A stretch of 64,000 nucleotides of DNA, taken from Treponemataceae bacterium (GTDB lineage Bacteria; Spirochaetota; Spirochaetia; Treponematales; Rectinemataceae). Shown piece by piece: positions 1-64,000 of the stretch. A program made the translations under genes and the position numbers. The notes beneath the pieces are model-generated. The model saw only the letters and a list, made by a program, of their open reading frames with translations. It was not told the origin of the DNA and searched no databases. How positions within the stretch are numbered: the stretch's first letter is position 1; every line of letters begins with the position of its first letter. The DNA lies in contig CAXXVZ010000003.1 of NCBI GenBank assembly GCA_963678065.2, positions 608,001-672,000 of the forward strand, written 5' to 3'.

Positions 1-1
1 C

Positions 2-220
2 TCATTGCGCCGCGGCGAGAAGCGCATCACGCCCGATGAGTATGCAGAACTCAATCGAAGTATCAGCGAGAGTTACCCAATAGAGCTTGGCGGATATAAC
101 CCGCCTAAATGCGGAGGCTGCCTCCGCGCTTGTTATACATCCCTCGAGCGGCGCGGTGTCCTCAGTACCTCGTTCGAGAATCGGTTTCGTACAGCTCCTG
201 CTTGGAAAAGGAAGGATTGA
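2..220 (+). CDS. C-terminal fragment of a QueG/reductive-dehalogenase-like Fe-S protein (5' end outside window)
   Basis: Open from the window edge. GYNPPKCGGCLRAC...FENRFRTAPAW parallels the C-terminus of the next gene (GYNASICGRSCWRAC...FMFPFRTKPEW). Confidence 0.75.
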   Translation, partial: SLRRGEKRITPDEYAELNRSISESYPIELGGYNPPKCGGCLRACYTSLERRGVLSTSFENRFRTAPAWKRKD

Positions 221-224
221 GACT

Positions 225-1235
225 ATGGCTATAACGTCGGAGTGGTTGAAGCGGGTCGCACATGAATACGGTGCCGACCTTGTCGGGATCGGAGATGTCT
301 CCCTATTCGAAGGGACTCCGAAGGAGCACGATCCGCGTTTTATTGCTCCTGCGGCGAAACGCATCATCGGGCTCGGGTTCAAGGTTCTCAGAGGCTCATT
401 GCGCGGCATTGAGGAAGGAACGCAGTTCTACCAATACTCCGAGATGGGAGTCGTGCATATCGATGAAGTGTTCGCTCCCACCGTAGCCCGCCGGGTGGCC
501 TGTGCGCTGGAAGATGCGGGCTACGAAGGGGTCCCGCTCCGGAGCGAACCTGACCGGGGCCCGCAAAGCGAATCCGGAACCAACCCCGAGCACGCTCCGA
601 CGGTGCGTCTCGATGCGGTCCCTGTCGCCCCCGGCAAGCCGGCGCCCGATGTCCTCGTCGACTTCCGCCAAGCCGCCGTAATCTGTGGTCTCGGGGAGAT
701 AGGGAAGGGGGGCTTCGTTCTGACAAAGGAGTTCGGACCTCTCCAGCGTTTTGTCTTTATCCTGACCGATGCCGCGCTCGATCCCGATCCTGTGGCGGTG
801 GGCGGCCTCTGCGATGGGTGTGAAGCGTGTATGCGCGCCTGCCCCGGGAAAGCCTACCGCGAGCAGGTCCCGGAACACTTCATCGTACAGGGAACCGAAC
901 ACGCATTCATTGATGTCGATCCATGGCAGTGCGCGTCATTCTATATGGGGGCCAATCCTGCCACGAATCCCTTCATGTCCGACATTCTCCTTGAAAAGTC
1001 ACCGTTCAAAAGCCATGCACTCACGGGTAACGTCCGGTTTGGCGAGAACGAGTTTCGTCCGCTCAAAGATTTTCTCGAAAGTGCCTATCCCGGCATGCGC
1101 TTTGGCTACAACGCGTCGATATGCGGACGTTCCTGTTGGAGGGCATGTCTCGTCCAGCTCGAACGACGAGACATACTGACTCACAAGTTCATGTTCCCTT
1201 TCCGAACGAAGCCTGAATGGGAGTTGTCCCGGTGA
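225..1235 (+). CDS. Epoxyqueuosine reductase (QueG)/RdhA-like 4Fe-4S protein
   Basis: GADLVGIG N-terminus, AAVICGLGEIGKGG...FGPLQRF motif, CDGCEACMRACP ferredoxin motif plus later Cys cluster. ATG at 225, just after the upstream stop. Confidence 0.75.
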   Translation: MAITSEWLKRVAHEYGADLVGIGDVSLFEGTPKEHDPRFIAPAAKRIIGLGFKVLRGSLRGIEEGTQFYQYSEMGVVHIDEVFAPTVARRVACALEDAGYEGVPLRSEPDRGPQSESGTNPEHAPTVRLDAVPVAPGKPAPDVLVDFRQAAVICGLGEIGKGGFVLTKEFGPLQRFVFILTDAALDPDPVAVGGLCDGCEACMRACPGKAYREQVPEHFIVQGTEHAFIDVDPWQCASFYMGANPATNPFMSDILLEKSPFKSHALTGNVRFGENEFRPLKDFLESAYPGMRFGYNASICGRSCWRACLVQLERRDILTHKFMFPFRTKPEWELSR

Positions 1236-2227
1236 AACTGTCCGTAGGCTACTCGCTCATGGAGCGTGGTCGTTTTCTCGATGCAGTCGACCAATATACC
1301 GGGTCTATCGGCGAGGTGTATTTCTCGTGGCCAGGCACTCCCTCCGGGCGCACCGATATTCGAGAAAGGGATCCTGAGTACATCCTCGCAAAGATCGAGG
1401 CGCTTGGTGCCGATCTCGCACGCTTCGGCTCCTCAGGCATAAGGCTCATTCTTCTTCTCAATGGTAGCTGTTACGGAGAACTCGCCCTGAGCGACGCACT
1501 TGCGGCTTCTGTCCTTGAGTCCATCTCTCGAGTTCTCGGAGCGGCCGGTCGGCTGGACGCGGTGACAACAGCCTCGCCCTTCATCGCCAGCATTGTCCGC
1601 GCAGCTTTTCCCTCTATAGAAATTCGGGCATCGGTCAATATGAGGGTCGGGACAATCGAAGCCATGGAGTACCTTGCCGAACGTTTCGATGGTTTCTACG
1701 TTCAAAAGGAGCAGAACAGGAATCTCGACATCCTTCGGGAGATGCGGGAATGGGCCGCTCTGAATGGGAAAAAAATCTATCTTCTCGCGAACTCAGGTTG
1801 CCTGAACTGGTGTCCAAACCAGGTTTTTCACGACAATCTCGTCTCGCATGAGCTTGGACTGCGCGGACTCACCCGGAAAGGTTTCGAACCCATTATGTGT
1901 CGGGCATATCTCGAGCGAAGCAAGGATTGGGCTCGCTTGCTTAGTTGCAGCAACTGGATACGACCTGAGGATGCGGACCGATATGAACCACTCGTCGATG
2001 GCCTGAAACTGGCGACTCGAATGCATGCCAGGCCCGATCTTGTGATCGCGGCTTACGCGAGACGATCTTTTTCCGGAAACGTACTGGATTTGCTGGAACC
2101 AGGTTTCTCTGACCTGCTCTATCCTTCCATCCTTCGGAACGAAGAATTTCCCGATGATTGGCAAAGTCTGGTCCGGGGAAAGGAGGTGGAAAATCTCTTG
2201 TCAAGGGTCATGAAAGTCCTCGCATGA
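1232..2227 (+). CDS. U32 peptidase-family (Fe-S) protein
   Basis: GTG overlaps the upstream TGA. EVYF, LLLNGSC, IRASVN, LANSGCLNWCP, WIRPED and LKLATR motifs resemble the U32 family. Confidence 0.65.
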   Translation: MKLSVGYSLMERGRFLDAVDQYTGSIGEVYFSWPGTPSGRTDIRERDPEYILAKIEALGADLARFGSSGIRLILLLNGSCYGELALSDALAASVLESISRVLGAAGRLDAVTTASPFIASIVRAAFPSIEIRASVNMRVGTIEAMEYLAERFDGFYVQKEQNRNLDILREMREWAALNGKKIYLLANSGCLNWCPNQVFHDNLVSHELGLRGLTRKGFEPIMCRAYLERSKDWARLLSCSNWIRPEDADRYEPLVDGLKLATRMHARPDLVIAAYARRSFSGNVLDLLEPGFSDLLYPSILRNEEFPDDWQSLVRGKEVENLLSRVMKVLA

Positions 2228-2273
2228 TTCACCGCGGGGGAAAATCATACGTTTGAGTAGGGAGGCGATGGGT

Positions 2274-3581
2274 ATGAAAAGATGGGCAATCGTCGTGCTG
2301 ATCGCACTGACGACACTGGCTTTCACGGCAATTCCGGCGGCTGCACAGGATGAAGGCTATGCGCTGACGGTATGGAAATTCGGCGGAGTTCGCATTGAAA
2401 AGGCATTTGCGGTGACGCGGGCAAATGAGTGGAATACGCTCCATCCCGACATGAAGGTGAAATGGGTAGAGTACGACTGGGGCGCCCGTACGGAAAAAAT
2501 CGTCAGTGCGCTTTCAAACGGTCGCTTGCCCGACATCATCGTCGTGGACACTCAGAGCATCCCGGACTTCGCTAATATGGGCGTCATCAAGGCTATAAGC
2601 GACCTGGACGCAGGCTACGTCGCGAAATGGAAAAAGTTATTCGTACCGGAAGCCTTCGACCTCGGCTACTACGGTGGGAAGTACTACGGGTTCTCGACCT
2701 ATGTGGATATCGCGACCTTTCTCGCGTATAACACTGAACAGGTCCGGAAGGCGGGGCTGGTCGACGAAGAGGGCGATGCGACACCCCCCCGCACATGGGA
2801 CGAACTCATTTCCTACTGTAAAAAGATCCAGTCAAAAGGTCGGATGGCTATAGCACTCTCCTGCACGCAGAATGTATGCGACGTCAATATGCTCGAGGGC
2901 ATAGCGTACGCAAACGGTGGACGCTGGCTCGACGAGAAAGGCAACATCGCTGTGAACCAGGCGGGATTCGTCGACGCTCTCAGGCTCTACAAGACGCTGA
3001 GCGAGTACGCATTGCCTGGCTTCATCGAGTCAAACTACCGGGACAATGCAGTTCAATTTTTCAATAAGCAAGCCGCCATGTATCCGGCCCTCTCATGGGT
3101 CGGCGTGTTCAACACCGAACTGCAAGTTCCAGTGGATTTCTCGTACCGAATGACGGTTTTCCCGACAAACCCCAAGCCTACGGGACGTTTCACGCCGGTG
3201 AGCGGCATCATGACCGGCACCTTCTGTCCTATGATCACAACAAATTGTAAAAACAATGCTGTCGCCCTGAAATTCATCGACTTCTGGACTGAGGACAAGA
3301 GTCTCCTCGCCTGGGATGGTTCAGTGCAATTCGGACGCGTTCCAACGGGAGTAGTGGCCTGGAAAGGCAAGTCGATCGGGAAATACTGGCCAGATCTCAA
3401 AAAGAAATATGATGAGGGAACCCTTTTCAGGGGCGTTCAGCCCATGCCCGCATTCCCCGGCCTGAGCTCCGGTCAGACCTACCTCGCCGAGGCGATGCAG
3501 GAGGTGCTTCTTGGCGTATCCGAACCGCAGGCCGCGCTTGACAAAGTCGCGACCAGACTCAAAGCGGTGATGAAGAAATAA
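2274..3581 (+). CDS. Carbohydrate ABC transporter substrate-binding protein
   Basis: Signal peptide, LPDII and PPRTWDEL motifs, GGAGG RBS at 2261, followed by two permeases. Confidence 0.9.
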   Translation: MKRWAIVVLIALTTLAFTAIPAAAQDEGYALTVWKFGGVRIEKAFAVTRANEWNTLHPDMKVKWVEYDWGARTEKIVSALSNGRLPDIIVVDTQSIPDFANMGVIKAISDLDAGYVAKWKKLFVPEAFDLGYYGGKYYGFSTYVDIATFLAYNTEQVRKAGLVDEEGDATPPRTWDELISYCKKIQSKGRMAIALSCTQNVCDVNMLEGIAYANGGRWLDEKGNIAVNQAGFVDALRLYKTLSEYALPGFIESNYRDNAVQFFNKQAAMYPALSWVGVFNTELQVPVDFSYRMTVFPTNPKPTGRFTPVSGIMTGTFCPMITTNCKNNAVALKFIDFWTEDKSLLAWDGSVQFGRVPTGVVAWKGKSIGKYWPDLKKKYDEGTLFRGVQPMPAFPGLSSGQTYLAEAMQEVLLGVSEPQAALDKVATRLKAVMKK

Positions 3582-3656
3582 GTATTCGAGTACGTGGCGG
3601 ATCGGTTCTCCCTCGAAAGGGGGAGGCCGGCCGAACCGGATCGAGGCAGGGGAGCC

Positions 3657-4565
3657 ATGAACCGTCAAAAGAAAATATTTGCCTTTGTATGTATCGCGCC
3701 GGTAGTGCTTTTCGTTGTGTCCTTCATCATCTATCCGGTCGTCGATCTGTTCAGGTTGAGCATGACGGACAAGGTTCTCACAGACCCTGGGAGCGGTGGT
3801 TTCGTCGGTCTCGCCTCGTATGTCCGGGTATTTTCGGACAATGTAACCTTCCTCGCTCTCAAGAATACTCTTGTCTACGTGGGAGGAGGCGTGGCCCTTA
3901 CGCTCGTACTCGGACTCATCGCCGGGCTGGTCCTGAGCGAGGATAGCCTCATGACAAAAATTACCACTGGTCTCATTCTGATTCCATGGGCTTTGCCGCC
4001 CGTCATCATTGCTTCAGTGTGGAAATGGATGCTCCATCCCCAGCTCGGTGTCATCAACGACCTTCTTGTGAAAACCGGGATCCTTGCAAGTCCGGTTCCT
4101 TTCCTCAGCAAGCCGGGCACAGCACTGTATGTCCTCACTATCGTGCTCGCGTGGCGGCTTTTCCCCTTCGAGGGGATAATGCTGGCAGCTGGAATGAAGG
4201 GTATCCCGATCGAGCGGTATGAGGCCGCTCTGGTTGACGGGGCGAATGGCTTCCAGCGTTTTCGGTTCATCACACTGCCAGGGATCAAGTCCCTCATATT
4301 GACGACGACAATTATGAATACGGTCTGGATACTGAACAGTATCGCGCTGGTACTCATCATGACCGGCGGTGGACCGCTTCACTACACCGAGCTGCTTTCG
4401 ACCCTGATCTATAAAACCGGATTCCAGCATTATCGCTTTGGAGAGGCTTCGGCCCTGTCGGTCCTCAACTTCTTGATCATTCTGGCTCTCACAATGATGT
4501 ATCTGCGTCTGTTCAGGGATAGATCGAAGCACATGATCGCGGCCAAAGCGGGAGGCGCCCGATGA
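3657..4565 (+). CDS. Carbohydrate ABC transporter permease (MalF-like)
   Basis: Multiple TM segments; EAA motif YEAALVDGANGFQRFRFITLP; MTGGGP. Confidence 0.92.
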   Translation: MNRQKKIFAFVCIAPVVLFVVSFIIYPVVDLFRLSMTDKVLTDPGSGGFVGLASYVRVFSDNVTFLALKNTLVYVGGGVALTLVLGLIAGLVLSEDSLMTKITTGLILIPWALPPVIIASVWKWMLHPQLGVINDLLVKTGILASPVPFLSKPGTALYVLTIVLAWRLFPFEGIMLAAGMKGIPIERYEAALVDGANGFQRFRFITLPGIKSLILTTTIMNTVWILNSIALVLIMTGGGPLHYTELLSTLIYKTGFQHYRFGEASALSVLNFLIILALTMMYLRLFRDRSKHMIAAKAGGAR

Positions 4566-5419
4566 GCAATCGAAAGGTTTCAGCGCGCACGGCGGCACGA
4601 CGGCAGGGACGTAACCTGCTCTGTATAGTCATTCTTCTGATCGTCCTCTTCCCCTTTCTCTGGATTTTGGTTTCTTCGTTCAAAGGAATCGCCGAAGTCC
4701 AAAAAGTACCGATCGAGTACATTCCGAAGAATCCGACGCTCGAAACCTACAAGTCCGTACTGTTCGACTACAGGAATGGAAGCTGGATCAGCTATCTCCT
4801 GAATAGCCTCAAGATTGCCGTTATCACGACCCTCATTGTGACATTCCTGTCGGCCCTCAGCGGATATGCATTCTCGCGCATTCATTTCAAAGGCGCAGAT
4901 GCGCTCCTCATCCTTCTACTCGTCACCCAGATGTTTCCCGGTCCCTCAATACTCATCCCTTTATACGGAATGATGGACCGTTTGAAGCTCGTGGACACGC
5001 ATTTTGCCCTCATTCTCATCAATATGGCATTTACGCTACCATTCGCCGTTTGGATGTCGATGGGCTGCTATGAAAACATCCCGAACGATATGGAAGAGGC
5101 TGCATATATCGACGGTTGCAGCGTACTCAAGGCGTACTGGCTTATCGTTTTCCCTGTTTCAAAAATCGGTCTCGTCGCAGTCGCCCTTTACACCTTCATC
5201 ATTACCTGGGCCGAGTATATCTTCACTCTTGTAATCCTTGAATCGAAAGAAAAAGCGACAGTATCGCTGAAACTGGGCGCCATGGTCTCCGAGATTACCG
5301 TTCATTGGAATGAAATCAGCGCTGCTACCATAATTGTCTCTCTGCCTCTTCTTGTTTTCTTCCTCTGGGCACAGCGGTACTACGTAAGCGGCGTTATCGC
5401 AGGAGCAGTAAAGGAATAA
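4562..5419 (+). CDS. Carbohydrate ABC transporter permease (MalG-like)
   Basis: EEAAYIDGCS EAA motif; ends GAVKE; ATGA overlap with upstream gene. Confidence 0.92.
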   Translation: MSNRKVSARTAARRQGRNLLCIVILLIVLFPFLWILVSSFKGIAEVQKVPIEYIPKNPTLETYKSVLFDYRNGSWISYLLNSLKIAVITTLIVTFLSALSGYAFSRIHFKGADALLILLLVTQMFPGPSILIPLYGMMDRLKLVDTHFALILINMAFTLPFAVWMSMGCYENIPNDMEEAAYIDGCSVLKAYWLIVFPVSKIGLVAVALYTFIITWAEYIFTLVILESKEKATVSLKLGAMVSEITVHWNEISAATIIVSLPLLVFFLWAQRYYVSGVIAGAVKE

Positions 5420-5590
5420 AGTTGAAAGGAATTGATAAGCTCCTTCGCTTCTCTTCCATACATGTCGACACATGTCGACGGTTCCCAAAGACTTAAGTCA
5501 TGAAGAAGTCCTCCAGACAGGGAAACGGGTCCAAGGCCGCATTCACCAGACCTTTTCCACAGTAAATAGACAATATGTAGACAGATAATG

Positions 5591-5619
5591 TTGACAGATT
5601 GTAAAGTCAATCCTATACT
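5591..5619 (+). promoter_or_regulatory. Sigma70-type promoter of the YheO/tld/opp operon
   Basis: TTGACA (5591-5596), 17-bp spacer, TATACT (5614-5619). Confidence 0.7.
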
Positions 5620-5702
5620 TACCTGACTGAAGGCTTGGTATCCACTGGCAGCATCAGCGCCGCTGGACTGATTGCCTTTGGACGAAGAGGCGGGATGGGA
5701 TC

Positions 5703-6326
5703 ATGAAGCGGGAAGAAGTCTACGTTTTCTTGTGCAATTTGGCGGAAGGAATAGCTGAAACCTTCGGTCCGAACTGCGAGACCCTCATCCACGACCTGAG
5801 TGTTCCGGATCATCCGATATTGAAGATATGCAACAACGGAGTTTCGGGAAGGGAAGTCGGATCAACCGAGGATATCTATGGAGGCGAGTTCGACCCCGCC
5901 ATGGAGAGGCCATTCATAGGATCCGATTATGTGAATCACCTGGTAATCACGAAAAAAGGCAAGAAGGTGAAAACGTCGACATGGGTGCTGAAGGGCGACA
6001 GCTATCGCTTCGGGTTCGGCGTCAATTACGACTTCACCGATATGGAGGCCATGACCAGAACCCTGGAGTCCTTCATTCGCGTCAACTCGGATCTTGAAGA
6101 GGCGATTACCGAAGACAACAAGGGCAATCAGCTGGAACTCAAAGTCAAAGCCTGCATCGATGCGATGGGCAAGCGGGTAGATGAAATGACAAAGCAGGAT
6201 CGCCTCGAGATCATCAGGCGGCTGCAGGGCATGAACATATTTCGATTCCAGAAGGCGGTTCCCTATGTCGCCGAAAAGCTGGAAGTGTCGCGCTACACCG
6301 TCTACAAGTATCTCAACGAAGCCTGA
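5703..6326 (+). CDS. YheO/DauR-like PAS + HTH transcriptional regulator
   Basis: FGPNCETLIHD...NNGVSGREVG PAS region; C-terminal VAEKLEVSRYTVYKYL HTH. Confidence 0.9.
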   Translation: MKREEVYVFLCNLAEGIAETFGPNCETLIHDLSVPDHPILKICNNGVSGREVGSTEDIYGGEFDPAMERPFIGSDYVNHLVITKKGKKVKTSTWVLKGDSYRFGFGVNYDFTDMEAMTRTLESFIRVNSDLEEAITEDNKGNQLELKVKACIDAMGKRVDEMTKQDRLEIIRRLQGMNIFRFQKAVPYVAEKLEVSRYTVYKYLNEA

Positions 6327-6338
6327 GGGTAGGGTGCC

Positions 6339-7718
6339 ATGCTGCAGCGCGACGAGTTGAACCTGATACTGCATAGGGCCCTGTCTTCAGGCGGAGATTT
6401 TTCCGAGCTGTTTTGGGAAGACCGGCGGGACACGAACATTCGCTGTGCAAAGCGAATGTTCGGGGGCATCACCTCCCTCCACATCCACGGGGCTGGCATC
6501 TACGTGCTGAAGGGTACCCGCAGCGTATATGTCCACACCAACGACACTAGCTTGGGCGGGCTCGTGCGGCTTGCCGAGCGGGCGGCCGATCTTCTCCCGC
6601 CTATGACCCCTTCCCGGCTTCCGGATATCCAATTCTCCCCCCACAGATACCCGACTCCGACTCCTGTCGAGATCTGGCCTCACACGGTCGACTTCGGCAG
6701 GAAGATCAAGATACTGAAAGAGATGGACGGGGCTGCAAGAGAGGCCGGAGGGGTCCGGAATCTCAACCTCGTGTACTTTGATTCGAACCAGCATATCCTC
6801 GTCGCGAACAGCGAAGGCCTGCTGACGGAAGACGACAGGGTCAGGACACGGGTCCGTCTGGATGCGACGGTCGAGGTCGGCACGGAGTCGCTCTTCGAGT
6901 TCAACGATTTCGTGGGCCCCTGCGGTTTCGAGCTGTTCGAGGGCGACTACGAGGCTTTCGCCCGGGGCCAGGTCGCTTCGATGACAGCCAGGCTCAAGGC
7001 CAGGCCCGCCGAATCCTGCGTCGTGCCGGTAGTGATCGAAGGGGGGAACGGGGGCGTGCTGTGGCACGAGGCCTGTGGCCACCCGCTCGAGGCCGAGAAC
7101 ATCGCCGTCGGATACGGGGAATTCGCCGGAAAGCTTGGGCAGAAGGTCGCCTCCGAAAAGGTAACGCTTGTCGACGACGGCGGCATCCCGGGGATGTACG
7201 GGTCGGAGGCTGTCGACGATGAGGGCCACCCCACCAGGAAGAACCTGCTCATCGAAAACGGCATTCTCAAGAGCTATCTCTGCGGACGGAAAGGTGCCCG
7301 CCTTTTGGGCATGGAGTCGACAGGGAGCGGCAGGAGGCAGAGCTACTGCTTCGCGCCGGCTTCCCGCATGCACAATACCTACCTTGCCGCCGGGGAAGAT
7401 GACGAGGAGGAGATGATCCGGTCCATGGATGAGGGCCTGTACGTCAAGGAATTGGGAGGCGGGGACAGCGGCGTCGAGTTCTCGATCGAGGTGAAGGAAG
7501 CCTATTGGGTCAGGAACGGATCGATCTCCCATCAGGTGAAGGGCATCACCTTGAGCGGGAACAGCATGGAGATGATCAAGCGCGTGGATCGGGTCGGGAG
7601 AATACTCGTGCCTGAAAAGGGGTCGTTTTGCGGCGCCTCTTCGGGATTGGTCCCCACCACAGCCTTCCAGCCGCGCATCCGGATTTCCGGAATGACGGTA
7701 GGCGGTACAAAACGATGA
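6339..7718 (+). CDS. tldD: TldD family metalloprotease
   Basis: GGDFSELFWE, HEACGHPLE (HExxxH), DDEG, TGSGRRQSY...RMHNTY, C-terminal FCG Cys ligand. Confidence 0.9.
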   Translation: MLQRDELNLILHRALSSGGDFSELFWEDRRDTNIRCAKRMFGGITSLHIHGAGIYVLKGTRSVYVHTNDTSLGGLVRLAERAADLLPPMTPSRLPDIQFSPHRYPTPTPVEIWPHTVDFGRKIKILKEMDGAAREAGGVRNLNLVYFDSNQHILVANSEGLLTEDDRVRTRVRLDATVEVGTESLFEFNDFVGPCGFELFEGDYEAFARGQVASMTARLKARPAESCVVPVVIEGGNGGVLWHEACGHPLEAENIAVGYGEFAGKLGQKVASEKVTLVDDGGIPGMYGSEAVDDEGHPTRKNLLIENGILKSYLCGRKGARLLGMESTGSGRRQSYCFAPASRMHNTYLAAGEDDEEEMIRSMDEGLYVKELGGGDSGVEFSIEVKEAYWVRNGSISHQVKGITLSGNSMEMIKRVDRVGRILVPEKGSFCGASSGLVPTTAFQPRIRISGMTVGGTKR

Positions 7719-9073
7719 CCGACATGACAGCGTTCCAGAAGGCCTTTGCCTCCCTTCCGCGTGGAGCCGTGGAAGCAGAAGTGAATGCCGAAAGCCATAG
7801 AATCGGCCAGGTGGAGGTTCACGGTGGAGCCGTGACCGGCGCCGACCGCTCCGAAGATGCGGCGCTGTACCTTCGGGTTTCGGGAGACAAGACGGGGTAT
7901 TCCTACACCCAGGATCTCCACGACGATCCCGTGAAGGTTCTGCGCGAAGCCTATGAGAACGGCCGGTTTTCCGAAAGCTCCTCGCCGGACGAAATCCACC
8001 GGGGTCCAGGCGCCGTCACCGTGGACCTCGGCCATATCGAGGCTGAACTCGATATCGATTCGCTCAGTTCTTATGGCCAGGCCTTCGAGCAGGATCTTTG
8101 CGCCTTTGACTCCAGGATATCCGAGGTATTCCTCTCCCTGCGGGCCGAGACGATCGGGATGCACACGGTCAATTCGCATGGCCTGGATGTCGGCTCGACG
8201 CGGCCCCTGTACATCCTGACGGCCGTGGCCAACTCCGGAAAGGGAGGCCGCCTGTATACGGCGAGCTACAACAGGACGGCCTCGGCCCTGGACCGTTTCA
8301 GCGTCGAGGATTTCGGCCACAACCTGGTGGAGATGCTGGAAAGCCAGTATGACCCGAAGCCTTTCCGCTCGGGTTCCTATAAGGCCATCCTCCACAGGAA
8401 CGTCGTCTACAACATCATGTCCACAGTTTGGCAGCTCTTTTCCGGCCAGCGATACCTGGAGGGTTCATCCCTGTTTTCGGGGAAGCTGGGCGGCAAGGTC
8501 GCCGCCGATTGCCTCAGGGTGAGGGACTATCCCTCCCGTCCGGACAGCGGCTTCGACATTGCCTGCGATTGCGAGGGCAGTTCGGGGGGAGTCGTCGACC
8601 TGCTGGATCGCGGCCTCTTCGTGGGCCTCATGCATAACCTGGCGACGGCCAAAGCTCTCGTGGCTAAACCGACGGGGAACGCCGGGCGCCGGCCCCTCCT
8701 TTCCGGGAACATCCCCACCGCCATCCAGGTAACGCCGCGAAACCTGTGCATCGAACCGGGCTTGCGCGGCCTCGGCGAGATGGTCGAAGGTCTGGAGGAC
8801 GGGATCCTCGTCACGGCAAGCTTCGATGTCTTCCATTCCATCAACATAGCCTCAGGAGCCTTCAGCATTCCATGCAAGGGCCTTGCCGTACGAAATGGGA
8901 GGCGGGAATCGGCTACAGGCCCTCTCGTGCTTACCGGCAGCTTGGGGGGCTTGCTGAAGGGAGTCGAGGAGGTCGGAAGGGATTTTTATATCGGGACCAT
9001 GCTGGCTCTGGACAACTACGGGATCGGAGCCTGCAGCCTGCAGGTCAATGAATTGAGCATCAGCGGGGCCTAG
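7715..9073 (+). CDS. pmbA: TldE/PmbA family protein
   Basis: ATGA overlap with tldD. DCEG, LMHNLATA...PTGNA and HSINIASGAFS motifs; lacks HExxxH. Confidence 0.85.
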   Translation: MTDMTAFQKAFASLPRGAVEAEVNAESHRIGQVEVHGGAVTGADRSEDAALYLRVSGDKTGYSYTQDLHDDPVKVLREAYENGRFSESSSPDEIHRGPGAVTVDLGHIEAELDIDSLSSYGQAFEQDLCAFDSRISEVFLSLRAETIGMHTVNSHGLDVGSTRPLYILTAVANSGKGGRLYTASYNRTASALDRFSVEDFGHNLVEMLESQYDPKPFRSGSYKAILHRNVVYNIMSTVWQLFSGQRYLEGSSLFSGKLGGKVAADCLRVRDYPSRPDSGFDIACDCEGSSGGVVDLLDRGLFVGLMHNLATAKALVAKPTGNAGRRPLLSGNIPTAIQVTPRNLCIEPGLRGLGEMVEGLEDGILVTASFDVFHSINIASGAFSIPCKGLAVRNGRRESATGPLVLTGSLGGLLKGVEEVGRDFYIGTMLALDNYGIGACSLQVNELSISGA

Positions 9074-9131
9074 AGCGACCGAATCACTACAAGGCCCGCT
9101 TATAAGAGTTCTTGATCAAGGAGGAACTGCT

Positions 9132-10739
9132 ATGATGAAACGATGGCTGATCATTCTCACAGTCTGTGCCCTGGCCGTGAACCTGGCGGGCGCCCAAGGG
9201 GCAAACGACGGAAGCAACACGATCCTGAAGGTGGGTTGGCCCTACGAACCGGCCAGCATGGACCCGCACAGGGCAAATGAGGACGCCGCCTACAATGCAC
9301 TGCGGATGATGGTGGAAGGCCTTGTAAGGAACGTCAACGGCGAGGCAGTCCCGGGCATCGCCGAGTCCTGGGAGGTATCGGCCGACAACAAGGAGTATAC
9401 CTTCCACCTTCGCAAAAGCCGTTTCAGCGACGGCAGCCCCGTGACGGCGAAGGATTTCCAATACGGCTTCTTCAGGCTCCTCGACTCCTCGAAGGCTTTC
9501 GCGAAAGCCAACTCCGCCTTTGTCATCAAAAACGCGGAGGCATACTACAAGGGCAAAAGCAAGGCTGAAGATGTCGGCATCGAGGTGAAGAACGACTACA
9601 CCCTGAAGCTTTCCCTGGCCGTGCCGACCTTCCCTCTGGTATTTTCCGACTGGCCCTTCAGCCCGATGAGCAAGGCTTTCGTCGAGGCCAAGGGGGCTGT
9701 CTACGGATCCGAGGCTGCAAATCTGCTCACCAATGGCCCCTTCACCCTCAAGTCCTGGGACCATGATTCGAAGCTGGTTCTCGTCAAGAACGAAAACTAT
9801 TGGGATGCCCGCTCCATCTCTCTTGCCGAGATCGACGCATTCATCAATGCGGCAGGAGATACGGCGGTCGACATGATGCTGGCCAGGCAATTGGACCTCG
9901 TCGAACTCAGCAACCGCAACCAGGTCAAGACACTCACGGACAAGGGCTTTGCCGTGGAGTCCTACGCATCCAACTATCAGTTCCTCCACGTCAACCACAA
10001 GGGCAAGAACGAGAAGACTGGCCGGTTCCTTTCGAACGCCAATTTCCGCAAGGCCCTCAGCTACGCGATAGACCGCCAGGCCCTGGTATCGACCGTGTAC
10101 ACGACCTCAACCCCCTCGACGAGGCTCACCGCACCGAACGAGCGGGGCGTGAAGGGTCGATTCAACCTCGAGTATCCATACACGGGCTTCCAGGTTGACG
10201 ATAACCCCGCGAAGGCCAGGGAGTACCTCGGCCTTGCCTTGAAGGAACTGGGACTCGGCGCGTCCGATATCCCCACCTTCACGATGCTCTGCTTCGATTC
10301 CCAGGGCAGCCTCATGGCACTGCAGGCCATCCAGGACATGCTGAAGAAAAATCTCGGCGTGACCTGCGCGATAGACGCCCAGCCCATACCTTCCATGATC
10401 GCCAAAGTCTACGCGAGCGACTACGATTTGTGGAAGGGCGGCTCCTCGCTCGGCAAGATCGACTGGCTCGACGATATCGCAAAATCCTACCTGAGCAATG
10501 CCGGCGCCCCGTACAACTACAAGAATGCAGCTTTTGACTTCCTCTATCAAAAGGCCTCCATGGCGACCAACTGGAAAGAGCGAAAAGACAGGATGTTCGA
10601 TCTTGAAAAGTATTATTGCGACAATGTGGTCGACCTTCTCCTGAATTGGCAGCAGGTATATGTCGTCTACAACCCGAAACTCGGTGGTATGTACATGGCT
10701 ACGTATCTCGACTATTCGCAGGCGGACTTCAAGAAATAG
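9132..10739 (+). CDS. oppA: Oligopeptide ABC transporter substrate-binding protein
   Basis: Signal peptide; SMDPH, PGIAESWEVS, FSDGSPVTAKDF, NGPF and KNENYWD motifs. Confidence 0.92.
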   Translation: MMKRWLIILTVCALAVNLAGAQGANDGSNTILKVGWPYEPASMDPHRANEDAAYNALRMMVEGLVRNVNGEAVPGIAESWEVSADNKEYTFHLRKSRFSDGSPVTAKDFQYGFFRLLDSSKAFAKANSAFVIKNAEAYYKGKSKAEDVGIEVKNDYTLKLSLAVPTFPLVFSDWPFSPMSKAFVEAKGAVYGSEAANLLTNGPFTLKSWDHDSKLVLVKNENYWDARSISLAEIDAFINAAGDTAVDMMLARQLDLVELSNRNQVKTLTDKGFAVESYASNYQFLHVNHKGKNEKTGRFLSNANFRKALSYAIDRQALVSTVYTTSTPSTRLTAPNERGVKGRFNLEYPYTGFQVDDNPAKAREYLGLALKELGLGASDIPTFTMLCFDSQGSLMALQAIQDMLKKNLGVTCAIDAQPIPSMIAKVYASDYDLWKGGSSLGKIDWLDDIAKSYLSNAGAPYNYKNAAFDFLYQKASMATNWKERKDRMFDLEKYYCDNVVDLLLNWQQVYVVYNPKLGGMYMATYLDYSQADFKK

Positions 10740-10837
10740 AAAAGTCATTTCAGAAAAAAACGTGGCGTCAGCCGCCGGATTCCATGATCAGGGCCGGCGG
10801 CCGCTTACGTCGAGGGAAAGGGGGCGGTGGACAATCG

Positions 10838-11752
10838 ATGCTCGGCTATATATGGCGAAAACTGGTGACGGCTGTCGCAACGGTCCTCATCCTGGCCACT
10901 CTGACCTTTTTCCTTGTCAAGTTGCTTCCCGGGAATCCTTTCCTGAGCGAAACCGTTCCCGAGGTCATCCAGCAGAAACAGCGGGAATACTACGGGCTCG
11001 ACAAGCCAGTATACGTACAATACTTCCACTACATGAAAAACCTTCTGCGCGGCGACTTGGGCTATTCGCTCAAGAAGGTGGGAAGAAGCGTAGTGACGAT
11101 CATCACGGAAAGCTTTCCCGTATCAGCCAGGCTCGGCTTGATTTCGTTCATAATCAGCGAATCCATTGGTATCCTTTTCGGGATACTGTGCGCCCAATTC
11201 AAGAACAAGTGGCCCGACTACCTCTTGATGATAGTGGCGATCCTCGGTATTGCCCTGCCGGCGATGGTGCTCGGTCCCCTCCTGCGCTTCCTCCTGGGAG
11301 TCAAGCTGAGGATCCTTCCGGTGACAGGATGGGGAAGCCTGAAGCAGCTTGTCATGCCCGCCTTCGTCCTGGGCATGGGAACCATTGCCGTCACAACGCG
11401 CAACATGCGCGCCAGCATGCTCGGCGTAACCACGCAGGATTACATCAAAACCGCCCGGTCCAAGGGGATTTCTCCCATCCGGGTCGTCATGAAGCACGAG
11501 TTCAAAAATTCCCTCGTGCCCATCATCACGAACATGGGCGTGCAGATTGCGTCGGTCCTGACCGGTTCCTTCGTGGTGGAGAGCATTTTCCTGATACCCG
11601 GCCTCGGAAAGCACTTTGTGGACTCGATAACGACGCTGGACTATACGCTGATCATGGGTCTCACCATTTTTTACGGGACCTTCCTCGTCGTCATGAATTT
11701 GCTCGTTGACCTCCTGTATGGATTCATTGATCCCAGGATTCGCCTGAAGTGA
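10838..11752 (+). CDS. oppB: Oligopeptide ABC transporter permease
   Basis: LPGNPF, YGLDKP..QY, GDLGYS, DYIKTARSKG, ends DPRIRLK. Confidence 0.93.
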   Translation: MLGYIWRKLVTAVATVLILATLTFFLVKLLPGNPFLSETVPEVIQQKQREYYGLDKPVYVQYFHYMKNLLRGDLGYSLKKVGRSVVTIITESFPVSARLGLISFIISESIGILFGILCAQFKNKWPDYLLMIVAILGIALPAMVLGPLLRFLLGVKLRILPVTGWGSLKQLVMPAFVLGMGTIAVTTRNMRASMLGVTTQDYIKTARSKGISPIRVVMKHEFKNSLVPIITNMGVQIASVLTGSFVVESIFLIPGLGKHFVDSITTLDYTLIMGLTIFYGTFLVVMNLLVDLLYGFIDPRIRLK

Positions 11753-11759
11753 GGAAGGA

Positions 11760-12692
11760 ATGACGCAGCAAGACAGGTGCTTTATGGAGGATGATTTCCT
11801 CCCCCTCCCTCAGGACAGCATGGAGACCGACGCGGTGGTCAGGAAATCCACGAGCTTCGCCAAGGATGTCTGGCGGAGTTTCCGCAAGAGCGCGACCGCG
11901 GTCGCGAGCCTGGTGATTCTCTCCATCCTGGTCTTCTTTGTCATCTTCGGCCCGCTGATGACCAGGTACGACTACTTCAGCAACGACTACGGCGCCGCCA
12001 ATTCCCCGCCGAGCTCGGCGCACTGGTTCGGAACGGACGCGCTCGGGCGCGACCTGTGGACCCGCGTCTGGGTGGGCGGGCGGGTATCCCTCCTTATCGC
12101 CCTCCTGGCCACCGTCATCCCCTATCTCATCGGAATGACCATCGGGGGGATCTCCGGCTACTTCGGCGGAAAACTCGATCAGATAATCATGCGCGGCATA
12201 GACGTTCTCATAGGGATCCCGCCGCTCATCTACATGATACTCATCATGGTGATACTCGGCAGCGGGAACATAATGACCCTGGTGCTCGCCATGTCCATCA
12301 CCGGATGGATGGGATCGGCCCGCCTGACCCGAGGCCTCATTCTCCAGCTGAAATCCAGGGAATTCGTGGTCGCCAGCGAGACCCTGGGAGCCTCGCCGTT
12401 CAGACTGATCTTCAGGCATCTCATTCCCAACACCCTCGGGATAATGGTGGTCGGCATGACGCTGACTATGCCCTCGATCATCTTCTACGAGGCCTTCCTG
12501 AGCTACATCGGCCTCGGAATCAAGCCGCCGAACCCAAGCTGGGGGCAACTGATCAAGATAGCGTCGGAGATTTTCCGCTACTATCCCTACCAGTTCGTCT
12601 TTCCCTGCCTCTGCGTGAGCATCGCCATGCTCTGTTTCAACATGATCGGCGATGGCTTGCGCGATGCGCTGGACCCGAAGCTGAGGTCCTGA
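11760..12692 (+). CDS. oppC: Oligopeptide ABC transporter permease
   Basis: HWFGTDALGRD, RHLIPN, PPNPSWG, GDGLRDALDP. Confidence 0.93.
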   Translation: MTQQDRCFMEDDFLPLPQDSMETDAVVRKSTSFAKDVWRSFRKSATAVASLVILSILVFFVIFGPLMTRYDYFSNDYGAANSPPSSAHWFGTDALGRDLWTRVWVGGRVSLLIALLATVIPYLIGMTIGGISGYFGGKLDQIIMRGIDVLIGIPPLIYMILIMVILGSGNIMTLVLAMSITGWMGSARLTRGLILQLKSREFVVASETLGASPFRLIFRHLIPNTLGIMVVGMTLTMPSIIFYEAFLSYIGLGIKPPNPSWGQLIKIASEIFRYYPYQFVFPCLCVSIAMLCFNMIGDGLRDALDPKLRS

Positions 12693-12693
12693 C

Positions 12694-13758
12694 ATGAAAC
12701 CCGAGACAAAGGGAGCGAAGACGCCGATGGATGCAAAGCCGATCCTGTCCGTCAATAATCTGGCGGTCTCATTCGACACCTACCAGGGGGAGGTGCAGGC
12801 CGTCCGCGGCGTCACCTGGCATCTCGGGAAGGGGGAGACCATCGCCATCGTCGGCGAATCGGGCTGCGGAAAGACTGTTTCGATTCAGACCGTCCTCCGG
12901 ACGAACCCCAAAGGCGTCGGAAGGGTCAAGAGCGGGGAGATCCTCTTCGACGGCGAGAATCTCCTGGCGAAGTCGGCGAAGGAGATGAGGGCCTATCAGG
13001 GAAACAGGATGTCCATCATATTCCAGGATCCCTTCACCTACCTCAATCCGACGATGACTGTTGGGGATCAGATAATCGAGAACTACCGGCAGCACAGAGT
13101 GGCCACGAGGCAGGAAGCCGAGCACCGGGTCCTGGAGATCATGCGCTTGGTCAACATGCCCTCCCCGGAGAAGAACATGCGACGGTATCCCCACCAGCTC
13201 TCGGGCGGGATGCGCCAGCGCATCATGATAGCCATCGCCATCATCTGCGGCCCCGAGATACTCTTCGCGGACGAGCCCACGACGGCGCTGGATGTCACTA
13301 TCCAGGCACAGGTCATCGACTTGATGAACGGGCTCAAGGCGAAGCTGAATACGGCCATTGTCCTGATCACCCACGACATGGGAGTGGTCGCCAACATGGC
13401 CGACAGGATTTACATAATGTACGCTGGCAAGATCGTCGAGCATGGAAGGTCGGACGACATCTTCAAGGGAAGCGCCCATCCCTATACAAAAGGACTTCTG
13501 GGCTCAGTCCCGCGGGTGGACCGCAAGACTGATGAGGATCTGTACTCCATCAGGGGTGCGCCTCCCGACCTGATAGCCCCGCCTCCCGGATGCGCCTTCG
13601 CCTCGAGGTGCCGATACGCGATGAACATATGCGTCAGGGCCGAGCCCGAATCTGTGCATCTCGGGGATTCCGGCCATTTCTCGGCCTGCTGGCTCAACCA
13701 TCCCGCCTTCACTCGCGACGCGAGGGGAGAGCGGGGGGCGGAAGTGCGTCATGGTTAG
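12694..13758 (+). CDS. oppD: Oligopeptide ABC transporter ATPase
   Basis: GESGCGKT, YPHQLSGGMRQR, DEPTTALDV, HPYT and C-terminal Cys motif. Start could be 12727. Confidence 0.93.
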   Translation: MKPETKGAKTPMDAKPILSVNNLAVSFDTYQGEVQAVRGVTWHLGKGETIAIVGESGCGKTVSIQTVLRTNPKGVGRVKSGEILFDGENLLAKSAKEMRAYQGNRMSIIFQDPFTYLNPTMTVGDQIIENYRQHRVATRQEAEHRVLEIMRLVNMPSPEKNMRRYPHQLSGGMRQRIMIAIAIICGPEILFADEPTTALDVTIQAQVIDLMNGLKAKLNTAIVLITHDMGVVANMADRIYIMYAGKIVEHGRSDDIFKGSAHPYTKGLLGSVPRVDRKTDEDLYSIRGAPPDLIAPPPGCAFASRCRYAMNICVRAEPESVHLGDSGHFSACWLNHPAFTRDARGERGAEVRHG

Positions 13759-14719
13759 CGACAAGCTCCTGGAAATCCAGGATCTGAAGGTGTTCTACCG
13801 CATTGACAAGGGAGTCCTGAAGGCCGTCAACGGCCTCAGTCTCGCCATAAAGAGAGGGACGACCACCGGCCTCGTGGGTGAGTCCGGCTGCGGAAAAACC
13901 ACGCTGGGGAAGAGCATACTCAGGCTGCACAGGCCGGACGAGGGGCGGATACTCTTCAAGGGCAGGGATATCTGGACGCTCGACCGGAAGGAAAGGAAGC
14001 GTTTCCGCAAAGAGGTTCAGATGATCTTTCAGGATCCCTACGCCTCGCTGGATCCCCTGTGCGTCGTCAGCGACATCGTCGCCGAGGGCATGGACATCCA
14101 CGGCCTCTATCCGGGAAGCGAAAGGCGAAGCCGCGTGCTCGAACTCCTGCGGCTGGTGGGCCTGAACGAGGGGCACGCCAACCGCTTCCCCCACGAATTT
14201 TCCGGGGGCCAGCGGCAGCGGATCGGCATAGCGCGGGCGCTGGCGGTTGAGCCCGAATTGATCGTCTGCGACGAGCCCATTTCCGCCCTCGATGTCTCCA
14301 TCCAGGCGCAGATCGTGAACCTGATCAAGCAACTGCAGAAGAAGATGAACCTGTCTCTCCTCTTCATCACCCACGATTTGTCCATGGTCAGGCACATCTC
14401 GGACCAGATCGCTGTCATGTACCTCGGATCCCTGATGGAGTTGGCGCCGAGCGACAGTCTGTACGAAAAGAGCTATCACCCCTACACCAAGGCTCTCCTG
14501 TCAGCCATCCCCGTCGCCGATCCGGATGTGGAGCGGGGACGAAAGCGGATACTCCTGGCCGGAGACGTGCCCAGCCCGATCAACCTTGGCGAAGGCTGCA
14601 GCTTCAACAAGAGATGCGCCTACGCGAGCGACATCTGTCTTTCCCGGAGACCCGAACTGCGGGAGCGCGGGCCGGGGCATTTTGTGGCATGCCACAATGT
14701 CGACACCATAAATCAATGA
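13751..14719 (+). CDS. oppF: Oligopeptide ABC transporter ATPase
   Basis: GESGCGKT, FPHEFSGGQRQRIGIARAL, DEPISALDVS, HFVACH. Confidence 0.93.
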   Translation: MVSDKLLEIQDLKVFYRIDKGVLKAVNGLSLAIKRGTTTGLVGESGCGKTTLGKSILRLHRPDEGRILFKGRDIWTLDRKERKRFRKEVQMIFQDPYASLDPLCVVSDIVAEGMDIHGLYPGSERRSRVLELLRLVGLNEGHANRFPHEFSGGQRQRIGIARALAVEPELIVCDEPISALDVSIQAQIVNLIKQLQKKMNLSLLFITHDLSMVRHISDQIAVMYLGSLMELAPSDSLYEKSYHPYTKALLSAIPVADPDVERGRKRILLAGDVPSPINLGEGCSFNKRCAYASDICLSRRPELRERGPGHFVACHNVDTINQ

Positions 14720-14794
14720 GCCGCCCGCGAGCTGAAACGCGACAATCCCGAGATCCCTCGGCTGGTCGAAGGCCATACCTGGAGAAGCGTCTAT

Positions 14795-16012
14795 ATGAGA
14801 TATGATTTTGATACTGCCGTCGATCGATCCGGCATCGGCAACATGATCGAGGAGTGGCAACCTCCGGCAATCCGCGACGCCGGCCTGACGAGCTATTGGG
14901 GGGCCGAGTTCGGCTTCAGGACAGCGCCTGCCATAGTCGACGCGGTGAGGAAGGCCGCTGACAACGGATTGCTCGGATTCACCATATTGACGCCGGAATA
15001 CCTCGACCGGGTCGTCTGGTGGTTCGAGAACCGGAGAGGCGCACGGATACGACCCGAGTGGATACTGCCCACCCACGGGGTGATTTTTTCGCTCGCCACC
15101 TCGATCCGCGCCTTCACGGGGCCGGAGGAGTCGATCATCACGCTCACTCCCGGCTACCGGAGATACAACCAGGCGGCCGGGCGCCTGGGGAGAAAGGTTG
15201 CCGAGAGCCCGCTAGTCCTGAAAAAGGGCCGGTATCACATCGACTTCGAAGACCTCGAGGCGAGGATGAGCGAATCGGGGAACAGACTCCTCGTCCTCTG
15301 CAATCCGAACAATCCCACGGGCACCATCTGGGGAATCCATGATCTGGAGAGGATAGCCGAGCTCGCGGCAAGACACGATGTGCTTGTGTTCAGCGATGAG
15401 ATATTTGCGGAGGTCGTCTTCGGCGAGGCCTCGATCCCGCCATATCATACGGTCGCCGGGGAAGGCGCCCAGAGCATCACCTGCAGCTCCCTCGGCAAGT
15501 GTTTCGGGCTCACGGGCGTCAATCATTCAAATGTCGTCATCCCCGACGCAAGTTTGAGAGAGCGTTTTTTGCTCCAGCGGAATTCCGACCATTACGGAAG
15601 CATCGACCCCTTCCTCCACGCTGCGCTCCTTGGCGCCTACACCGAAGAAGGGGCGGCCTGGCTCGATGCCATGCTGGAATACGTATGGGACAATTATCTG
15701 TTCATCGATTCCTTTTTCAGGGAGCGCCTTCCGGCCGTGTCGGTCCTCAGGCCGGAGGGGACCTACGTCCTGTGGATCGATTTCCGGGGTCTCGGACTGG
15801 CGGCGGGGGAGCTCAATCGATTCCTTCTCGAAGAGGCTCTCCTCTGCCTCGACCCGGGAGAGAACTACGGAGGACCCGCCGGATATATGCGCATGAACAT
15901 TTCCGTACCGCGGCGTGAAATCGAACGTTCCCTCGAACTTCTGCTCGAGGCCGCACGCGCCCGAAGCCTCGGTAAATCGGGCGATACAAGAACAAGCGAG
16001 GACGAGCCATGA
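14795..16012 (+). CDS. MalY/PatB family PLP-dependent C-S lyase/aminotransferase
   Basis: YDFDTAVDRSG, LCNPNNPTG, FSDEIF, SLGK (PLP Lys), EGTYVLWIDF, MRMN. Confidence 0.88.
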   Translation: MRYDFDTAVDRSGIGNMIEEWQPPAIRDAGLTSYWGAEFGFRTAPAIVDAVRKAADNGLLGFTILTPEYLDRVVWWFENRRGARIRPEWILPTHGVIFSLATSIRAFTGPEESIITLTPGYRRYNQAAGRLGRKVAESPLVLKKGRYHIDFEDLEARMSESGNRLLVLCNPNNPTGTIWGIHDLERIAELAARHDVLVFSDEIFAEVVFGEASIPPYHTVAGEGAQSITCSSLGKCFGLTGVNHSNVVIPDASLRERFLLQRNSDHYGSIDPFLHAALLGAYTEEGAAWLDAMLEYVWDNYLFIDSFFRERLPAVSVLRPEGTYVLWIDFRGLGLAAGELNRFLLEEALLCLDPGENYGGPAGYMRMNISVPRREIERSLELLLEAARARSLGKSGDTRTSEDEP

Positions 16013-17211
16013 AGAAGTATGTCCTGAAGGGAAGGATCATAGACGCCGTTTCGGACCAGGCACTGGAAAAGGGCCTCGTGTGCTTCGGAGAGACAATTGA
16101 ATACGTCGGTTCCGGGCTGGGCTTCGACATCCCCGCGGAAGCCGAGGTCATAGATGTTGGGAGCGGGACCATCCTGCCCGGATTCATCGACTGCCACGCC
16201 CACCTCACGGGAGAACAGGACTCAGGAGGCTCCGAGTTCTTCGGAGATCAGCTTCTCGGCGCCGCCTACCAGATGGGGCTCCTCCTCGACTCAGGCTTCA
16301 CAGGGCTGCGGGAAATGAGCGAGGCCGGTCTCTACCTCTCCCGCGCCGTCGAGCGGGGAGCGCTTAAGGGGCCACGCATCCTGCCGGGAGGCAAAATCCT
16401 CGGAATAACGGGCGGCCACGTGGACGCGACGCTCCACCTGTCCAAAGAGTTTTCCAACGCGCACAGTCATTCCCACCGGCTCGTGGACGGCGTCGACGAC
16501 TGCGTCCTCGGCGTGAGGGAGCAGTTCCGCGCCGGCGCCAAGTTCATAAAGATATGCGCTACCGGAGGCGTCTCCTCCCCGGGCGACCGCATCGACGACG
16601 TCCAGTTCTCCCCCGAAGAATTGAAGGCGATCGTCGACGAGACGAGGCGCCACCACGGCTACGTCGCCGCCCATTGCACGGGCAACGAAGGCGCCTTCCA
16701 GGCGCTGAAGGCAGGGGTTTCGAGCATCGAGCACGGCGTCTTCCTCACCCAGCGGGAGATCGACCTCATGGCCGAGCTCGGCGTCCCCCTCGTCACGACG
16801 CTCGCGGTATCCCTGGGGGTCGCCAATTTGCCTAATCTTCCGCCATGGATGGCGGAGAAGGCTAAGGATTGCGCCGAGGCCAACGTGAAGACCATCGCCA
16901 TGGCCAGGAAGGCGGGAGTCAGGATCGTCCTCGGCACCGATTTCGGCAATACAAAGAATTTCCCCTATCTCGACAATGGCGCCGAGTTTGTGGCCATGAC
17001 GCAGGCGGGCATGACGTCCATGGAGGCGATCGTGGCTGGCACGGCCAACGCCGCGCGCCTTATGATGGACGACCGCATCGGAAGCCTCGAGGCCGGCAAG
17101 CTGGCCGACATCGTCGTAGCGAGCGGGAATCCGCTCGAGAATATCAGCGTGCTGAAAGGCGCCCGGAACATCGCGATGCTGTTCAAGGGCGGAAAGCGGA
17201 TGAAGGGATAG
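16009..17211 (+). CDS. Amidohydrolase family protein (Xaa-Pro dipeptidase/carboxypeptidase-like)
   Basis: PGFIDCHAH, FIKICATGG, AAH, IEHG, GTD, GKLADIV. Confidence 0.88.
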   Translation: MKKYVLKGRIIDAVSDQALEKGLVCFGETIEYVGSGLGFDIPAEAEVIDVGSGTILPGFIDCHAHLTGEQDSGGSEFFGDQLLGAAYQMGLLLDSGFTGLREMSEAGLYLSRAVERGALKGPRILPGGKILGITGGHVDATLHLSKEFSNAHSHSHRLVDGVDDCVLGVREQFRAGAKFIKICATGGVSSPGDRIDDVQFSPEELKAIVDETRRHHGYVAAHCTGNEGAFQALKAGVSSIEHGVFLTQREIDLMAELGVPLVTTLAVSLGVANLPNLPPWMAEKAKDCAEANVKTIAMARKAGVRIVLGTDFGNTKNFPYLDNGAEFVAMTQAGMTSMEAIVAGTANAARLMMDDRIGSLEAGKLADIVVASGNPLENISVLKGARNIAMLFKGGKRMKG

Positions 17212-17228
17212 CCGGGCGGGAGCGAATA

Positions 17229-18170
17229 ATGAACGTGATCGAAGAAAAGGAAGTATGCGAGGTCTTGTCGATGGAGACCTGCATCGAGCTCATGGAGAGA
17301 ACCCTGGCCGACCTCGCCGACGGCCGATACATTCAGCCTCCCAGGTCAGTCCTTCGCCTTCCGGGGGATGATCTCTTCGGGTTCATGCCCGCCTGCCTCG
17401 GCGAGGGCGACTACTTCGGCGCGAAGGTCATCACCGCCTTTCACCGGAACGCGGGGACCGGGTACCCGTCGCACATGGGCTACGTGATGCTCTTCGAGTC
17501 CGGGCACGGCAGTCTCGTGGCCATGGTCGACGCGACCAGCATCACCAGAATCCGGACCGGCGCGGTGAGCGCGGTCGCCACGAGGCTCCTCGCCCGCGTG
17601 GAGGCCCCGATCCTCGCTCTCGTCGGCTCAGGCGAGCAGGCTCGTTCGCATATCGAGGCCGTCAGGCTCGTGCGGAACATCGAGCGGGTCAATGTGTACG
17701 ACATTTCGGCGGAGCGGGCCCTGGCCTTCGCCCGGGAGGCGGAGGAGAAGTACGGCTTGCCCGTCCACGTGTTCCCTTCCGTCGAAGAGACGGTGCGGGA
17801 CGCGGACATCATATGCACGCTCACCCCCAGCGCCGAGCCCATCCTGAGGCTCGAGTGGGTGAAACCCGGCGCCCATGTCAACGCCGTGGGCGCCTTCAGC
17901 CCGGACAAGCGAGAGGTGAGTTCCGATCTCGTGGCGGCGTCGAAACTATACGCCGACGAGGTCGGGGCGATGAAAAGAGAGTGCGGGGAATATATCATCC
18001 CCGCCCGGGAAGGGCTCTTCGACGAGCGTCACATACAGGGATCGATAGGGGACATCATACTGGGCAGCGCCCCCGGGCGGCTGAACGAGACGGACATCAC
18101 CCTGTTCAGCGCCTTGGGACAGGCTGTCGAGGATGTAGCCTGCGCCAAGTATGTGTATCTGTGTCGGTAA
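17229..18170 (+). CDS. Ornithine cyclodeaminase/mu-crystallin family protein
   Basis: MPA, GAKVIT, ITRIRTGAVSAVAT, GSGEQA, HVNAVGA, GQAVEDV. Confidence 0.9.
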   Translation: MNVIEEKEVCEVLSMETCIELMERTLADLADGRYIQPPRSVLRLPGDDLFGFMPACLGEGDYFGAKVITAFHRNAGTGYPSHMGYVMLFESGHGSLVAMVDATSITRIRTGAVSAVATRLLARVEAPILALVGSGEQARSHIEAVRLVRNIERVNVYDISAERALAFAREAEEKYGLPVHVFPSVEETVRDADIICTLTPSAEPILRLEWVKPGAHVNAVGAFSPDKREVSSDLVAASKLYADEVGAMKRECGEYIIPAREGLFDERHIQGSIGDIILGSAPGRLNETDITLFSALGQAVEDVACAKYVYLCR

Positions 18171-18254
18171 AACGCGTTGAACGTCCAGCACATGCTCTAA
18201 ACTTGCGTCGGAGCCCTGCTCTCCGTCGATGTTTGTATTCCGATGATCACACCG

Positions 18255-19325
18255 CTAATCGGACCACCTGCGGATAAACGCAAGTATTTCCTTCGCCTGG
18301 TCCATCGAAGGCGACACGATATTGAAAAACAAGCCTCGGGCAGGCACGTTCTTCTTTATCAGCTCCAGATCGGCGATTGAATAGTCTCCCCACAATATGA
18401 GGTTTTTCTTTTCCGCGATCCGTTTGAGGAAGGGCAACATTTGCCCGACATCTGGACCTCCTGAGTCCTTGTTGACTTCGATCGCTCTGAGCCCTTCGTT
18501 CGCGAGGAGTTGGTCGAGGATGAAGAACGAAGCGGGATGGAGATGGACGGCAGTGTACTCGTGGTCCCGGCAGATCGATCGGGCCGGTTCGTCGAGGAAG
18601 CTCCCGTACATTTTCGGCGACATGATCGCCGACAGATCGTCCTGGAACCAGATCGACGAGCCGGGGCAGAAAACATGGTAGAATCCCAAACATGTTCCGC
18701 CGTGAAAAGGCGGAATCTGTTTTTTCTGTTCGCGGATTACCGTCAAAAATGCCTCTGCAACCTTCAGGAAAAAGGTTTTCATTCGCTCCGGTTCGTCGGC
18801 GAGAGCGAAGACCATCTCGGTCTGGCCAAGAATGGCGCCGACGATGTCCGATGGTCCCCGCATGATGGGCATGCCAACCGTGAACCGCCCCTTCCCCAGG
18901 TCGACGAGCCTTCGGGTAAACTCCAGGTACTTTTGAAGCCAAGGATTGTCCAGATCGATACGTATGCTTTCGATCCCATCTAGAGATCGGAGACAGGAGC
19001 GGGTGGAAAAACTTTCCCCGTTTGCGTAAACCTCGCACCCGAGGATGGCTTCCATCCAGGGAATTCCTGTAAAGGGTTCGGCTGTCCAGAACCCATCCTG
19101 CCCCAATGATTCGGTTTCGGCGAACATTCGCTCGTAGTCCGAAAGAAAGTCTTCGACCACGAGCATATCAGGGGTTATCCTCTTGTTTTGAACCAGAAAT
19201 GGTTTTGCGGCCTCGAAATGACGGCTGAAGAAATAATCGCCGATTCGAAACGAAGCCGGCGGATAGGGTAGGGGCAAACGGTTCCAGTATCGTCGATGAA
19301 GATCGAGTCGGGATTCGATGGTCAT
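18255..19325 (-). CDS. Uroporphyrinogen decarboxylase / MtaA-like TIM-barrel protein
   Basis: WMEAILGC, MRGPSD, QDDLSAIMSPKMY..F and HLH motifs; GAAGGAG RBS before MTIESR. Confidence 0.65.
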   Translation of the reverse strand: MTIESRLDLHRRYWNRLPLPYPPASFRIGDYFFSRHFEAAKPFLVQNKRITPDMLVVEDFLSDYERMFAETESLGQDGFWTAEPFTGIPWMEAILGCEVYANGESFSTRSCLRSLDGIESIRIDLDNPWLQKYLEFTRRLVDLGKGRFTVGMPIMRGPSDIVGAILGQTEMVFALADEPERMKTFFLKVAEAFLTVIREQKKQIPPFHGGTCLGFYHVFCPGSSIWFQDDLSAIMSPKMYGSFLDEPARSICRDHEYTAVHLHPASFFILDQLLANEGLRAIEVNKDSGGPDVGQMLPFLKRIAEKKNLILWGDYSIADLELIKKNVPARGLFFNIVSPSMDQAKEILAFIRRWSD

Positions 19326-19450
19326 GGTTGGCGCTCCTTCCGAAACGGGAGAGCTCAGATTGAGAGCGTCCCGTCCGCTTGTTTCGGGAATTACAGCATG
19401 TTGTAAATCATGGGGGCGCAGGAGTAGGTCTCCGCGCTCCCCGCCCTGAA

Positions 19451-21535
19451 TCATCCGTACAAGTGACGGCCTATGATGTGATCCTGGTACTCCGGCGCCA
19501 GCTCGCAGAAGTAGCCACTCCAGCCCCAGACGCGCACGATCAGATTGCGGTGGCGTTCCGGATGCCGGCGCGCATCCTTCAACGTTTCCACATTGAGAGT
19601 GTTCATCTGCAATTGCTGGCAGCCGGTCTGGGCAAAGCTGCGAATCAGCATGGCGACTTTATGGATGGATTCAGTGTCGCGGAAGACCGTGTCCGATAGC
19701 TCCAAAGTAATGGGACCGCCATTGCAGATCCGCCGGTAATTCAATTTCCCGAAGGTCTGCAGAATGCTGATGGGCCCTCTGACTTTGACACCGGGCGAAG
19801 GTGCCAGACTGGAGCTGAAAAACTCCCCTTTCCGGCGACCGTCCGCCGTGGCCTCCACGACCGGTTCCTGCATCGACTGAGCGCCGCGCGCCAGCCAGAC
19901 ATAATACATGGCCGAACCTGTGCCGGGACGGATCACGCGACCTCCGGATCGATCTGAGTGTTTCTCACACGCCTCGGCGAAATCATCGAATAATTGCGCC
20001 AGCAATCCATCTGCCCTGTCATCGTTGTTGCCGACTTTGGGTGCTTCTTGCTCCAGGTTGATTCGCATGTCCTCATGGTCATCGAAATTCGTACTCAATG
20101 CCTTCAGCAGCTCTTCGCCGCTGATTGTCCTTTTATCAAAGACGAAATGTCTGACAGCGCCCAGCGCGTCCGCCGCATTGGCCGAACAGGCGCCATGAAT
20201 GCCAAGGTTGTTGTAGGTGGCGCCCGTCGATAGATCGCGTCCGCGCTCCAGACAATCGCTCATCAAGACTGAATAATACGGGGCGGGCGGAAGTATTATT
20301 TTTCCGCAGCGCGACATGATCGCGTCGACTTGGTTCGAAATGTCCTCACGTGTGCGGCGAAGAATGCCGCTGAAATCATCGCCTGCGCTCAGGCCTTCGC
20401 GAATTCCTCTGTCCGCCGCAGCCGGGAAAGAAACAGCGCCAATATTGACGATATCCATGCCCCTGCCCGGAATGGAATACTCCCAACATGCAGCAACAGT
20501 ATAGTCGCGCGCATCTTCGAGCGTATAACCGTGGGCAACCAATCCGGGGATAACCACTTCGTCGTTTGAATACTGGGGAAATCCGAGCCCTTGGCGCGTC
20601 ATTTCAGAAGCCAGTTCCAACAGATCCAGGGGTGTATTGGGCGTGACACGAAGGTTGATCTTCGGATCGATCATGCTTACATCGCGGGCTACGCGAAGCG
20701 CCATGCGCGTGAGTTCATTCACCGCGTCGCTGCCATCGCGTTTCGTGCCGCCGAGCATCAGCGATTGACCATTATCGCCCTGCTGAATGCCAGGATAGAG
20801 ATCGCTGTCCTTATTAAGGCAGATAAAAAACTCCGCGAGAAGGTCCTCCGCTTCGACGGTGTCAAGCCGGCCGGATTTCAGATCCGGCTCAAGGTATGTC
20901 CACATGTATTGGTCGAACCGCCCGAGACCGACATGGTAGTTTCCGCTCAACCAGATCACGGCGCGCAAAATGACCAGAGACTGCAATGCTTCCTGAAAAC
21001 CGCGCGGCGGATTCGCGGGAACAATATCCAGAATTGCCGCGAGATCCTCTCGTCCGATTCGACGCGCCTCAACGGCGTAGCGGCCGGCCAGATCGAGAAC
21101 GGCATCAATGGTCTCGATGGCGCAGTCAAGGAATTCAACGGCCTCCGGTGTTGTGGCCATGCGCGCGCGCGTTGCTTCGGCCACACGCCTTCTCCCCGCA
21201 AGACCTTGGGAAAGGACCAATCCCCAGTCCGCGCAGACATTGCTTATGGGGCCTAATTCATGAGCATGTCCATCTTCGAACCGCGCCGCCCATTTCTCCG
21301 GCGAATCATAGGCAGGTACTGTCGGGAGTGTTCGCATAAAAACGATTTTCTCACCATCCCGGATTACAGGTTTTTCCGCTTCGCACTGCATCCGCGTCAA
21401 TAGCGACGTTCGTCGCATCCACGACAACTGCTGCTCTTCGCATTGCGCCAATACATCGGGCGAAGATTTCTGGCGAAGATACACATGCTCGCGGGCCCGT
21501 ACCCGTTCCCGCATTTCGTCTAGTCTCCGATTCAT
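19451..21535 (-). CDS. Glycyl radical enzyme (PFL superfamily, uncharacterised type)
   Basis: LGRFDQY, GFPQYSND, AACWE Cys loop, ATADGR, NGG, LQMN, C-terminal LIVRVWGWSGYF glycyl loop. Confidence 0.92.
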   Translation of the reverse strand: MNRRLDEMRERVRAREHVYLRQKSSPDVLAQCEEQQLSWMRRTSLLTRMQCEAEKPVIRDGEKIVFMRTLPTVPAYDSPEKWAARFEDGHAHELGPISNVCADWGLVLSQGLAGRRRVAEATRARMATTPEAVEFLDCAIETIDAVLDLAGRYAVEARRIGREDLAAILDIVPANPPRGFQEALQSLVILRAVIWLSGNYHVGLGRFDQYMWTYLEPDLKSGRLDTVEAEDLLAEFFICLNKDSDLYPGIQQGDNGQSLMLGGTKRDGSDAVNELTRMALRVARDVSMIDPKINLRVTPNTPLDLLELASEMTRQGLGFPQYSNDEVVIPGLVAHGYTLEDARDYTVAACWEYSIPGRGMDIVNIGAVSFPAAADRGIREGLSAGDDFSGILRRTREDISNQVDAIMSRCGKIILPPAPYYSVLMSDCLERGRDLSTGATYNNLGIHGACSANAADALGAVRHFVFDKRTISGEELLKALSTNFDDHEDMRINLEQEAPKVGNNDDRADGLLAQLFDDFAEACEKHSDRSGGRVIRPGTGSAMYYVWLARGAQSMQEPVVEATADGRRKGEFFSSSLAPSPGVKVRGPISILQTFGKLNYRRICNGGPITLELSDTVFRDTESIHKVAMLIRSFAQTGCQQLQMNTLNVETLKDARRHPERHRNLIVRVWGWSGYFCELAPEYQDHIIGRHLYG

Positions 21536-21568
21536 GGCCAGTTTCTCCTTCCACGGGCTAAAGCCCTG

Positions 21569-22324
21569 TCAGCAAACCCGTACCGGCACACCCAGGCGCT
21601 CGAAAGCCGCCGTGTCGGTATTCGTGGCGACCGACTCGTCAAACATGGGAGAAAATTTCATTCCACATGCAGCATATTTGCCGCCGGCAGCCCTGTTGTA
21701 GGGCAGGAGATCCGCACGCATGACACCACTGGTTCTACTGGCCAGAAGAGCTACGGCCTCCAGATTCTCCAGTGTATCGGTCACGCCGGGAACCAATGGT
21801 GTACGAAGGATGATCGGAACATGCATGGTCGATAGTATAGCCAGGTTCCGCAGAATGACTGCATTGTCCACTCCGGTGAATCGACGATGGAGTTCGGGAT
21901 CAATGATCTTGAGGTCGAAATGGACCATGGCGCAACGCCCGGTGACCTGCCGGAAATCTTCTTCGGGAGCATAGCCAGAGGTATCGAGCAGAACAGTCAA
22001 ATCGTCCAGACGATCGATAACTTCAAGCAAAAAGGCCGATTGCATCATTGGCTCGCCCCCGGAAAACGTGATCCCTCCCTCGCCGTTGCGGAGAATGAAA
22101 GCCTGTCGGTTCAGGATGGAGGCCAGTTCTTTAGCCGTGTAAAAGTCTCCGACAAGGCGTTTCCCTGCCACGGTGTGCAGCCGCTGAGGCAGTGAAGAAA
22201 GTCCTTCCGGGTTGTGGCACCAGTTGCAGCGTAGCGGGCAACCCTTCAAAAAAACCGTAGTGCGAATGCCTGGCCCGTCATGGACCGTAAATTCCCGGAT
22301 ATCAAAAACACATCCACGCACCAT
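21569..22324 (-). CDS. Glycyl-radical enzyme activating radical SAM protein
   Basis: HDGPGIRTTVFLKGCPLRCNWCHNPE, GGITFSGGEP, DTSG, LLPYN; no ferredoxin insert. Confidence 0.93.
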   Translation of the reverse strand: MVRGCVFDIREFTVHDGPGIRTTVFLKGCPLRCNWCHNPEGLSSLPQRLHTVAGKRLVGDFYTAKELASILNRQAFILRNGEGGITFSGGEPMMQSAFLLEVIDRLDDLTVLLDTSGYAPEEDFRQVTGRCAMVHFDLKIIDPELHRRFTGVDNAVILRNLAILSTMHVPIILRTPLVPGVTDTLENLEAVALLASRTSGVMRADLLPYNRAAGGKYAACGMKFSPMFDESVATNTDTAAFERLGVPVRVC

Positions 22325-22483
22325 GAAACCGACCTTGGGTCAAAATATTTTCACACGGGCACCACTCCATGGTCATTCTACTGGTAGTAGAAAATCTACA
22401 CTAGGCTTCATTTTGTAGTTAGTCAAGTAATATCACGTAAAATAACTTGACAAAATGATAATACCGGTTAATGATAACGCAAG

Positions 22484-22495
22484 AAAAGCGCTTTT
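22484..22495. promoter_or_regulatory. Palindrome AAAAGCGCTTTT in a divergent promoter region (possible LacI-family operator)
   Basis: Perfect 12-bp palindrome with CG core in the AT-rich gap between the GRE operon and the mlrC-like gene; TTGACA at 22447. Confidence 0.4.
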
Positions 22496-22609
22496 TCCAA
22501 TTCTCCTTGAGGATAGGAAGAGCCTGGACCATAGCTAATGTCGATTCGATCAGATTCGTCAGTGGAACAGTATCTCTACTGACTGCACGTCGTTCCAAAG
22601 GAAAAAAAG

Positions 22610-24085
22610 ATGCGGATTTTTGCCTGCACCCTCGCCACAGAAAGTAACATGTTCTCCCCACTTCCAACCTCGTTACGTGCATACAAAGAGTGTGTATATC
22701 TCCGCCCGGGCGAACATCCCGACGACACAGCGCTCTTTTGCACAGCGCCTCTGTGGGTTGCTCGCCATAGGGCAAAGGCAGAAGGGTTTACGCTCATCGA
22801 GGGAAGCTGTTTCGCTGCCAATCCTTCAGGGTTAACAAACCGTGCCGATTATGAGGCGATGCGCGATGAGATCCTGGCTCAGGTCAAGGCCGCTATGCCA
22901 CTCGACGGTGTGTTGCTAGGCTTGCATGGCGCGATGGTCGCCTATGGCTACGATGATGTAGAGGGCGATATCGTCGAGCGCGTGCGGGCCATTGTTGGTC
23001 CCGATTGCGTGATTGGCATGGAGCTTGATCTGCACTGCCACCTCACTCTGAAACGTGTACGGCTCACGGATATAATCATCCTTTATAAGGAATTTCCGCA
23101 TGTCGATGTCGTGGACCGAGCTGATGAGTTGCTGACTCTCGTGCAGAAGACGATTCGCAAGCAGATCAAACCGGTGATGTCGGTGTACGACTGCCGGCAG
23201 ATTGGGAGCTATCCCACGACGCTGCCGCTGATGCGCGGTCTTGTCGATAAGATAAAGGCCCTGGAAGGCAAGAACGGTGTTTTGTCCATCTCGATCGCCC
23301 ATTGCTTCCCTTACGCCGACGTCTTTGAGATGGGCGGGCGGGTGTTGGTTGTCACAGATGATGACAAAGCGATGGCGGACCGCCTCGCGACTGAGATAGG
23401 AGAGGAATTCGTCGCGATGCGAGGTCGTAGTGCACCTCAGTACTACGATGTCGACGGCGGCATTTTAGCCGCCATCGCTGTCGATGGCTTTCCGGTTGTG
23501 ATCGCCGATACTGCCGATAACCCCGGTGGGGGAGCATCGTCGGATAATACTACTATCCTGCGTCGGCTGATCGCGCGAGACGTCCGTGGGGCGGCTTTGG
23601 GCCCGATTTGGGACCCCATCGCCGTGCGGCTTTGTTTTGACGCCGGACTTGGCGCAACTTTCCCCTTGCGCTTCGGTGGCAAGACAGGTCCTGCCTCGGA
23701 TACACCCGTTGATGCCGATGTAACGGTCACGGGCCTCGCTCGCGATTGTATGCAGAGTTTCGGTCCAACACAGGTGGCGCTTGGGGACTGCGCGGCGGTG
23801 AAAGTGGGCGGTGTCGAAACCGTTCTTATCAGCAACCGCACACAAGCGTTGGGTTTGGAGCTATTCCGCAATGTTGGCATCGAACCTGCGGACCGCAAGA
23901 TCCTGGTAGTGAAATCTACCAATCACTTCATGGGAGCATTCGGACCGATCGCCAAAGAAGTGCTCTACATAGACACTGACATTGATGGACCGATCCCTAT
24001 CAACTATCACAGAATACCATACACAAAGATACAGCGTCCGATGTGGCCACTCGACGATACTACGACAACCGGCCTTATCTACTAG
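22610..24085 (+). CDS. M81 family metallopeptidase (MlrC-like)
   Basis: ATESNMFSP, LHGAM, DLHCH, YKEFPHVD, DTADNPGGG, VVKSTNHF. Confidence 0.9.
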   Translation: MRIFACTLATESNMFSPLPTSLRAYKECVYLRPGEHPDDTALFCTAPLWVARHRAKAEGFTLIEGSCFAANPSGLTNRADYEAMRDEILAQVKAAMPLDGVLLGLHGAMVAYGYDDVEGDIVERVRAIVGPDCVIGMELDLHCHLTLKRVRLTDIIILYKEFPHVDVVDRADELLTLVQKTIRKQIKPVMSVYDCRQIGSYPTTLPLMRGLVDKIKALEGKNGVLSISIAHCFPYADVFEMGGRVLVVTDDDKAMADRLATEIGEEFVAMRGRSAPQYYDVDGGILAAIAVDGFPVVIADTADNPGGGASSDNTTILRRLIARDVRGAALGPIWDPIAVRLCFDAGLGATFPLRFGGKTGPASDTPVDADVTVTGLARDCMQSFGPTQVALGDCAAVKVGGVETVLISNRTQALGLELFRNVGIEPADRKILVVKSTNHFMGAFGPIAKEVLYIDTDIDGPIPINYHRIPYTKIQRPMWPLDDTTTTGLIY

Positions 24086-24215
24086 ACCGGCGACAGGCGT
24101 TGTAGGAAAACAGGAGTGTGGAAGATGGCTGCATGAAAAAAACAAGTACTGTGGATACTACGTCTGCGCGTGGCCTATGGGTGCGCACGCAGGCGACAAC
24201 AGGAGGAGAGGAAAC

Positions 24216-25328
24216 ATGGATGGGATTCCATTTGTCAAGAATTCTGCTTCGCTGCCTTCTCCCTCACTGCTGCTCTACGAGGAAGCGATTCGTAAAAATT
24301 TTATCGAGGCGATTCGGATTGCAGGATCGGTGTCACGGTTGAGACCTCATGTCAAGACACACAAAACAGTGGAGATTTCTCGCCTCGCGATGTCCTTCGG
24401 GATCGAGAAGTTCAAGTGTGCCACGATCGCCGAAGCGGAGATGCTAGCCGCAGCCGAAGCGCCGGATATCCTTGTCGCCTATCCCCTTGTCGGCAGGAAC
24501 GCAGAACGATTTGTAGAGCTCGTGCGCCGTTATCCCCGGACGAAATTCTCCACTCTCGTCGATGCCCTAGGTCCGGCGCGAAGACTTGGTGAGTTGATCG
24601 AGGAGGCAGGTATTTCAGCAGGTGCGTTCCTCGATCTCGATGTTGGCCAACACCGCACGGGCGTCGGCCCCGGAACAGTAGCGGAAGAGCTCTACAGATT
24701 TATCTCCTCTCGCCAAGGTCTGCACCCCGCGGGGCTTCACTGCTTCGATGGCCACAATCACCAGAGTGATCTCGGAGAACGAACTGCCGCGGCTGAAGCG
24801 TGTCACGCAATCATGGACTCAGTACGTCGCCCTCTAGTAGACGCGGGAATGTCCGTGCCGGAAGTCGTCATGGGAGGGACACCTACATTCCCGTGCTATG
24901 CAAAGATGGAAGGGATAATTCTATCCCCTGGCACCTGTTTCCTCCACGATTATAGCTACGCGTCGAGTTTCCCCGACCTTCATTTTATGACCGCCGCGAT
25001 AATCCTCGCGCATGTCGTGAGCAGGAATGAAGGACTGGGTACATTCTGCATCGATCTCGGACACAAGGGTATTTCGGCTGACCCCAAGGGTTTGCGTGGG
25101 AAAATCCTCAATCTTGACGGCTGTGAACCACTATTGCAGAACGAGGAACACTGGGTCTTCAAGAAGCCCGAAGGACAATTGCCCGAAATAGGTGATGAAG
25201 TTTACGTACTCCCGACCCATATCTGTCCCACCGTCGCACTCTATGAGCGCGCGCATATCGTCGATGCAGATGATTTGTGGCGATCGGAGTGGAAAATCGC
25301 GGCGAGAGACAGGAGTATCGGCGTTTAA
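24216..25328 (+). CDS. D-TA family PLP enzyme (D-threonine aldolase / D-serine dehydratase-like)
   Basis: LRPHVKTHK (PLP Lys), KCATIAEAE, HRTG, GGTPT, NEEH, HICP. Confidence 0.88.
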   Translation: MDGIPFVKNSASLPSPSLLLYEEAIRKNFIEAIRIAGSVSRLRPHVKTHKTVEISRLAMSFGIEKFKCATIAEAEMLAAAEAPDILVAYPLVGRNAERFVELVRRYPRTKFSTLVDALGPARRLGELIEEAGISAGAFLDLDVGQHRTGVGPGTVAEELYRFISSRQGLHPAGLHCFDGHNHQSDLGERTAAAEACHAIMDSVRRPLVDAGMSVPEVVMGGTPTFPCYAKMEGIILSPGTCFLHDYSYASSFPDLHFMTAAIILAHVVSRNEGLGTFCIDLGHKGISADPKGLRGKILNLDGCEPLLQNEEHWVFKKPEGQLPEIGDEVYVLPTHICPTVALYERAHIVDADDLWRSEWKIAARDRSIGV

Positions 25329-25373
25329 GAGTCTTCAGAGGGTATGTTTTCATCCTGCCCATAGGAGGTAAGC

Positions 25374-25832
25374 ATGAGTGCGTACGAAAATCTGTCCAAA
25401 CTTGGGTATACACTTCCGGCGCCACCGCCACTCGGGGGGCTGTATGTTAGGGTGAAACGGATCGGTAACATGGCTTACGTATCCGGGCAAGGGCCCACCT
25501 TGAACGGGGTGCCCGCGTTCAAAGGTAAGCTCGGCGTTGAGGTGACTCTGGCGCAGGGGCAGGAAGCCGCCAGGACCTGTACGCTTAACGCTCTGGCGGT
25601 TCTGCATGATTCGCTCGGTTCGCTCGATAAAGTCAAAAACGTTGTGAAAGTACTTGGATTCGTGGCGAGTGCTCCGGGATTCAACGACCAGCCAATGGTG
25701 ATCAACGGCTGTTCGCAACTACTCATCGACGTCTTCGGAGAGTCGGGAAAGCACGCTCGCTCAGCGATCGGTACCAATGAATTGCCCGGTAACATTCCTG
25801 TGGAGATAGAGTTCATATTCGAGGTCGAGTGA
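25374..25832 (+). CDS. RidA/YjgF family enamine/imine deaminase
   Basis: YVSGQGP, GKLG, DQPMVINGCS, HARSAIG (conserved Arg), PVEIE. Confidence 0.92.
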   Translation: MSAYENLSKLGYTLPAPPPLGGLYVRVKRIGNMAYVSGQGPTLNGVPAFKGKLGVEVTLAQGQEAARTCTLNALAVLHDSLGSLDKVKNVVKVLGFVASAPGFNDQPMVINGCSQLLIDVFGESGKHARSAIGTNELPGNIPVEIEFIFEVE

Positions 25833-25944
25833 GCAGAGCACAGCGCACAGCCTCCTACCTGGTGCATGATGCTTTGAGAATGATGTATCTACCCGACATC
25901 GATTCATCGAAGCACGAAAAACCAGGTACCGGACCTTTGAAATC

Positions 25945-27222
25945 TCACTTATTCGCAAACCGGGACGTATGACTCCACAGTCCGAGTGAGGGGTTGGGAA
26001 TAAAAAAGAAAGGTTCACCTGCTCTGTTCGTGTTCCATCCTGGCACGCATGCTTCAGGCCTGTAGAGGGAAACGGCTTCGCTCATGCCGGTCCAACCAAA
26101 GTCAACCGATTCAATCTCTTCTTTTGTGACTCCAGGACCTGGAGCGTAGGTGACCGTGAATCTGCCCTCGGGACAGCCATGGATGAGATGCGCGGCGGCG
26201 GACATGCTCGCAGCAAGATCGGCGTTGTCTGCGACGAGCTGTACGATTTCCTTGCCCGACCGGTACCCGTATTTTCTGATGAGTGCGTCGATCTCGAGGT
26301 CTTCCCCGAAGCGCTCAAGCCCCGGAGCTATCACGACGAGCTCGCCACCGTCCGCCATAGCCATCCGTGTGCGGTAAACAGCCTTGTTTCCGATCCAGGT
26401 CGTCCTGAACATGGAAGGGTCGAGCCAGACGACCGCCTTTTTCAGGGGCACATCGAGGAGGTCGAGGTTGACCTCGCGGGAGAGGGCGGCTGCCCGCTCG
26501 AAGCAGTCCCTGTCGTCCCCCGAGAAAAATCCCCTGAGAGCAAGACTGCCATCCTGCCGTTGTCCGACGACCGTGAGCATCCAGAGGATGGGCGGCAGTT
26601 TGCTGCCATACCGTGCCAGCGCTTCGTCGAAAAGGGCGCGCACCGGGGTGTTCGTCCTGCCCATCATGCGCTCCATTCCGTAGACGGCTCCAAGGAAGTG
26701 GCTTTTGTCAATAGCTTCCTTTCCGCCCGCTCCGACGAATATGTTTTTGGCCTGGTTGGCCATGCCGACGACTTCGTGAGGGACCACCTGGCCGATCGAA
26801 ATGATCTTGTCGTAGGCACCAGATACGAGATCCCTGTGGACAGGCCAGTCATAATCGAGGAGGCCGCCAGAAACCGACGATACAAAACTCCCTTCGATCC
26901 GCCCAAGTTCAGTGACCCCATTTCTCCAGTCGTGACTGCGGAAAAGCGAAAGTGGGGTTTTCGGAAACATCGAGCCAAGCTCGGCACAGGTCATGGGTAT
27001 GTGGGTTCCAAGCGCGGGCATGACTGCCGCAAGGGAAGATCCCAGGTGGCCGTACACCATGTCAGTGATGAGGCCAGCCCTCGAGTGATGGCGAGTAAGG
27101 TCGGGAGGAAGCGCGATTGCGCGCTTTGAAGGGCCTGATTTCGTGATGCTCGACTCGACGAGCGAACGCAGTTCTTCGTCCGTGATGTCGGCCAGGGCCG
27201 AGCCGGTAGCTTCATATGTCAT
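25945..27222 (-). CDS. LarA (lactate racemase) superfamily protein, likely sugar-acid epimerase
   Basis: PPDLTR, ALGTH, VVPHEVVGMANQAK, SHFLG, WIGNKAVYRTRMA. Start approximate. Confidence 0.85.
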   Translation of the reverse strand: MTYEATGSALADITDEELRSLVESSITKSGPSKRAIALPPDLTRHHSRAGLITDMVYGHLGSSLAAVMPALGTHIPMTCAELGSMFPKTPLSLFRSHDWRNGVTELGRIEGSFVSSVSGGLLDYDWPVHRDLVSGAYDKIISIGQVVPHEVVGMANQAKNIFVGAGGKEAIDKSHFLGAVYGMERMMGRTNTPVRALFDEALARYGSKLPPILWMLTVVGQRQDGSLALRGFFSGDDRDCFERAAALSREVNLDLLDVPLKKAVVWLDPSMFRTTWIGNKAVYRTRMAMADGGELVVIAPGLERFGEDLEIDALIRKYGYRSGKEIVQLVADNADLAASMSAAAHLIHGCPEGRFTVTYAPGPGVTKEEIESVDFGWTGMSEAVSLYRPEACVPGWNTNRAGEPFFFIPNPSLGLWSHTSRFANK

Positions 27223-27599
27223 GACCAACGAGTATACAGGAATCTGCACAAAAAACACCAGAAGGGTCTGATAGAACCATGGAAGAGAGTTGATTCCAGG
27301 TGACAGAGCCCGAAAATCTCCACCGTCCGGATAAAAGGAGACAACTCCTGCATTGAAATCCCTTGTCAGATCCATTCCGGAATCACGATACAGAAAATGG
27401 TACTTCCCCCGGCGATGAGATCATGAATTTCTTTCATTGACATTGCAATACGCTTTTTTGCGGGTTATCCTGAATAAGTTCCCTTGGTCATTCATGAGTT
27501 TTTTCAATGTGACCAATCGCATCTCGATTGAGATCCTTTGCGTTTCACGCAAAGATTCGGATCTGTCCCCGATCCTTGGGAATTTGCAAGGAAGCTGAA

Positions 27600-28763
27600 A
27601 TGTACAGACCGCCACGGGTGGCCCTCTTGGTCGAGACCTCGGTAGTGTACGGCCGGGGGATCCTAACCGGGATTTCTCAATATCTGCGTGAACATTATCC
27701 CTGGTCTATCTTTCTCGAACAGAAAGAACTTGGAGCCTTGCCGCCATCGTGGCTCGAATCGGGGAAATGGGACGGCATCATCAGCCGACCCACGAACCAC
27801 GAGCTGGCAGAGATCTTCCGGCGGATGAGCATGCCCGTCGTCGATCTCAACGATTTCTTCGACGATCTCGGTTTTCCCCGTATTGCATCGGACAACAGGA
27901 TGATCGGCAGATTGGGAGCCGAGCACCTTATAGAGAAGGGGTTCAGGCGCTTCGGTTTCTGTAGTTTCGTGCATGAGCTTTGGGCTGCGGACAGGCAGGA
28001 GGGCTTCGAGTCGTCGATAGAGAAAACCGGATGCACATGTTCTGTCTTTTCCACAGAATGGCGCGGGACGGCAGTTCCGACATGGGACAGAGACCAGAAG
28101 GATATCATGGACTGGCTTTCTTCTTTCGATCATCCGGCAGCCATAATGGCGTGCAACGATGTCCGCGGACGTCAGGTTCTCGACGCCTGCTATCTTCTGG
28201 GCATCCATGTACCGGAGGAGATTGCCGTCATCGGCGTAGACGACGAGAAAATTTTCTGCGAACTGAGTACCCCGCCGCTCTCAAGCGTCAGACCCAATCC
28301 CGAGTTGATCGGCTACCAGGCCGCGGACATGCTGGCCGCCCTCATGGCAGGCGGAGGGCCTCAGGGGGATGTACTCAGTCTAGTAGCTCCGATAGGTATC
28401 GTTTCACGTCAGTCTAGTGACGTGAGCGCCATCACCGACCCGGCTGTCGCTCAGGCTTTGCGCTTCATCAGGGATCAGGCATTGCACGGCTGCACCGTAG
28501 ACGATGTGCTCAAAAACGTCGCAATCTCCAGAAGTCCCCTCGAGAGAAAATTCCGCAAATTCATCGGAAGATCCCCCCAGGAAGAAATCTGGGCGATCAG
28601 GATCAACAGGATAAAAGAGCTGCTCAGGGAAACCGACCTCAAATTGCCTGCGATCGCGGAACTCTGCGGCTTCGAGCATCCCGAATACATGAGCGTGATA
28701 TTCAAGCGCGAAACCTGCATGACTCCGGGTGAGTATCGTGTCAGGACACACATGGCGGTTTGA
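27600..28763 (+). CDS. XylR-type regulator (LacI-like sensor + AraC HTH)
   Basis: VALLVETSVVYGRGIL, ACNDVRG, VPEEIAVIGVD, RQSSD; AraC C-terminus ELCGFEHPEYM..FKRETCMTPGEYR. Confidence 0.9.
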   Translation: MYRPPRVALLVETSVVYGRGILTGISQYLREHYPWSIFLEQKELGALPPSWLESGKWDGIISRPTNHELAEIFRRMSMPVVDLNDFFDDLGFPRIASDNRMIGRLGAEHLIEKGFRRFGFCSFVHELWAADRQEGFESSIEKTGCTCSVFSTEWRGTAVPTWDRDQKDIMDWLSSFDHPAAIMACNDVRGRQVLDACYLLGIHVPEEIAVIGVDDEKIFCELSTPPLSSVRPNPELIGYQAADMLAALMAGGGPQGDVLSLVAPIGIVSRQSSDVSAITDPAVAQALRFIRDQALHGCTVDDVLKNVAISRSPLERKFRKFIGRSPQEEIWAIRINRIKELLRETDLKLPAIAELCGFEHPEYMSVIFKRETCMTPGEYRVRTHMAV

Positions 28764-28978
28764 AGCACAGCGTGAATCATTCTGCATTCCATGAGAATGG
28801 GTAAAGGATCTCAAGAAGGGGATGACCTCTCTCATTGCGGATTCCGGAATACGGCCTGACAATAACAACCGAAACGACGTGAGACGTGACTCCACGCCTG
28901 ACTCGAGTTGGGTTTTTCTGCCGGATCAAACGGTGGATAGTCTCTGGCGATTCCGATCGGCTTATGGAGAGAGGTATC

Positions 28979-30382
28979 ATGAATCCGGGGAAAACAACAT
29001 TCGCTTTATTCTTCGGCAACAGAGGCTTTTTTCCGGGGGAAGGGATACTGAAAGCCAGATTGCAGATGAAGGAGGCTGTCGAGAAAGCCGGTTGCGATGC
29101 GCTACTCATGGATGAAAGTCTGACCCACTTCGGAGCCGCAGAAAGCCTCGCCGAAGGTGAAAAATTCGCGGCTTTTCTAAAGGTAAACGAAGATGTATAC
29201 GATGGCGTCATAGTCTGCCTGCCGAATTTTGGCGACGAAAACGGCGCTCTCGCCGCATTGAAATTTTGCCGCAAACCGATTTTTATCCAGGCCTTTGAAG
29301 ACTCGCTTGACAAGATGGCTCCCGACGAGCGCTGTGATGCCTTCTGCGGAAAACTGGCCATGATGGACGCTCTGACACAGTCTGGCAAAAAATTCACAAT
29401 TTTCAAACCACATGTGCTCAATCCGGATCGCCCGCAATTCATTGGTCAACTCAAAGATTTCGCGGCGATTTGCCGGATTGTGCGAGGCATGAGCAACGTG
29501 AATATCGGCGCCATCGGCGCGCGCACCACCGCCTTCAAATCAGTGCGATGCGATGAGCTTACCCTGCAGAAATTCGGAATCAATGTGGAAACGATCGACC
29601 TTTCGACGGTCATCAACTTGGTAAAAACCTTTTCTGACGTACCGCGAGTTCGCGGAAAACTGGAATCGTTGAGGAAATACACGAATTTCGGCTGTGTTTC
29701 AGATGAAAAAGCGGAAACTATCGCGAAGCTCGAGTTGGTAGTTGAAGACTTGATTGCCGACTATCGCCTGGACTCCATCGCGATACGTTGCTGGAGCGAG
29801 ATTCAACAGCAATTGGGTGTTTCCCCCTGTGTGGTGATTTGCCGTCTCAACGATAGGGGCATCGCTGCTGCCTGTGAGTTGGATATTTCCAGCGCCGTAA
29901 TGCTCCGTATGCTCAGCCTGGCCAGCCAAGAAGCATCCTGTTGCATGGATTGGAATAACAATTACGGTACCGAATCGGAAAAATGTATTCTATTTCACTG
30001 TGGACCGGTGGCCAACAGCATGCTTAAAGCCAAGGGCACACTGCAGCCTCACGCCGTCTTGGGTAAAAGCTATGATCATGAAAACTGTGTAGGTGTCAAT
30101 ATCGGGGAGATGGCACAATTCGACTTCACGTATTCCGGTTTGAAGACTCAGGACGGCGTCATATCGATATATATTGGCGAAGGCGAATTGACCGATGATC
30201 CGGTCGATAAAGAATTTTTCGGCGTGCACAGTGTGGCGCTTGTGCCACGCTTGCAGGATGTCCTTTACCATATCGGCAAAAATGGATACCGGCATCATGT
30301 CTGCCTTTCCAAGGGGCGTTTTAGTGCCGCGGTCATGGAGGCCGCCGTAAACTATTTGGGATATAAAGCGGTTATATTGTGA
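28979..30382 (+). CDS. L-fucose/L-arabinose isomerase family protein
   Basis: GNRGFFP, LPNFGDE, DAFCGK, AIRCW, ACELD, HCG, YRHH. Confidence 0.82.
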   Translation: MNPGKTTFALFFGNRGFFPGEGILKARLQMKEAVEKAGCDALLMDESLTHFGAAESLAEGEKFAAFLKVNEDVYDGVIVCLPNFGDENGALAALKFCRKPIFIQAFEDSLDKMAPDERCDAFCGKLAMMDALTQSGKKFTIFKPHVLNPDRPQFIGQLKDFAAICRIVRGMSNVNIGAIGARTTAFKSVRCDELTLQKFGINVETIDLSTVINLVKTFSDVPRVRGKLESLRKYTNFGCVSDEKAETIAKLELVVEDLIADYRLDSIAIRCWSEIQQQLGVSPCVVICRLNDRGIAAACELDISSAVMLRMLSLASQEASCCMDWNNNYGTESEKCILFHCGPVANSMLKAKGTLQPHAVLGKSYDHENCVGVNIGEMAQFDFTYSGLKTQDGVISIYIGEGELTDDPVDKEFFGVHSVALVPRLQDVLYHIGKNGYRHHVCLSKGRFSAAVMEAAVNYLGYKAVIL

Positions 30383-30408
30383 TATCGGTATAAGGCAGAG
30401 GGATCAGT

Positions 30409-31908
30409 ATGGCATATATCGCGCTGGACGTCGGCACAACAGGGTGTAAGGCCACGGTTATAGATGCTTTCGGGAAACCCCTGTACGCGGGTTATCACGA
30501 ATACGATCTTGTCTTTCCTCAGCCTGGTTGGATCGAGATAAACGCGAACAGGGTATTTAATAATGTATGTGCCGTATTGGCCGATGTGGGGATGCAGGGG
30601 ATCCCTGAACTTTCCGCTCTGGCGATCGCCTCTTTCGGCGAAGCAGTCATTCTTCTGGATGAAAACGACAAGGTTCTGGACAACAGCATCTATTACTCCG
30701 ACGTCCGGGGCAGCGCCGAGATCTCTGATATTCTCGAAAAGCTGGATCACACATCCATTCAGCGTATCACAGGCATGCCTGTAAATTCCATGTATTCTCT
30801 GAACAAACTTTTGTGGATCACCAAGCATAAACCGGAACTGCTCAAAAAAGCCAGGCGATTCATGCTATTCGGGGATTATATCGGCTTTCGCCTGAGCGGC
30901 GAGGCCTGCATTGATTTTTCACTGGCCTCTCGCAGCATGATGTTTGACATAGACAGGAAGCAATGGTCGGAAAGCATTTTCAACTGTTTCGGTTTTGACC
31001 GCGAGCGCTTCTCAAAGCCCATTGCAAGCGGCACGATATACGGAAATATTCGACCTGAAATAGCGAGAAAGCTCTCCCTGAATCCGGATCTGCGAATAGT
31101 GACTGGAGGCCACGATCAGGCTTGTGCGGCGCTGGGGACGGGCGCGATCGAAGCGGGTCAGGCGACAATCGGAATGGGGGCCTCTGATTGCCTCGTGGCA
31201 GTCCTCGATAAAGAACAAGCTGAATCCGACATGTACGCCGATAATTTTTGCCGCGAGCCTCATGTCGTTGGCGACAACTACATCACTCTCGCGTTTACAA
31301 CGACCTCCGGAGCCGCGCTCAAGTGGTACAGAGACACTTTCGAGAAATATCGCCATGCTGAGAATATACAGTGCAGCGTGAATACCTACGCCCGGTTGGA
31401 CGAAGAATGCCCTGACGCACCGACCGGCCTGCTTTTTCTTCCGCATATGGCGGGAAGTGGTACTCCAGCCATGGATTCAAACTCTTCCGGCGCTTTTCTG
31501 GGATTGAGACTCTCAACGACAAAATCGCAGATGTACAAAGCCATAATGGAAGGAATTTGTTTCGAGGGCAAATACAATCTTGAAAAGCTCGCGCAGCACG
31601 GCATTGCTGTCGCCCACTTGGTCGCGGCGGGAGGCGGCGCCTGCTCCCAGACTTTTTTGCAGATAAAAGCCGATATCACAGGTCTGGATATTGAAACGGC
31701 CGCAGTTACCGAAGCCGGAACCTTGGGGTTGGGCATCCTCTGCGCCCTGGCCCTGAAGGACTACCCCGATGTCCGCAGTGCAGTGGCCTCCATGACAAGA
31801 ACCATGGATCATTATGCGCCCGATCCCGTGCGGCATGCGCAATATGAAAATTACTACCGGCACTACAAGCGGATATACCAGACCTGCAATACCATCTGGG
31901 AGGAATAG
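30409..31908 (+). CDS. FGGY family carbohydrate kinase
   Basis: LDVGTTGCK, SLASRSM, GGHDQ, LFLPHMAGSGTP, AIMEG, GGG...QIKAD. Confidence 0.92.
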   Translation: MAYIALDVGTTGCKATVIDAFGKPLYAGYHEYDLVFPQPGWIEINANRVFNNVCAVLADVGMQGIPELSALAIASFGEAVILLDENDKVLDNSIYYSDVRGSAEISDILEKLDHTSIQRITGMPVNSMYSLNKLLWITKHKPELLKKARRFMLFGDYIGFRLSGEACIDFSLASRSMMFDIDRKQWSESIFNCFGFDRERFSKPIASGTIYGNIRPEIARKLSLNPDLRIVTGGHDQACAALGTGAIEAGQATIGMGASDCLVAVLDKEQAESDMYADNFCREPHVVGDNYITLAFTTTSGAALKWYRDTFEKYRHAENIQCSVNTYARLDEECPDAPTGLLFLPHMAGSGTPAMDSNSSGAFLGLRLSTTKSQMYKAIMEGICFEGKYNLEKLAQHGIAVAHLVAAGGGACSQTFLQIKADITGLDIETAAVTEAGTLGLGILCALALKDYPDVRSAVASMTRTMDHYAPDPVRHAQYENYYRHYKRIYQTCNTIWEE

Positions 31909-31913
31909 GAAAA

Positions 31914-32876
31914 ATGCCGCTTACGCAATCGCGACAAGAAGCCCTTGAACAAATCGATCGTATGCGTGCCAACAAAGCCTGTATGGCGATCTTTTGCACG
32001 GCCAGCCACTGGAATACGGAAGCCGTTTTGAAGGCCGCCAGTGATTTTGCCACACGCCACGAGATTAAAGATATTCCTGTTGCGGTTGCCATCACCTATA
32101 ACTACCGGCACATGAGCCAGGCCAGGCGGGTCACCTACAGCCAAGACCCCAAAACAGGATTCCTGGCAATCATGGATTACTTGAGGCGACTCTGCAACGA
32201 CGAGGACTCGCCATATCGGAACGTCCGCGTATTGGCGCATCTTGATCATGCCAATCCGGTCGATGATCAGTGGGCCCTCACGGAAGGCATTGATTACCTT
32301 GCGAGCGTGATGTTTGACGCGCAGAATTATCCTCTGGAAGAAAACATAGCTTTGACAAAGGCTTACGCGGAAAAACATTCCGCCAGGGTTCTTGTCGAAG
32401 GCATCATGGAGGAACTCAGCGTTCCCGGAAATATTAAAGATCATCGTGGAGATGATTATATTGCGAAAGCCACGGGGTATGTAAAAAGAACAGGCGTTGA
32501 CTTTTTAGTGGCGGATTTGGGCACGGAGCAGCAATCAAGCGGGGTGGGAAAGGCGGTCTACCTTAAACAACGCGCCCGTGATCTGACTCTGGCGCTCGGA
32601 AAACCAAAACTGGTCTTGCATGGTACTTCCTGTCTGGCAGACGAGCAAATAAGAAGTCTTTCAGAGGATGGCATCATCCGGATGAACATGTGGACGCGCA
32701 TCGCCCGAGAGGCGGGGCAATACGCAGCCCAGAAACTTATGGAACGTGCGGTCCGGCTCTTTGCCGGCGATTTTGAGGCTGCCGAATCAAATCAATATCT
32801 GCGGGATTCCGTGGAAAAATCGGCACAGATCATGACGAAAACAATGGAGCTGCTGCAGTACGGGAATTTAAGGTAG
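31914..32876 (+). CDS. Class II (FBP/TBP-type) aldolase family protein
   Basis: AHLDH, SVMFD, VEG, TGVDFLVADLGT, LVLHGTS. Confidence 0.82.
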   Translation: MPLTQSRQEALEQIDRMRANKACMAIFCTASHWNTEAVLKAASDFATRHEIKDIPVAVAITYNYRHMSQARRVTYSQDPKTGFLAIMDYLRRLCNDEDSPYRNVRVLAHLDHANPVDDQWALTEGIDYLASVMFDAQNYPLEENIALTKAYAEKHSARVLVEGIMEELSVPGNIKDHRGDDYIAKATGYVKRTGVDFLVADLGTEQQSSGVGKAVYLKQRARDLTLALGKPKLVLHGTSCLADEQIRSLSEDGIIRMNMWTRIAREAGQYAAQKLMERAVRLFAGDFEAAESNQYLRDSVEKSAQIMTKTMELLQYGNLR

Positions 32877-32959
32877 CGATTGTTTCGGGACTCCTGAAAT
32901 TGAACTTTTTTCGGTTTCCACATCATCATTTCGGGCCTATAAGGCCAGGAGGTAGGGGT

Positions 32960-34255
32960 ATGAAAAGGTATTTATTTGTGGGGGCGCTGGTTCTGCTGAC
33001 GCTGTTCGCCTCTTTCGCCGACGACCAGAAATCATCGCAACAGGTCGTCGTAAGAGTGCGAAGCGGATGGAACGAGGCATCGTTGCCGAATTGGCCAGCT
33101 GCGATCAAAAAGTATGAAGCGGATCATCCGAATGTCAAAATTGTAATGGAATATACACCGGCTACTGGAGGCTCCGGCCCCAAACTGATGGCCGAGTTCG
33201 TAGCAGGGAATCCACCCGATGTCGCCCAGGCTTTCAAGACTTTTTTCAATGACTTCGCCAGCAGGAATTTGCTCGAAAAGCTCAATGCCGAATATGACCG
33301 GTACGGCTGGAAGGACGGAGTGCTTATGGGCGGCTCGCGCGCCTGGAGTTCCAAATTGCTCGATGCAGCGAACCCCAAGGCCGATGTCTACGGCGCATCG
33401 GATTATGTCGTGACAAGCGTATTTTTCTACAACACCAAGATTTTTGCGAAATTGGGCTTGAAAGAGCCGACTACTGTCGATGAATTGATCGACGTGGCGC
33501 ACAAGCTTTCGGCGGCCGGTTATAAGCCCCTCGTCGGGGCGGGAAACAAAGCCAATTTTGTCGATCTTCTGGCCAAGGTGCAGGTTCAGTTTACAGGCTT
33601 GCAGTATCTCCTTGACCTCAACAAGGGCGCTGCGAAACTCACTGACGCGCCGATGCTCAAGGCCATGCAGGTTGTGGAACGTCTGATGAAGGCAGGTGTA
33701 GTTGACAAGAGTTGCCTCACCTACACCGAACCGGACGCTGTTGCCGAATTGGTCAAGGGCAAAGCCGGCATGTTCTTCATGCACACCGTTTTTGCCCAAC
33801 AGCTGAATGATGCGAAAAAAGACAATCCTGATTTCGACTTTGGGATCATGAAGGGAATAAAGTTTACGGATAATCCCAAGGTTCTTACTGCCGCCAGTTA
33901 CGGTGGCGTTTGGGTGGTCCCCTCTTCGAGCAAAGTAAAAGAGCAAGCGAAAGATTTCCTCTTTTACATATTGGGGCCGGAAGTCTCCAAGACAAGCGCC
34001 GCCGAAGGCGGGCGCGTAACAGCTCAGCTGTCTGCCAACAGCTATCTCGCCAGTGAAAAGATGAAGGTTGTCACCCAATACCAGCTGCCTGGTCTGACCC
34101 CTGATTCCTTCTATCTGATCGATATGCTTCCTTCGTCAGTTCTCAATTCAATATGGCACGGTATGCAGGAGATGGTTGCCGGCAAGGCGAATGCGGAAAC
34201 TGTTCTTAAAAACGCTCAGGACGAAATGGATAAAGTTCTGGCTGACAAAAAGTAA
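32960..34255 (+). CDS. Carbohydrate ABC transporter substrate-binding protein
   Basis: AGGAGG RBS, signal peptide, GNPPDV, FFYNTKIFAKLGLKEPTT. Confidence 0.9.
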   Translation: MKRYLFVGALVLLTLFASFADDQKSSQQVVVRVRSGWNEASLPNWPAAIKKYEADHPNVKIVMEYTPATGGSGPKLMAEFVAGNPPDVAQAFKTFFNDFASRNLLEKLNAEYDRYGWKDGVLMGGSRAWSSKLLDAANPKADVYGASDYVVTSVFFYNTKIFAKLGLKEPTTVDELIDVAHKLSAAGYKPLVGAGNKANFVDLLAKVQVQFTGLQYLLDLNKGAAKLTDAPMLKAMQVVERLMKAGVVDKSCLTYTEPDAVAELVKGKAGMFFMHTVFAQQLNDAKKDNPDFDFGIMKGIKFTDNPKVLTAASYGGVWVVPSSSKVKEQAKDFLFYILGPEVSKTSAAEGGRVTAQLSANSYLASEKMKVVTQYQLPGLTPDSFYLIDMLPSSVLNSIWHGMQEMVAGKANAETVLKNAQDEMDKVLADKK

Positions 34256-34362
34256 AAAGCAGAGTTGTCCGGTATCATGCTGTTCAGTGAATCCATGATA
34301 TCGGACAGCTTCAAGAGACCATCCAGATGTTTTACTGATTGATTCCGGGCACAGGAGATTAT

Positions 34363-35265
34363 ATGAATAGGCGATATCGTAGGCATCTCTGGTGTTTCTG
34401 GCTGTTCATATTACCCTCGTTCGCTATCTATACTCTGCTTTGGGTTTCGCCCATGGTGTTCAGCCTGATAATAAGCTTCACCAGTTGGAGCGGTTTTTCG
34501 TTAAGTCAACTCAAATTTGTAGGACTACGCAATTATATTAACGCTTTCAATGACAAAATAGTGGGTCTTTCGATTTCGCACAATTTTATTTTTATGGGAC
34601 TTGGCGTCGTCCTCATACCAGCCTGCGCCTTTTTTGTCGCGTTATTGGTGGAAAAATTTGTAGTAAAAAAGGGATTCTTCCGAACAGTTCTATTCATACC
34701 GGCTTTTTTGCCGATGCTTCTCATTACCATTCTGTTCCGCTGGGTTTATAGCATCGACGGCGGGATGATCAATAGTCTTCTCGAAGTCATCGGACTTGGA
34801 GCGCTGAAGACCGATTTCCTTGGCAATTCCGATACGGCGATCTACGCGCTTTTCTTCATCGGTTTATGGAAAAACATGCCCTTTCACATGCTCATCCTCC
34901 TTTCGGGATTGCAGGGCATTCCGGCAGAGCTGGAAGAAACTGCTGTCATAGATGGTGCAAACTTTTGGCAGGTTGTCACGCAAGTAATAATTCCTATGTT
35001 GAAACCAATTTTCATCGTCGTTTATGGGCTCGTCATTATCGACGCCTTCAGGGTTTTCGATCTGGTATTTGTGACAACATCGGGAGGACCGGGATACTAT
35101 ACTACCGAAGTTCTCAACACATATATCTACCGTACCGCATTTGAGTCATTTCGCCTGGGATATTCAACCGCCCTTTCTACCATCAATATCCTCATGGTGT
35201 CCATTATTTCGCTGATATACTTCCGATTCACGGCAAAACAAAAAAAAGAGAGGGAAACCAAATGA
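34363..35265 (+). CDS. Carbohydrate ABC transporter permease
   Basis: FVGLRNY, LEETAVIDGA EAA motif, TSGGPG. Confidence 0.92.
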   Translation: MNRRYRRHLWCFWLFILPSFAIYTLLWVSPMVFSLIISFTSWSGFSLSQLKFVGLRNYINAFNDKIVGLSISHNFIFMGLGVVLIPACAFFVALLVEKFVVKKGFFRTVLFIPAFLPMLLITILFRWVYSIDGGMINSLLEVIGLGALKTDFLGNSDTAIYALFFIGLWKNMPFHMLILLSGLQGIPAELEETAVIDGANFWQVVTQVIIPMLKPIFIVVYGLVIIDAFRVFDLVFVTTSGGPGYYTTEVLNTYIYRTAFESFRLGYSTALSTINILMVSIISLIYFRFTAKQKKERETK

Positions 35266-36101
35266 CGAAAGGCAAACTCGGTTTTCCTGGAAAAATCGTT
35301 GTTTACGCGATTTTGCTGATCCTGGTATTTTGTGCGGTGTTCCCATTGCTGTGGATGTTCATTTCGTCCTTTAAAACAGAATCCGATTTTACCATAAATC
35401 GGTTCGGACTTCCGAAAATCTGGACTGTCGCCAATTATGTAAACTCATGGGGGCGCGGGCATTTCAGTCTTCTTTTCCGCAACAGTATTATTGTTGCCGC
35501 CTTTTCGTTGGTGTTGATGGTCGGATCGGCCTGTATGACTTCCTTTGCCTTTACACGATACCATTTCAAATTTTCGGGAAAAGTGCTTTTTTATTTTCTA
35601 GTCGGTCAAATGCTTTCAACTCAAACAGTGTTGATTCCTGTGTATTTGGAGCTTATCGTCCTGAAATTGAATAATACCCTGATAGGTTTGGCGTTGGTCT
35701 ATGTCGCCGCAGGGTTGCCCTTTGCGATTTTTCTGTTGCAGGGCTTCTTCATAATACTTCCCCACGAGCTTTATGAAGCGGCCGAGATAGACGGCTGTAC
35801 TGAATTAGGCATTTTTGCGAAAATTGCTTTACCCTTGGCAAAGCCGGGAATCGCTTCCGCTTTGATCATCCAGTTTTTGTTTGTCTGGAACGAATTCCCC
35901 CTGGCTCTTGTCGCCTTGAGTAGCGCAAACGTAATTACATTGCCTGTAGGAATATACCGTGTAGTCAATGATATGTATTCTTCCAGTCATACCTTGGCCT
36001 GCGCAGGACTCGCCATAACTGCCTTGCCAATCATCGCCGTTTACGCTTTTTTCCAGCGGCAAATACTTGAAGGAATTACCGCCGGCGCCATCAAGGGTTA
36101 A
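35262..36101 (+). CDS. Carbohydrate ABC transporter permease
   Basis: YEAAEIDGC, WNEF, ends GAIKG; ATGA overlap. Confidence 0.92.
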   Translation: MTKGKLGFPGKIVVYAILLILVFCAVFPLLWMFISSFKTESDFTINRFGLPKIWTVANYVNSWGRGHFSLLFRNSIIVAAFSLVLMVGSACMTSFAFTRYHFKFSGKVLFYFLVGQMLSTQTVLIPVYLELIVLKLNNTLIGLALVYVAAGLPFAIFLLQGFFIILPHELYEAAEIDGCTELGIFAKIALPLAKPGIASALIIQFLFVWNEFPLALVALSSANVITLPVGIYRVVNDMYSSSHTLACAGLAITALPIIAVYAFFQRQILEGITAGAIKG

Positions 36102-36135
36102 CCGCTGAAATGTTTCCGCTTACAAGGAGATCGCG

Positions 36136-38313
36136 ATGGAGGACAGACAAAATTCAGCCTATGTCAATTATAAACAGTACGGATTGCGCTTCGATCTTTC
36201 GAATAACTCCTTTTCCTGTTTTTACGGCTCACGCGGCTGCGTAGTAAAAAATGCAGGCGTTGAGGGAGTATATAAACACGGTAAAAAACTCTTTGATCTT
36301 GGAGATTACAGGAGCAGCAGTTTCAGAATTGAACAGGAGATGGACGCCTCGAAACTTGCGATTCATTTTGAAAATGGCCCGGAGGCGTTATCGGAATTGA
36401 CTTTGATTTTCGGCTTAAGCTCTGCAGGAATTCAACTGCGAATGGATACTCGCGGAGATATCGATTACCACTTCAATGGCTCCCTGCAGTGGGGAAAAGA
36501 TATGGAGCATGATACCTTCGCCGTCAACCTGAACAGAGACGGTCAGGATCTGCGCTGCGCGCTTGGGCCCGCTGCTTCCACTGTCGATAACGCTTTGTTT
36601 GATAGAAACGATGACGCTGCCCTTGAGTTTTTCGGAGCAGCGCCAGTACTCTTGCATTATGATTGGTTGGAAAAAACCTATAAGTTTGCCCTGAGCACAG
36701 TCGGGAACGACATAATTCGCGGCTTTGGCATACGAGTTCAAACCCGTGTATATGAAGGGCGCTTCAATATTCCATATTGTGCCATCAACAAGCAAAATAC
36801 CTTTCCGACACCGCCTGCAGGCTGGATGACCTGGTACGCGGTGCAATTTGACGCCAACGAAAATACCGTATTGGAAAATGCAAGATGGCAGGCTAAAAAC
36901 CTTAAGGATTTTGGAGCCAACACAATCTGGGTGGATTGGGAGTGGTTTCACAGTGATATGTCGGGAGTTGGTTATCCCGATACGGACTCATTTCACCCTG
37001 ATCCCCGGCGTTACCCGAACGGGCTCAAGCACGTGGCAGACGAAATCAAAAAACTTGGATTGATTCCCGCGTTGTGGGTCGGCTTCACGAATGATCCTAC
37101 CGAAAATGAACAAATCAAGAATAATCCCGATATTTTGCTGATTAGAAAACCAACGTGGTGCGGACAGTATTTTCTGGATGCAAGCAATCCCAAGTATCTG
37201 AAGGAATATATCCCCGCCGTCTTCCGGCAGGTGCTGGATTGGGGCTATGAAGCCCTCAAATGGGATTGCCTCCCCAATACGCTCGGTTATCTGGACCAGT
37301 GTCATGACAACATGTTTGATCCCGAAATAACTTCGGAAATGGCCCTTCGACAGGCTATCTCAGAGGCTCGTAAGGTTGTGGGCCCCGATTTTTACATGCT
37401 CTCGTGTTCGGGACGAACTTCCCGCGACATCACCATGGCGGTCGATATTTTCGACGCAGCCCGAATTGGCGGGGATATTTTCCAATGGTCTGAGTTTATC
37501 ACCCAATGTGTCCAACGGGCCATGAAATTCTACGCTTTGCACAATGTCGTGATTTACGATGATCCAGATAATGTCATCCTGCGCGAGAAATTCAACAGCT
37601 TCGATCAGGCACGTTCCAGGCTCTCTTTCGTGTCCCTGTTGGGCTTGCCCCTGACTTTGGGTGATTCCTTGCCGCAACTGCCCGAAGATCGAATCGAGCT
37701 TTTGCGACGCGGATTGCCGGCCGTTGACGCGCACCCCATGGATATCCGCGAGAACGTCCACAATTCCCGTATTGTCAAGGTGAACCTGGCCATAGAACGT
37801 CCCTTCGAACGCTGGAACGTCGTGGATGTGCTCAATCTCCTGGTTGAAGACGTTGATATTTCCCTTGACCTGTACACTGATCTTCATCTGCAAGAAGGCA
37901 AATATCTTGTGTACGATTACTGGAAAGATGCTTTTTTAGGAGAGTTTGACACAGCGATTTCCCTGCGTTTGGGCCCCTGCGCCTCTCGCGTTTTATGTGT
38001 GCGTTCCAAGCTCGATCGTCCGCAAATTCTCAGCACTTCCCGCCATATCACGCAGGGAGCCGTGGACATCCGGAGCATGGACTGGAACGAGAAGACAGGG
38101 ACATTATCCGTAACAAGCGATGTGATCGCCAAAGACCCCTATACCGTTACGCTTCATGTCCCTGAGAATCTGAGGCCCTTCAACGAAGGGAACCAAAGTT
38201 ACTCCCCGGAATACAAGAGCGTTGGGGCTTGTCTGTGGCGGTTTACGCTCAAGCCAAAGCAAACAGGAAGTCTCTCTTGGTCTGTGGCTTTCATGTGTAA
38301 ACATCCGGTCTGA
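36136..38313 (+). CDS. Glycoside hydrolase, clan GH-D (GH36/GH27, alpha-galactosidase-like)
   Basis: PPAGWMTWY, RYPNGLK, LKWD (nucleophile Asp), ARIGGD (acid/base), DDPD. Confidence 0.8.
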   Translation: MEDRQNSAYVNYKQYGLRFDLSNNSFSCFYGSRGCVVKNAGVEGVYKHGKKLFDLGDYRSSSFRIEQEMDASKLAIHFENGPEALSELTLIFGLSSAGIQLRMDTRGDIDYHFNGSLQWGKDMEHDTFAVNLNRDGQDLRCALGPAASTVDNALFDRNDDAALEFFGAAPVLLHYDWLEKTYKFALSTVGNDIIRGFGIRVQTRVYEGRFNIPYCAINKQNTFPTPPAGWMTWYAVQFDANENTVLENARWQAKNLKDFGANTIWVDWEWFHSDMSGVGYPDTDSFHPDPRRYPNGLKHVADEIKKLGLIPALWVGFTNDPTENEQIKNNPDILLIRKPTWCGQYFLDASNPKYLKEYIPAVFRQVLDWGYEALKWDCLPNTLGYLDQCHDNMFDPEITSEMALRQAISEARKVVGPDFYMLSCSGRTSRDITMAVDIFDAARIGGDIFQWSEFITQCVQRAMKFYALHNVVIYDDPDNVILREKFNSFDQARSRLSFVSLLGLPLTLGDSLPQLPEDRIELLRRGLPAVDAHPMDIRENVHNSRIVKVNLAIERPFERWNVVDVLNLLVEDVDISLDLYTDLHLQEGKYLVYDYWKDAFLGEFDTAISLRLGPCASRVLCVRSKLDRPQILSTSRHITQGAVDIRSMDWNEKTGTLSVTSDVIAKDPYTVTLHVPENLRPFNEGNQSYSPEYKSVGACLWRFTLKPKQTGSLSWSVAFMCKHPV

Positions 38314-38461
38314 ATTGTCCTAGAGATGACAAAAGGACTGCTCGCGATACCAGGAAAAACCTCAAGCGATTAAAGGCTCGGTCAGGCTCAGATTCGGAGA
38401 TGTAGCAACACACTACGTGGGTGATTGGCAGATCAGAAACGATAAAGCGAGGAGTGAACAC

Positions 38462-40207
38462 ATGGGCAAGTATGCTATTGAAATAGAAGCAAACGTTCCG
38501 CAGCATGGCGTCACATTGACATCGGGAATCTTCAAGACCGTATTTGATAACAACATTGCATATCTGAAGAGCTTGTCTCAGGACTCCATACTCTATTGGT
38601 TCAGGAAGAAAACTGGTCGTGACGCCCCCGGCGAACCGTATCGGGGACATTTCGAGGACAATATCAAAGGCCAAACTGCAGGGCTTTTTCTCATGGGCGC
38701 TGCGAACAGCCTGCGGTGGGTCGAAGACCCTGAACTCCGGAATCGGGTAACCCAGATAGTCGATGAGATCGAGCAGACTGCGGAACCTGATGGCTTCAAC
38801 CAGCCGATTCCAAAGAGCGCGTTCGGGACGATCGAATATCCCAATTACGTCCGAGTGTGGATGAATTACGGCCTCCTTGCGGCAAATCTGGTCGGAAACA
38901 GGAAGGCTCTCTCTCTGATGCGGGGGATGCAGACTTGGTTCAACCAGTGCGACGAGCGTGTGATCGCCAAAGATCTCGATCTCGGATACCAGGGAGTGAT
39001 CGCGAACACCACGGTCTACTTCACTGAAGTCGGACTGAAGGACGACATCGACGTCACGGTAGACTACTACCAGGAAAACTGGTGGTTAGCCCAGTTCATC
39101 TGCGGGAATCAGAATGCGGTTCACAAGCACCATCGTCCTCATGGGACCGAACTCGAAGCCATCATCGCATACATGGACCTTTACATCGCAACAGGGAAGC
39201 CGCTTTATCTCAATGCCGTCAACGGCGCATACAAGATGTTCAAGAATCAGTGGCAGCACACAGGCGGTGGCATCGTCGCCATAGAGCACGCAGAACTGGA
39301 GCCAGGTTGTCGATGGATCGATCCCGTGCACAAGTACAATGAATTGTGTTGTTCAGCGCATTGGATCTATTTAAATCAGCGTTACCATCAGTTGTTCCCG
39401 AACGTGGAGGAACATGTTGCGGAAATCGAGAAGTCGCTGTACAACATAGCTGTTGCGAATCAGGCCGGGAACGAACATATCAGGTATCACGCATTCCTTG
39501 ATATTCAGAAGGATGAGAATCGGAAAACCCCGGTCTCCTGCTGCGCCGGGCTTGGAACCAGACTCTACGGTTCCTTGCCGGAATTCCTCTACTCGGTCTG
39601 TGACCTTGGTCTCTATGTGGACATTTATTCCAGTTCCAAATTCGTGTTCGATCATCAGGGGCATCAGGTGAGAGTGAGCACCGAGACAGGGCAGCCACTC
39701 GTGGGTGCCGTGAGTATTCGCCTCGATGTCGATGCTCCTCTGGAAATGGTCCTCAGGCTGAGAATCCCGTCGTGGACTGCCGGGAAGGTGCCGGTTCTTG
39801 TCAATGGACAGGCGATCGCCCTTGGCACTCCCGGAACCTATCTGCCTGTCTCCCGCATGTGGAATCCTGGGGATACCGTTACCTTCGAACTGCCGATGGA
39901 AGTGCGCGCCGTCAGGTACTCTGGCATAGACATTGTCCCAGGAAAGGAACGATATGCCTTCGAGTACGGATCGCTCTTGCTCGCAGTGGTGGGGCCGCTG
40001 AATTTTGGCGGCCGGTACATTCTGATAGAACACGATCCTGCCCATCCCGATTCATGGCTCACGCCGATAGAAGGGAATCCCGGCCATTTTTCGATTCTGG
40101 ATATGCCGAGACATCAGATGATACCGTATTACGAAATCGACACTCAGATGTTTACCTGTTTCCCGGTTTTCGGACAGTATAGTTGTTCCTATGTCCAATT
40201 GATGTGA
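38462..40207 (+). CDS. GH127/GH146-like glycoside hydrolase (beta-L-arabinofuranosidase-like)
   Basis: NELCCSAHW and VSCCAG Zn/Cys motifs, EKSLYN, LRIPSW, LPM, YGSLLLA; AGGAG RBS. Confidence 0.8.
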   Translation: MGKYAIEIEANVPQHGVTLTSGIFKTVFDNNIAYLKSLSQDSILYWFRKKTGRDAPGEPYRGHFEDNIKGQTAGLFLMGAANSLRWVEDPELRNRVTQIVDEIEQTAEPDGFNQPIPKSAFGTIEYPNYVRVWMNYGLLAANLVGNRKALSLMRGMQTWFNQCDERVIAKDLDLGYQGVIANTTVYFTEVGLKDDIDVTVDYYQENWWLAQFICGNQNAVHKHHRPHGTELEAIIAYMDLYIATGKPLYLNAVNGAYKMFKNQWQHTGGGIVAIEHAELEPGCRWIDPVHKYNELCCSAHWIYLNQRYHQLFPNVEEHVAEIEKSLYNIAVANQAGNEHIRYHAFLDIQKDENRKTPVSCCAGLGTRLYGSLPEFLYSVCDLGLYVDIYSSSKFVFDHQGHQVRVSTETGQPLVGAVSIRLDVDAPLEMVLRLRIPSWTAGKVPVLVNGQAIALGTPGTYLPVSRMWNPGDTVTFELPMEVRAVRYSGIDIVPGKERYAFEYGSLLLAVVGPLNFGGRYILIEHDPAHPDSWLTPIEGNPGHFSILDMPRHQMIPYYEIDTQMFTCFPVFGQYSCSYVQLM

Positions 40208-40235
40208 TCTTTGCCCCGTCATGTTTAGGATAGAT

Positions 40236-41252
40236 TCACTGAAATCTTCGCGTAGATGATCGTACGACCAGTCTGGTTGGGATGACCTTTTCAACCGTAT
40301 CGACCGGTTCATTCCGAATGAGCTGGAGTAAAAGCTCGGCGCTCTGGCTTCCCAACCCAATGCTGTTTTGGGCCACCGTCGTCAATGGAGGATTCAATAG
40401 CGAAATAAAGTCAATGTCATCGAAACCGACGAGCGAGTACCGCTCAGGGAAAGCGATGGAACGTTGTTGCAGCAATGAAATCACACCCAGCATCATGATG
40501 TCGCTGAACGTAAAAATCGCCGAGAAGTCTATCTCTTCAAGCAACACAGCCATCATTTCATTGTAAGCGCTGTCTTTGTCAGGACGACAAAGTCGGATCA
40601 ACGCTGGGTCAAATTGCATCCCTGCCTCAGCCAAGGCCCTCTTGTACCCTTCCAGACGTTCCTGGGCACTGGAAATGTACTCTGGAGCATTCAGGAATAG
40701 TATCCGACGATGCCCCAAGCGTAACAGATGACTGACGGCATCGTAGGCCCCTTGCTTGTCGTCACTGATAACGCAGGGCACTTTGTGTCTGGAGAAATGT
40801 CGTCCCAAAAGGACAAAGGGAATACGCTTGGACATAAGAAAAACTATATCCTCGTCCTGAGCCTGAGATGGGGTCAGGATGATCCCCTTGGCATTCTGAT
40901 CAACAAGCAGTTCGACGGCCGCTCGTTCCTGCGCATAATTTTCGTCGGTGTTGAACAACATCATCGTATACCCGGCTTTCCGGATTGTCGTCTGAACTCC
41001 CTTAACGATTTGTCCAAAGAACGGATTTGCACTGTCGGTAGTGATCAAGCCGATGATACCTGAATTGCGCATACTTCGTCGCTGGCCTAGAGGATTGAAT
41101 TTATACCCCAACTCGTTGGCGACGTTGATAATCTCATCCCGTGTACCCTTGCTGATATCGTGCTTGTTGCTCAAAGCTTTGGATACAGAGTTAACGGAGA
41201 CGCCTACACGATCGGCGATGTCACGCATTGTTACGTTACGGTGGGATCTCAT
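40236..41252 (-). CDS. LacI family transcriptional regulator
   Basis: TMRDIADRVGVSVNSVSKAL HTH, NPFF, VGFDD, PPLTTV, LVVRSST. Start could be 41279. Confidence 0.93.
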   Translation of the reverse strand: MRSHRNVTMRDIADRVGVSVNSVSKALSNKHDISKGTRDEIINVANELGYKFNPLGQRRSMRNSGIIGLITTDSANPFFGQIVKGVQTTIRKAGYTMMLFNTDENYAQERAAVELLVDQNAKGIILTPSQAQDEDIVFLMSKRIPFVLLGRHFSRHKVPCVISDDKQGAYDAVSHLLRLGHRRILFLNAPEYISSAQERLEGYKRALAEAGMQFDPALIRLCRPDKDSAYNEMMAVLLEEIDFSAIFTFSDIMMLGVISLLQQRSIAFPERYSLVGFDDIDFISLLNPPLTTVAQNSIGLGSQSAELLLQLIRNEPVDTVEKVIPTRLVVRSSTRRFQ

Positions 41253-41473
41253 AGAGTCATTTTTACTATATTCACTCAATAAATATAAGTAGGTTTACTC
41301 GTTCTGAATGAGGACTGTCGGCGCAGACGATCTGACTGTGATAGAGTGTGTCGCATGAAAGTGGAAGGATCAACATACCGTCCTGCGAAGCCCGACTCGG
41401 CTCGCTCAGGCGCCAGGGTCCGACATCCTACCCACATGGCTGCAATCTGCTGCTATGTAAAGGAAGAGTTGTT

Positions 41474-42127
41474 ATGACTGTCCGGAAAATTGCGGGCTGG
41501 TTTTTCCGTTCGTCCCTCGGCATCATCGGATCGGCGGCTGCGGCGCTGGCGGCGGTCTTTGTGCTCGCATCGGGTATCGGCGTCTTCCCGGCCGCAGGGC
41601 TCGGCTTGGCGATTCTTGCTCTCGCGTTCTTCGTGTCCCTGTCGACGAAAAATGGCCTCCGGTTCCTATTGAACCGCAAGGACGGGGATGAGTCGGAGGC
41701 AGCAGGAAAGCTTCTGGCCGAAGCTGCGGAGGCCCGGAAAAGCATGGCAGCGTTGCGCCTCCCCGATCCAGCACTCTCAAAGGCGCGCGACAGGCTCGTC
41801 CTCGAAGCGGGAAAGTTCCTCGAGGATTCGGAGAGAAGGCTTTCCGACAGAAGAGTTGAGACACAGAGTCTTCCTCTCTATGATCCCGAAGCTATCCAGG
41901 CGATTCTCGACGCGCGCCCGGTTCTGGACGCTGTCCTCCACGAACTCGACGAAACCGCATCGGAACGCCGCTTCGGCGCCGAGGACGCCCACCCGGTCCA
42001 GAATCCGGTGGAGAGGGCAATTGCGGTCCTCGAGGACAAAACGCGTGATATACTCAGAGGCAGGGACCGCGTCCGCGGCCTTCCCGATCTTTCGGTACAG
42101 CTGGAAATAGAAGAGGAGCTGAAATGA
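41474..42127 (+). CDS. Hypothetical membrane protein (2 N-terminal TM helices + helical soluble domain)
   Basis: Hydrophobic hairpin followed by a charged helical region; AGGAAGAG RBS; ATGA overlap with next gene. Confidence 0.7.
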   Translation: MTVRKIAGWFFRSSLGIIGSAAAALAAVFVLASGIGVFPAAGLGLAILALAFFVSLSTKNGLRFLLNRKDGDESEAAGKLLAEAAEARKSMAALRLPDPALSKARDRLVLEAGKFLEDSERRLSDRRVETQSLPLYDPEAIQAILDARPVLDAVLHELDETASERRFGAEDAHPVQNPVERAIAVLEDKTRDILRGRDRVRGLPDLSVQLEIEEELK

Positions 42128-43836
42128 ATACGGAGTGCCTGCGGAAAATCCTTCCGGTCCTGTTCGCGACCTGCGCCCTATTCGCTGCGCAAGGCAGCCT
42201 CGGGGCGCTCGACACTTCACCAGTTTCGAGCGATATCACCATCGTCCTCGATCCGCGACTGGAAGCAACGATCACCCAGAGAGTCGAGTGGAAGGCTTCG
42301 GGCGGAAGCATGCATGGATTCTATTTCCAGGGCGAGCCCTTCGAACCCTCCTTCGATTCTTCCCTCTCGTATGCCGACATTCCGGGGGGGACACGACTCG
42401 GCCTCGACATAAAGAATCTCGGTAACGGGAAATACGACGTTCTCCTCGCAGGCGGCGCGGCCTTCTCGGGCACAGCCTTCTACACGCTCTCCTACAAAGC
42501 CCCGTTCGGGAAAGCCGGCCTCGTCGGCTCGACAAAGTCAGGGGAGGGCAAGGACCTCGTCTACTTCGACTATGGCCCCGTGCTCTGGGATTCCCCCCTG
42601 AAATCGCGCACAGTGCGGCTTGTCCTGCCGAGACGCGTCCAGGGCGGCACACTCTCCACCGAGGAGAAGAAAGCCATCCCCGTCCTGACGGAGGCCTCGG
42701 TCAACGAGGAAAATCGAATCGACTGGTACGGAAGCGCAGGCACGGGCGGATCATGGTGGCTCACCGGCCTCTTCTTCCAGGAAAACCTTCCAGCCCGAAA
42801 GACACAGAGGCTCAGACTCTATTTTCCCGCCGACTATCTCGAAATCCAACCTGAAGCCCTCGCCTCGGCAGGGGCTGGCTCCAAACCGCTCATTGGCGGA
42901 AACGGCGACGGAACCGTTGGGGATAGCACAAGAAGTCCACAAAGCGAAGCAGGGGGACCTCGGATAGTGCGTCCCGGTGATCGCTTCATCCCCGTCGTTC
43001 TTGCGGGCGCCTCGCTCGCGGCGGCCGGACTCTTCCTCTACACCCGTCGACTCAAATCCTTTCGTAAAAAGAAAGAGCTTGCAAAGACGATTTCCTGGGC
43101 CGGAGACGCATGGTCTCCCCCCCGCATCCTCGCCGGCAGCTACCAGATTCCCGGTAAAGTGGCGGAAAAGCTCCATCCGGTCGAGGTCGCCATCCTGATG
43201 GAGCTTCCCATGCCGCGGGTCGTGGCAATCATGCTGGAGGGCCTATCCCGCCAGGGCATCGCCGAAGTCATCAGCAGGGATCCACTGCAGATCAGAATTC
43301 TCGGCACAAAAAAGGCAGAAGCGGGTTTCGAGGAAGATTTCCTCGCGGCCTTCGACTCCGAAGGTCGCGTCCTCTCAGGGCTGCTCGCCGATTTTTTCGA
43401 AAAAACCATCGCAGGGCTCCAGGAGAAGACCTGGGATTGCGATCTGGAGGCCACGAAGGCGTATTACCGCGCCCTCATTTCGGATCTCGAGGAAAAAGAG
43501 CGGGCCACATCCGAAACGGAGCGGGAAAGTTTCATGGAGGGGCGCCGGAGCATCCCCTATTACCACTACTGGATGGGGTATTACATGCTTGGCCGCCACG
43601 ACAGCTACGCGGACATGCGCCTTCCCGATGGTTTCTCGGGCGGATACGGGGCCTTCATGAAGAGCGCCGCCTGTTTCTCGGGATGTTTCGCGGCCCCCGG
43701 TGGAACAGTGGATGCCTGCTACTCGGCCTGCCACAATGCCTGTCATGACGCGTGCCACTCCGCCTGTCATTCCGCCTGCCATTCGGCCTGTCACTCCGCC
43801 TGTCACTCGGCCTGCGTGTCCGGAGGCGGTCATTGA
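42124..43836 (+). CDS. DUF2207-like single-pass membrane protein with C-terminal (ACxx)9 Cys/His repeat tail
   Basis: Signal peptide; beta-rich domain; TM IPVVLAGASLAAAGLFLYT then RRLKSFRKKK; LHPVEVAILM...LEGLSRQG segment; ends ACYSACHNACHDACHSACHSACHSACHSACHSACVSGGGH. Confidence 0.85.
   Translation: MNTECLRKILPVLFATCALFAAQGSLGALDTSPVSSDITIVLDPRLEATITQRVEWKASGGSMHGFYFQGEPFEPSFDSSLSYADIPGGTRLGLDIKNLGNGKYDVLLAGGAAFSGTAFYTLSYKAPFGKAGLVGSTKSGEGKDLVYFDYGPVLWDSPLKSRTVRLVLPRRVQGGTLSTEEKKAIPVLTEASVNEENRIDWYGSAGTGGSWWLTGLFFQENLPARKTQRLRLYFPADYLEIQPEALASAGAGSKPLIGGNGDGTVGDSTRSPQSEAGGPRIVRPGDRFIPVVLAGASLAAAGLFLYTRRLKSFRKKKELAKTISWAGDAWSPPRILAGSYQIPGKVAEKLHPVEVAILMELPMPRVVAIMLEGLSRQGIAEVISRDPLQIRILGTKKAEAGFEEDFLAAFDSEGRVLSGLLADFFEKTIAGLQEKTWDCDLEATKAYYRALISDLEEKERATSETERESFMEGRRSIPYYHYWMGYYMLGRHDSYADMRLPDGFSGGYGAFMKSAACFSGCFAAPGGTVDACYSACHNACHDACHSACHSACHSACHSACHSACVSGGGH
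43714..43821 (+). repeat. 9 x 12-bp imperfect coding tandem repeat (GCS TGY NNN NNN)
   Basis: gcctgctactcg gcctgccacaat gcctgtcatgac gcgtgccactcc gcctgtcattcc gcctgccattcg gcctgtcactcc gcctgtcactcg gcctgcgtgtcc. Confidence 0.95.
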
Positions 43837-45248
43837 AGCTGGGCATGTTCCGCGTGAAAAATCCTGCGGCAAAGGCGGTTTCCTCCAGTGGGCGTGAAGA
43901 AGCGGATACCCTCGACGGACTCGAGGAGTACTACCGATCCATCCGCCCCTGGCTCCTGCCGAGGGAGGAAGACTCCACCCTCATCGTGCCGCCCAATCTC
44001 GTTTTCAAACTCGCGGGTTCAGCCTTCCCCCTCTTCTCCTGGCTCGATCGGGGAGGAAGGCTCCGCGATCTGCCCGGAATGGATTATGAGAAACGGGCCG
44101 ATCTCGAGGCCTTCTTCGGGGAGCTGCGTGCAGCCTACGAAGGCCGGGCTCCAGAGGGCTCGCGCGGATTCGGCAGAACTCCCTATGATTTCTCCTTCAC
44201 GGGCCTTCCCGTCCTTGGCGAACTCGCCCTGACATACCGCTGCAACGAGCGGTGTCGCTTCTGTTACGCCGCTTGCGGCGATGTCGCTTGCGGCGATACC
44301 CCCTCTCATCGCCCGGCCGGAGGAAGCACGGCCCAGAGTCCTGAGCGCGGGGAACTTTCCACGGAAGAGGCGAAGCGCGTCATCGAGATATTCAGGAACG
44401 AGGCCAAGATTCCCTTCTTTTCCTTCACAGGCGGCGAGCCACTTCTGCGCCAGGATCTCGAGGAGCTCGCGGACTATGCCCGAACTCTCGGACTCAGGAC
44501 AAACCTCATCACCAACGGGAGCCTCGCAAGTCCCGAGCGCGCTGCCTCCCTGTGGGCTTCGGGAATCGATACCGCCCAGGTCAGCCTCGAGAGTCCCGAC
44601 CCGGAACTCCACGACAATCTCTGCGGCTGCCGGGGCGCCTGGGAGAGGACAGTGGCCGGCATCAAAGCGCTCAAAGGGGCCGGCATCGCCGTCCAGACCA
44701 ACAGCACCCTCACGGCCCTCAACAGGGAGAGTCTTGCCTGCATGCCTGATTTCCTTGCAGGACTCGGAGTTTCCCGTTTTTCCATGAACCTCTTCATTCC
44801 CTCGGGGCGGGGGATAGACGACGGAGAACTCCTTGTCCGATATGCTGATACGGGAGATTTCGTCGAAGGGATACGAAAGAGGGCGAAGGCGGCCGGCCTC
44901 ACATTTTTCTGGTACAGCCCGACGCCGTACTGCATCTACAATCCTGTCGCGAAAGGGCTCGGCAACAAATCTTGCGCTGCCATGGACGGGCTCATCCATG
45001 TGAACCCCTACGGCGAGATCCTGCCTTGCTCATCCTGGCCCGAGAGCGTCGGAGACATACTCGTCGGGTCCTTCCGCGAAATCTGGTTCTCGGAGCGGGC
45101 GCGGTTTTTCAAACAGAAGCATTTCGCCCCCGTCGCCTGCGAAGGCTGTGGGAGCTTCGTCGCCTGCCAGGGGGCCTGTCCCCTCTATTTCAGAGTACTC
45201 GGAGAAACGGAAATCGAGCATGCCCGGGGAGGATTCCATGGAAAATGA
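43833..45248 (+). CDS. Radical SAM/SPASM domain protein with PqqD/RRE-like N-terminus
   Basis: CNERCRFC, FTGGEPLLR, ITNG, QVSLES; SPASM C-x12-G-x4-C and CEGCGSFVACQGAC. TTG start overlaps the upstream TGA with GGAGG at 43822 (alternative ATG at 43845). Confidence 0.92.
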   Translation: MKLGMFRVKNPAAKAVSSSGREEADTLDGLEEYYRSIRPWLLPREEDSTLIVPPNLVFKLAGSAFPLFSWLDRGGRLRDLPGMDYEKRADLEAFFGELRAAYEGRAPEGSRGFGRTPYDFSFTGLPVLGELALTYRCNERCRFCYAACGDVACGDTPSHRPAGGSTAQSPERGELSTEEAKRVIEIFRNEAKIPFFSFTGGEPLLRQDLEELADYARTLGLRTNLITNGSLASPERAASLWASGIDTAQVSLESPDPELHDNLCGCRGAWERTVAGIKALKGAGIAVQTNSTLTALNRESLACMPDFLAGLGVSRFSMNLFIPSGRGIDDGELLVRYADTGDFVEGIRKRAKAAGLTFFWYSPTPYCIYNPVAKGLGNKSCAAMDGLIHVNPYGEILPCSSWPESVGDILVGSFREIWFSERARFFKQKHFAPVACEGCGSFVACQGACPLYFRVLGETEIEHARGGFHGK

Positions 45249-46149
45249 TTTCAGGTTCTTCAGACTGGACACAGGAGCGAGGCTGGCGCTGGCCGGCTCG
45301 CTCTTCCTCGCCGGAGTGGCTGTCGGAATAGCCTCGGACAACCTCGTCGCCCCGGCCTTCGTCCTGTCCGCTGTGGGCTGGACCCCCCTCATGCTGAAGA
45401 AGATCACGAACAGACCCGACGATCAGGGGCTTGAGGAGTGGAGGGCCGTCTCGATGGCCGAAGTGGATAGGCTCGATGACGCGATGCGCGCGACCACGAA
45501 GACTATGGCCAAGAGCGGCGAAATCCTGATCAAGGTCTTCGGAACCTTCATCCTCGCCCTCATTCTCTTCGCGGCGATGGCGGGCTTCGTCGCGGGGAGG
45601 CGGGACATCGGATTTGTCCTCGCGGAAGCAGGAATATTTCTCGTTCCGGCCCTGCTGTTCGGGAGACTCGTCCTGCACAAGCCGAAGGAAATCGCCTTCA
45701 AAATGCCCTCGTTCCGCGCACTTTTGGGAGAAAGCATCCCCGCGAAAGTCACGGTCACACCGTATATTCGCTTCGACAAGGACTCGAAGGGCGCAGACGT
45801 GCCTGAAGATCTCCGGGTGATGTACGAAACGAAGCGCGGTCCCGCAGATTTTGTCGGCATCCAGGTACAGTGCGCGAAGAACAAGGGTCCAAACGGCGAA
45901 GTGCCTTATCTCTACGCAGTCATTCTGACAAAGGGTCGCTCGGGAGCGACATACCGGCAGGCCTCGAACCTCGAATCTCCGGGTTTCGTCGTGGAGACGG
46001 GCGGCGACGAAGAGTATGGCACCGTCGTCATACGCCAGGCGACTGAGGGTAAAGGCTACCACACGACAACATCCGACTGCGCGAAGCTGGGGCGGCTCTG
46101 TGGTCAGATTGCCGCCAGATTCGCCGCCGACCTTTCCCCCGATGCCTGA
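45238..46149 (+). CDS. Hypothetical membrane protein (~4 TM + C-terminal soluble domain)
   Basis: GGAGG RBS, 11-nt overlap with the rSAM gene, two hydrophobic hairpins. Confidence 0.75.
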   Translation: MENDFRFFRLDTGARLALAGSLFLAGVAVGIASDNLVAPAFVLSAVGWTPLMLKKITNRPDDQGLEEWRAVSMAEVDRLDDAMRATTKTMAKSGEILIKVFGTFILALILFAAMAGFVAGRRDIGFVLAEAGIFLVPALLFGRLVLHKPKEIAFKMPSFRALLGESIPAKVTVTPYIRFDKDSKGADVPEDLRVMYETKRGPADFVGIQVQCAKNKGPNGEVPYLYAVILTKGRSGATYRQASNLESPGFVVETGGDEEYGTVVIRQATEGKGYHTTTSDCAKLGRLCGQIAARFAADLSPDA

Positions 46150-46186
46150 TTTCCTGTAGTCCTGATTAGGGGGGTGACCGCAGGCC

Positions 46187-47350
46187 TCAAGCCCAGCGGG
46201 AAAGGATCTGCCGGTAGCGCGACGCCACTTCTTCGATGACGTTTTCCCAGGATCTGCAGAGCGTGCGACGTGCCTGGGAGCCGGCTTCGGCGCGGAGTCC
46301 CGCATCGTTCAGAATGTCGATGATGCGCGCGGAGTATGCCTCTGTGTCGTTTTCCGCGAGGAATCCGTTTTCTCCGTCCCTGATCACCTCCGAGGCGGTG
46401 GAACCCTGTATGAGAAGGGCCGGCGTCCGGAAGGCGGCCGCCTCCCTGACCACGAGCGGCGCGTTGTCGTAGAGAGAAGGGAAGAGGAAGAGGTCGCCCC
46501 TGGCGTAGATCTGCTTGAGTATCTCCCTGTCGTAGACGACATCGTGGAAAAGTACCCGTTCCCTTATTCCGAGCTCGGTGCATATCTCCATGAGTCGCTC
46601 TTTCGCGTAGCCCTGACCAACGAATACCATCCGGAAATCGCGGATGGCCGAGGCGACCGCGGGCAGGGACCGGACGAGGAATTCCAGGTTTTTTTCGAGT
46701 ATGTGCTGGCCGACATAAAGTCCCACGGGTATCCCTTCCGGAAGTCCCAAAAGCCGGGCTCCCTTTTCCCGGAAAGGGGCGGGATCCTCCGGGGGAACTA
46801 TGTCGATGCCGTTCTCCACGACATCGTAAGGACCCTTGTACCCGTACAGGCGAAGCGTCTTCGCGACGGCTTCCTGAGGCACCCAGACATGGTCGACATG
46901 GTAATAATAGTCGACAATGCGTTTTATCTGGTCATCGACGATGTATTTGACGGGCATCGCGCGCAGAAGGTCATCCCGGTACTTGGAGTGAAAGGTTGTG
47001 ATGATTGGTATCCCTTTCTCTCTCGCTGTCCGGAGGGCGATGAGCCCCGCGCCGAAGGGCGAGTGGGAATGGACAAGATTGAGATCGCGTTTGCGGAGCA
47101 CGAGCTGAAGATTGAGGTCAAGGTCGGGCAAACCGATGCGGTATGGAGGTCGAACTATCGTCGGCACCGAGAGGAAGCGTATAACGGGGAAGCTCTCGCT
47201 GTCGATTGTGTTGGGAGCCGAGGGAGTGACGACGCAGGCCGGTCCGGATTTTCTGTTGAGCCAGTAGGCGTAATTCCTGACAGTGATAGTGACGCCATCC
47301 ATGATGGGGACATAGCCATCGCAGAACAGTCCGACAGAAATCTCTTTCAT
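46187..47350 (-). CDS. GT4 glycosyltransferase (diacylglycerol glucosyltransferase-like)
   Basis: FCDGYVPIMDGV, HSHSPF, TFHSKY, EKN, FLFPSLYDNAPLVVREAAA, DGENGFL. Confidence 0.9.
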   Translation of the reverse strand: MKEISVGLFCDGYVPIMDGVTITVRNYAYWLNRKSGPACVVTPSAPNTIDSESFPVIRFLSVPTIVRPPYRIGLPDLDLNLQLVLRKRDLNLVHSHSPFGAGLIALRTAREKGIPIITTFHSKYRDDLLRAMPVKYIVDDQIKRIVDYYYHVDHVWVPQEAVAKTLRLYGYKGPYDVVENGIDIVPPEDPAPFREKGARLLGLPEGIPVGLYVGQHILEKNLEFLVRSLPAVASAIRDFRMVFVGQGYAKERLMEICTELGIRERVLFHDVVYDREILKQIYARGDLFLFPSLYDNAPLVVREAAAFRTPALLIQGSTASEVIRDGENGFLAENDTEAYSARIIDILNDAGLRAEAGSQARRTLCRSWENVIEEVASRYRQILSRWA

Positions 47351-47485
47351 CTGTTAAGATATAATAAATAAAATGAACAAGGTCAACGGGAGGCCGGAGC
47401 CTGGATGACGCCGGAAGCAGCCTTGCCACGAAGGATCGCTGATGGTATACTCTTTCCCATCAAACTTATTTTCAGAGGTAAATCC

Positions 47486-47656
47486 ATGGCACATAAGATC
47501 ACCGATGCGTGCGTAAACTGCGGAGCTTGCGAGGGCGAGTGCCCCACCGGCGCAATCAGCGAGAAGAACGGCGCTCGCTGGATCGATCCCGGCACCTGCG
47601 TGGACTGCGGCGCCTGTGTTTCCGCCTGCCCCACCGAAGCCATCGTCGCCCCCTGA
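47486..47656 (+). CDS. fdx: 2[4Fe-4S] clostridial-type ferredoxin
   Basis: CVNCGACEGECP and CVDCGACVSACP; GAGG RBS; 56 aa. Confidence 0.95.
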   Translation: MAHKITDACVNCGACEGECPTGAISEKNGARWIDPGTCVDCGACVSACPTEAIVAP

Positions 47657-47683
47657 CACACCGTCCCGACAGCGATCCGCTGC

Positions 47684-47716
47684 AAGATCCGGCCCCTTCG
47701 GCCGGGTCTTTTTTTT
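47684..47716 (+). terminator. Rho-independent terminator after ferredoxin
   Basis: aagatccggcc-ccttc-ggccgggtctt followed by a T-run. Confidence 0.85.
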
Positions 47717-47796
47717 GTCACAATGACTTCCCATTCGCGTAAATATCGTCACAAGATGAAAATAAGGCCTCAAGCACAAAAAAATCCGAGACAGTA

Positions 47797-47825
47797 TTGA
47801 CAGGGCAGGGAGCCTGACATATTCT
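47797..47825 (+). promoter_or_regulatory. Sigma70-type promoter
   Basis: TTGACA, 17-bp spacer, TATTCT upstream of the deacetylase gene. Confidence 0.55.
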
Positions 47826-47856
47826 ATTTATTAGTAGTAAAAGTGGGAGCTCTAAA

Positions 47857-48843
47857 TTGAAAAAAACAATCTTTTCCGGAAAGTTGTCGTTTTTTCTTCT
47901 TGCATCCCTTGCCCTCGTTTCCTGCGGACAATTTTTTTCCGTGCCCGAAACAAAGCCATCCACAGAGGTTGGCACGGGTGAGGACCCTATCGTTCCGGGC
48001 AGCGGCGATCTCGCCTTCGAGAACAGCCTTCTCGAGAGTGATCTTTCGACACCTTCGTATTCCGAAGCTCCGAGGGCTCTCTCAGCTTCCTCCTCCAAGG
48101 TTCTGATCCTTATGTATCACCACCTCATAAACGCAGGTACTCCCGAGGAATACGACAGGACGGTCGCCGATTTCCGCAACGATATGAGCTACCTGCGGAG
48201 CAAGGGAATCGTCGTAATTGACTTTGACGACCTTCTCGCGATTCAGGCAGGAACGATGCTTCCGCCCGCAGAAAGGCTCGCCATCATCAGTTTTGACGAC
48301 GGCTACGCCTCTATGTACAAGTATGCCTTCCCCATACTCAAGGAATTCGCTTACAAGGCTACTTTTTTCCTCATCACTTCCTATGTCGCCAATCCCTCCG
48401 GGAATCTGGACGAATCCGGCAAACCTTACTTCCTCCGCTGGAAGGAAGTGAAGGAAATGTCTGCCTATAGGGATCCCGCGACGGGGAGTCGCCTCTTCAC
48501 CATGGGTTCGCACACTGTCGACCATCCCTTCCTCCAGGACCGGGCCTCGAGCTTTGCGACACGAAATGCATACCTGCAATGGCTCAACAAGGAACTGAAC
48601 CAGTCCAAGGCCGCAATCGAGAGGAATGTGAGTCAAGGCGCCATGTTCCTGGCTCTGCCCTACGGTGACGGGTACGGAAACTCAGACATCATCGCCGCAG
48701 CCAAGCGCTTTAACTACAAAGGTATCCGGACTTCCAAATGGGGATCGTTCAGCCCCGCCGACGTGGATAACTTCAAGCTCAAGAGCCTGCCGATATTGGG
48801 CGACACCGATATCGCCTACGTGGATACAGCGTTCACCTACTGA
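47857..48843 (+). CDS. Polysaccharide deacetylase (CE4) lipoprotein
   Basis: Lipobox LALVSC; ILMYH, ISFDDG, GSHTVDHP, LPYG. Confidence 0.88.
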   Translation: MKKTIFSGKLSFFLLASLALVSCGQFFSVPETKPSTEVGTGEDPIVPGSGDLAFENSLLESDLSTPSYSEAPRALSASSSKVLILMYHHLINAGTPEEYDRTVADFRNDMSYLRSKGIVVIDFDDLLAIQAGTMLPPAERLAIISFDDGYASMYKYAFPILKEFAYKATFFLITSYVANPSGNLDESGKPYFLRWKEVKEMSAYRDPATGSRLFTMGSHTVDHPFLQDRASSFATRNAYLQWLNKELNQSKAAIERNVSQGAMFLALPYGDGYGNSDIIAAAKRFNYKGIRTSKWGSFSPADVDNFKLKSLPILGDTDIAYVDTAFTY

Positions 48844-48872
48844 GAACCCCGCTTTGCGGTGGTGCAAAGACC

Positions 48873-48908
48873 ATGAAAAAACCGAGCCAGAAGGCCCGGT
48901 TTTTTCAT
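48873..48908. terminator. Bidirectional terminator between convergent genes
   Basis: atgaaaaaaccg...cggttttttcat perfect 12-bp inverted repeat. Confidence 0.8.
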
Positions 48909-48942
48909 ATCCGTGGGGAATCAGGACAGGCCGGAGAGACGC

Positions 48943-50433
48943 TCACATACCGAGACGGTACGCGACTTCGTTCCAGCGAATCTCCTTGCGCAACTCCTCC
49001 GGATCGGTCTTCGCGTCGATGAGGAGGAATTCGATTCCCGCCATCTCGGCGTAATCCCTGAGCCACTCCGTCTTGACCGCGCGGGAGTATCCGGTGTGGT
49101 GGGCGCCGCCCGCGATAATCCAGGATTCGGCCGCGCGGGCGAGGTCGGGCTTCGGAGCCCAGAGCACGCGGGCCACAGGCAGCTTCGGCATGGATTTTTC
49201 GACAGACAGGGCTTCGACCTCGTTCACGATCATCCTGAACCGGTTGCCCATGTCGATGATGGTGGCATTGAGCGCCTGACCAGGCTCCCCGGCGAAAACG
49301 AGACGCGCGGGGTCCGCCTTGCCGCCGATGCCGAGGGGATGGACCTCGAGCCTGACTTTGCCCGCAGCGATGCTCGGGCAGACTTCGAGCATGTGAGCCC
49401 CGAGAACCGCTTGCTTGCCGGGCTCGAAATGGTAGGTGTAATCTTCCATGAAAGACGTGCCGCCGGGCAGCCCAGCTGCCATGACCTTCATGGTCCTGAC
49501 GAGGGCGGCCGTCTTCCAGTCTCCCTCGCCGCCGAAGCCGTAGCCTTCGGCCATGAGGCGCTGGACGGCGAGGCCCGGGAGCTGGGGAAGCCCATGGAGA
49601 TCCTGGAAAGTGGTGGTGAAAGCGCAGAATCCGCCACCCGCGAGGAAGCCGCGCATGGCGAGCTCGATCCTGGCCTGTTCGCGAACCCGGACCGCGCCAG
49701 CGCCGGAGAGAGCATCGGAGGCGAGTTCGTAGGTCTCGGCATATTCGCGCACGAGGTTGTCCACATCGGATTCGGCGATCGCCGCGGCCGCGCGGACGAG
49801 ATCGCCCACGCCCCAGCCGTTTACGGACCATCCGAACTTGATCTGGGCTTCGACTTTGTCTCCCTCGGTGACCGCGACTTCGCGCATGTTGTCGCCGAAC
49901 CGGGCGACCTTCATCGTCTTTCCTTCAGCGAAGGCCGAGGCGGCGCGCATCCAGCCCGCTATTCTGTCGACGACCGCGCTTTCGCGCCAGAAGCCGACGA
50001 CGACCTTCCGCGGCAGGCGCATTCTCGCCCCTATGAAGCCGTGTTCGCGGTCTCCGTGCGCCGACTGATTGAGGTTCATGAAGTCCATGTCGATGCTGTC
50101 CCAGGGAATGTCGCGGTTGTACTGAGTGTGGAGGTGGCACAGCGGCTTCGCGAGCTCGGAGAATCCGGCGATCCACATCTTGGAGGGACTGAAGGTGTGC
50201 ATCCAGGTGATGATGCCCGCGCAAGCCGGATCGGAGTTGGCCTTCCTTATGAGATCGAGGATGGCGGCCGGACCTGTGAGGACGGACTTCCAGACGAGTC
50301 GACAGGGAAGCCTCAGAGCCAACTCCGCTACAATGGCAGAGGAATGGGCATCGACCTGTCGGAGAGTTTCGTCTCCGTACAGATGCTGGCTTCCAGTCAC
50401 AAACCAGAATTCATTCTTTGAAATGTCGATCAC
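48943..50433 (-). CDS. araA: L-arabinose isomerase
   Basis: [61 protein letters not shown]. Confidence 0.97.
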
Positions 50434-52139
50434 GCTGTCTCCTTCTCGACGAAAGCGCCGAGTGCAAGGTATCTCTTGTATAGTTTGTCGTACAGTTTTA
50501 CCCTGACTGGATCGGGCCTGTAGACTCTCTCCGCTCCCGCGCTCATCGATGCCTGTGCATCGAGCACGGTGGGGTAGAGTCCGGCCGCGGTCGCGGCGAA
50601 CATCGCGGCGCCAAGTGCGCAGGACTGGTCGCTCGAGGTGACAGAGATTTCCATGCCGAGGACATCCGCCGTCGTCTGCATGATGAAGGCGCTCTTTCTC
50701 GCGACGCCGCCGACAGCGGCCACCTTGCTGACTGGAACACCCTCGGAGCTGAGGCGCTCGACTATCGCCCGCGAGCCGAAAGCGGCGGCCTCGACGAGGG
50801 CTCGGTAGACGGCGGGGGCATCGGTGCCGAGGGAAAGTCCCGTGATGGCTCCGGTCAGGCTCTGATCGGCGTCCGGTGTGCGCCGGCCGTTGAGCCAGTC
50901 GAGGGCGAGAACGCCCGACGAGTTCGTCGGGCCTGTAGAGCCGGGCCCGAGGGCGAGGGCAGCCTTCTCCAGTGCGGGGAGGATAGCGTCCTCGAATCCT
51001 GCGGGCACGCCGGCGGCGCCCGGAATGTTGGCGAGAGGCCAGGCGAGGAGCCTCTTGAACCAGGCGAAGATGTCGCCGAAGGCCGACTGCCCGGCCTCGT
51101 AACCGATGAATCCGGGTATGACCGATCCGTCGACCTGTCCGCAGATGCCTGCGACGAGTTTCTCGCCTTCAAAGGCCACTCCCGCGCCAGCCTCTGAAGC
51201 GGCCGCAAGGCGGGGTCCGATGAGGATGTCGCAGGTGCTCGTCCCCATGATTTTGAGGAGGGTACCGGGCGACACATCTCCGCCGACAGCGCCGATGTGC
51301 GCGTCGAAGGCGCCGACCGACACGACGACAGACTCCGGAAGGCCAAGACGGGCGGCCCATTCGGGACAGAGGGTCCCGAAAACCTTGTCCGCCTCGAAGG
51401 TCTCTCTGCCAAGGCTCGGCGCGAGCTCGGCGAGGCGGGGATGAAGGGCGGAAAGAAAGTCCACCGGCGGATAGCCGCCCCAGGACGCGTGCCACATGGC
51501 CTTGTGCCCCGCCGCGCAGCGACTGCGCCTGATGGAGGGAATGTCCGTCACGCCTGCGAGGAGGGCCGGCATCCAGTCGCAGTGCTCTATGATGGTGGAG
51601 GCTGCAAAGGCGACTCCGTGGTTGGTCTCGACGACGCGCAGAGCCTTGGCCCAGAACCATTCCGAGGAATAGATGCCTCCCTCATAGCGGGTATAATCCC
51701 CATCCTCCCAGCTTCGAGCGAGTTCATTGATGCGCTGGGCCTGTGAAAGGCCTGTGTGGTCCTTCCAGAGGATGAACATGGCGTCGGGATCCTCGGCGAA
51801 GCGGGGGGAGAGGGCGAGTGGCACACCGTTCCCGTCCGCGAAACAGGGAGTCGAGCCAGTCGTGTCGATGCACAGAGCTCTGACCTTCTCGGCGGCGCCA
51901 GGACCTGCGGCCGCGAGGGCCCCTCCTACAGCGGCCTCGAGGCTCTCGATGTAATCCAAAGGATGCTGGCGGAAGCGATTGGAGGCGGGGTCGCAGAACA
52001 TGCCGCGCGCCCAGCGGGAATAGGCGCTCACGCCGCTGCCTTTTTCGCTGCCATCCGCCGCGTCGACGACGAGGACCCGGACCGAGTCGGTCCCGTAATC
52101 CACGCCGAGAACATAGTCTCGGTCTTTGGGAATGCTCAT
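50430..52139 (-). CDS. araB: Ribulokinase
   Basis: [47 protein letters not shown]. Confidence 0.95.
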
Positions 52140-53221
52140 GGTCTCTCCTTCTTGGCCAAGGATGCTGTTCCCGCGGACCGATAGGGTTCGGCGCAGGGAG
52201 CGTTTTCCTTGAAAAACACATCTATCGGCAAAAGCCTCTCATTTTCGACGGGGGAACCGAAGGCGGCTGTGCGGAAAAGAAGCTCGAGGCCTATCCGGGT
52301 CTGCTCTTCAGGTCTCTGGGAAAGGACACAGTCGATTCTGCCTTCGCAGAGAGCTCTGTAGTTCTCGGGGACAAGATCCCACGACACGAGGGCGCAGGCA
52401 GCCTTGCGACCTTCGTCCGAAAGCCAGTGGCCGACATGGTGGCCACTGGCGTTGACGACGAGGATGCCGGAAATATCGTTTTCGCGGGCGAAGAGTCCTT
52501 CCATGAACTCGTGGCGGGAATCCGAGTCGTCGATCCGGCGGCAATCTCCGACGACGGACAGGCGCCCGCGGTCGGAAAGAGCTGCGAGGAAACCCTCGAT
52601 CCTGCGGCCGATATGGATATCTTCGCCGTGCGCGTTGACGGCGGCGAGAATTCCGCGAGGAGCAAGAAGGCAGAGTAGCTTCCCTGCGAGGTATCCGCTC
52701 CGGAACGCATCCTGATAGATCGAGAACCGGGGTCTTCGCCCTTCGATCCATCCATCGAAGAATGCGTAGGGAAGTTCCGGATCGAGGCAATCGAGGAATC
52801 CCGCGAAGTCCTCGGGCAATACGGGGGCGAGCAGAAGTCCGTCTCCGGGCTCCGCCGCCACGGAGGCGAGAATGTTGCGACAGGCGGCTCTGTCGTAGCG
52901 GTCAAAGCTGTCCACGGTGACGGAGACACGGTAGGCCGCGAGTTCTTCGACCGCCCTGTCCACTCCCTCGCGGCAGAGCTTCCAGTATCCCGAATCCTGA
53001 CTGTCTTCGGGCATGACGACACGGAAGCGCCAGTCTTTTCCGAGAGAGAGTTGGCGAGCGATGAGATCGGGCTTGTAATCTCCGTCCCGGGCTATGGTTT
53101 CGATCTTCCTGCGCGTTTCATCCGAGACGCCGCCTCTGTCGTGGAGGACGCGGTCCACAGTGCCGATGGAGACCCCGGCGAGGCGGGCGATTTCCTTCAC
53201 TGTCAGTTTTACCTGTGACAC
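52136..53221 (-). CDS. LacI family regulator of the ara operon
   Basis: TVKEIARLAGVSIGTVDRVLHDRG HTH; overlaps araB. Start approximate. Confidence 0.9.
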   Translation of the reverse strand: MSQVKLTVKEIARLAGVSIGTVDRVLHDRGGVSDETRRKIETIARDGDYKPDLIARQLSLGKDWRFRVVMPEDSQDSGYWKLCREGVDRAVEELAAYRVSVTVDSFDRYDRAACRNILASVAAEPGDGLLLAPVLPEDFAGFLDCLDPELPYAFFDGWIEGRRPRFSIYQDAFRSGYLAGKLLCLLAPRGILAAVNAHGEDIHIGRRIEGFLAALSDRGRLSVVGDCRRIDDSDSRHEFMEGLFARENDISGILVVNASGHHVGHWLSDEGRKAACALVSWDLVPENYRALCEGRIDCVLSQRPEEQTRIGLELLFRTAAFGSPVENERLLPIDVFFKENAPCAEPYRSAGTASLAKKERP

Positions 53222-53226
53222 GTTCG

Positions 53227-53278
53227 CTCCGTGAACGTACACGAGAGGAGATTGAAAGCACCGTGTACGTTCACGGAG
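53227..53278. promoter_or_regulatory. Pair of operator-like palindromes (17-bp perfect inverted repeat)
   Basis: CTCCGTGAACGTACACG (53227-53243) and CGTGTACGTTCACGGAG (53262-53278). Confidence 0.7.
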
Positions 53279-53334
53279 AAAATCTTAGCACAAGTTTAGG
53301 TGGCCGTCAACGAAGAATCGCGCATCAGTCGGTG

Positions 53335-54192
53335 TCAGCCCCGGGCAGCGCGGCGCGCCGACACCGCGGAAGAGGCGGTGACGGACAGAAGGATTATGAG
53401 GCCGCCCGCGATGCTCGCGGGGCCAGGGAGTTCACCTGTGGCGAGGAAAACCCAGAAGGGGTTGCAGACGGGCTCGATGCCGGCGACGAGGATGCCCTGG
53501 AGAGCCGTGATGCGCTTGATCCCGTAAGAGAGAAGAACCGTCGCGAGTCCTATCTGGACGACGCCGAGTACGAGGATGACGCCGGCGGAGCGCACAGTGA
53601 TCTGGGGCGCGGGGAGGAAACAGGCGATCGCTGCGGCGATGATCATCGTGAATATGTGGGCCAAAAGCCCCGATTCCAGAGGAGATCCGTCCTTCTGCAT
53701 GCGCATGAAGACAAAATAGAAGGCGAAGGTGATGCCCGAGGCGACCGCCGCGATATTGCCCGCGAGGTTTCCTCCCGAGATGTCATCCTTGAAAAAAAGG
53801 ACCATGCCGAAGGCGATGCAGACGAGGGCTATCCAGTGTTCGGGTCGAACTTTCTCTTTCAGAAAGATGAAGCCGAAGAAGGCTGTATAGATGGGAGCGC
53901 CATACTGCAGAAGGATGGCGTTGGCCGAACTCGTCGTCTTGTTGGCGTAGATGAAGAGAAGCATGGTGAGCGCCGAGCAGACGGCGGCCGCGAGCTGGGG
54001 AAACGAGAAGGTGAAATGCGGTTTTTTGAGCCAGACCAGGATGAAGATACCGGCCACGAAGCTCCTGCCCGCGGCGATGGCGAAGGGGTTCCAGTCGATG
54101 AGCTTGATGAGGATGCCCGCGATGCTCCACAGGAAGGCACAGCCTGCCACGGCGACGAGACCGGCGACGTTGTACGGAGATTTCGAATTCAT
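53335..54192 (-). CDS. DMT/EamA family transporter
   Basis: About 10 TM segments; ANAILLQYGAPIY, LKEK, IEPVCNPFWVFL. Confidence 0.9.
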   Translation of the reverse strand: MNSKSPYNVAGLVAVAGCAFLWSIAGILIKLIDWNPFAIAAGRSFVAGIFILVWLKKPHFTFSFPQLAAAVCSALTMLLFIYANKTTSSANAILLQYGAPIYTAFFGFIFLKEKVRPEHWIALVCIAFGMVLFFKDDISGGNLAGNIAAVASGITFAFYFVFMRMQKDGSPLESGLLAHIFTMIIAAAIACFLPAPQITVRSAGVILVLGVVQIGLATVLLSYGIKRITALQGILVAGIEPVCNPFWVFLATGELPGPASIAGGLIILLSVTASSAVSARRAARG

Positions 54193-54268
54193 TGTCCGCG
54201 GATGCTAGCCTGAAAAACATGAACGGAACAATGGGGCCATCGCTCGTCGGACCGCGGACTCCGTCAGC

Positions 54269-54649
54269 TCAGATCCCACCGAATCCTATCCGCTCTCCCG
54301 CGAGGATACCTGCGGCCGCGCAGAAGAATCCGCCGAGATTGGCGATGGCGGCCACGAGGAGGGCGGCGCCGATCCTCCCTGTCCGCAGGGAGGACACGAT
54401 GTCGAGGGTGTATGTCGAAAAGGTGGTGAAACCGCCGAGGAAGCCGGTCATGAGGAGGAGGCGTGCGGCGGGCGAGATGAGGTTCCGGCCGAAAAAGGAA
54501 AAAACGAGGCCGATCAGGAAGGATCCCGCCAGGTTGATGGCGAGGGTCGTCGCCCCGACGCCGAGACCTATCGTCTTCCCGGCGAGACCCACGAGATGCC
54601 GCGCGACGGCTCCCGCGCCCCCGCCCGCGAATACCAACACAAAATCCAT
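54269..54649 (-). CDS. crcB: Fluoride channel Fluc/CrcB
   Basis: GGGAGAVAR, TLAINLAGSFLIG, TGFLGGFTTFSTY. Alternative TTG start at 54679 overlaps the carB stop. Confidence 0.92.
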   Translation of the reverse strand: MDFVLVFAGGGAGAVARHLVGLAGKTIGLGVGATTLAINLAGSFLIGLVFSFFGRNLISPAARLLLMTGFLGGFTTFSTYTLDIVSSLRTGRIGAALLVAAIANLGGFFCAAAGILAGERIGFGGI

Positions 54650-54675
54650 GGGAAGCACCTCCAGGGCCGGATCAC

Positions 54676-57600
54676 TCAAACATACTCTTCCCAGGGCTTG
54701 ATCTCCAATCCCTTCTCTTTGTTGTACAGGAGGGCGTCGGTCAACTGCTTGGCCACCTTGATGTCAGTGATGAGAGGGATGTCGAAATCGATGGCCATAC
54801 GGCGGATAAGATAGTCGTTGCGCAGCTCCGTGTCCCGATTGTTCTTGGGCACGTTGATGACGAGGTCGAACTCGCGCGCGCGCAGCATGGTGGCGATGTT
54901 CGGCTCTTTGCGGTCGAGTGGCCAGTACAACGGTGTCGTCACGACGCCGTTGTCCGCGAGAAACTGAGCAGTTCCTTTGGAGGCATACAGTTCGTAACCC
55001 ATGCTGGTAAGTTTTCTTGCGCCTTCGAGGAAGTCGAGCTTGTTCTCGAGCGGCCCCGTGGAGAGGAGTATCTTCTTGCACGGCACACGGTAGCCGACCG
55101 AGAGCATGGCCTTGAGGAAGGCGTCGTCGAGATCGGTGCCGATGCAGCCGACTTCGCCGGTGGAGGCCATCTCGACTCCGGGGACCGGGTCGGCGCCGTG
55201 GAGGCGGGAGAAGCTGAATTGGGCCGCCTTGACTCCGACCCAATCGAGGTCGAGAGCCGAGGAGGGCGCCTTCTGGATCTCGGCGTCGAGCATGGCGCGG
55301 GTGGCCATCTCGATCATGTTGACGCGGCTGACCTTGGAGCAGAAGGGGAAACTGCGCGAGGCCCTGAGGTTGCACTCGATGACGCGGACCCGGTTGCGCT
55401 GCGCGAGAAACTGAATGTTGAAAGGACCGGTGATGTCGAGGGAGGCGGCTATCCTGCCAGCGATTTTGCGGATCTTGCGGATGGTCTCGATGTAGAGCCT
55501 CTGCGCGGGGAGGACGACTGTGGCGTCGCCGGAGTGGACGCCTGCGTTCTCGATGTGCTCGGTTATGGCGTGGAAGAGTATTTCGCCGCGTTTGGCGACG
55601 GCGTCGATCTCGATCTCCTTGGAGTTCTCGACGAACTTGGAGATGACGACAGGGTGGTCCTCGGAGACTTCGGCGGCCATGCCGAGGAAGCGCTCGAGGC
55701 TCTCGTCGTCCCAGGCGACATTCATGGCTGCGCCGGAGAGCACGTAGCTCGGGCGGATGAGGACGGGGTAGCCGACGTCGCGTGCGAAATTCTTGGCCGA
55801 TTCGGTGTCCGTGAGTTCGCGCCAGGCGGGCTGCTCGATGCCAAGAGTGTCGAGGAGGGCGGAGAACTTGTTGCGGTCCTCGGCCTTGTCGATGTTGGCC
55901 GGGCTCGTGCCGAAAATGACCGCTCCCGCATCGTACAGTTTCATGGCGAGGTTGTTCGGGATCTGGCCTCCCATGGAGAGAATGAGTCCCTCGGGACACT
56001 CGCGCTCATAGATGTCGAGCACTCGCTCGAGGCTCAGCTCCTCGAAGTAGAGCCTGTCGCATACATCGTAGTCGGTGCTCACCGTTTCCGGGTTGCAGTT
56101 CACCATTATCGTATGTTTTTGTAGACTTCGTGAAGTCTGTACGGCGTTGACGCAGCACCAGTCGAACTCGACGCTCGACCCGATCCGGTAGGAGCCCGAG
56201 CCGAGGACCATGACACCTTTGTTGGATGGTTCGACATCGTCGGAGATGCCCGAATAGGTCATGTAGAGGTAGTTCGTCCGCGCGGGATATTCGGCCGCGA
56301 GGGTGTCTATCTGCTTGATGGCCGGCTTGATGTCGAGCTCGTCGCGGAGCTTGCGGATCTGATTTTCGCTCGCGCCGACGAGGCTTCCGATGCGGGCGTC
56401 GGAAAATCCGAGACGTTTCGCGTGGCAAAGGAGGGCTTTGGCAGGCAGGCCCTCGCCCGCACGGAGTTCCGTTTCGCAGGCGAGGATATTCACCATTTTC
56501 CCGAGGAACCAGCGGTCGATCTTTGTCATGGAATGGATTTTCTCGACGCTCCAGCCCTCGGAGAGGGCCTTGTACACGGCGAAAATCCGTCTGTCCGTGG
56601 GAATCCCGAGAGCTTCCTTCACCGTGGTGAAGCCTGCGCCGAGAATGCTTGGTTCTGCGCAGAGACCTGGCGCTCCGATGCCTGTCATTCTGAGGGCCTT
56701 CTGGAGGGCTTCCTCGAAGGTCCGTCCAATGGACATGACCTCCCCGACGGATTTCATCTCGCTGCCGATGCTGACCTCGACATTCTTGAACTTGGCGAGG
56801 TCCCATCGGGGAACTTTGACGACGACATAGTCGAGGGCGGGCTCGAAACAGGACATTGTCACCCGGGTGATGCGGTTTTCGATGTCGGCGAGCGAGTATC
56901 CGAGGGCGAGTTTTGTTGCCACGAAGGCGAGGGGATAGCCGGTGGCCTTGGAGGCGAGGGCTGAGCTTCGCGAGAGGCGCGCGTTCACCTCGATGATGCG
57001 GTAATCCTCCGAGTCGGGATCGAGGGCATACTGGATGTTGCACTCGCCGACTATGCCGATGTGGCGGATGACCTCGATGGCGATGCGCCTCAATTTGTGG
57101 TATTCGGCGTCGGTGAGGGTCTGGGAGGGCGCGACGACGATGCTCTCTCCGGTGTGGATGCCCAGGGGGTCGAAGTTCTCCATGTTGCAGACGGTGATGC
57201 AGTTGTCGAAACGGTCCCTTACGACCTCGTACTCGATTTCCTTCCAGCCGCCGAGCCACTCTTCGACGAGGACCTGGGGAGAGACCGAGAAGGCTTTTTC
57301 GCAGCGTTTGCGGAGTTCGGCCTCGTTCCGGCAGATGCCGGAGCCTGAGCCGCCGAGTGCGTACGCTACGCGGATCATGACAGGATAGCCGATAGCCTCG
57401 GCCGACAGGACGGCATCGTCCGTGTTCGTCGCAGCCGAGCTGCGGGGTGTCTTTGCGCCGATCTGGTCGAGCTTTTTGACGAAGAGGTCGCGATCCTCCG
57501 TTTCCTCGATCGCGCTGACCGGCGTGCCGAGCACTGTGACGCCGTGCCGGGCGAGGGTTCCGTCCCTGTGGAGGGCCACGCCGCAGTTGAGCGCGGTCTG

Positions 57601-57867
57601 GCCACCGAAGGAGAGGAGGATGCCGTCGGGATTCTCCTTCTCGATGACCTTTGTGACGAATTCCGGAGTGACTGGCAGGAAGTAGGTCGCGTCCGCCATC
57701 CCTTCGCTCGTCTGGATGGTGGCAATGTTCGGATTGATGAGCACGGTCTTGATTCCCTCTTCCCTGAGGGCTTTGAGGGCCTGTGAACCCGAATAGTCGA
57801 ACTCGCCCGCCTGGCCGATCTTGAGTCCGCCGGATCCGAGGATGAGTATTTTGCTGGGTTTGCTCAT
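54676..57867 (-). CDS. carB: Carbamoyl-phosphate synthase large subunit
   Basis: IGQAGEFDYSG, CNMENFDPLGIHTGES, EVNARLSRSSALASKATG, NPETVSTDYD, C-terminal MGS domain. Confidence 0.97.
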   Translation of the reverse strand: MSKPSKILILGSGGLKIGQAGEFDYSGSQALKALREEGIKTVLINPNIATIQTSEGMADATYFLPVTPEFVTKVIEKENPDGILLSFGGQTALNCGVALHRDGTLARHGVTVLGTPVSAIEETEDRDLFVKKLDQIGAKTPRSSAATNTDDAVLSAEAIGYPVMIRVAYALGGSGSGICRNEAELRKRCEKAFSVSPQVLVEEWLGGWKEIEYEVVRDRFDNCITVCNMENFDPLGIHTGESIVVAPSQTLTDAEYHKLRRIAIEVIRHIGIVGECNIQYALDPDSEDYRIIEVNARLSRSSALASKATGYPLAFVATKLALGYSLADIENRITRVTMSCFEPALDYVVVKVPRWDLAKFKNVEVSIGSEMKSVGEVMSIGRTFEEALQKALRMTGIGAPGLCAEPSILGAGFTTVKEALGIPTDRRIFAVYKALSEGWSVEKIHSMTKIDRWFLGKMVNILACETELRAGEGLPAKALLCHAKRLGFSDARIGSLVGASENQIRKLRDELDIKPAIKQIDTLAAEYPARTNYLYMTYSGISDDVEPSNKGVMVLGSGSYRIGSSVEFDWCCVNAVQTSRSLQKHTIMVNCNPETVSTDYDVCDRLYFEELSLERVLDIYERECPEGLILSMGGQIPNNLAMKLYDAGAVIFGTSPANIDKAEDRNKFSALLDTLGIEQPAWRELTDTESAKNFARDVGYPVLIRPSYVLSGAAMNVAWDDESLERFLGMAAEVSEDHPVVISKFVENSKEIEIDAVAKRGEILFHAITEHIENAGVHSGDATVVLPAQRLYIETIRKIRKIAGRIAASLDITGPFNIQFLAQRNRVRVIECNLRASRSFPFCSKVSRVNMIEMATRAMLDAEIQKAPSSALDLDWVGVKAAQFSFSRLHGADPVPGVEMASTGEVGCIGTDLDDAFLKAMLSVGYRVPCKKILLSTGPLENKLDFLEGARKLTSMGYELYASKGTAQFLADNGVVTTPLYWPLDRKEPNIATMLRAREFDLVINVPKNNRDTELRNDYLIRRMAIDFDIPLITDIKVAKQLTDALLYNKEKGLEIKPWEEYV

Positions 57868-59114
57868 GCCCGGCTCCTTTTTACGAGGTCGATGAATCTG
57901 TCTATGAGGAATTCCGTATCCCGGGGGCCGGGACAGCCTTCGGGATGGAACTGGACGGCGGAGAAGAGGCCGTCCGAGGAGCGGATACCCTCGATCGTGC
58001 CATCGTTGGCGTTGAGAAACCAGGGTTCCCAACCAGCGGGGAGGGTGTTGCCCCGGACGGCGTAACCGTGGTTCTGACTCGTGATGTAGCAGCGCTTCGT
58101 TCCCACCTCGACGCAGGGCTGATTCTGGCTACGGTGGCCGTATGGCAGTTTGTACGTGTCGGCTCCCGCGGCGAGGGCGAGGATCTGGTTGCCGAGGCAG
58201 ATGCCAAAGACCGGCTTGCGACCGCGGAGGCTCCGGCGCAGTGTGGCGATCGTCTTTCCGCAGGCCTTCGGGTCCCCGGGGCCGTTGGAGAGGAAAATTC
58301 CATCGTAGTCGAGTCCTTCGAGATCGTGGTTCCAGGGAACTTGGATAACGCGGACTTTGCGGGCGAGGAGGCAGCGCAGGATGTTGGCCTTGGCTCCGCA
58401 ATCCACGAGAACGATGGTGGGGACACCCGGGTCCGTTGCGCAAAGCTGTCCGGCAGTCTCCGCCGCGGGGTGGGGGATGGTCGTCCCTCCTGCTCCCTGC
58501 GAGAGCGGGAATTCCGCGACTGTTCCGCTCGAAGGGTCGTAGATGCGGACTGTCTGGGGCGAGACTTCGGCGACAGGGTGGCCCTGAACTCCGGCGTGGG
58601 CTGACATTCCCGGGCTGCCGGGCTGCCGCGTCTGTGCCCGGACATCGCCAGGACAGTCCTGCGCGCCATCCCCACCGATAAGGATCCTTCCGTTCATGAC
58701 TCCGCGGTTGCGGAGCAGCTTGGTCAGGGCTCGCGTGTCGATGCCGCCGATGCCCGGGATACCCTGGGCGTCCATCCAGTCGGCGAGGGTTGTCGAGCAC
58801 GCAAAATGACTTGGCTCAGAGCATACTTCCCCGACGATGAAGCCCGCGGCCTGGATGCGATCGGACTCGAATTGCAGAGGTATTCCGTAACAGTCCCTGC
58901 GGAATTCGGGAACGCCGTAGTTTCCGACAAGGGGGAAGGTGGAAACGAGAATCTGTCCTCGAAAGGAGGGATCTGTGAGGTATTGCGGGTAGCCAGTCAT
59001 GCCGGTCGTGAATACGACTTCGCCGCTGACTGAAGCGGATTTTCCGAAAGACAGACCCTCGAAGCACGTTCCGTCTTCAAGGACGAGCCGGGCTGGAATT
59101 TCTTCTCTCTGCAA
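57864..59114 (-). CDS. carA: Carbamoyl-phosphate synthase small subunit
   Basis: GEVVFTTGMTGY, LTDPS, LSNGPGDP, FGICLG, SQNHGYAV, QFHPE. Confidence 0.96.
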   Translation of the reverse strand: MQREEIPARLVLEDGTCFEGLSFGKSASVSGEVVFTTGMTGYPQYLTDPSFRGQILVSTFPLVGNYGVPEFRRDCYGIPLQFESDRIQAAGFIVGEVCSEPSHFACSTTLADWMDAQGIPGIGGIDTRALTKLLRNRGVMNGRILIGGDGAQDCPGDVRAQTRQPGSPGMSAHAGVQGHPVAEVSPQTVRIYDPSSGTVAEFPLSQGAGGTTIPHPAAETAGQLCATDPGVPTIVLVDCGAKANILRCLLARKVRVIQVPWNHDLEGLDYDGIFLSNGPGDPKACGKTIATLRRSLRGRKPVFGICLGNQILALAAGADTYKLPYGHRSQNQPCVEVGTKRCYITSQNHGYAVRGNTLPAGWEPWFLNANDGTIEGIRSSDGLFSAVQFHPEGCPGPRDTEFLIDRFIDLVKRSRA

Positions 59115-59295
59115 ACGATATCTCCTTCCGGTGGATATCGTCTACAGTGAATCGATGAGCCACCGGTTCGCCACCAGGGAGTCCCGCACGTTTTCCACGG
59201 TCTCCTGATGTTGAATGAAGATACCGAAATTTCTGTATTTTATGCAATACCCTTTCGATATTCCCGATTACCCAGCATTCTGGCTTTGCGCTTTC

Positions 59296-60192
59296 TCAAA
59301 GTTTTTCCACGGAGTAGGCGACTCGCGTAGCGTGCGAGGTGCCCGAGAGGAGGGTTATGCGCCCGTCGAGGCAGGTCGCGGTCTCGACGCAGAGAAATTC
59401 CTTCCACCCTTCTCCGATCTCGGCATTTTTGCCTGCCGCAGCAGCCCAGGGATTCCAGACGACAGTGGCCCCGGAGCCGGATTTTTCGACGCGTATCTTC
59501 CGTCCCATGACCGGGTCGACGATGGCGCAGGAGGCAGGATCGCGCATGTATGCGTTGACAGTTTCGCCCGAGAGGACGAGGGTGCCGTGCTGGACCGCCC
59601 GTGAGTCTGACTTCATCCTGTCGATGTAGGCCACGCCGTCCATGCCCGTCACTTCGGCCTGGGCGGGATCTCCGACCTTGAAATACGTGTGCAGGCAGTC
59701 TTCGTACGTGAATGGCTCGCCGCCTGTGTTGGTCGCCTCGAGTTCGCACTCGAGAGTCTTCCCCACAGTGAAGGTCATGCCGAGGCGGAAGTCATGGGGC
59801 CAGTAAGCGCGGGAAGCGCCGTCGGAAGCCGTCGAGAGCGCAATCCTCGTCCGTCCGTCGGAGAGTGTCGCGGTTGAACGCAATTCCCAGACCCTGTAGC
59901 GGACGAAACCGTGGACGGGAAAAGTTTTTTCGCTGCGATGAGGGCCAAACCAGGGGAAACAGACGGGGACGCCGCCGCGGATTCCCTTTCCGATCTCGAA
60001 GGGGCTCGCAGGGCTCACCCACAGGACCGGCTCTTCGCCCGCGGGCCTGAAATGGGTCAGGTGGCCGGCATAGAGCATGAGTTCGGCTTCGGCGTGGACA
60101 TTGGTGACGCGGATTACGGGAAGTCCGCCCGGACCTTCGGAGATGCTCAGAGTCCCTGGCAATTCGAATGCTTTCAGATCCTTCAGTTCCAT
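59296..60192 (-). CDS. D-hexose-6-phosphate mutarotase (YeaD-like)
   Basis: IRGGVPVCFPWFG, HGFVR, LHTYF, VVWNPW, FLCVE. Confidence 0.92.
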   Translation of the reverse strand: MELKDLKAFELPGTLSISEGPGGLPVIRVTNVHAEAELMLYAGHLTHFRPAGEEPVLWVSPASPFEIGKGIRGGVPVCFPWFGPHRSEKTFPVHGFVRYRVWELRSTATLSDGRTRIALSTASDGASRAYWPHDFRLGMTFTVGKTLECELEATNTGGEPFTYEDCLHTYFKVGDPAQAEVTGMDGVAYIDRMKSDSRAVQHGTLVLSGETVNAYMRDPASCAIVDPVMGRKIRVEKSGSGATVVWNPWAAAAGKNAEIGEGWKEFLCVETATCLDGRITLLSGTSHATRVAYSVEKL

Positions 60193-60230
60193 GTTCTGCT
60201 CCTTCGCCGGAACAAGTCCGGTCTCTTCAA

Positions 60231-60746
60231 TTATCGTTCAGGATTGTCGGGATAAAGACGGCGCGAGGCGAGCTCGACGGCGTCGACGATCTGCTGGTAG
60301 CCTGTACAGCGGCAGAGATTGCCCGCGAGGGCTTTCCGAATGGCATCCCGGTCCGGCCGCGGGTTCCGCCTGAGGAAGGCGTAGGTGGTCATGACCATGC
60401 CCGGAGTGCAGAAGCCACACTGGATGGCGCCAGAGTCGATGAAGGACTGCTGGATGGGATGAAGCCCTGCTTCCGGCGAGCCGAGCTCCTCGATGGTGAT
60501 GATCTCCTTGCCGAGGACGGCGCTGACCTTGGTGGTGCAGGAACGCCGCGCCATGCCGCCGACGACCACTGTGCAGCTGCCGCAGGCGCCGATGTCGCAG
60601 CCACGCTTCGTTCCCGTAAGGTCGAGGACATCGCGCAGATAGTCGATGAGAAAGAGGTCGAGTTCCTCTCCGCCGGGGATGTGGTCCCGGCCGTTGATCC
60701 TTACCGCGTCGGCCCGGACCGGAGTTCCGTTTTCGGAGTCTGTCAT
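60231..60746 (-). CDS. Xanthine dehydrogenase/CoxS-family 2x[2Fe-2S] subunit
   Basis: GCDIGACGSCT and QCGFCTPG...NLCRCTGY. Confidence 0.93.
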   Translation of the reverse strand: MTDSENGTPVRADAVRINGRDHIPGGEELDLFLIDYLRDVLDLTGTKRGCDIGACGSCTVVVGGMARRSCTTKVSAVLGKEIITIEELGSPEAGLHPIQQSFIDSGAIQCGFCTPGMVMTTYAFLRRNPRPDRDAIRKALAGNLCRCTGYQQIVDAVELASRRLYPDNPER

Positions 60747-63004
60747 GCGAGCTCCTTGGGATCGATCCTGATCGGAAGGCTGGTGAAACGGATTCCCGTC
60801 GCGTTATACACGGCATTGGCTATGGCCGCAGTCATAAGCTCGAGGGCGGGCTCCCCTATGCCCTTGGCTCCGGTGGGGGAAGTGGGATCGTAGTTTTCGA
60901 CGATGATGCCGGTGATCTCCGGCATGTCCCTCGCCTTCGGAATCCTGTAACTGTTGAAGTTGAGGTTGTGTATCCGGCCTCCCTCGATGCCGATATCTTC
61001 CATAAGAGCCTGACCCGTGGCCTGTGCGATGCCACCGTACATCTGGCCGAGGATCATCGGCCTGTTGACCGCCTTGCCGATATCGTGTCCCGCCACCATG
61101 TTGATGAGCCTCACGGCGCCTGTCTTCCTGTCCACCTCGAGTTCGACGGCCTGGCAGCTGTAGACATAGGTGAAGTAGGCCTCGCCCTGGCCGGTCTTTT
61201 CATCCCAGGAAACCTCGGGCGCGCGGAAAGAGCCAAACGCGTAAGGGTAGACGCACATGCCGTGGAGGAGCTTCACCGCCTTCTCCCAAGGGATGCTGGC
61301 CCCTAATGGCGAGGCGAGGCAGTCGTTCGCGAAGGCTACTTCTTCGGGCCTGCATCCGAGCTCGCCCGCGAGGGCGTCCGACATGATCTTTTTCAGATTG
61401 CGGGCGGCGACCGCGACAGCCCCTCCGCCCATGAGGGTGCCGCGGGTCGCGACGGTCGTGCCGCCGTCCGGAATGTTCGAGGTCGAGGGTTGGCGGTAGC
61501 GGATCCGCGAAACCGGCACACCGAGTTCCTTCGCCAGAATGAGTATCTGGGCGGATTCCGCGCCCTGTCCGTTCTCGTGGATGGCCGCCTCGAGGAGGAT
61601 GGAGCCGTCCTGCTGGCAGTTCACGATGGCGCAGCAGTAGTCCATGCCCTCGGCTCCGAGGCTCGCGCCGCGGTAGCTCGTCGCGATGCCGATGCCGTAG
61701 AGTTTCTCCTCCCCGGCGCGCCCTCGCGAAGAGCGGGCGAATTTCTGGTCGAAATCTATCTTCGCCGCGACCTTGTCCATGACAGATTCCAGGCTGACGG
61801 TGTGATTGTCGAGAACCTGCCCGGTTATCGTCGTCGAGCCCTGCTTGACCATGTTGATCCTGCGAATCTCGAGGGGCGACAGCCCGAGCCTCTCGGCGGC
61901 CATGTCCATGAGCTGTTCCACGGCGAAGTGGACCTGGGGGGCGCCGAAGCCGCGCATCGCTCCCGTGAAGACATTGTTCGTGGCGACCGCGCGGATGTCC
62001 ATGCGGACATTGTCCACCATGTAGGGTCCGCAACACTGGGCGGTGCTGCGCCAGTTGACCCAGGGAGTGACCGAGAGGTAGGCGCCTGAATCCGCGAGCA
62101 TGTCGATCTCCGCGGCGCGCAGGCGGCCGGATTTTTCAAAACCGAGCCTGTAGGTGAGACGGTAAGGATGACGTTTGTAGCTCTCCCGCATCGACCACTC
62201 GCGGTCGTAGCGGATCTTGACCGGCCTGCCGGTGATCCGCGCCGCGAGGGCGGCCCGGGCGCAGATGATGGCCGCCGTGTCATCCTTGCCGCCGAAGCCT
62301 CCTCCCATGACGACATTGAACACTTCGATGTCGGCCAGAGGCTCCGCGAGGATGGCGGCGACGAAGCGCCGGGTGGAGTAAGGGTGCTGCATGCTCCCGT
62401 AAATCCCCATGGTGCCGTCGGGGCGGGGAAGGGCGAGGGCGGCCTCGGGCTCCATGTAGGCGTGTTCGACGTGCTGGGTCCTGAAAGTTTCGGCGACAAC
62501 GAGATCGCAGGATGCCATCGCTCCGGGAGCATTCCCGCGCCTGACACAGCCGTGGTTGACCAGATTCGTGTCCCGACCTTCGAGGATGCGCGGAGCGCCG
62601 GAAGAGAGGGCCAGCTCGGGGTCGGTGAGCGCAGGCAGCTCCTCCGCGTCCATGGCGACGAGTCGCGCCGCGGCTAGGGCGTGAGCCCGCGTGTCCGCCA
62701 CCACGAGAGCCGCGACATCCCCCTCACACATGATCGAGTCGGAGACGAGCATCGCGTAATCCTGCTCGATCTGGCCATACTTCGCGCTGCCAGGGATGTC
62801 CTTTGCAGTCAAAACGCGGACGACGCCTGCGGCTGCCTTCGCCTTTGCCGTATCGAGGACGAGGGATTTGGCCCTCACCCAGGGAGTGTAGACGGGTACT
62901 GCGTGCAGCATGCCGGGCGCTTTGAGATCGTCGGTGTATTTGGCGCGGCCCGTGACTTTTGCCGCCGCGTCGTTTCTGAAAACGGATCCCTCCGGGTATC
63001 GCAT
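60743..63004 (-). CDS. Xanthine dehydrogenase family molybdopterin-binding subunit
   Basis: KVTGRAKYTDD, EHAYMEPE, MGGGFGGK, AMRGFG, GAKGIGE. Confidence 0.93.
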   Translation of the reverse strand: MRYPEGSVFRNDAAAKVTGRAKYTDDLKAPGMLHAVPVYTPWVRAKSLVLDTAKAKAAAGVVRVLTAKDIPGSAKYGQIEQDYAMLVSDSIMCEGDVAALVVADTRAHALAAARLVAMDAEELPALTDPELALSSGAPRILEGRDTNLVNHGCVRRGNAPGAMASCDLVVAETFRTQHVEHAYMEPEAALALPRPDGTMGIYGSMQHPYSTRRFVAAILAEPLADIEVFNVVMGGGFGGKDDTAAIICARAALAARITGRPVKIRYDREWSMRESYKRHPYRLTYRLGFEKSGRLRAAEIDMLADSGAYLSVTPWVNWRSTAQCCGPYMVDNVRMDIRAVATNNVFTGAMRGFGAPQVHFAVEQLMDMAAERLGLSPLEIRRINMVKQGSTTITGQVLDNHTVSLESVMDKVAAKIDFDQKFARSSRGRAGEEKLYGIGIATSYRGASLGAEGMDYCCAIVNCQQDGSILLEAAIHENGQGAESAQILILAKELGVPVSRIRYRQPSTSNIPDGGTTVATRGTLMGGGAVAVAARNLKKIMSDALAGELGCRPEEVAFANDCLASPLGASIPWEKAVKLLHGMCVYPYAFGSFRAPEVSWDEKTGQGEAYFTYVYSCQAVELEVDRKTGAVRLINMVAGHDIGKAVNRPMILGQMYGGIAQATGQALMEDIGIEGGRIHNLNFNSYRIPKARDMPEITGIIVENYDPTSPTGAKGIGEPALELMTAAIANAVYNATGIRFTSLPIRIDPKELA

Positions 63005-63229
63005 CGGGTACTCCTTGCTTAGCGATAGTACAGGTTTATCGTGTCGCGATCAACAACGAATACTTTGTCTCTGCCATCCTGCGTGCCCGGGAAAATTCCT
63101 GAAAATAGTTTCTTTTAATAGAAACATATTGCCACGCGCATACCTTCCATGGTAAAACCGGACACAATCTGATGTATCTATTCAAAGAAACAAAAATGAT
63201 TCTGTCGCGAAGAATCCGAGGAGGCCGGA

Positions 63230-64000
63230 ATGTCGATCATCGAAAAGAAGCCGCGGACACCGATCCGCATCACTCTGTCCGAGGCTGAGATGCCGCGCCA
63301 GTGGTACAATCTGGCCGCCGATTTTACCACTCCCATGCTCCCGCCCCTTGGTCCGGACGGAAACCCGGTGACGCCCGAGATGATGTCGGCCATCTTCCCC
63401 ATGAACCTGATAGAACAGGAGATGAGCAGCGAGCGGCACATCGACATTCCCGAAGAAGTTTTGGAGATACTGTATTCATGGAGGCCCTCTCCCCTGCACC
63501 GCGCGGTGGCTCTCGAGCGCGCCTTGAAGACGCCGGCGCGCATCTACTACAAGAACGAAAGCGTGTCGCCCGCAGGAAGCCACAAACCGAATACTGCCGT
63601 GGCCCAGGCCTATTACAACAAGGTCGCAGGGGTCAAACATCTGACCACCGAAACCGGAGCGGGGCAGTGGGGGAGTGCGCTGTCTTTCGCCTGCTCCCTC
63701 ATGGGGCTGAGCTGCCGCGTCTACATGGTCAAAGTGAGTTTCGAGCAGAAACCCTTCCGCAAACTCATGATGAACACCTGGGGCGGAGAGTGCATCCCCA
63801 GTCCGAGCACCCGGACAAAAGCCGGGCGCGATGTCCTCGCGAAGGACCCCGACTGCCCAGGCAGTCTCGCGATAGCCATCAGCGAGGCCGTGGAGGATGC
63901 GGTCTCCGATTCGAGCGGGAAGACAAAGTACGCTCTCGGATCCGTCCTCAACCACGTCATGCTCCACCAGACTATCATCGGCCAGGAGACTATCGCGCAG
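63230..64000 (+). CDS. trpB2: Tryptophan synthase beta-like protein TrpB2 (3' end outside window)
   Basis: Translated by hand (absent from the ORF track): MSIIEKK...[13 protein letters not shown]...[17 protein letters not shown]...[12 protein letters not shown]...[16 protein letters not shown]. Confidence 0.92.

Follow-up and report, generated by a model that had tools for sequence, protein, structure and literature searches.

The locus lies at positions 41474-46149 of the window, the 64,000-nucleotide stretch of Treponemataceae DNA that was analysed, and contains four open reading frames in a single orientation, as the earlier note had described. The genes, and the two parts of gene 2 on which the argument turns, are as follows.

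41474..42127, + strand: gene 1, 217 aa, hydrophobic at the N terminus (~2 TM helices) and polar towards the C terminus
42124..43836, + strand: gene 2, a 570-aa type-I membrane protein, DUF2207-like
43639..43686, + strand: conserved pre-tail segment of gene 2, Tyr508 to Phe522 with two further Cys, from the alignment
43714..43833, + strand: tail of gene 2, nine Ala-Cys-x-x units then GGGH, the predicted substrate
43833..45248 from TTG, or 43845-45248 from ATG (467 aa), + strand: gene 3, an enzyme with RRE, radical SAM and SPASM domains
45238..46149, + strand: gene 4, 303 aa, with ~4 TM segments, its C-terminal domain soluble

Genes 1 and 2 overlap by 4 nt and genes 3 and 4 by 11 nt, as the earlier note had held for all neighboring genes, but genes 2 and 3 overlap only if gene 3 is read from TTG. 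This in-frame codon at 43833 overlaps the gene 2 stop, has GGAGG just upstream, and is probably the true start. A scan of the locus for promoters and terminators returned matches at chance level.

The gene 2 protein comprises a signal peptide, a beta-sandwich ectodomain (residues ~29-236), a TM helix (~288-308), an alpha/beta domain (~345-500) and the tail. Hydropathy, the positive-inside rule and the structural model together predict the single-pass topology that had been read from the sequence before, with the alpha/beta domain and tail in the cytoplasm. The ectodomain has the fold of the ribophorin-I/M1-aminopeptidase N-domain (Z 14.6 by structure comparison). A likeness of residues 349-499 to GOLPH3/Vps74 (Z 6.1 and 5.4, rmsd ~5) fell under our trust level and was set aside. 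Pfam profiles do not match the window's own protein; among 59 homologues, PF09972 matches 20 at E<=0.05 and PF20990 weakly matches 2, and the Atlas neighbors are labelled DUF2207. Unlike DUF2207 proteins, the gene 2 protein has a single TM helix, a Cys/His tail and a dedicated enzyme. A DUF2207 member of S. mutans influences stress tolerance.

The tail, which is modelled with low confidence, reads ACYS-ACHN-ACHD-(ACHS)5-ACVS (43714-43821) followed by GGGH, the (ACxx)9-GGGH ending first noted. Across 19 loci found by protein homology it retains 98% amino-acid identity while 49% of the identical codons differ synonymously, which indicates strong purifying selection. The folded domains of the protein are 58-68% conserved, and the body of ~500 residues is kept. 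Immediately ahead of the tail, residues 506-530 are 67% identical as against 33% over residues 451-505, and the segment at 43639..43686 is a candidate RRE-binding leader. Slippage or an assembly artefact can be dismissed as the origin of the repeat, since its last seven 12-nt units are all distinct in DNA and three RNA contigs span it with 0-1 differences and no gaps. The frameshifted tails of four homologues (P0012, P0017, P0141, P0142) were taken as probable sequencing errors. In 59 proteins Ala precedes 543 tail Cys, and Ala-Cys is the sole element common to this tail and to that of the sister family described below. His-x-Ala is equally invariant, with Ala at His+2 in 477 positions and a variable middle residue. 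The canonical c-type cytochrome motif CXXCH is absent from all 59 tails, which contain 375 overlapping CX3CH motifs.

Gene 3 (residues numbered from the ATG at 43845) encodes a radical SAM protein (PF04055, 94.5 bits) whose CX3CX2C motif at C133/C137/C140 is invariant in 48 members, and whose SPASM domain scores above cut-off (PF13186, 33.1 bits against 21.5). Seven auxiliary Cys are invariant (363, 377, 395, 432, 435, 441 and 445), leaving one Fe ligand that is not Cys. Their layout is unlike that of CrpC and CteB: the C-terminal AuxII Cys is missing and there is an additional Cys upstream (363), which means that the open site may lie off AuxI. At its N terminus the enzyme has, in addition, an RRE, a feature beyond those reported in the earlier note. 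PF05402 matches 24 of the 48 members at E<=0.1 (best 1.8e-10; the window's own protein is not among them), and the enzyme model (pLDDT 87.8) has the RRE topology of three strands followed by helices. This model aligns to the sactisynthase SkfB from residue 35 (Z 27.6, rmsd 3.4, 336 aligned) and to SuiB from residue 28, and the RRE region has further weak matches to TfuB1, PqqD and TbiB1. A domain of this kind suggests that the substrate is a peptide.

Judged by sequence profiles, the enzyme belongs to no named family, falling below every cut-off among the models listed. Its best NCBIfam scores are to the heme-biosynthesis enzymes AhbD (138 bits) and NirJ2 (133 bits) against a cut-off of 500; it reaches 83 bits against 625 for the sactisynthase StsB and 20-31 bits against 525 for TIGR04463 (Crp), and TIGR04115 has no match at E<=0.001 at the enzyme's locus in five of five genomes. 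Membership in the TIGR04463, TIGR04115, AhbD/NirJ and StsB models was accordingly rejected. The AhbD and NirJ2 matches could be taken to mean that the tail, left unmodified, serves as a ladder for metal or cofactor, the enzyme acting on a small molecule such as a tetrapyrrole or on some other partner. Cys/His ladders can bind metal, and the overlapping CX3CH motifs are akin to non-canonical heme-c sites. We nevertheless consider this improbable: the two scores are about a quarter of their cut-offs, the tail is without CXXCH and predicted to be cytoplasmic, the RRE implies a peptide substrate, and heme genes do not recur among the neighbor clusters of 95 loci.

Among solved structures, SkfB is the best match to the whole enzyme, both by sequence and by structure. 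The active-site-facing residues of StsB are reported in PMC10288494 as Y, T, I, S, K and L. In a mapping by motif, Y141, T195, I222 and S247 of our enzyme equal the first four of the six positions, so that its profile agrees with StsB at 4/6 positions, with SkfB at 3/6 and with CteB at 1/6; positions 5 and 6 (S396 and S397) are unlike all three, and the sister enzymes have yet another pair there (Q-S). The Y/T/I/S set may be widespread in this enzyme subgroup. The SPASM region taken separately has its top PDB score with anSME (E 6e-6), and this score, the atypical auxiliary Cys layout and the enzyme's position under all family cut-offs among the models listed could reflect a different radical chemistry on the tail: conversion of Cys to thioaldehyde or formylglycine as by anSME, epimerisation, or an unprecedented reaction. 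We think this unlikely, given that the structural alignment to anSME begins only at residue 121, anSME having no RRE there, and that the best whole-enzyme match is SkfB.

Genes 2 and 3 are tightly associated. Among 41 related genomes, 25 have both and 16 neither, and the pair is adjacent on one contig in 24 of the 25, the remaining pair being parted by a contig break; the genome G027 has only a weak SPASM match (9e-49). A tail-first scan of GTDB gave 80 flanked loci, of which 66 are C-terminal tails of gene 2 homologues; the other 14 pattern matches, which are unrelated ORFs, and 40 more without flanks were dropped. These 66 homologues span ~15 phylum-level labels, and the cassette is present in bacteria, among them the cultured Desulfobulbus alkaliphilus DSM 24258 (locus L091), and in Asgard archaea. 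The enzyme lies within the locus in 58 of them. The eight exceptions comprise three loci cut by contig ends, one second copy in a pair-bearing genome, and four whose genomes encode an enzyme of the same clade elsewhere (E ~1e-170). A larger sister family has a His-free (Cys-Ala)n tail, paired with an enzyme that is related to ours and shares its Cys pattern; the tail motif is C-terminal in 80/80 cases, and the related enzyme is found in 55 of the 56 loci having at least 1.5 kb downstream and in 12/12 loci in Chloroflexota. Over 80 loci, four duplicates or double copies having been dropped beforehand, the distances between enzymes correlate with those between membrane proteins with a Spearman coefficient of 0.80, a value inflated by shared ancestry.

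The conservation of the tail and its tight co-occurrence with the enzyme, both observed directly like the gene architecture and the RRE, radical SAM and SPASM domains, together with the related enzyme of the sister family, make it very probable from sequence that the tail is the enzyme's substrate. The earlier note had proposed just this, an envelope protein to whose cytoplasmic end a core peptide is fused, and its idea came through the refutation tests it had set: tailed homologues consistently neighbor this radical SAM clade in both the ACHS-type and (CA)n-type families, and the enzyme carries an RRE and reaches the cut-off of no known family among the models listed.

Across the loci, the core of the cassette is three genes, encoding the membrane protein, the enzyme and the 4-TM protein; the four-gene system first suggested is reduced accordingly. 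Gene 1 is an accessory, with homologues at 25 of 95 loci, all in a spirochaete-type clade; an XpaC-like identity was not accepted, as PF10112 weakly matches only 1 of 19 members. Gene 4 has homologues at 37 of the 95 loci and in a divergent four-locus cluster, with no consistent Pfam or PDB profile match and only unnamed Atlas clusters. The PADLOC matches were generic viperin ones, given by the enzyme, and coiled-coil/zinc-ribbon noise from two neighbors, and defence genes do not recur beside cassette loci; a defence system was therefore rejected.

A separate short precursor gene was sought in the window and in the genome with no convincing result; the earlier note had also seen none nearby, and between 38 and 52 kb the Cys-rich candidates are a ferredoxin and two unconvincing ORFs. 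Neither a peptidase nor a peptide exporter is recurrent in the neighbor clusters of the 95 loci, again as first reported for this locus. These observations bear on whether the gene 2 protein is itself a tethered precursor, whose tail, once modified, is released as a functional small peptide by a protease encoded elsewhere. RRE-dependent maturases generally yield released peptides, RODEO scored tail fragments as precursors, and processing of HxsA follows radical SAM action. On the other side stand the lack of a recurrent peptidase or exporter, the conserved 500-residue body with its 58-68% conserved folded domains, and the predicted cytoplasmic location of the tail, and we give release little credence. 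We infer instead that the tail stays on the membrane protein, although an unlinked, distant protease could still free it.

If the tail is the substrate, Cys-Ala thioether cross-linking in place is somewhat more likely than not to be the chemistry. For the mechanism as a whole, we lean slightly towards one in which the RRE would grip the region ahead of the tail, the enzyme would install several cysteine-to-alanine thioether cross-links within the predicted cytoplasmic, membrane-held tail, and the cross-linked tail would remain part of the membrane protein, no peptide being secreted. The invariant His-x-Ala suggests another product, a cyclophane from His-C2 to Ala-Cbeta at each such motif, as in triceptides, with the Cys left for metal. 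As reported in PMC11002830, HaaB and ScaB make exactly this link on His-Ala-Ala. Such a product seems unlikely here, however, because the sister tail is His-free while its enzyme is related and has the same Cys pattern, and no triceptide (3-CyFE) maturase model is among the best 25 of 68/90 families for the enzyme.

Thioether formation on the tail would have parallels in several known systems. The CXXX-repeat system (TIGR04115/TIGR04117) likewise has Cys at every fourth residue of its target, and TIGR04117 weakly matches 10 of the 59 gene 2 homologues (best 3e-4), but the gene 3 enzyme does not match TIGR04115 at E<=0.001 and known TIGR04117-type targets are short peptides. Short peptides are also the substrates of SkfB and StsB, whereas here the core terminates a 570-residue membrane protein; StsA has an alternating CxCxC core resembling the sister (Cys-Ala)n tail. 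Sactipeptide and ranthipeptide systems have a short leader-core precursor gene with a peptidase or exporter; here the window and genome gave no convincing precursor, and the 95 loci no recurrent peptidase or exporter. QhpD, as described in PMC13692751, forms thioethers on the protein subunit QhpC in an RRE-dependent manner, but in that case the modified protein is a small subunit of an enzyme, its links are Cys-Asp/Glu, and the cassette has no such enzyme context.

A close precedent is CrpC/CrpA of Methanococcus voltae (TIGR04463; PMC13692751), where an enzyme with RRE, radical SAM and SPASM domains and seven auxiliary Cys adjoins a large protein in which a Cys motif is repeated at the C-terminal end, and where thioethers have been demonstrated on the 28.8 kDa CrpA. 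It differs in that the gene 3 enzyme scores 20 bits against the 525 cut-off and has another Cys layout, that in CrpA the leader is N-terminal and the motifs are C-X-X-Q/D, and that the main text of that paper does not use the word "membrane". In the HXS anti-phage system (HxsA/B/C/D; PMC13128918), a full-length envelope protein undergoes radical SAM maturation at a repeat that contains His, but by two enzymes and HxsD, on His-x-Ser repeats and in a periplasmic effector; our cassette has one enzyme per locus, His-x-Ala-Cys with Ala at His+2, a membrane anchor, no recurring small partner, and non-enzyme genes without PADLOC matches. For MNIO enzymes with TIGR04222 membrane proteins (PMC12452194), it has been proposed in silico that a RiPP-type enzyme acts on a C-terminal tail rich in Cys. 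MNIO is of a different enzyme class, however, and TIGR04222 tails are low-complexity, variable and predicted to be periplasmic, whereas the gene 2 tail is invariant and predicted to be cytoplasmic; the gene 2 protein scores 13.7 bits against a cut-off of 43 for TIGR04222, with 10/59 members matching at E<=0.05. Whole-protein radical SAM maturation has thus been demonstrated for CrpA (PMC13692751) and HxsA (PMC13128918), and fragments of the gene 2 tail already appear as uncharacterised precursors in the precursor table of a 2023 supplement. The earlier note's statement that there is no characterised example consequently holds for the membrane-tethered cassette in the literature searched, which was thin for subscription journals, but not for the wider principle. 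The cassette itself is unnamed and widespread.

What the cross-linked tail would do is a more tentative matter. It might, though we think this doubtful, work as a rigid module lined with His, for docking or for binding metal, at the inner side of a complex that it forms with the 4-TM protein to survey the envelope. Somewhat easier to credit, while still short of an even chance, is an ancient bacterial and Asgard system in which a dedicated radical SAM enzyme would place up to nine to eleven thioethers on the cytoplasmic tail of an intact membrane receptor. A RiPP core would thereby become a lasting part of the membrane protein that serves in signalling or metal sensing, the tail codes (ACHS)n and (CA)n being interchangeable and a cluster-less pseudo-enzyme acting as regulator in the second. 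To our knowledge, only a handful of whole proteins, soluble or exported, are modified by radical SAM enzymes. If the proposed modification is correct, it would add an integral membrane protein to these, in many phyla and in both prokaryotic domains, and reveal an enzyme possibly able to staple a dense Cys repeat. As the substrate is short, near-invariant and easily expressed, this chemistry is directly testable. The finding would also expose a blind spot in RiPP mining, namely cores hidden at the ends of large genes, and would provide a first biochemical handle on a branch of DUF2207-like envelope proteins.

The window encodes a three-gene system that is real, conserved and uncharacterised. 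It lies within a run of four ORFs, described in the earlier note as a single module and found at the same positions on re-examination. The flanking products below are named from our reading of the sequence:

32900-41279, sugar-utilisation block of lower GC (45-53%), whose products we take to be an ABC transporter, two probable glycoside hydrolases and a LacI-type regulator
41474-42127 (+), gene 1, 217-aa protein, about two TM segments
42124-43836 (+), gene 2, 570-aa DUF2207-like membrane protein
43714-43821 (+), its C-terminal nine Ala-Cys-x-x units, then GGGH
43833 or 43845-45248 (+), gene 3, the enzyme
45238-46149 (+), gene 4, 303-aa protein, about four TM segments
46187-47350 (-), presumably a glycosyltransferase
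47405-47656 (+), presumably a ferredoxin
48943-53242 (-), presumably arabinose isomerase/ribulokinase with a regulator
54676-58032 (-), presumably the carbamoyl-phosphate synthase large subunit

All four ORFs are real, but the core comprises genes 2, 3 and 4: gene 4 recurs at 37 of 95 loci, and gene 1 at 25 of 95, every one in the spirochaete-type clade. As the earlier note had remarked for this locus, peptidases and peptide exporters are missing, none recurring among the neighbours of the 95 loci; nor do the downstream genes (46187-58032) recur with the cassette. For the enzyme, the probable start codon is a TTG that overlaps the stop codon of gene 2, since -1 or -4 junctions prevail among homologues. 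In the lake metatranscriptomes of a single study, three RNA contigs run across both the tail and the junction of genes 2 and 3 with 0-1 differences; pieces of contigs cover all four genes but none of the 2 kb upstream; because such contigs cannot prove transcription, support for expression is weak.

Tail and enzyme occur together. A tail-only GTDB scan gave at least 120 matches, 80 with flanking sequence; among the flanked matches listed, 66 of 80 are tails of homologues, carrying about 15 phylum-level labels in their record titles, and the enzyme lies within the locus at 58 of these 66 (divergent and upstream in three, all Thorarchaeota-type). The eight unpaired loci comprise three cut by contig ends (a search of one such genome gave no enzyme match), four with the enzyme elsewhere in the genome, and a second copy whose genome also holds the pair. 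Sequence relatives put the host within the Spirochaetia. Both genes are present in the same 25 of 41 related genomes and neither in 16. Starting from the enzyme, we found the tailed gene at four of five additional spirochaete loci, the fifth stopping at a contig edge. Distances between enzymes go in step with those between inner domains (rho 0.80), a correlation to which shared ancestry contributes. This pairing, with the RRE on the enzyme, supports the earlier note's proposal of a core peptide borne by an envelope protein and targeted by the neighbouring enzyme, and the tail is very probably the enzyme's substrate.

Some genomes have two tailed proteins and a single enzyme; loci with one enzyme and two tailed proteins, or both tail types, include L042, L026 and L037, and L150 and L152. 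In one Chloroflexota genome, G205, the two tail types occur together, each paired with an enzyme of its own. The spirochaete-type cassette of four genes is also present on a contig labelled Myxococcales (L066), where its sequences nest among those of spirochaetes, reflecting either mis-binning or transfer.

The sister family, with (Cys-Ala)n-GGGR tails, is the larger (4595 clusters at E<=0.001, 8000 scored, a count that low complexity may inflate). A related enzyme is present at 12 of 12 Chloroflexota loci and at 55 of 56 metagenome loci having room downstream. Asgard archaea carry a homologue in 45 of 151 genomes, with both tail types represented; in all five checked genomes whose tailed gene lacks an adjacent enzyme, the enzyme is elsewhere. 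Thorarchaeota-type loci (L019, L020, L051, L280-L291) have the enzyme upstream in divergent transcription, a conserved unknown ORF of 130-150 aa between it and the tailed gene, and tails interrupted by CVSHD or CVCHS. The first gene of sister-family cassettes encodes a small membrane protein with a zinc ribbon at its end (L140:667-1128, plus 64 further loci); a Chloroflexota/Myxococcota ACHS subgroup has instead, on the downstream side, a coiled-coil protein and a TM-zinc-ribbon protein. Many (Cys-Ala)-tail loci hold a second enzyme paralogue, a probable pseudo-enzyme, which retains the RRE and lacks CX3CX2C.

L016:7837-8325 and L043:803-2038, ACHS-subgroup neighbour proteins
L174:4918-6150, L216:1000-2169 and L225:3461-4744, CX3CX2C-less paralogues (also at L183, L188, L193, L194, L227, L237 and L293)

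Recent slippage as the origin of the repeat is ruled out: no two of its last seven 12-nt units have the same DNA sequence, and in a comparison of 19 loci retrieved through protein homology, 98% identity over the last 28 residues goes with synonymous differences in 49% of the codons for identical residues. The body of the protein is 33-68% identical, depending on region, in the same comparison.

A Pfam search of the 570-aa protein gave no match and NCBIfam a single weak one, TIGR04222; DUF2207 matches weakly in 20 of 59 homologues and labels its Atlas neighbours. The predicted structure (pLDDT 82.7, tail <50) begins with a signal helix and an ectodomain folded as a beta-sandwich; a single TM helix follows, then a folded domain that leads to the tail. 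The modelled ectodomain resembles ribophorin I/Ost1 (Z 14.6, rmsd 2.7, 175 aligned) as well as the N-domains of M1 aminopeptidases, a common fold from which no function can be read. Of the 59 homologues, 35 could be anchored: one TM precedes the inner domain in all 35, a hydrophobic stretch follows it in three, and flanking Lys/Arg number 59 before the TM versus 159 after; the tail is therefore predicted to be cytoplasmic, where it could be within reach of an Fe-S enzyme. One of 59 tailed homologues (alignment A3) has a strong TPM-domain match (E 1e-34), suggesting exchangeable ectodomains, and several others there reach 700-930 aa with additional domains.

Radical SAM and SPASM domains are present in the enzyme (Pfam). 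Among the NCBIfam matches listed it reached no curated cut-off, the top models, AhbD and NirJ2, each scoring about a quarter of theirs, and it failed TIGR04463 and TIGR04115 when tested directly. The system lies outside every named family tested. Support for an RRE at the N-terminus comes from PF05402 matches in 24 of 48 members, the strand/helix order of the model, a structural alignment that takes in the N-terminal parts of SkfB and SuiB, and weak profile matches to three solved RREs. Seven auxiliary Cys are invariant.

By analogy, the system would work like an RRE-dependent maturase on a protein-borne core: the RRE would grip the segment ahead of the repeat, and the enzyme would act while the tail remains attached to the membrane protein. 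We favour Cys-to-Ala thioethers as the modification, because Ala-Cys is all that the two tail types share, four of the six residues that face the active site are as in the sactisynthase StsB, and the solved protein that the enzyme matches best, in sequence as in structure, is SkfB, also a sactisynthase. Against this, active-site positions 5-6 differ from StsB, the Cys layout of CrpC/CteB is unlike that of the window's enzyme, and the His-x-Ala of the tail suits cyclophane chemistry of the HaaB type (PMC11002830). Thioethers have been demonstrated on a 28.8 kDa Cys-repeat protein (PMC13692751); radical SAM maturation has been demonstrated for a His-repeat envelope effector (PMC13128918), and MNIO modification of TIGR04222 membrane-protein tails has been proposed (PMC12452194). 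The spreadsheet of PMC10288494 has three (Cys-Ala)-tail fragments as its precursor group 40 and a single fragment of the ACHS tail as a singleton, all 'Other Uncharacterized'; the pairing had therefore already been caught automatically, as short peptides. Our literature searches found no description of the membrane-protein/enzyme cassette.

The least secure part of this explanation is the biological role. DUF2207 kinship and the membrane and zinc-ribbon neighbours, from which it is entirely drawn, suggest an envelope-surveillance complex; one mutant of a DUF2207 relative in S. mutans is stress-sensitive (PMC10457818). The modified tail may then provide such a complex with a rigid, His-lined module on its inner side.
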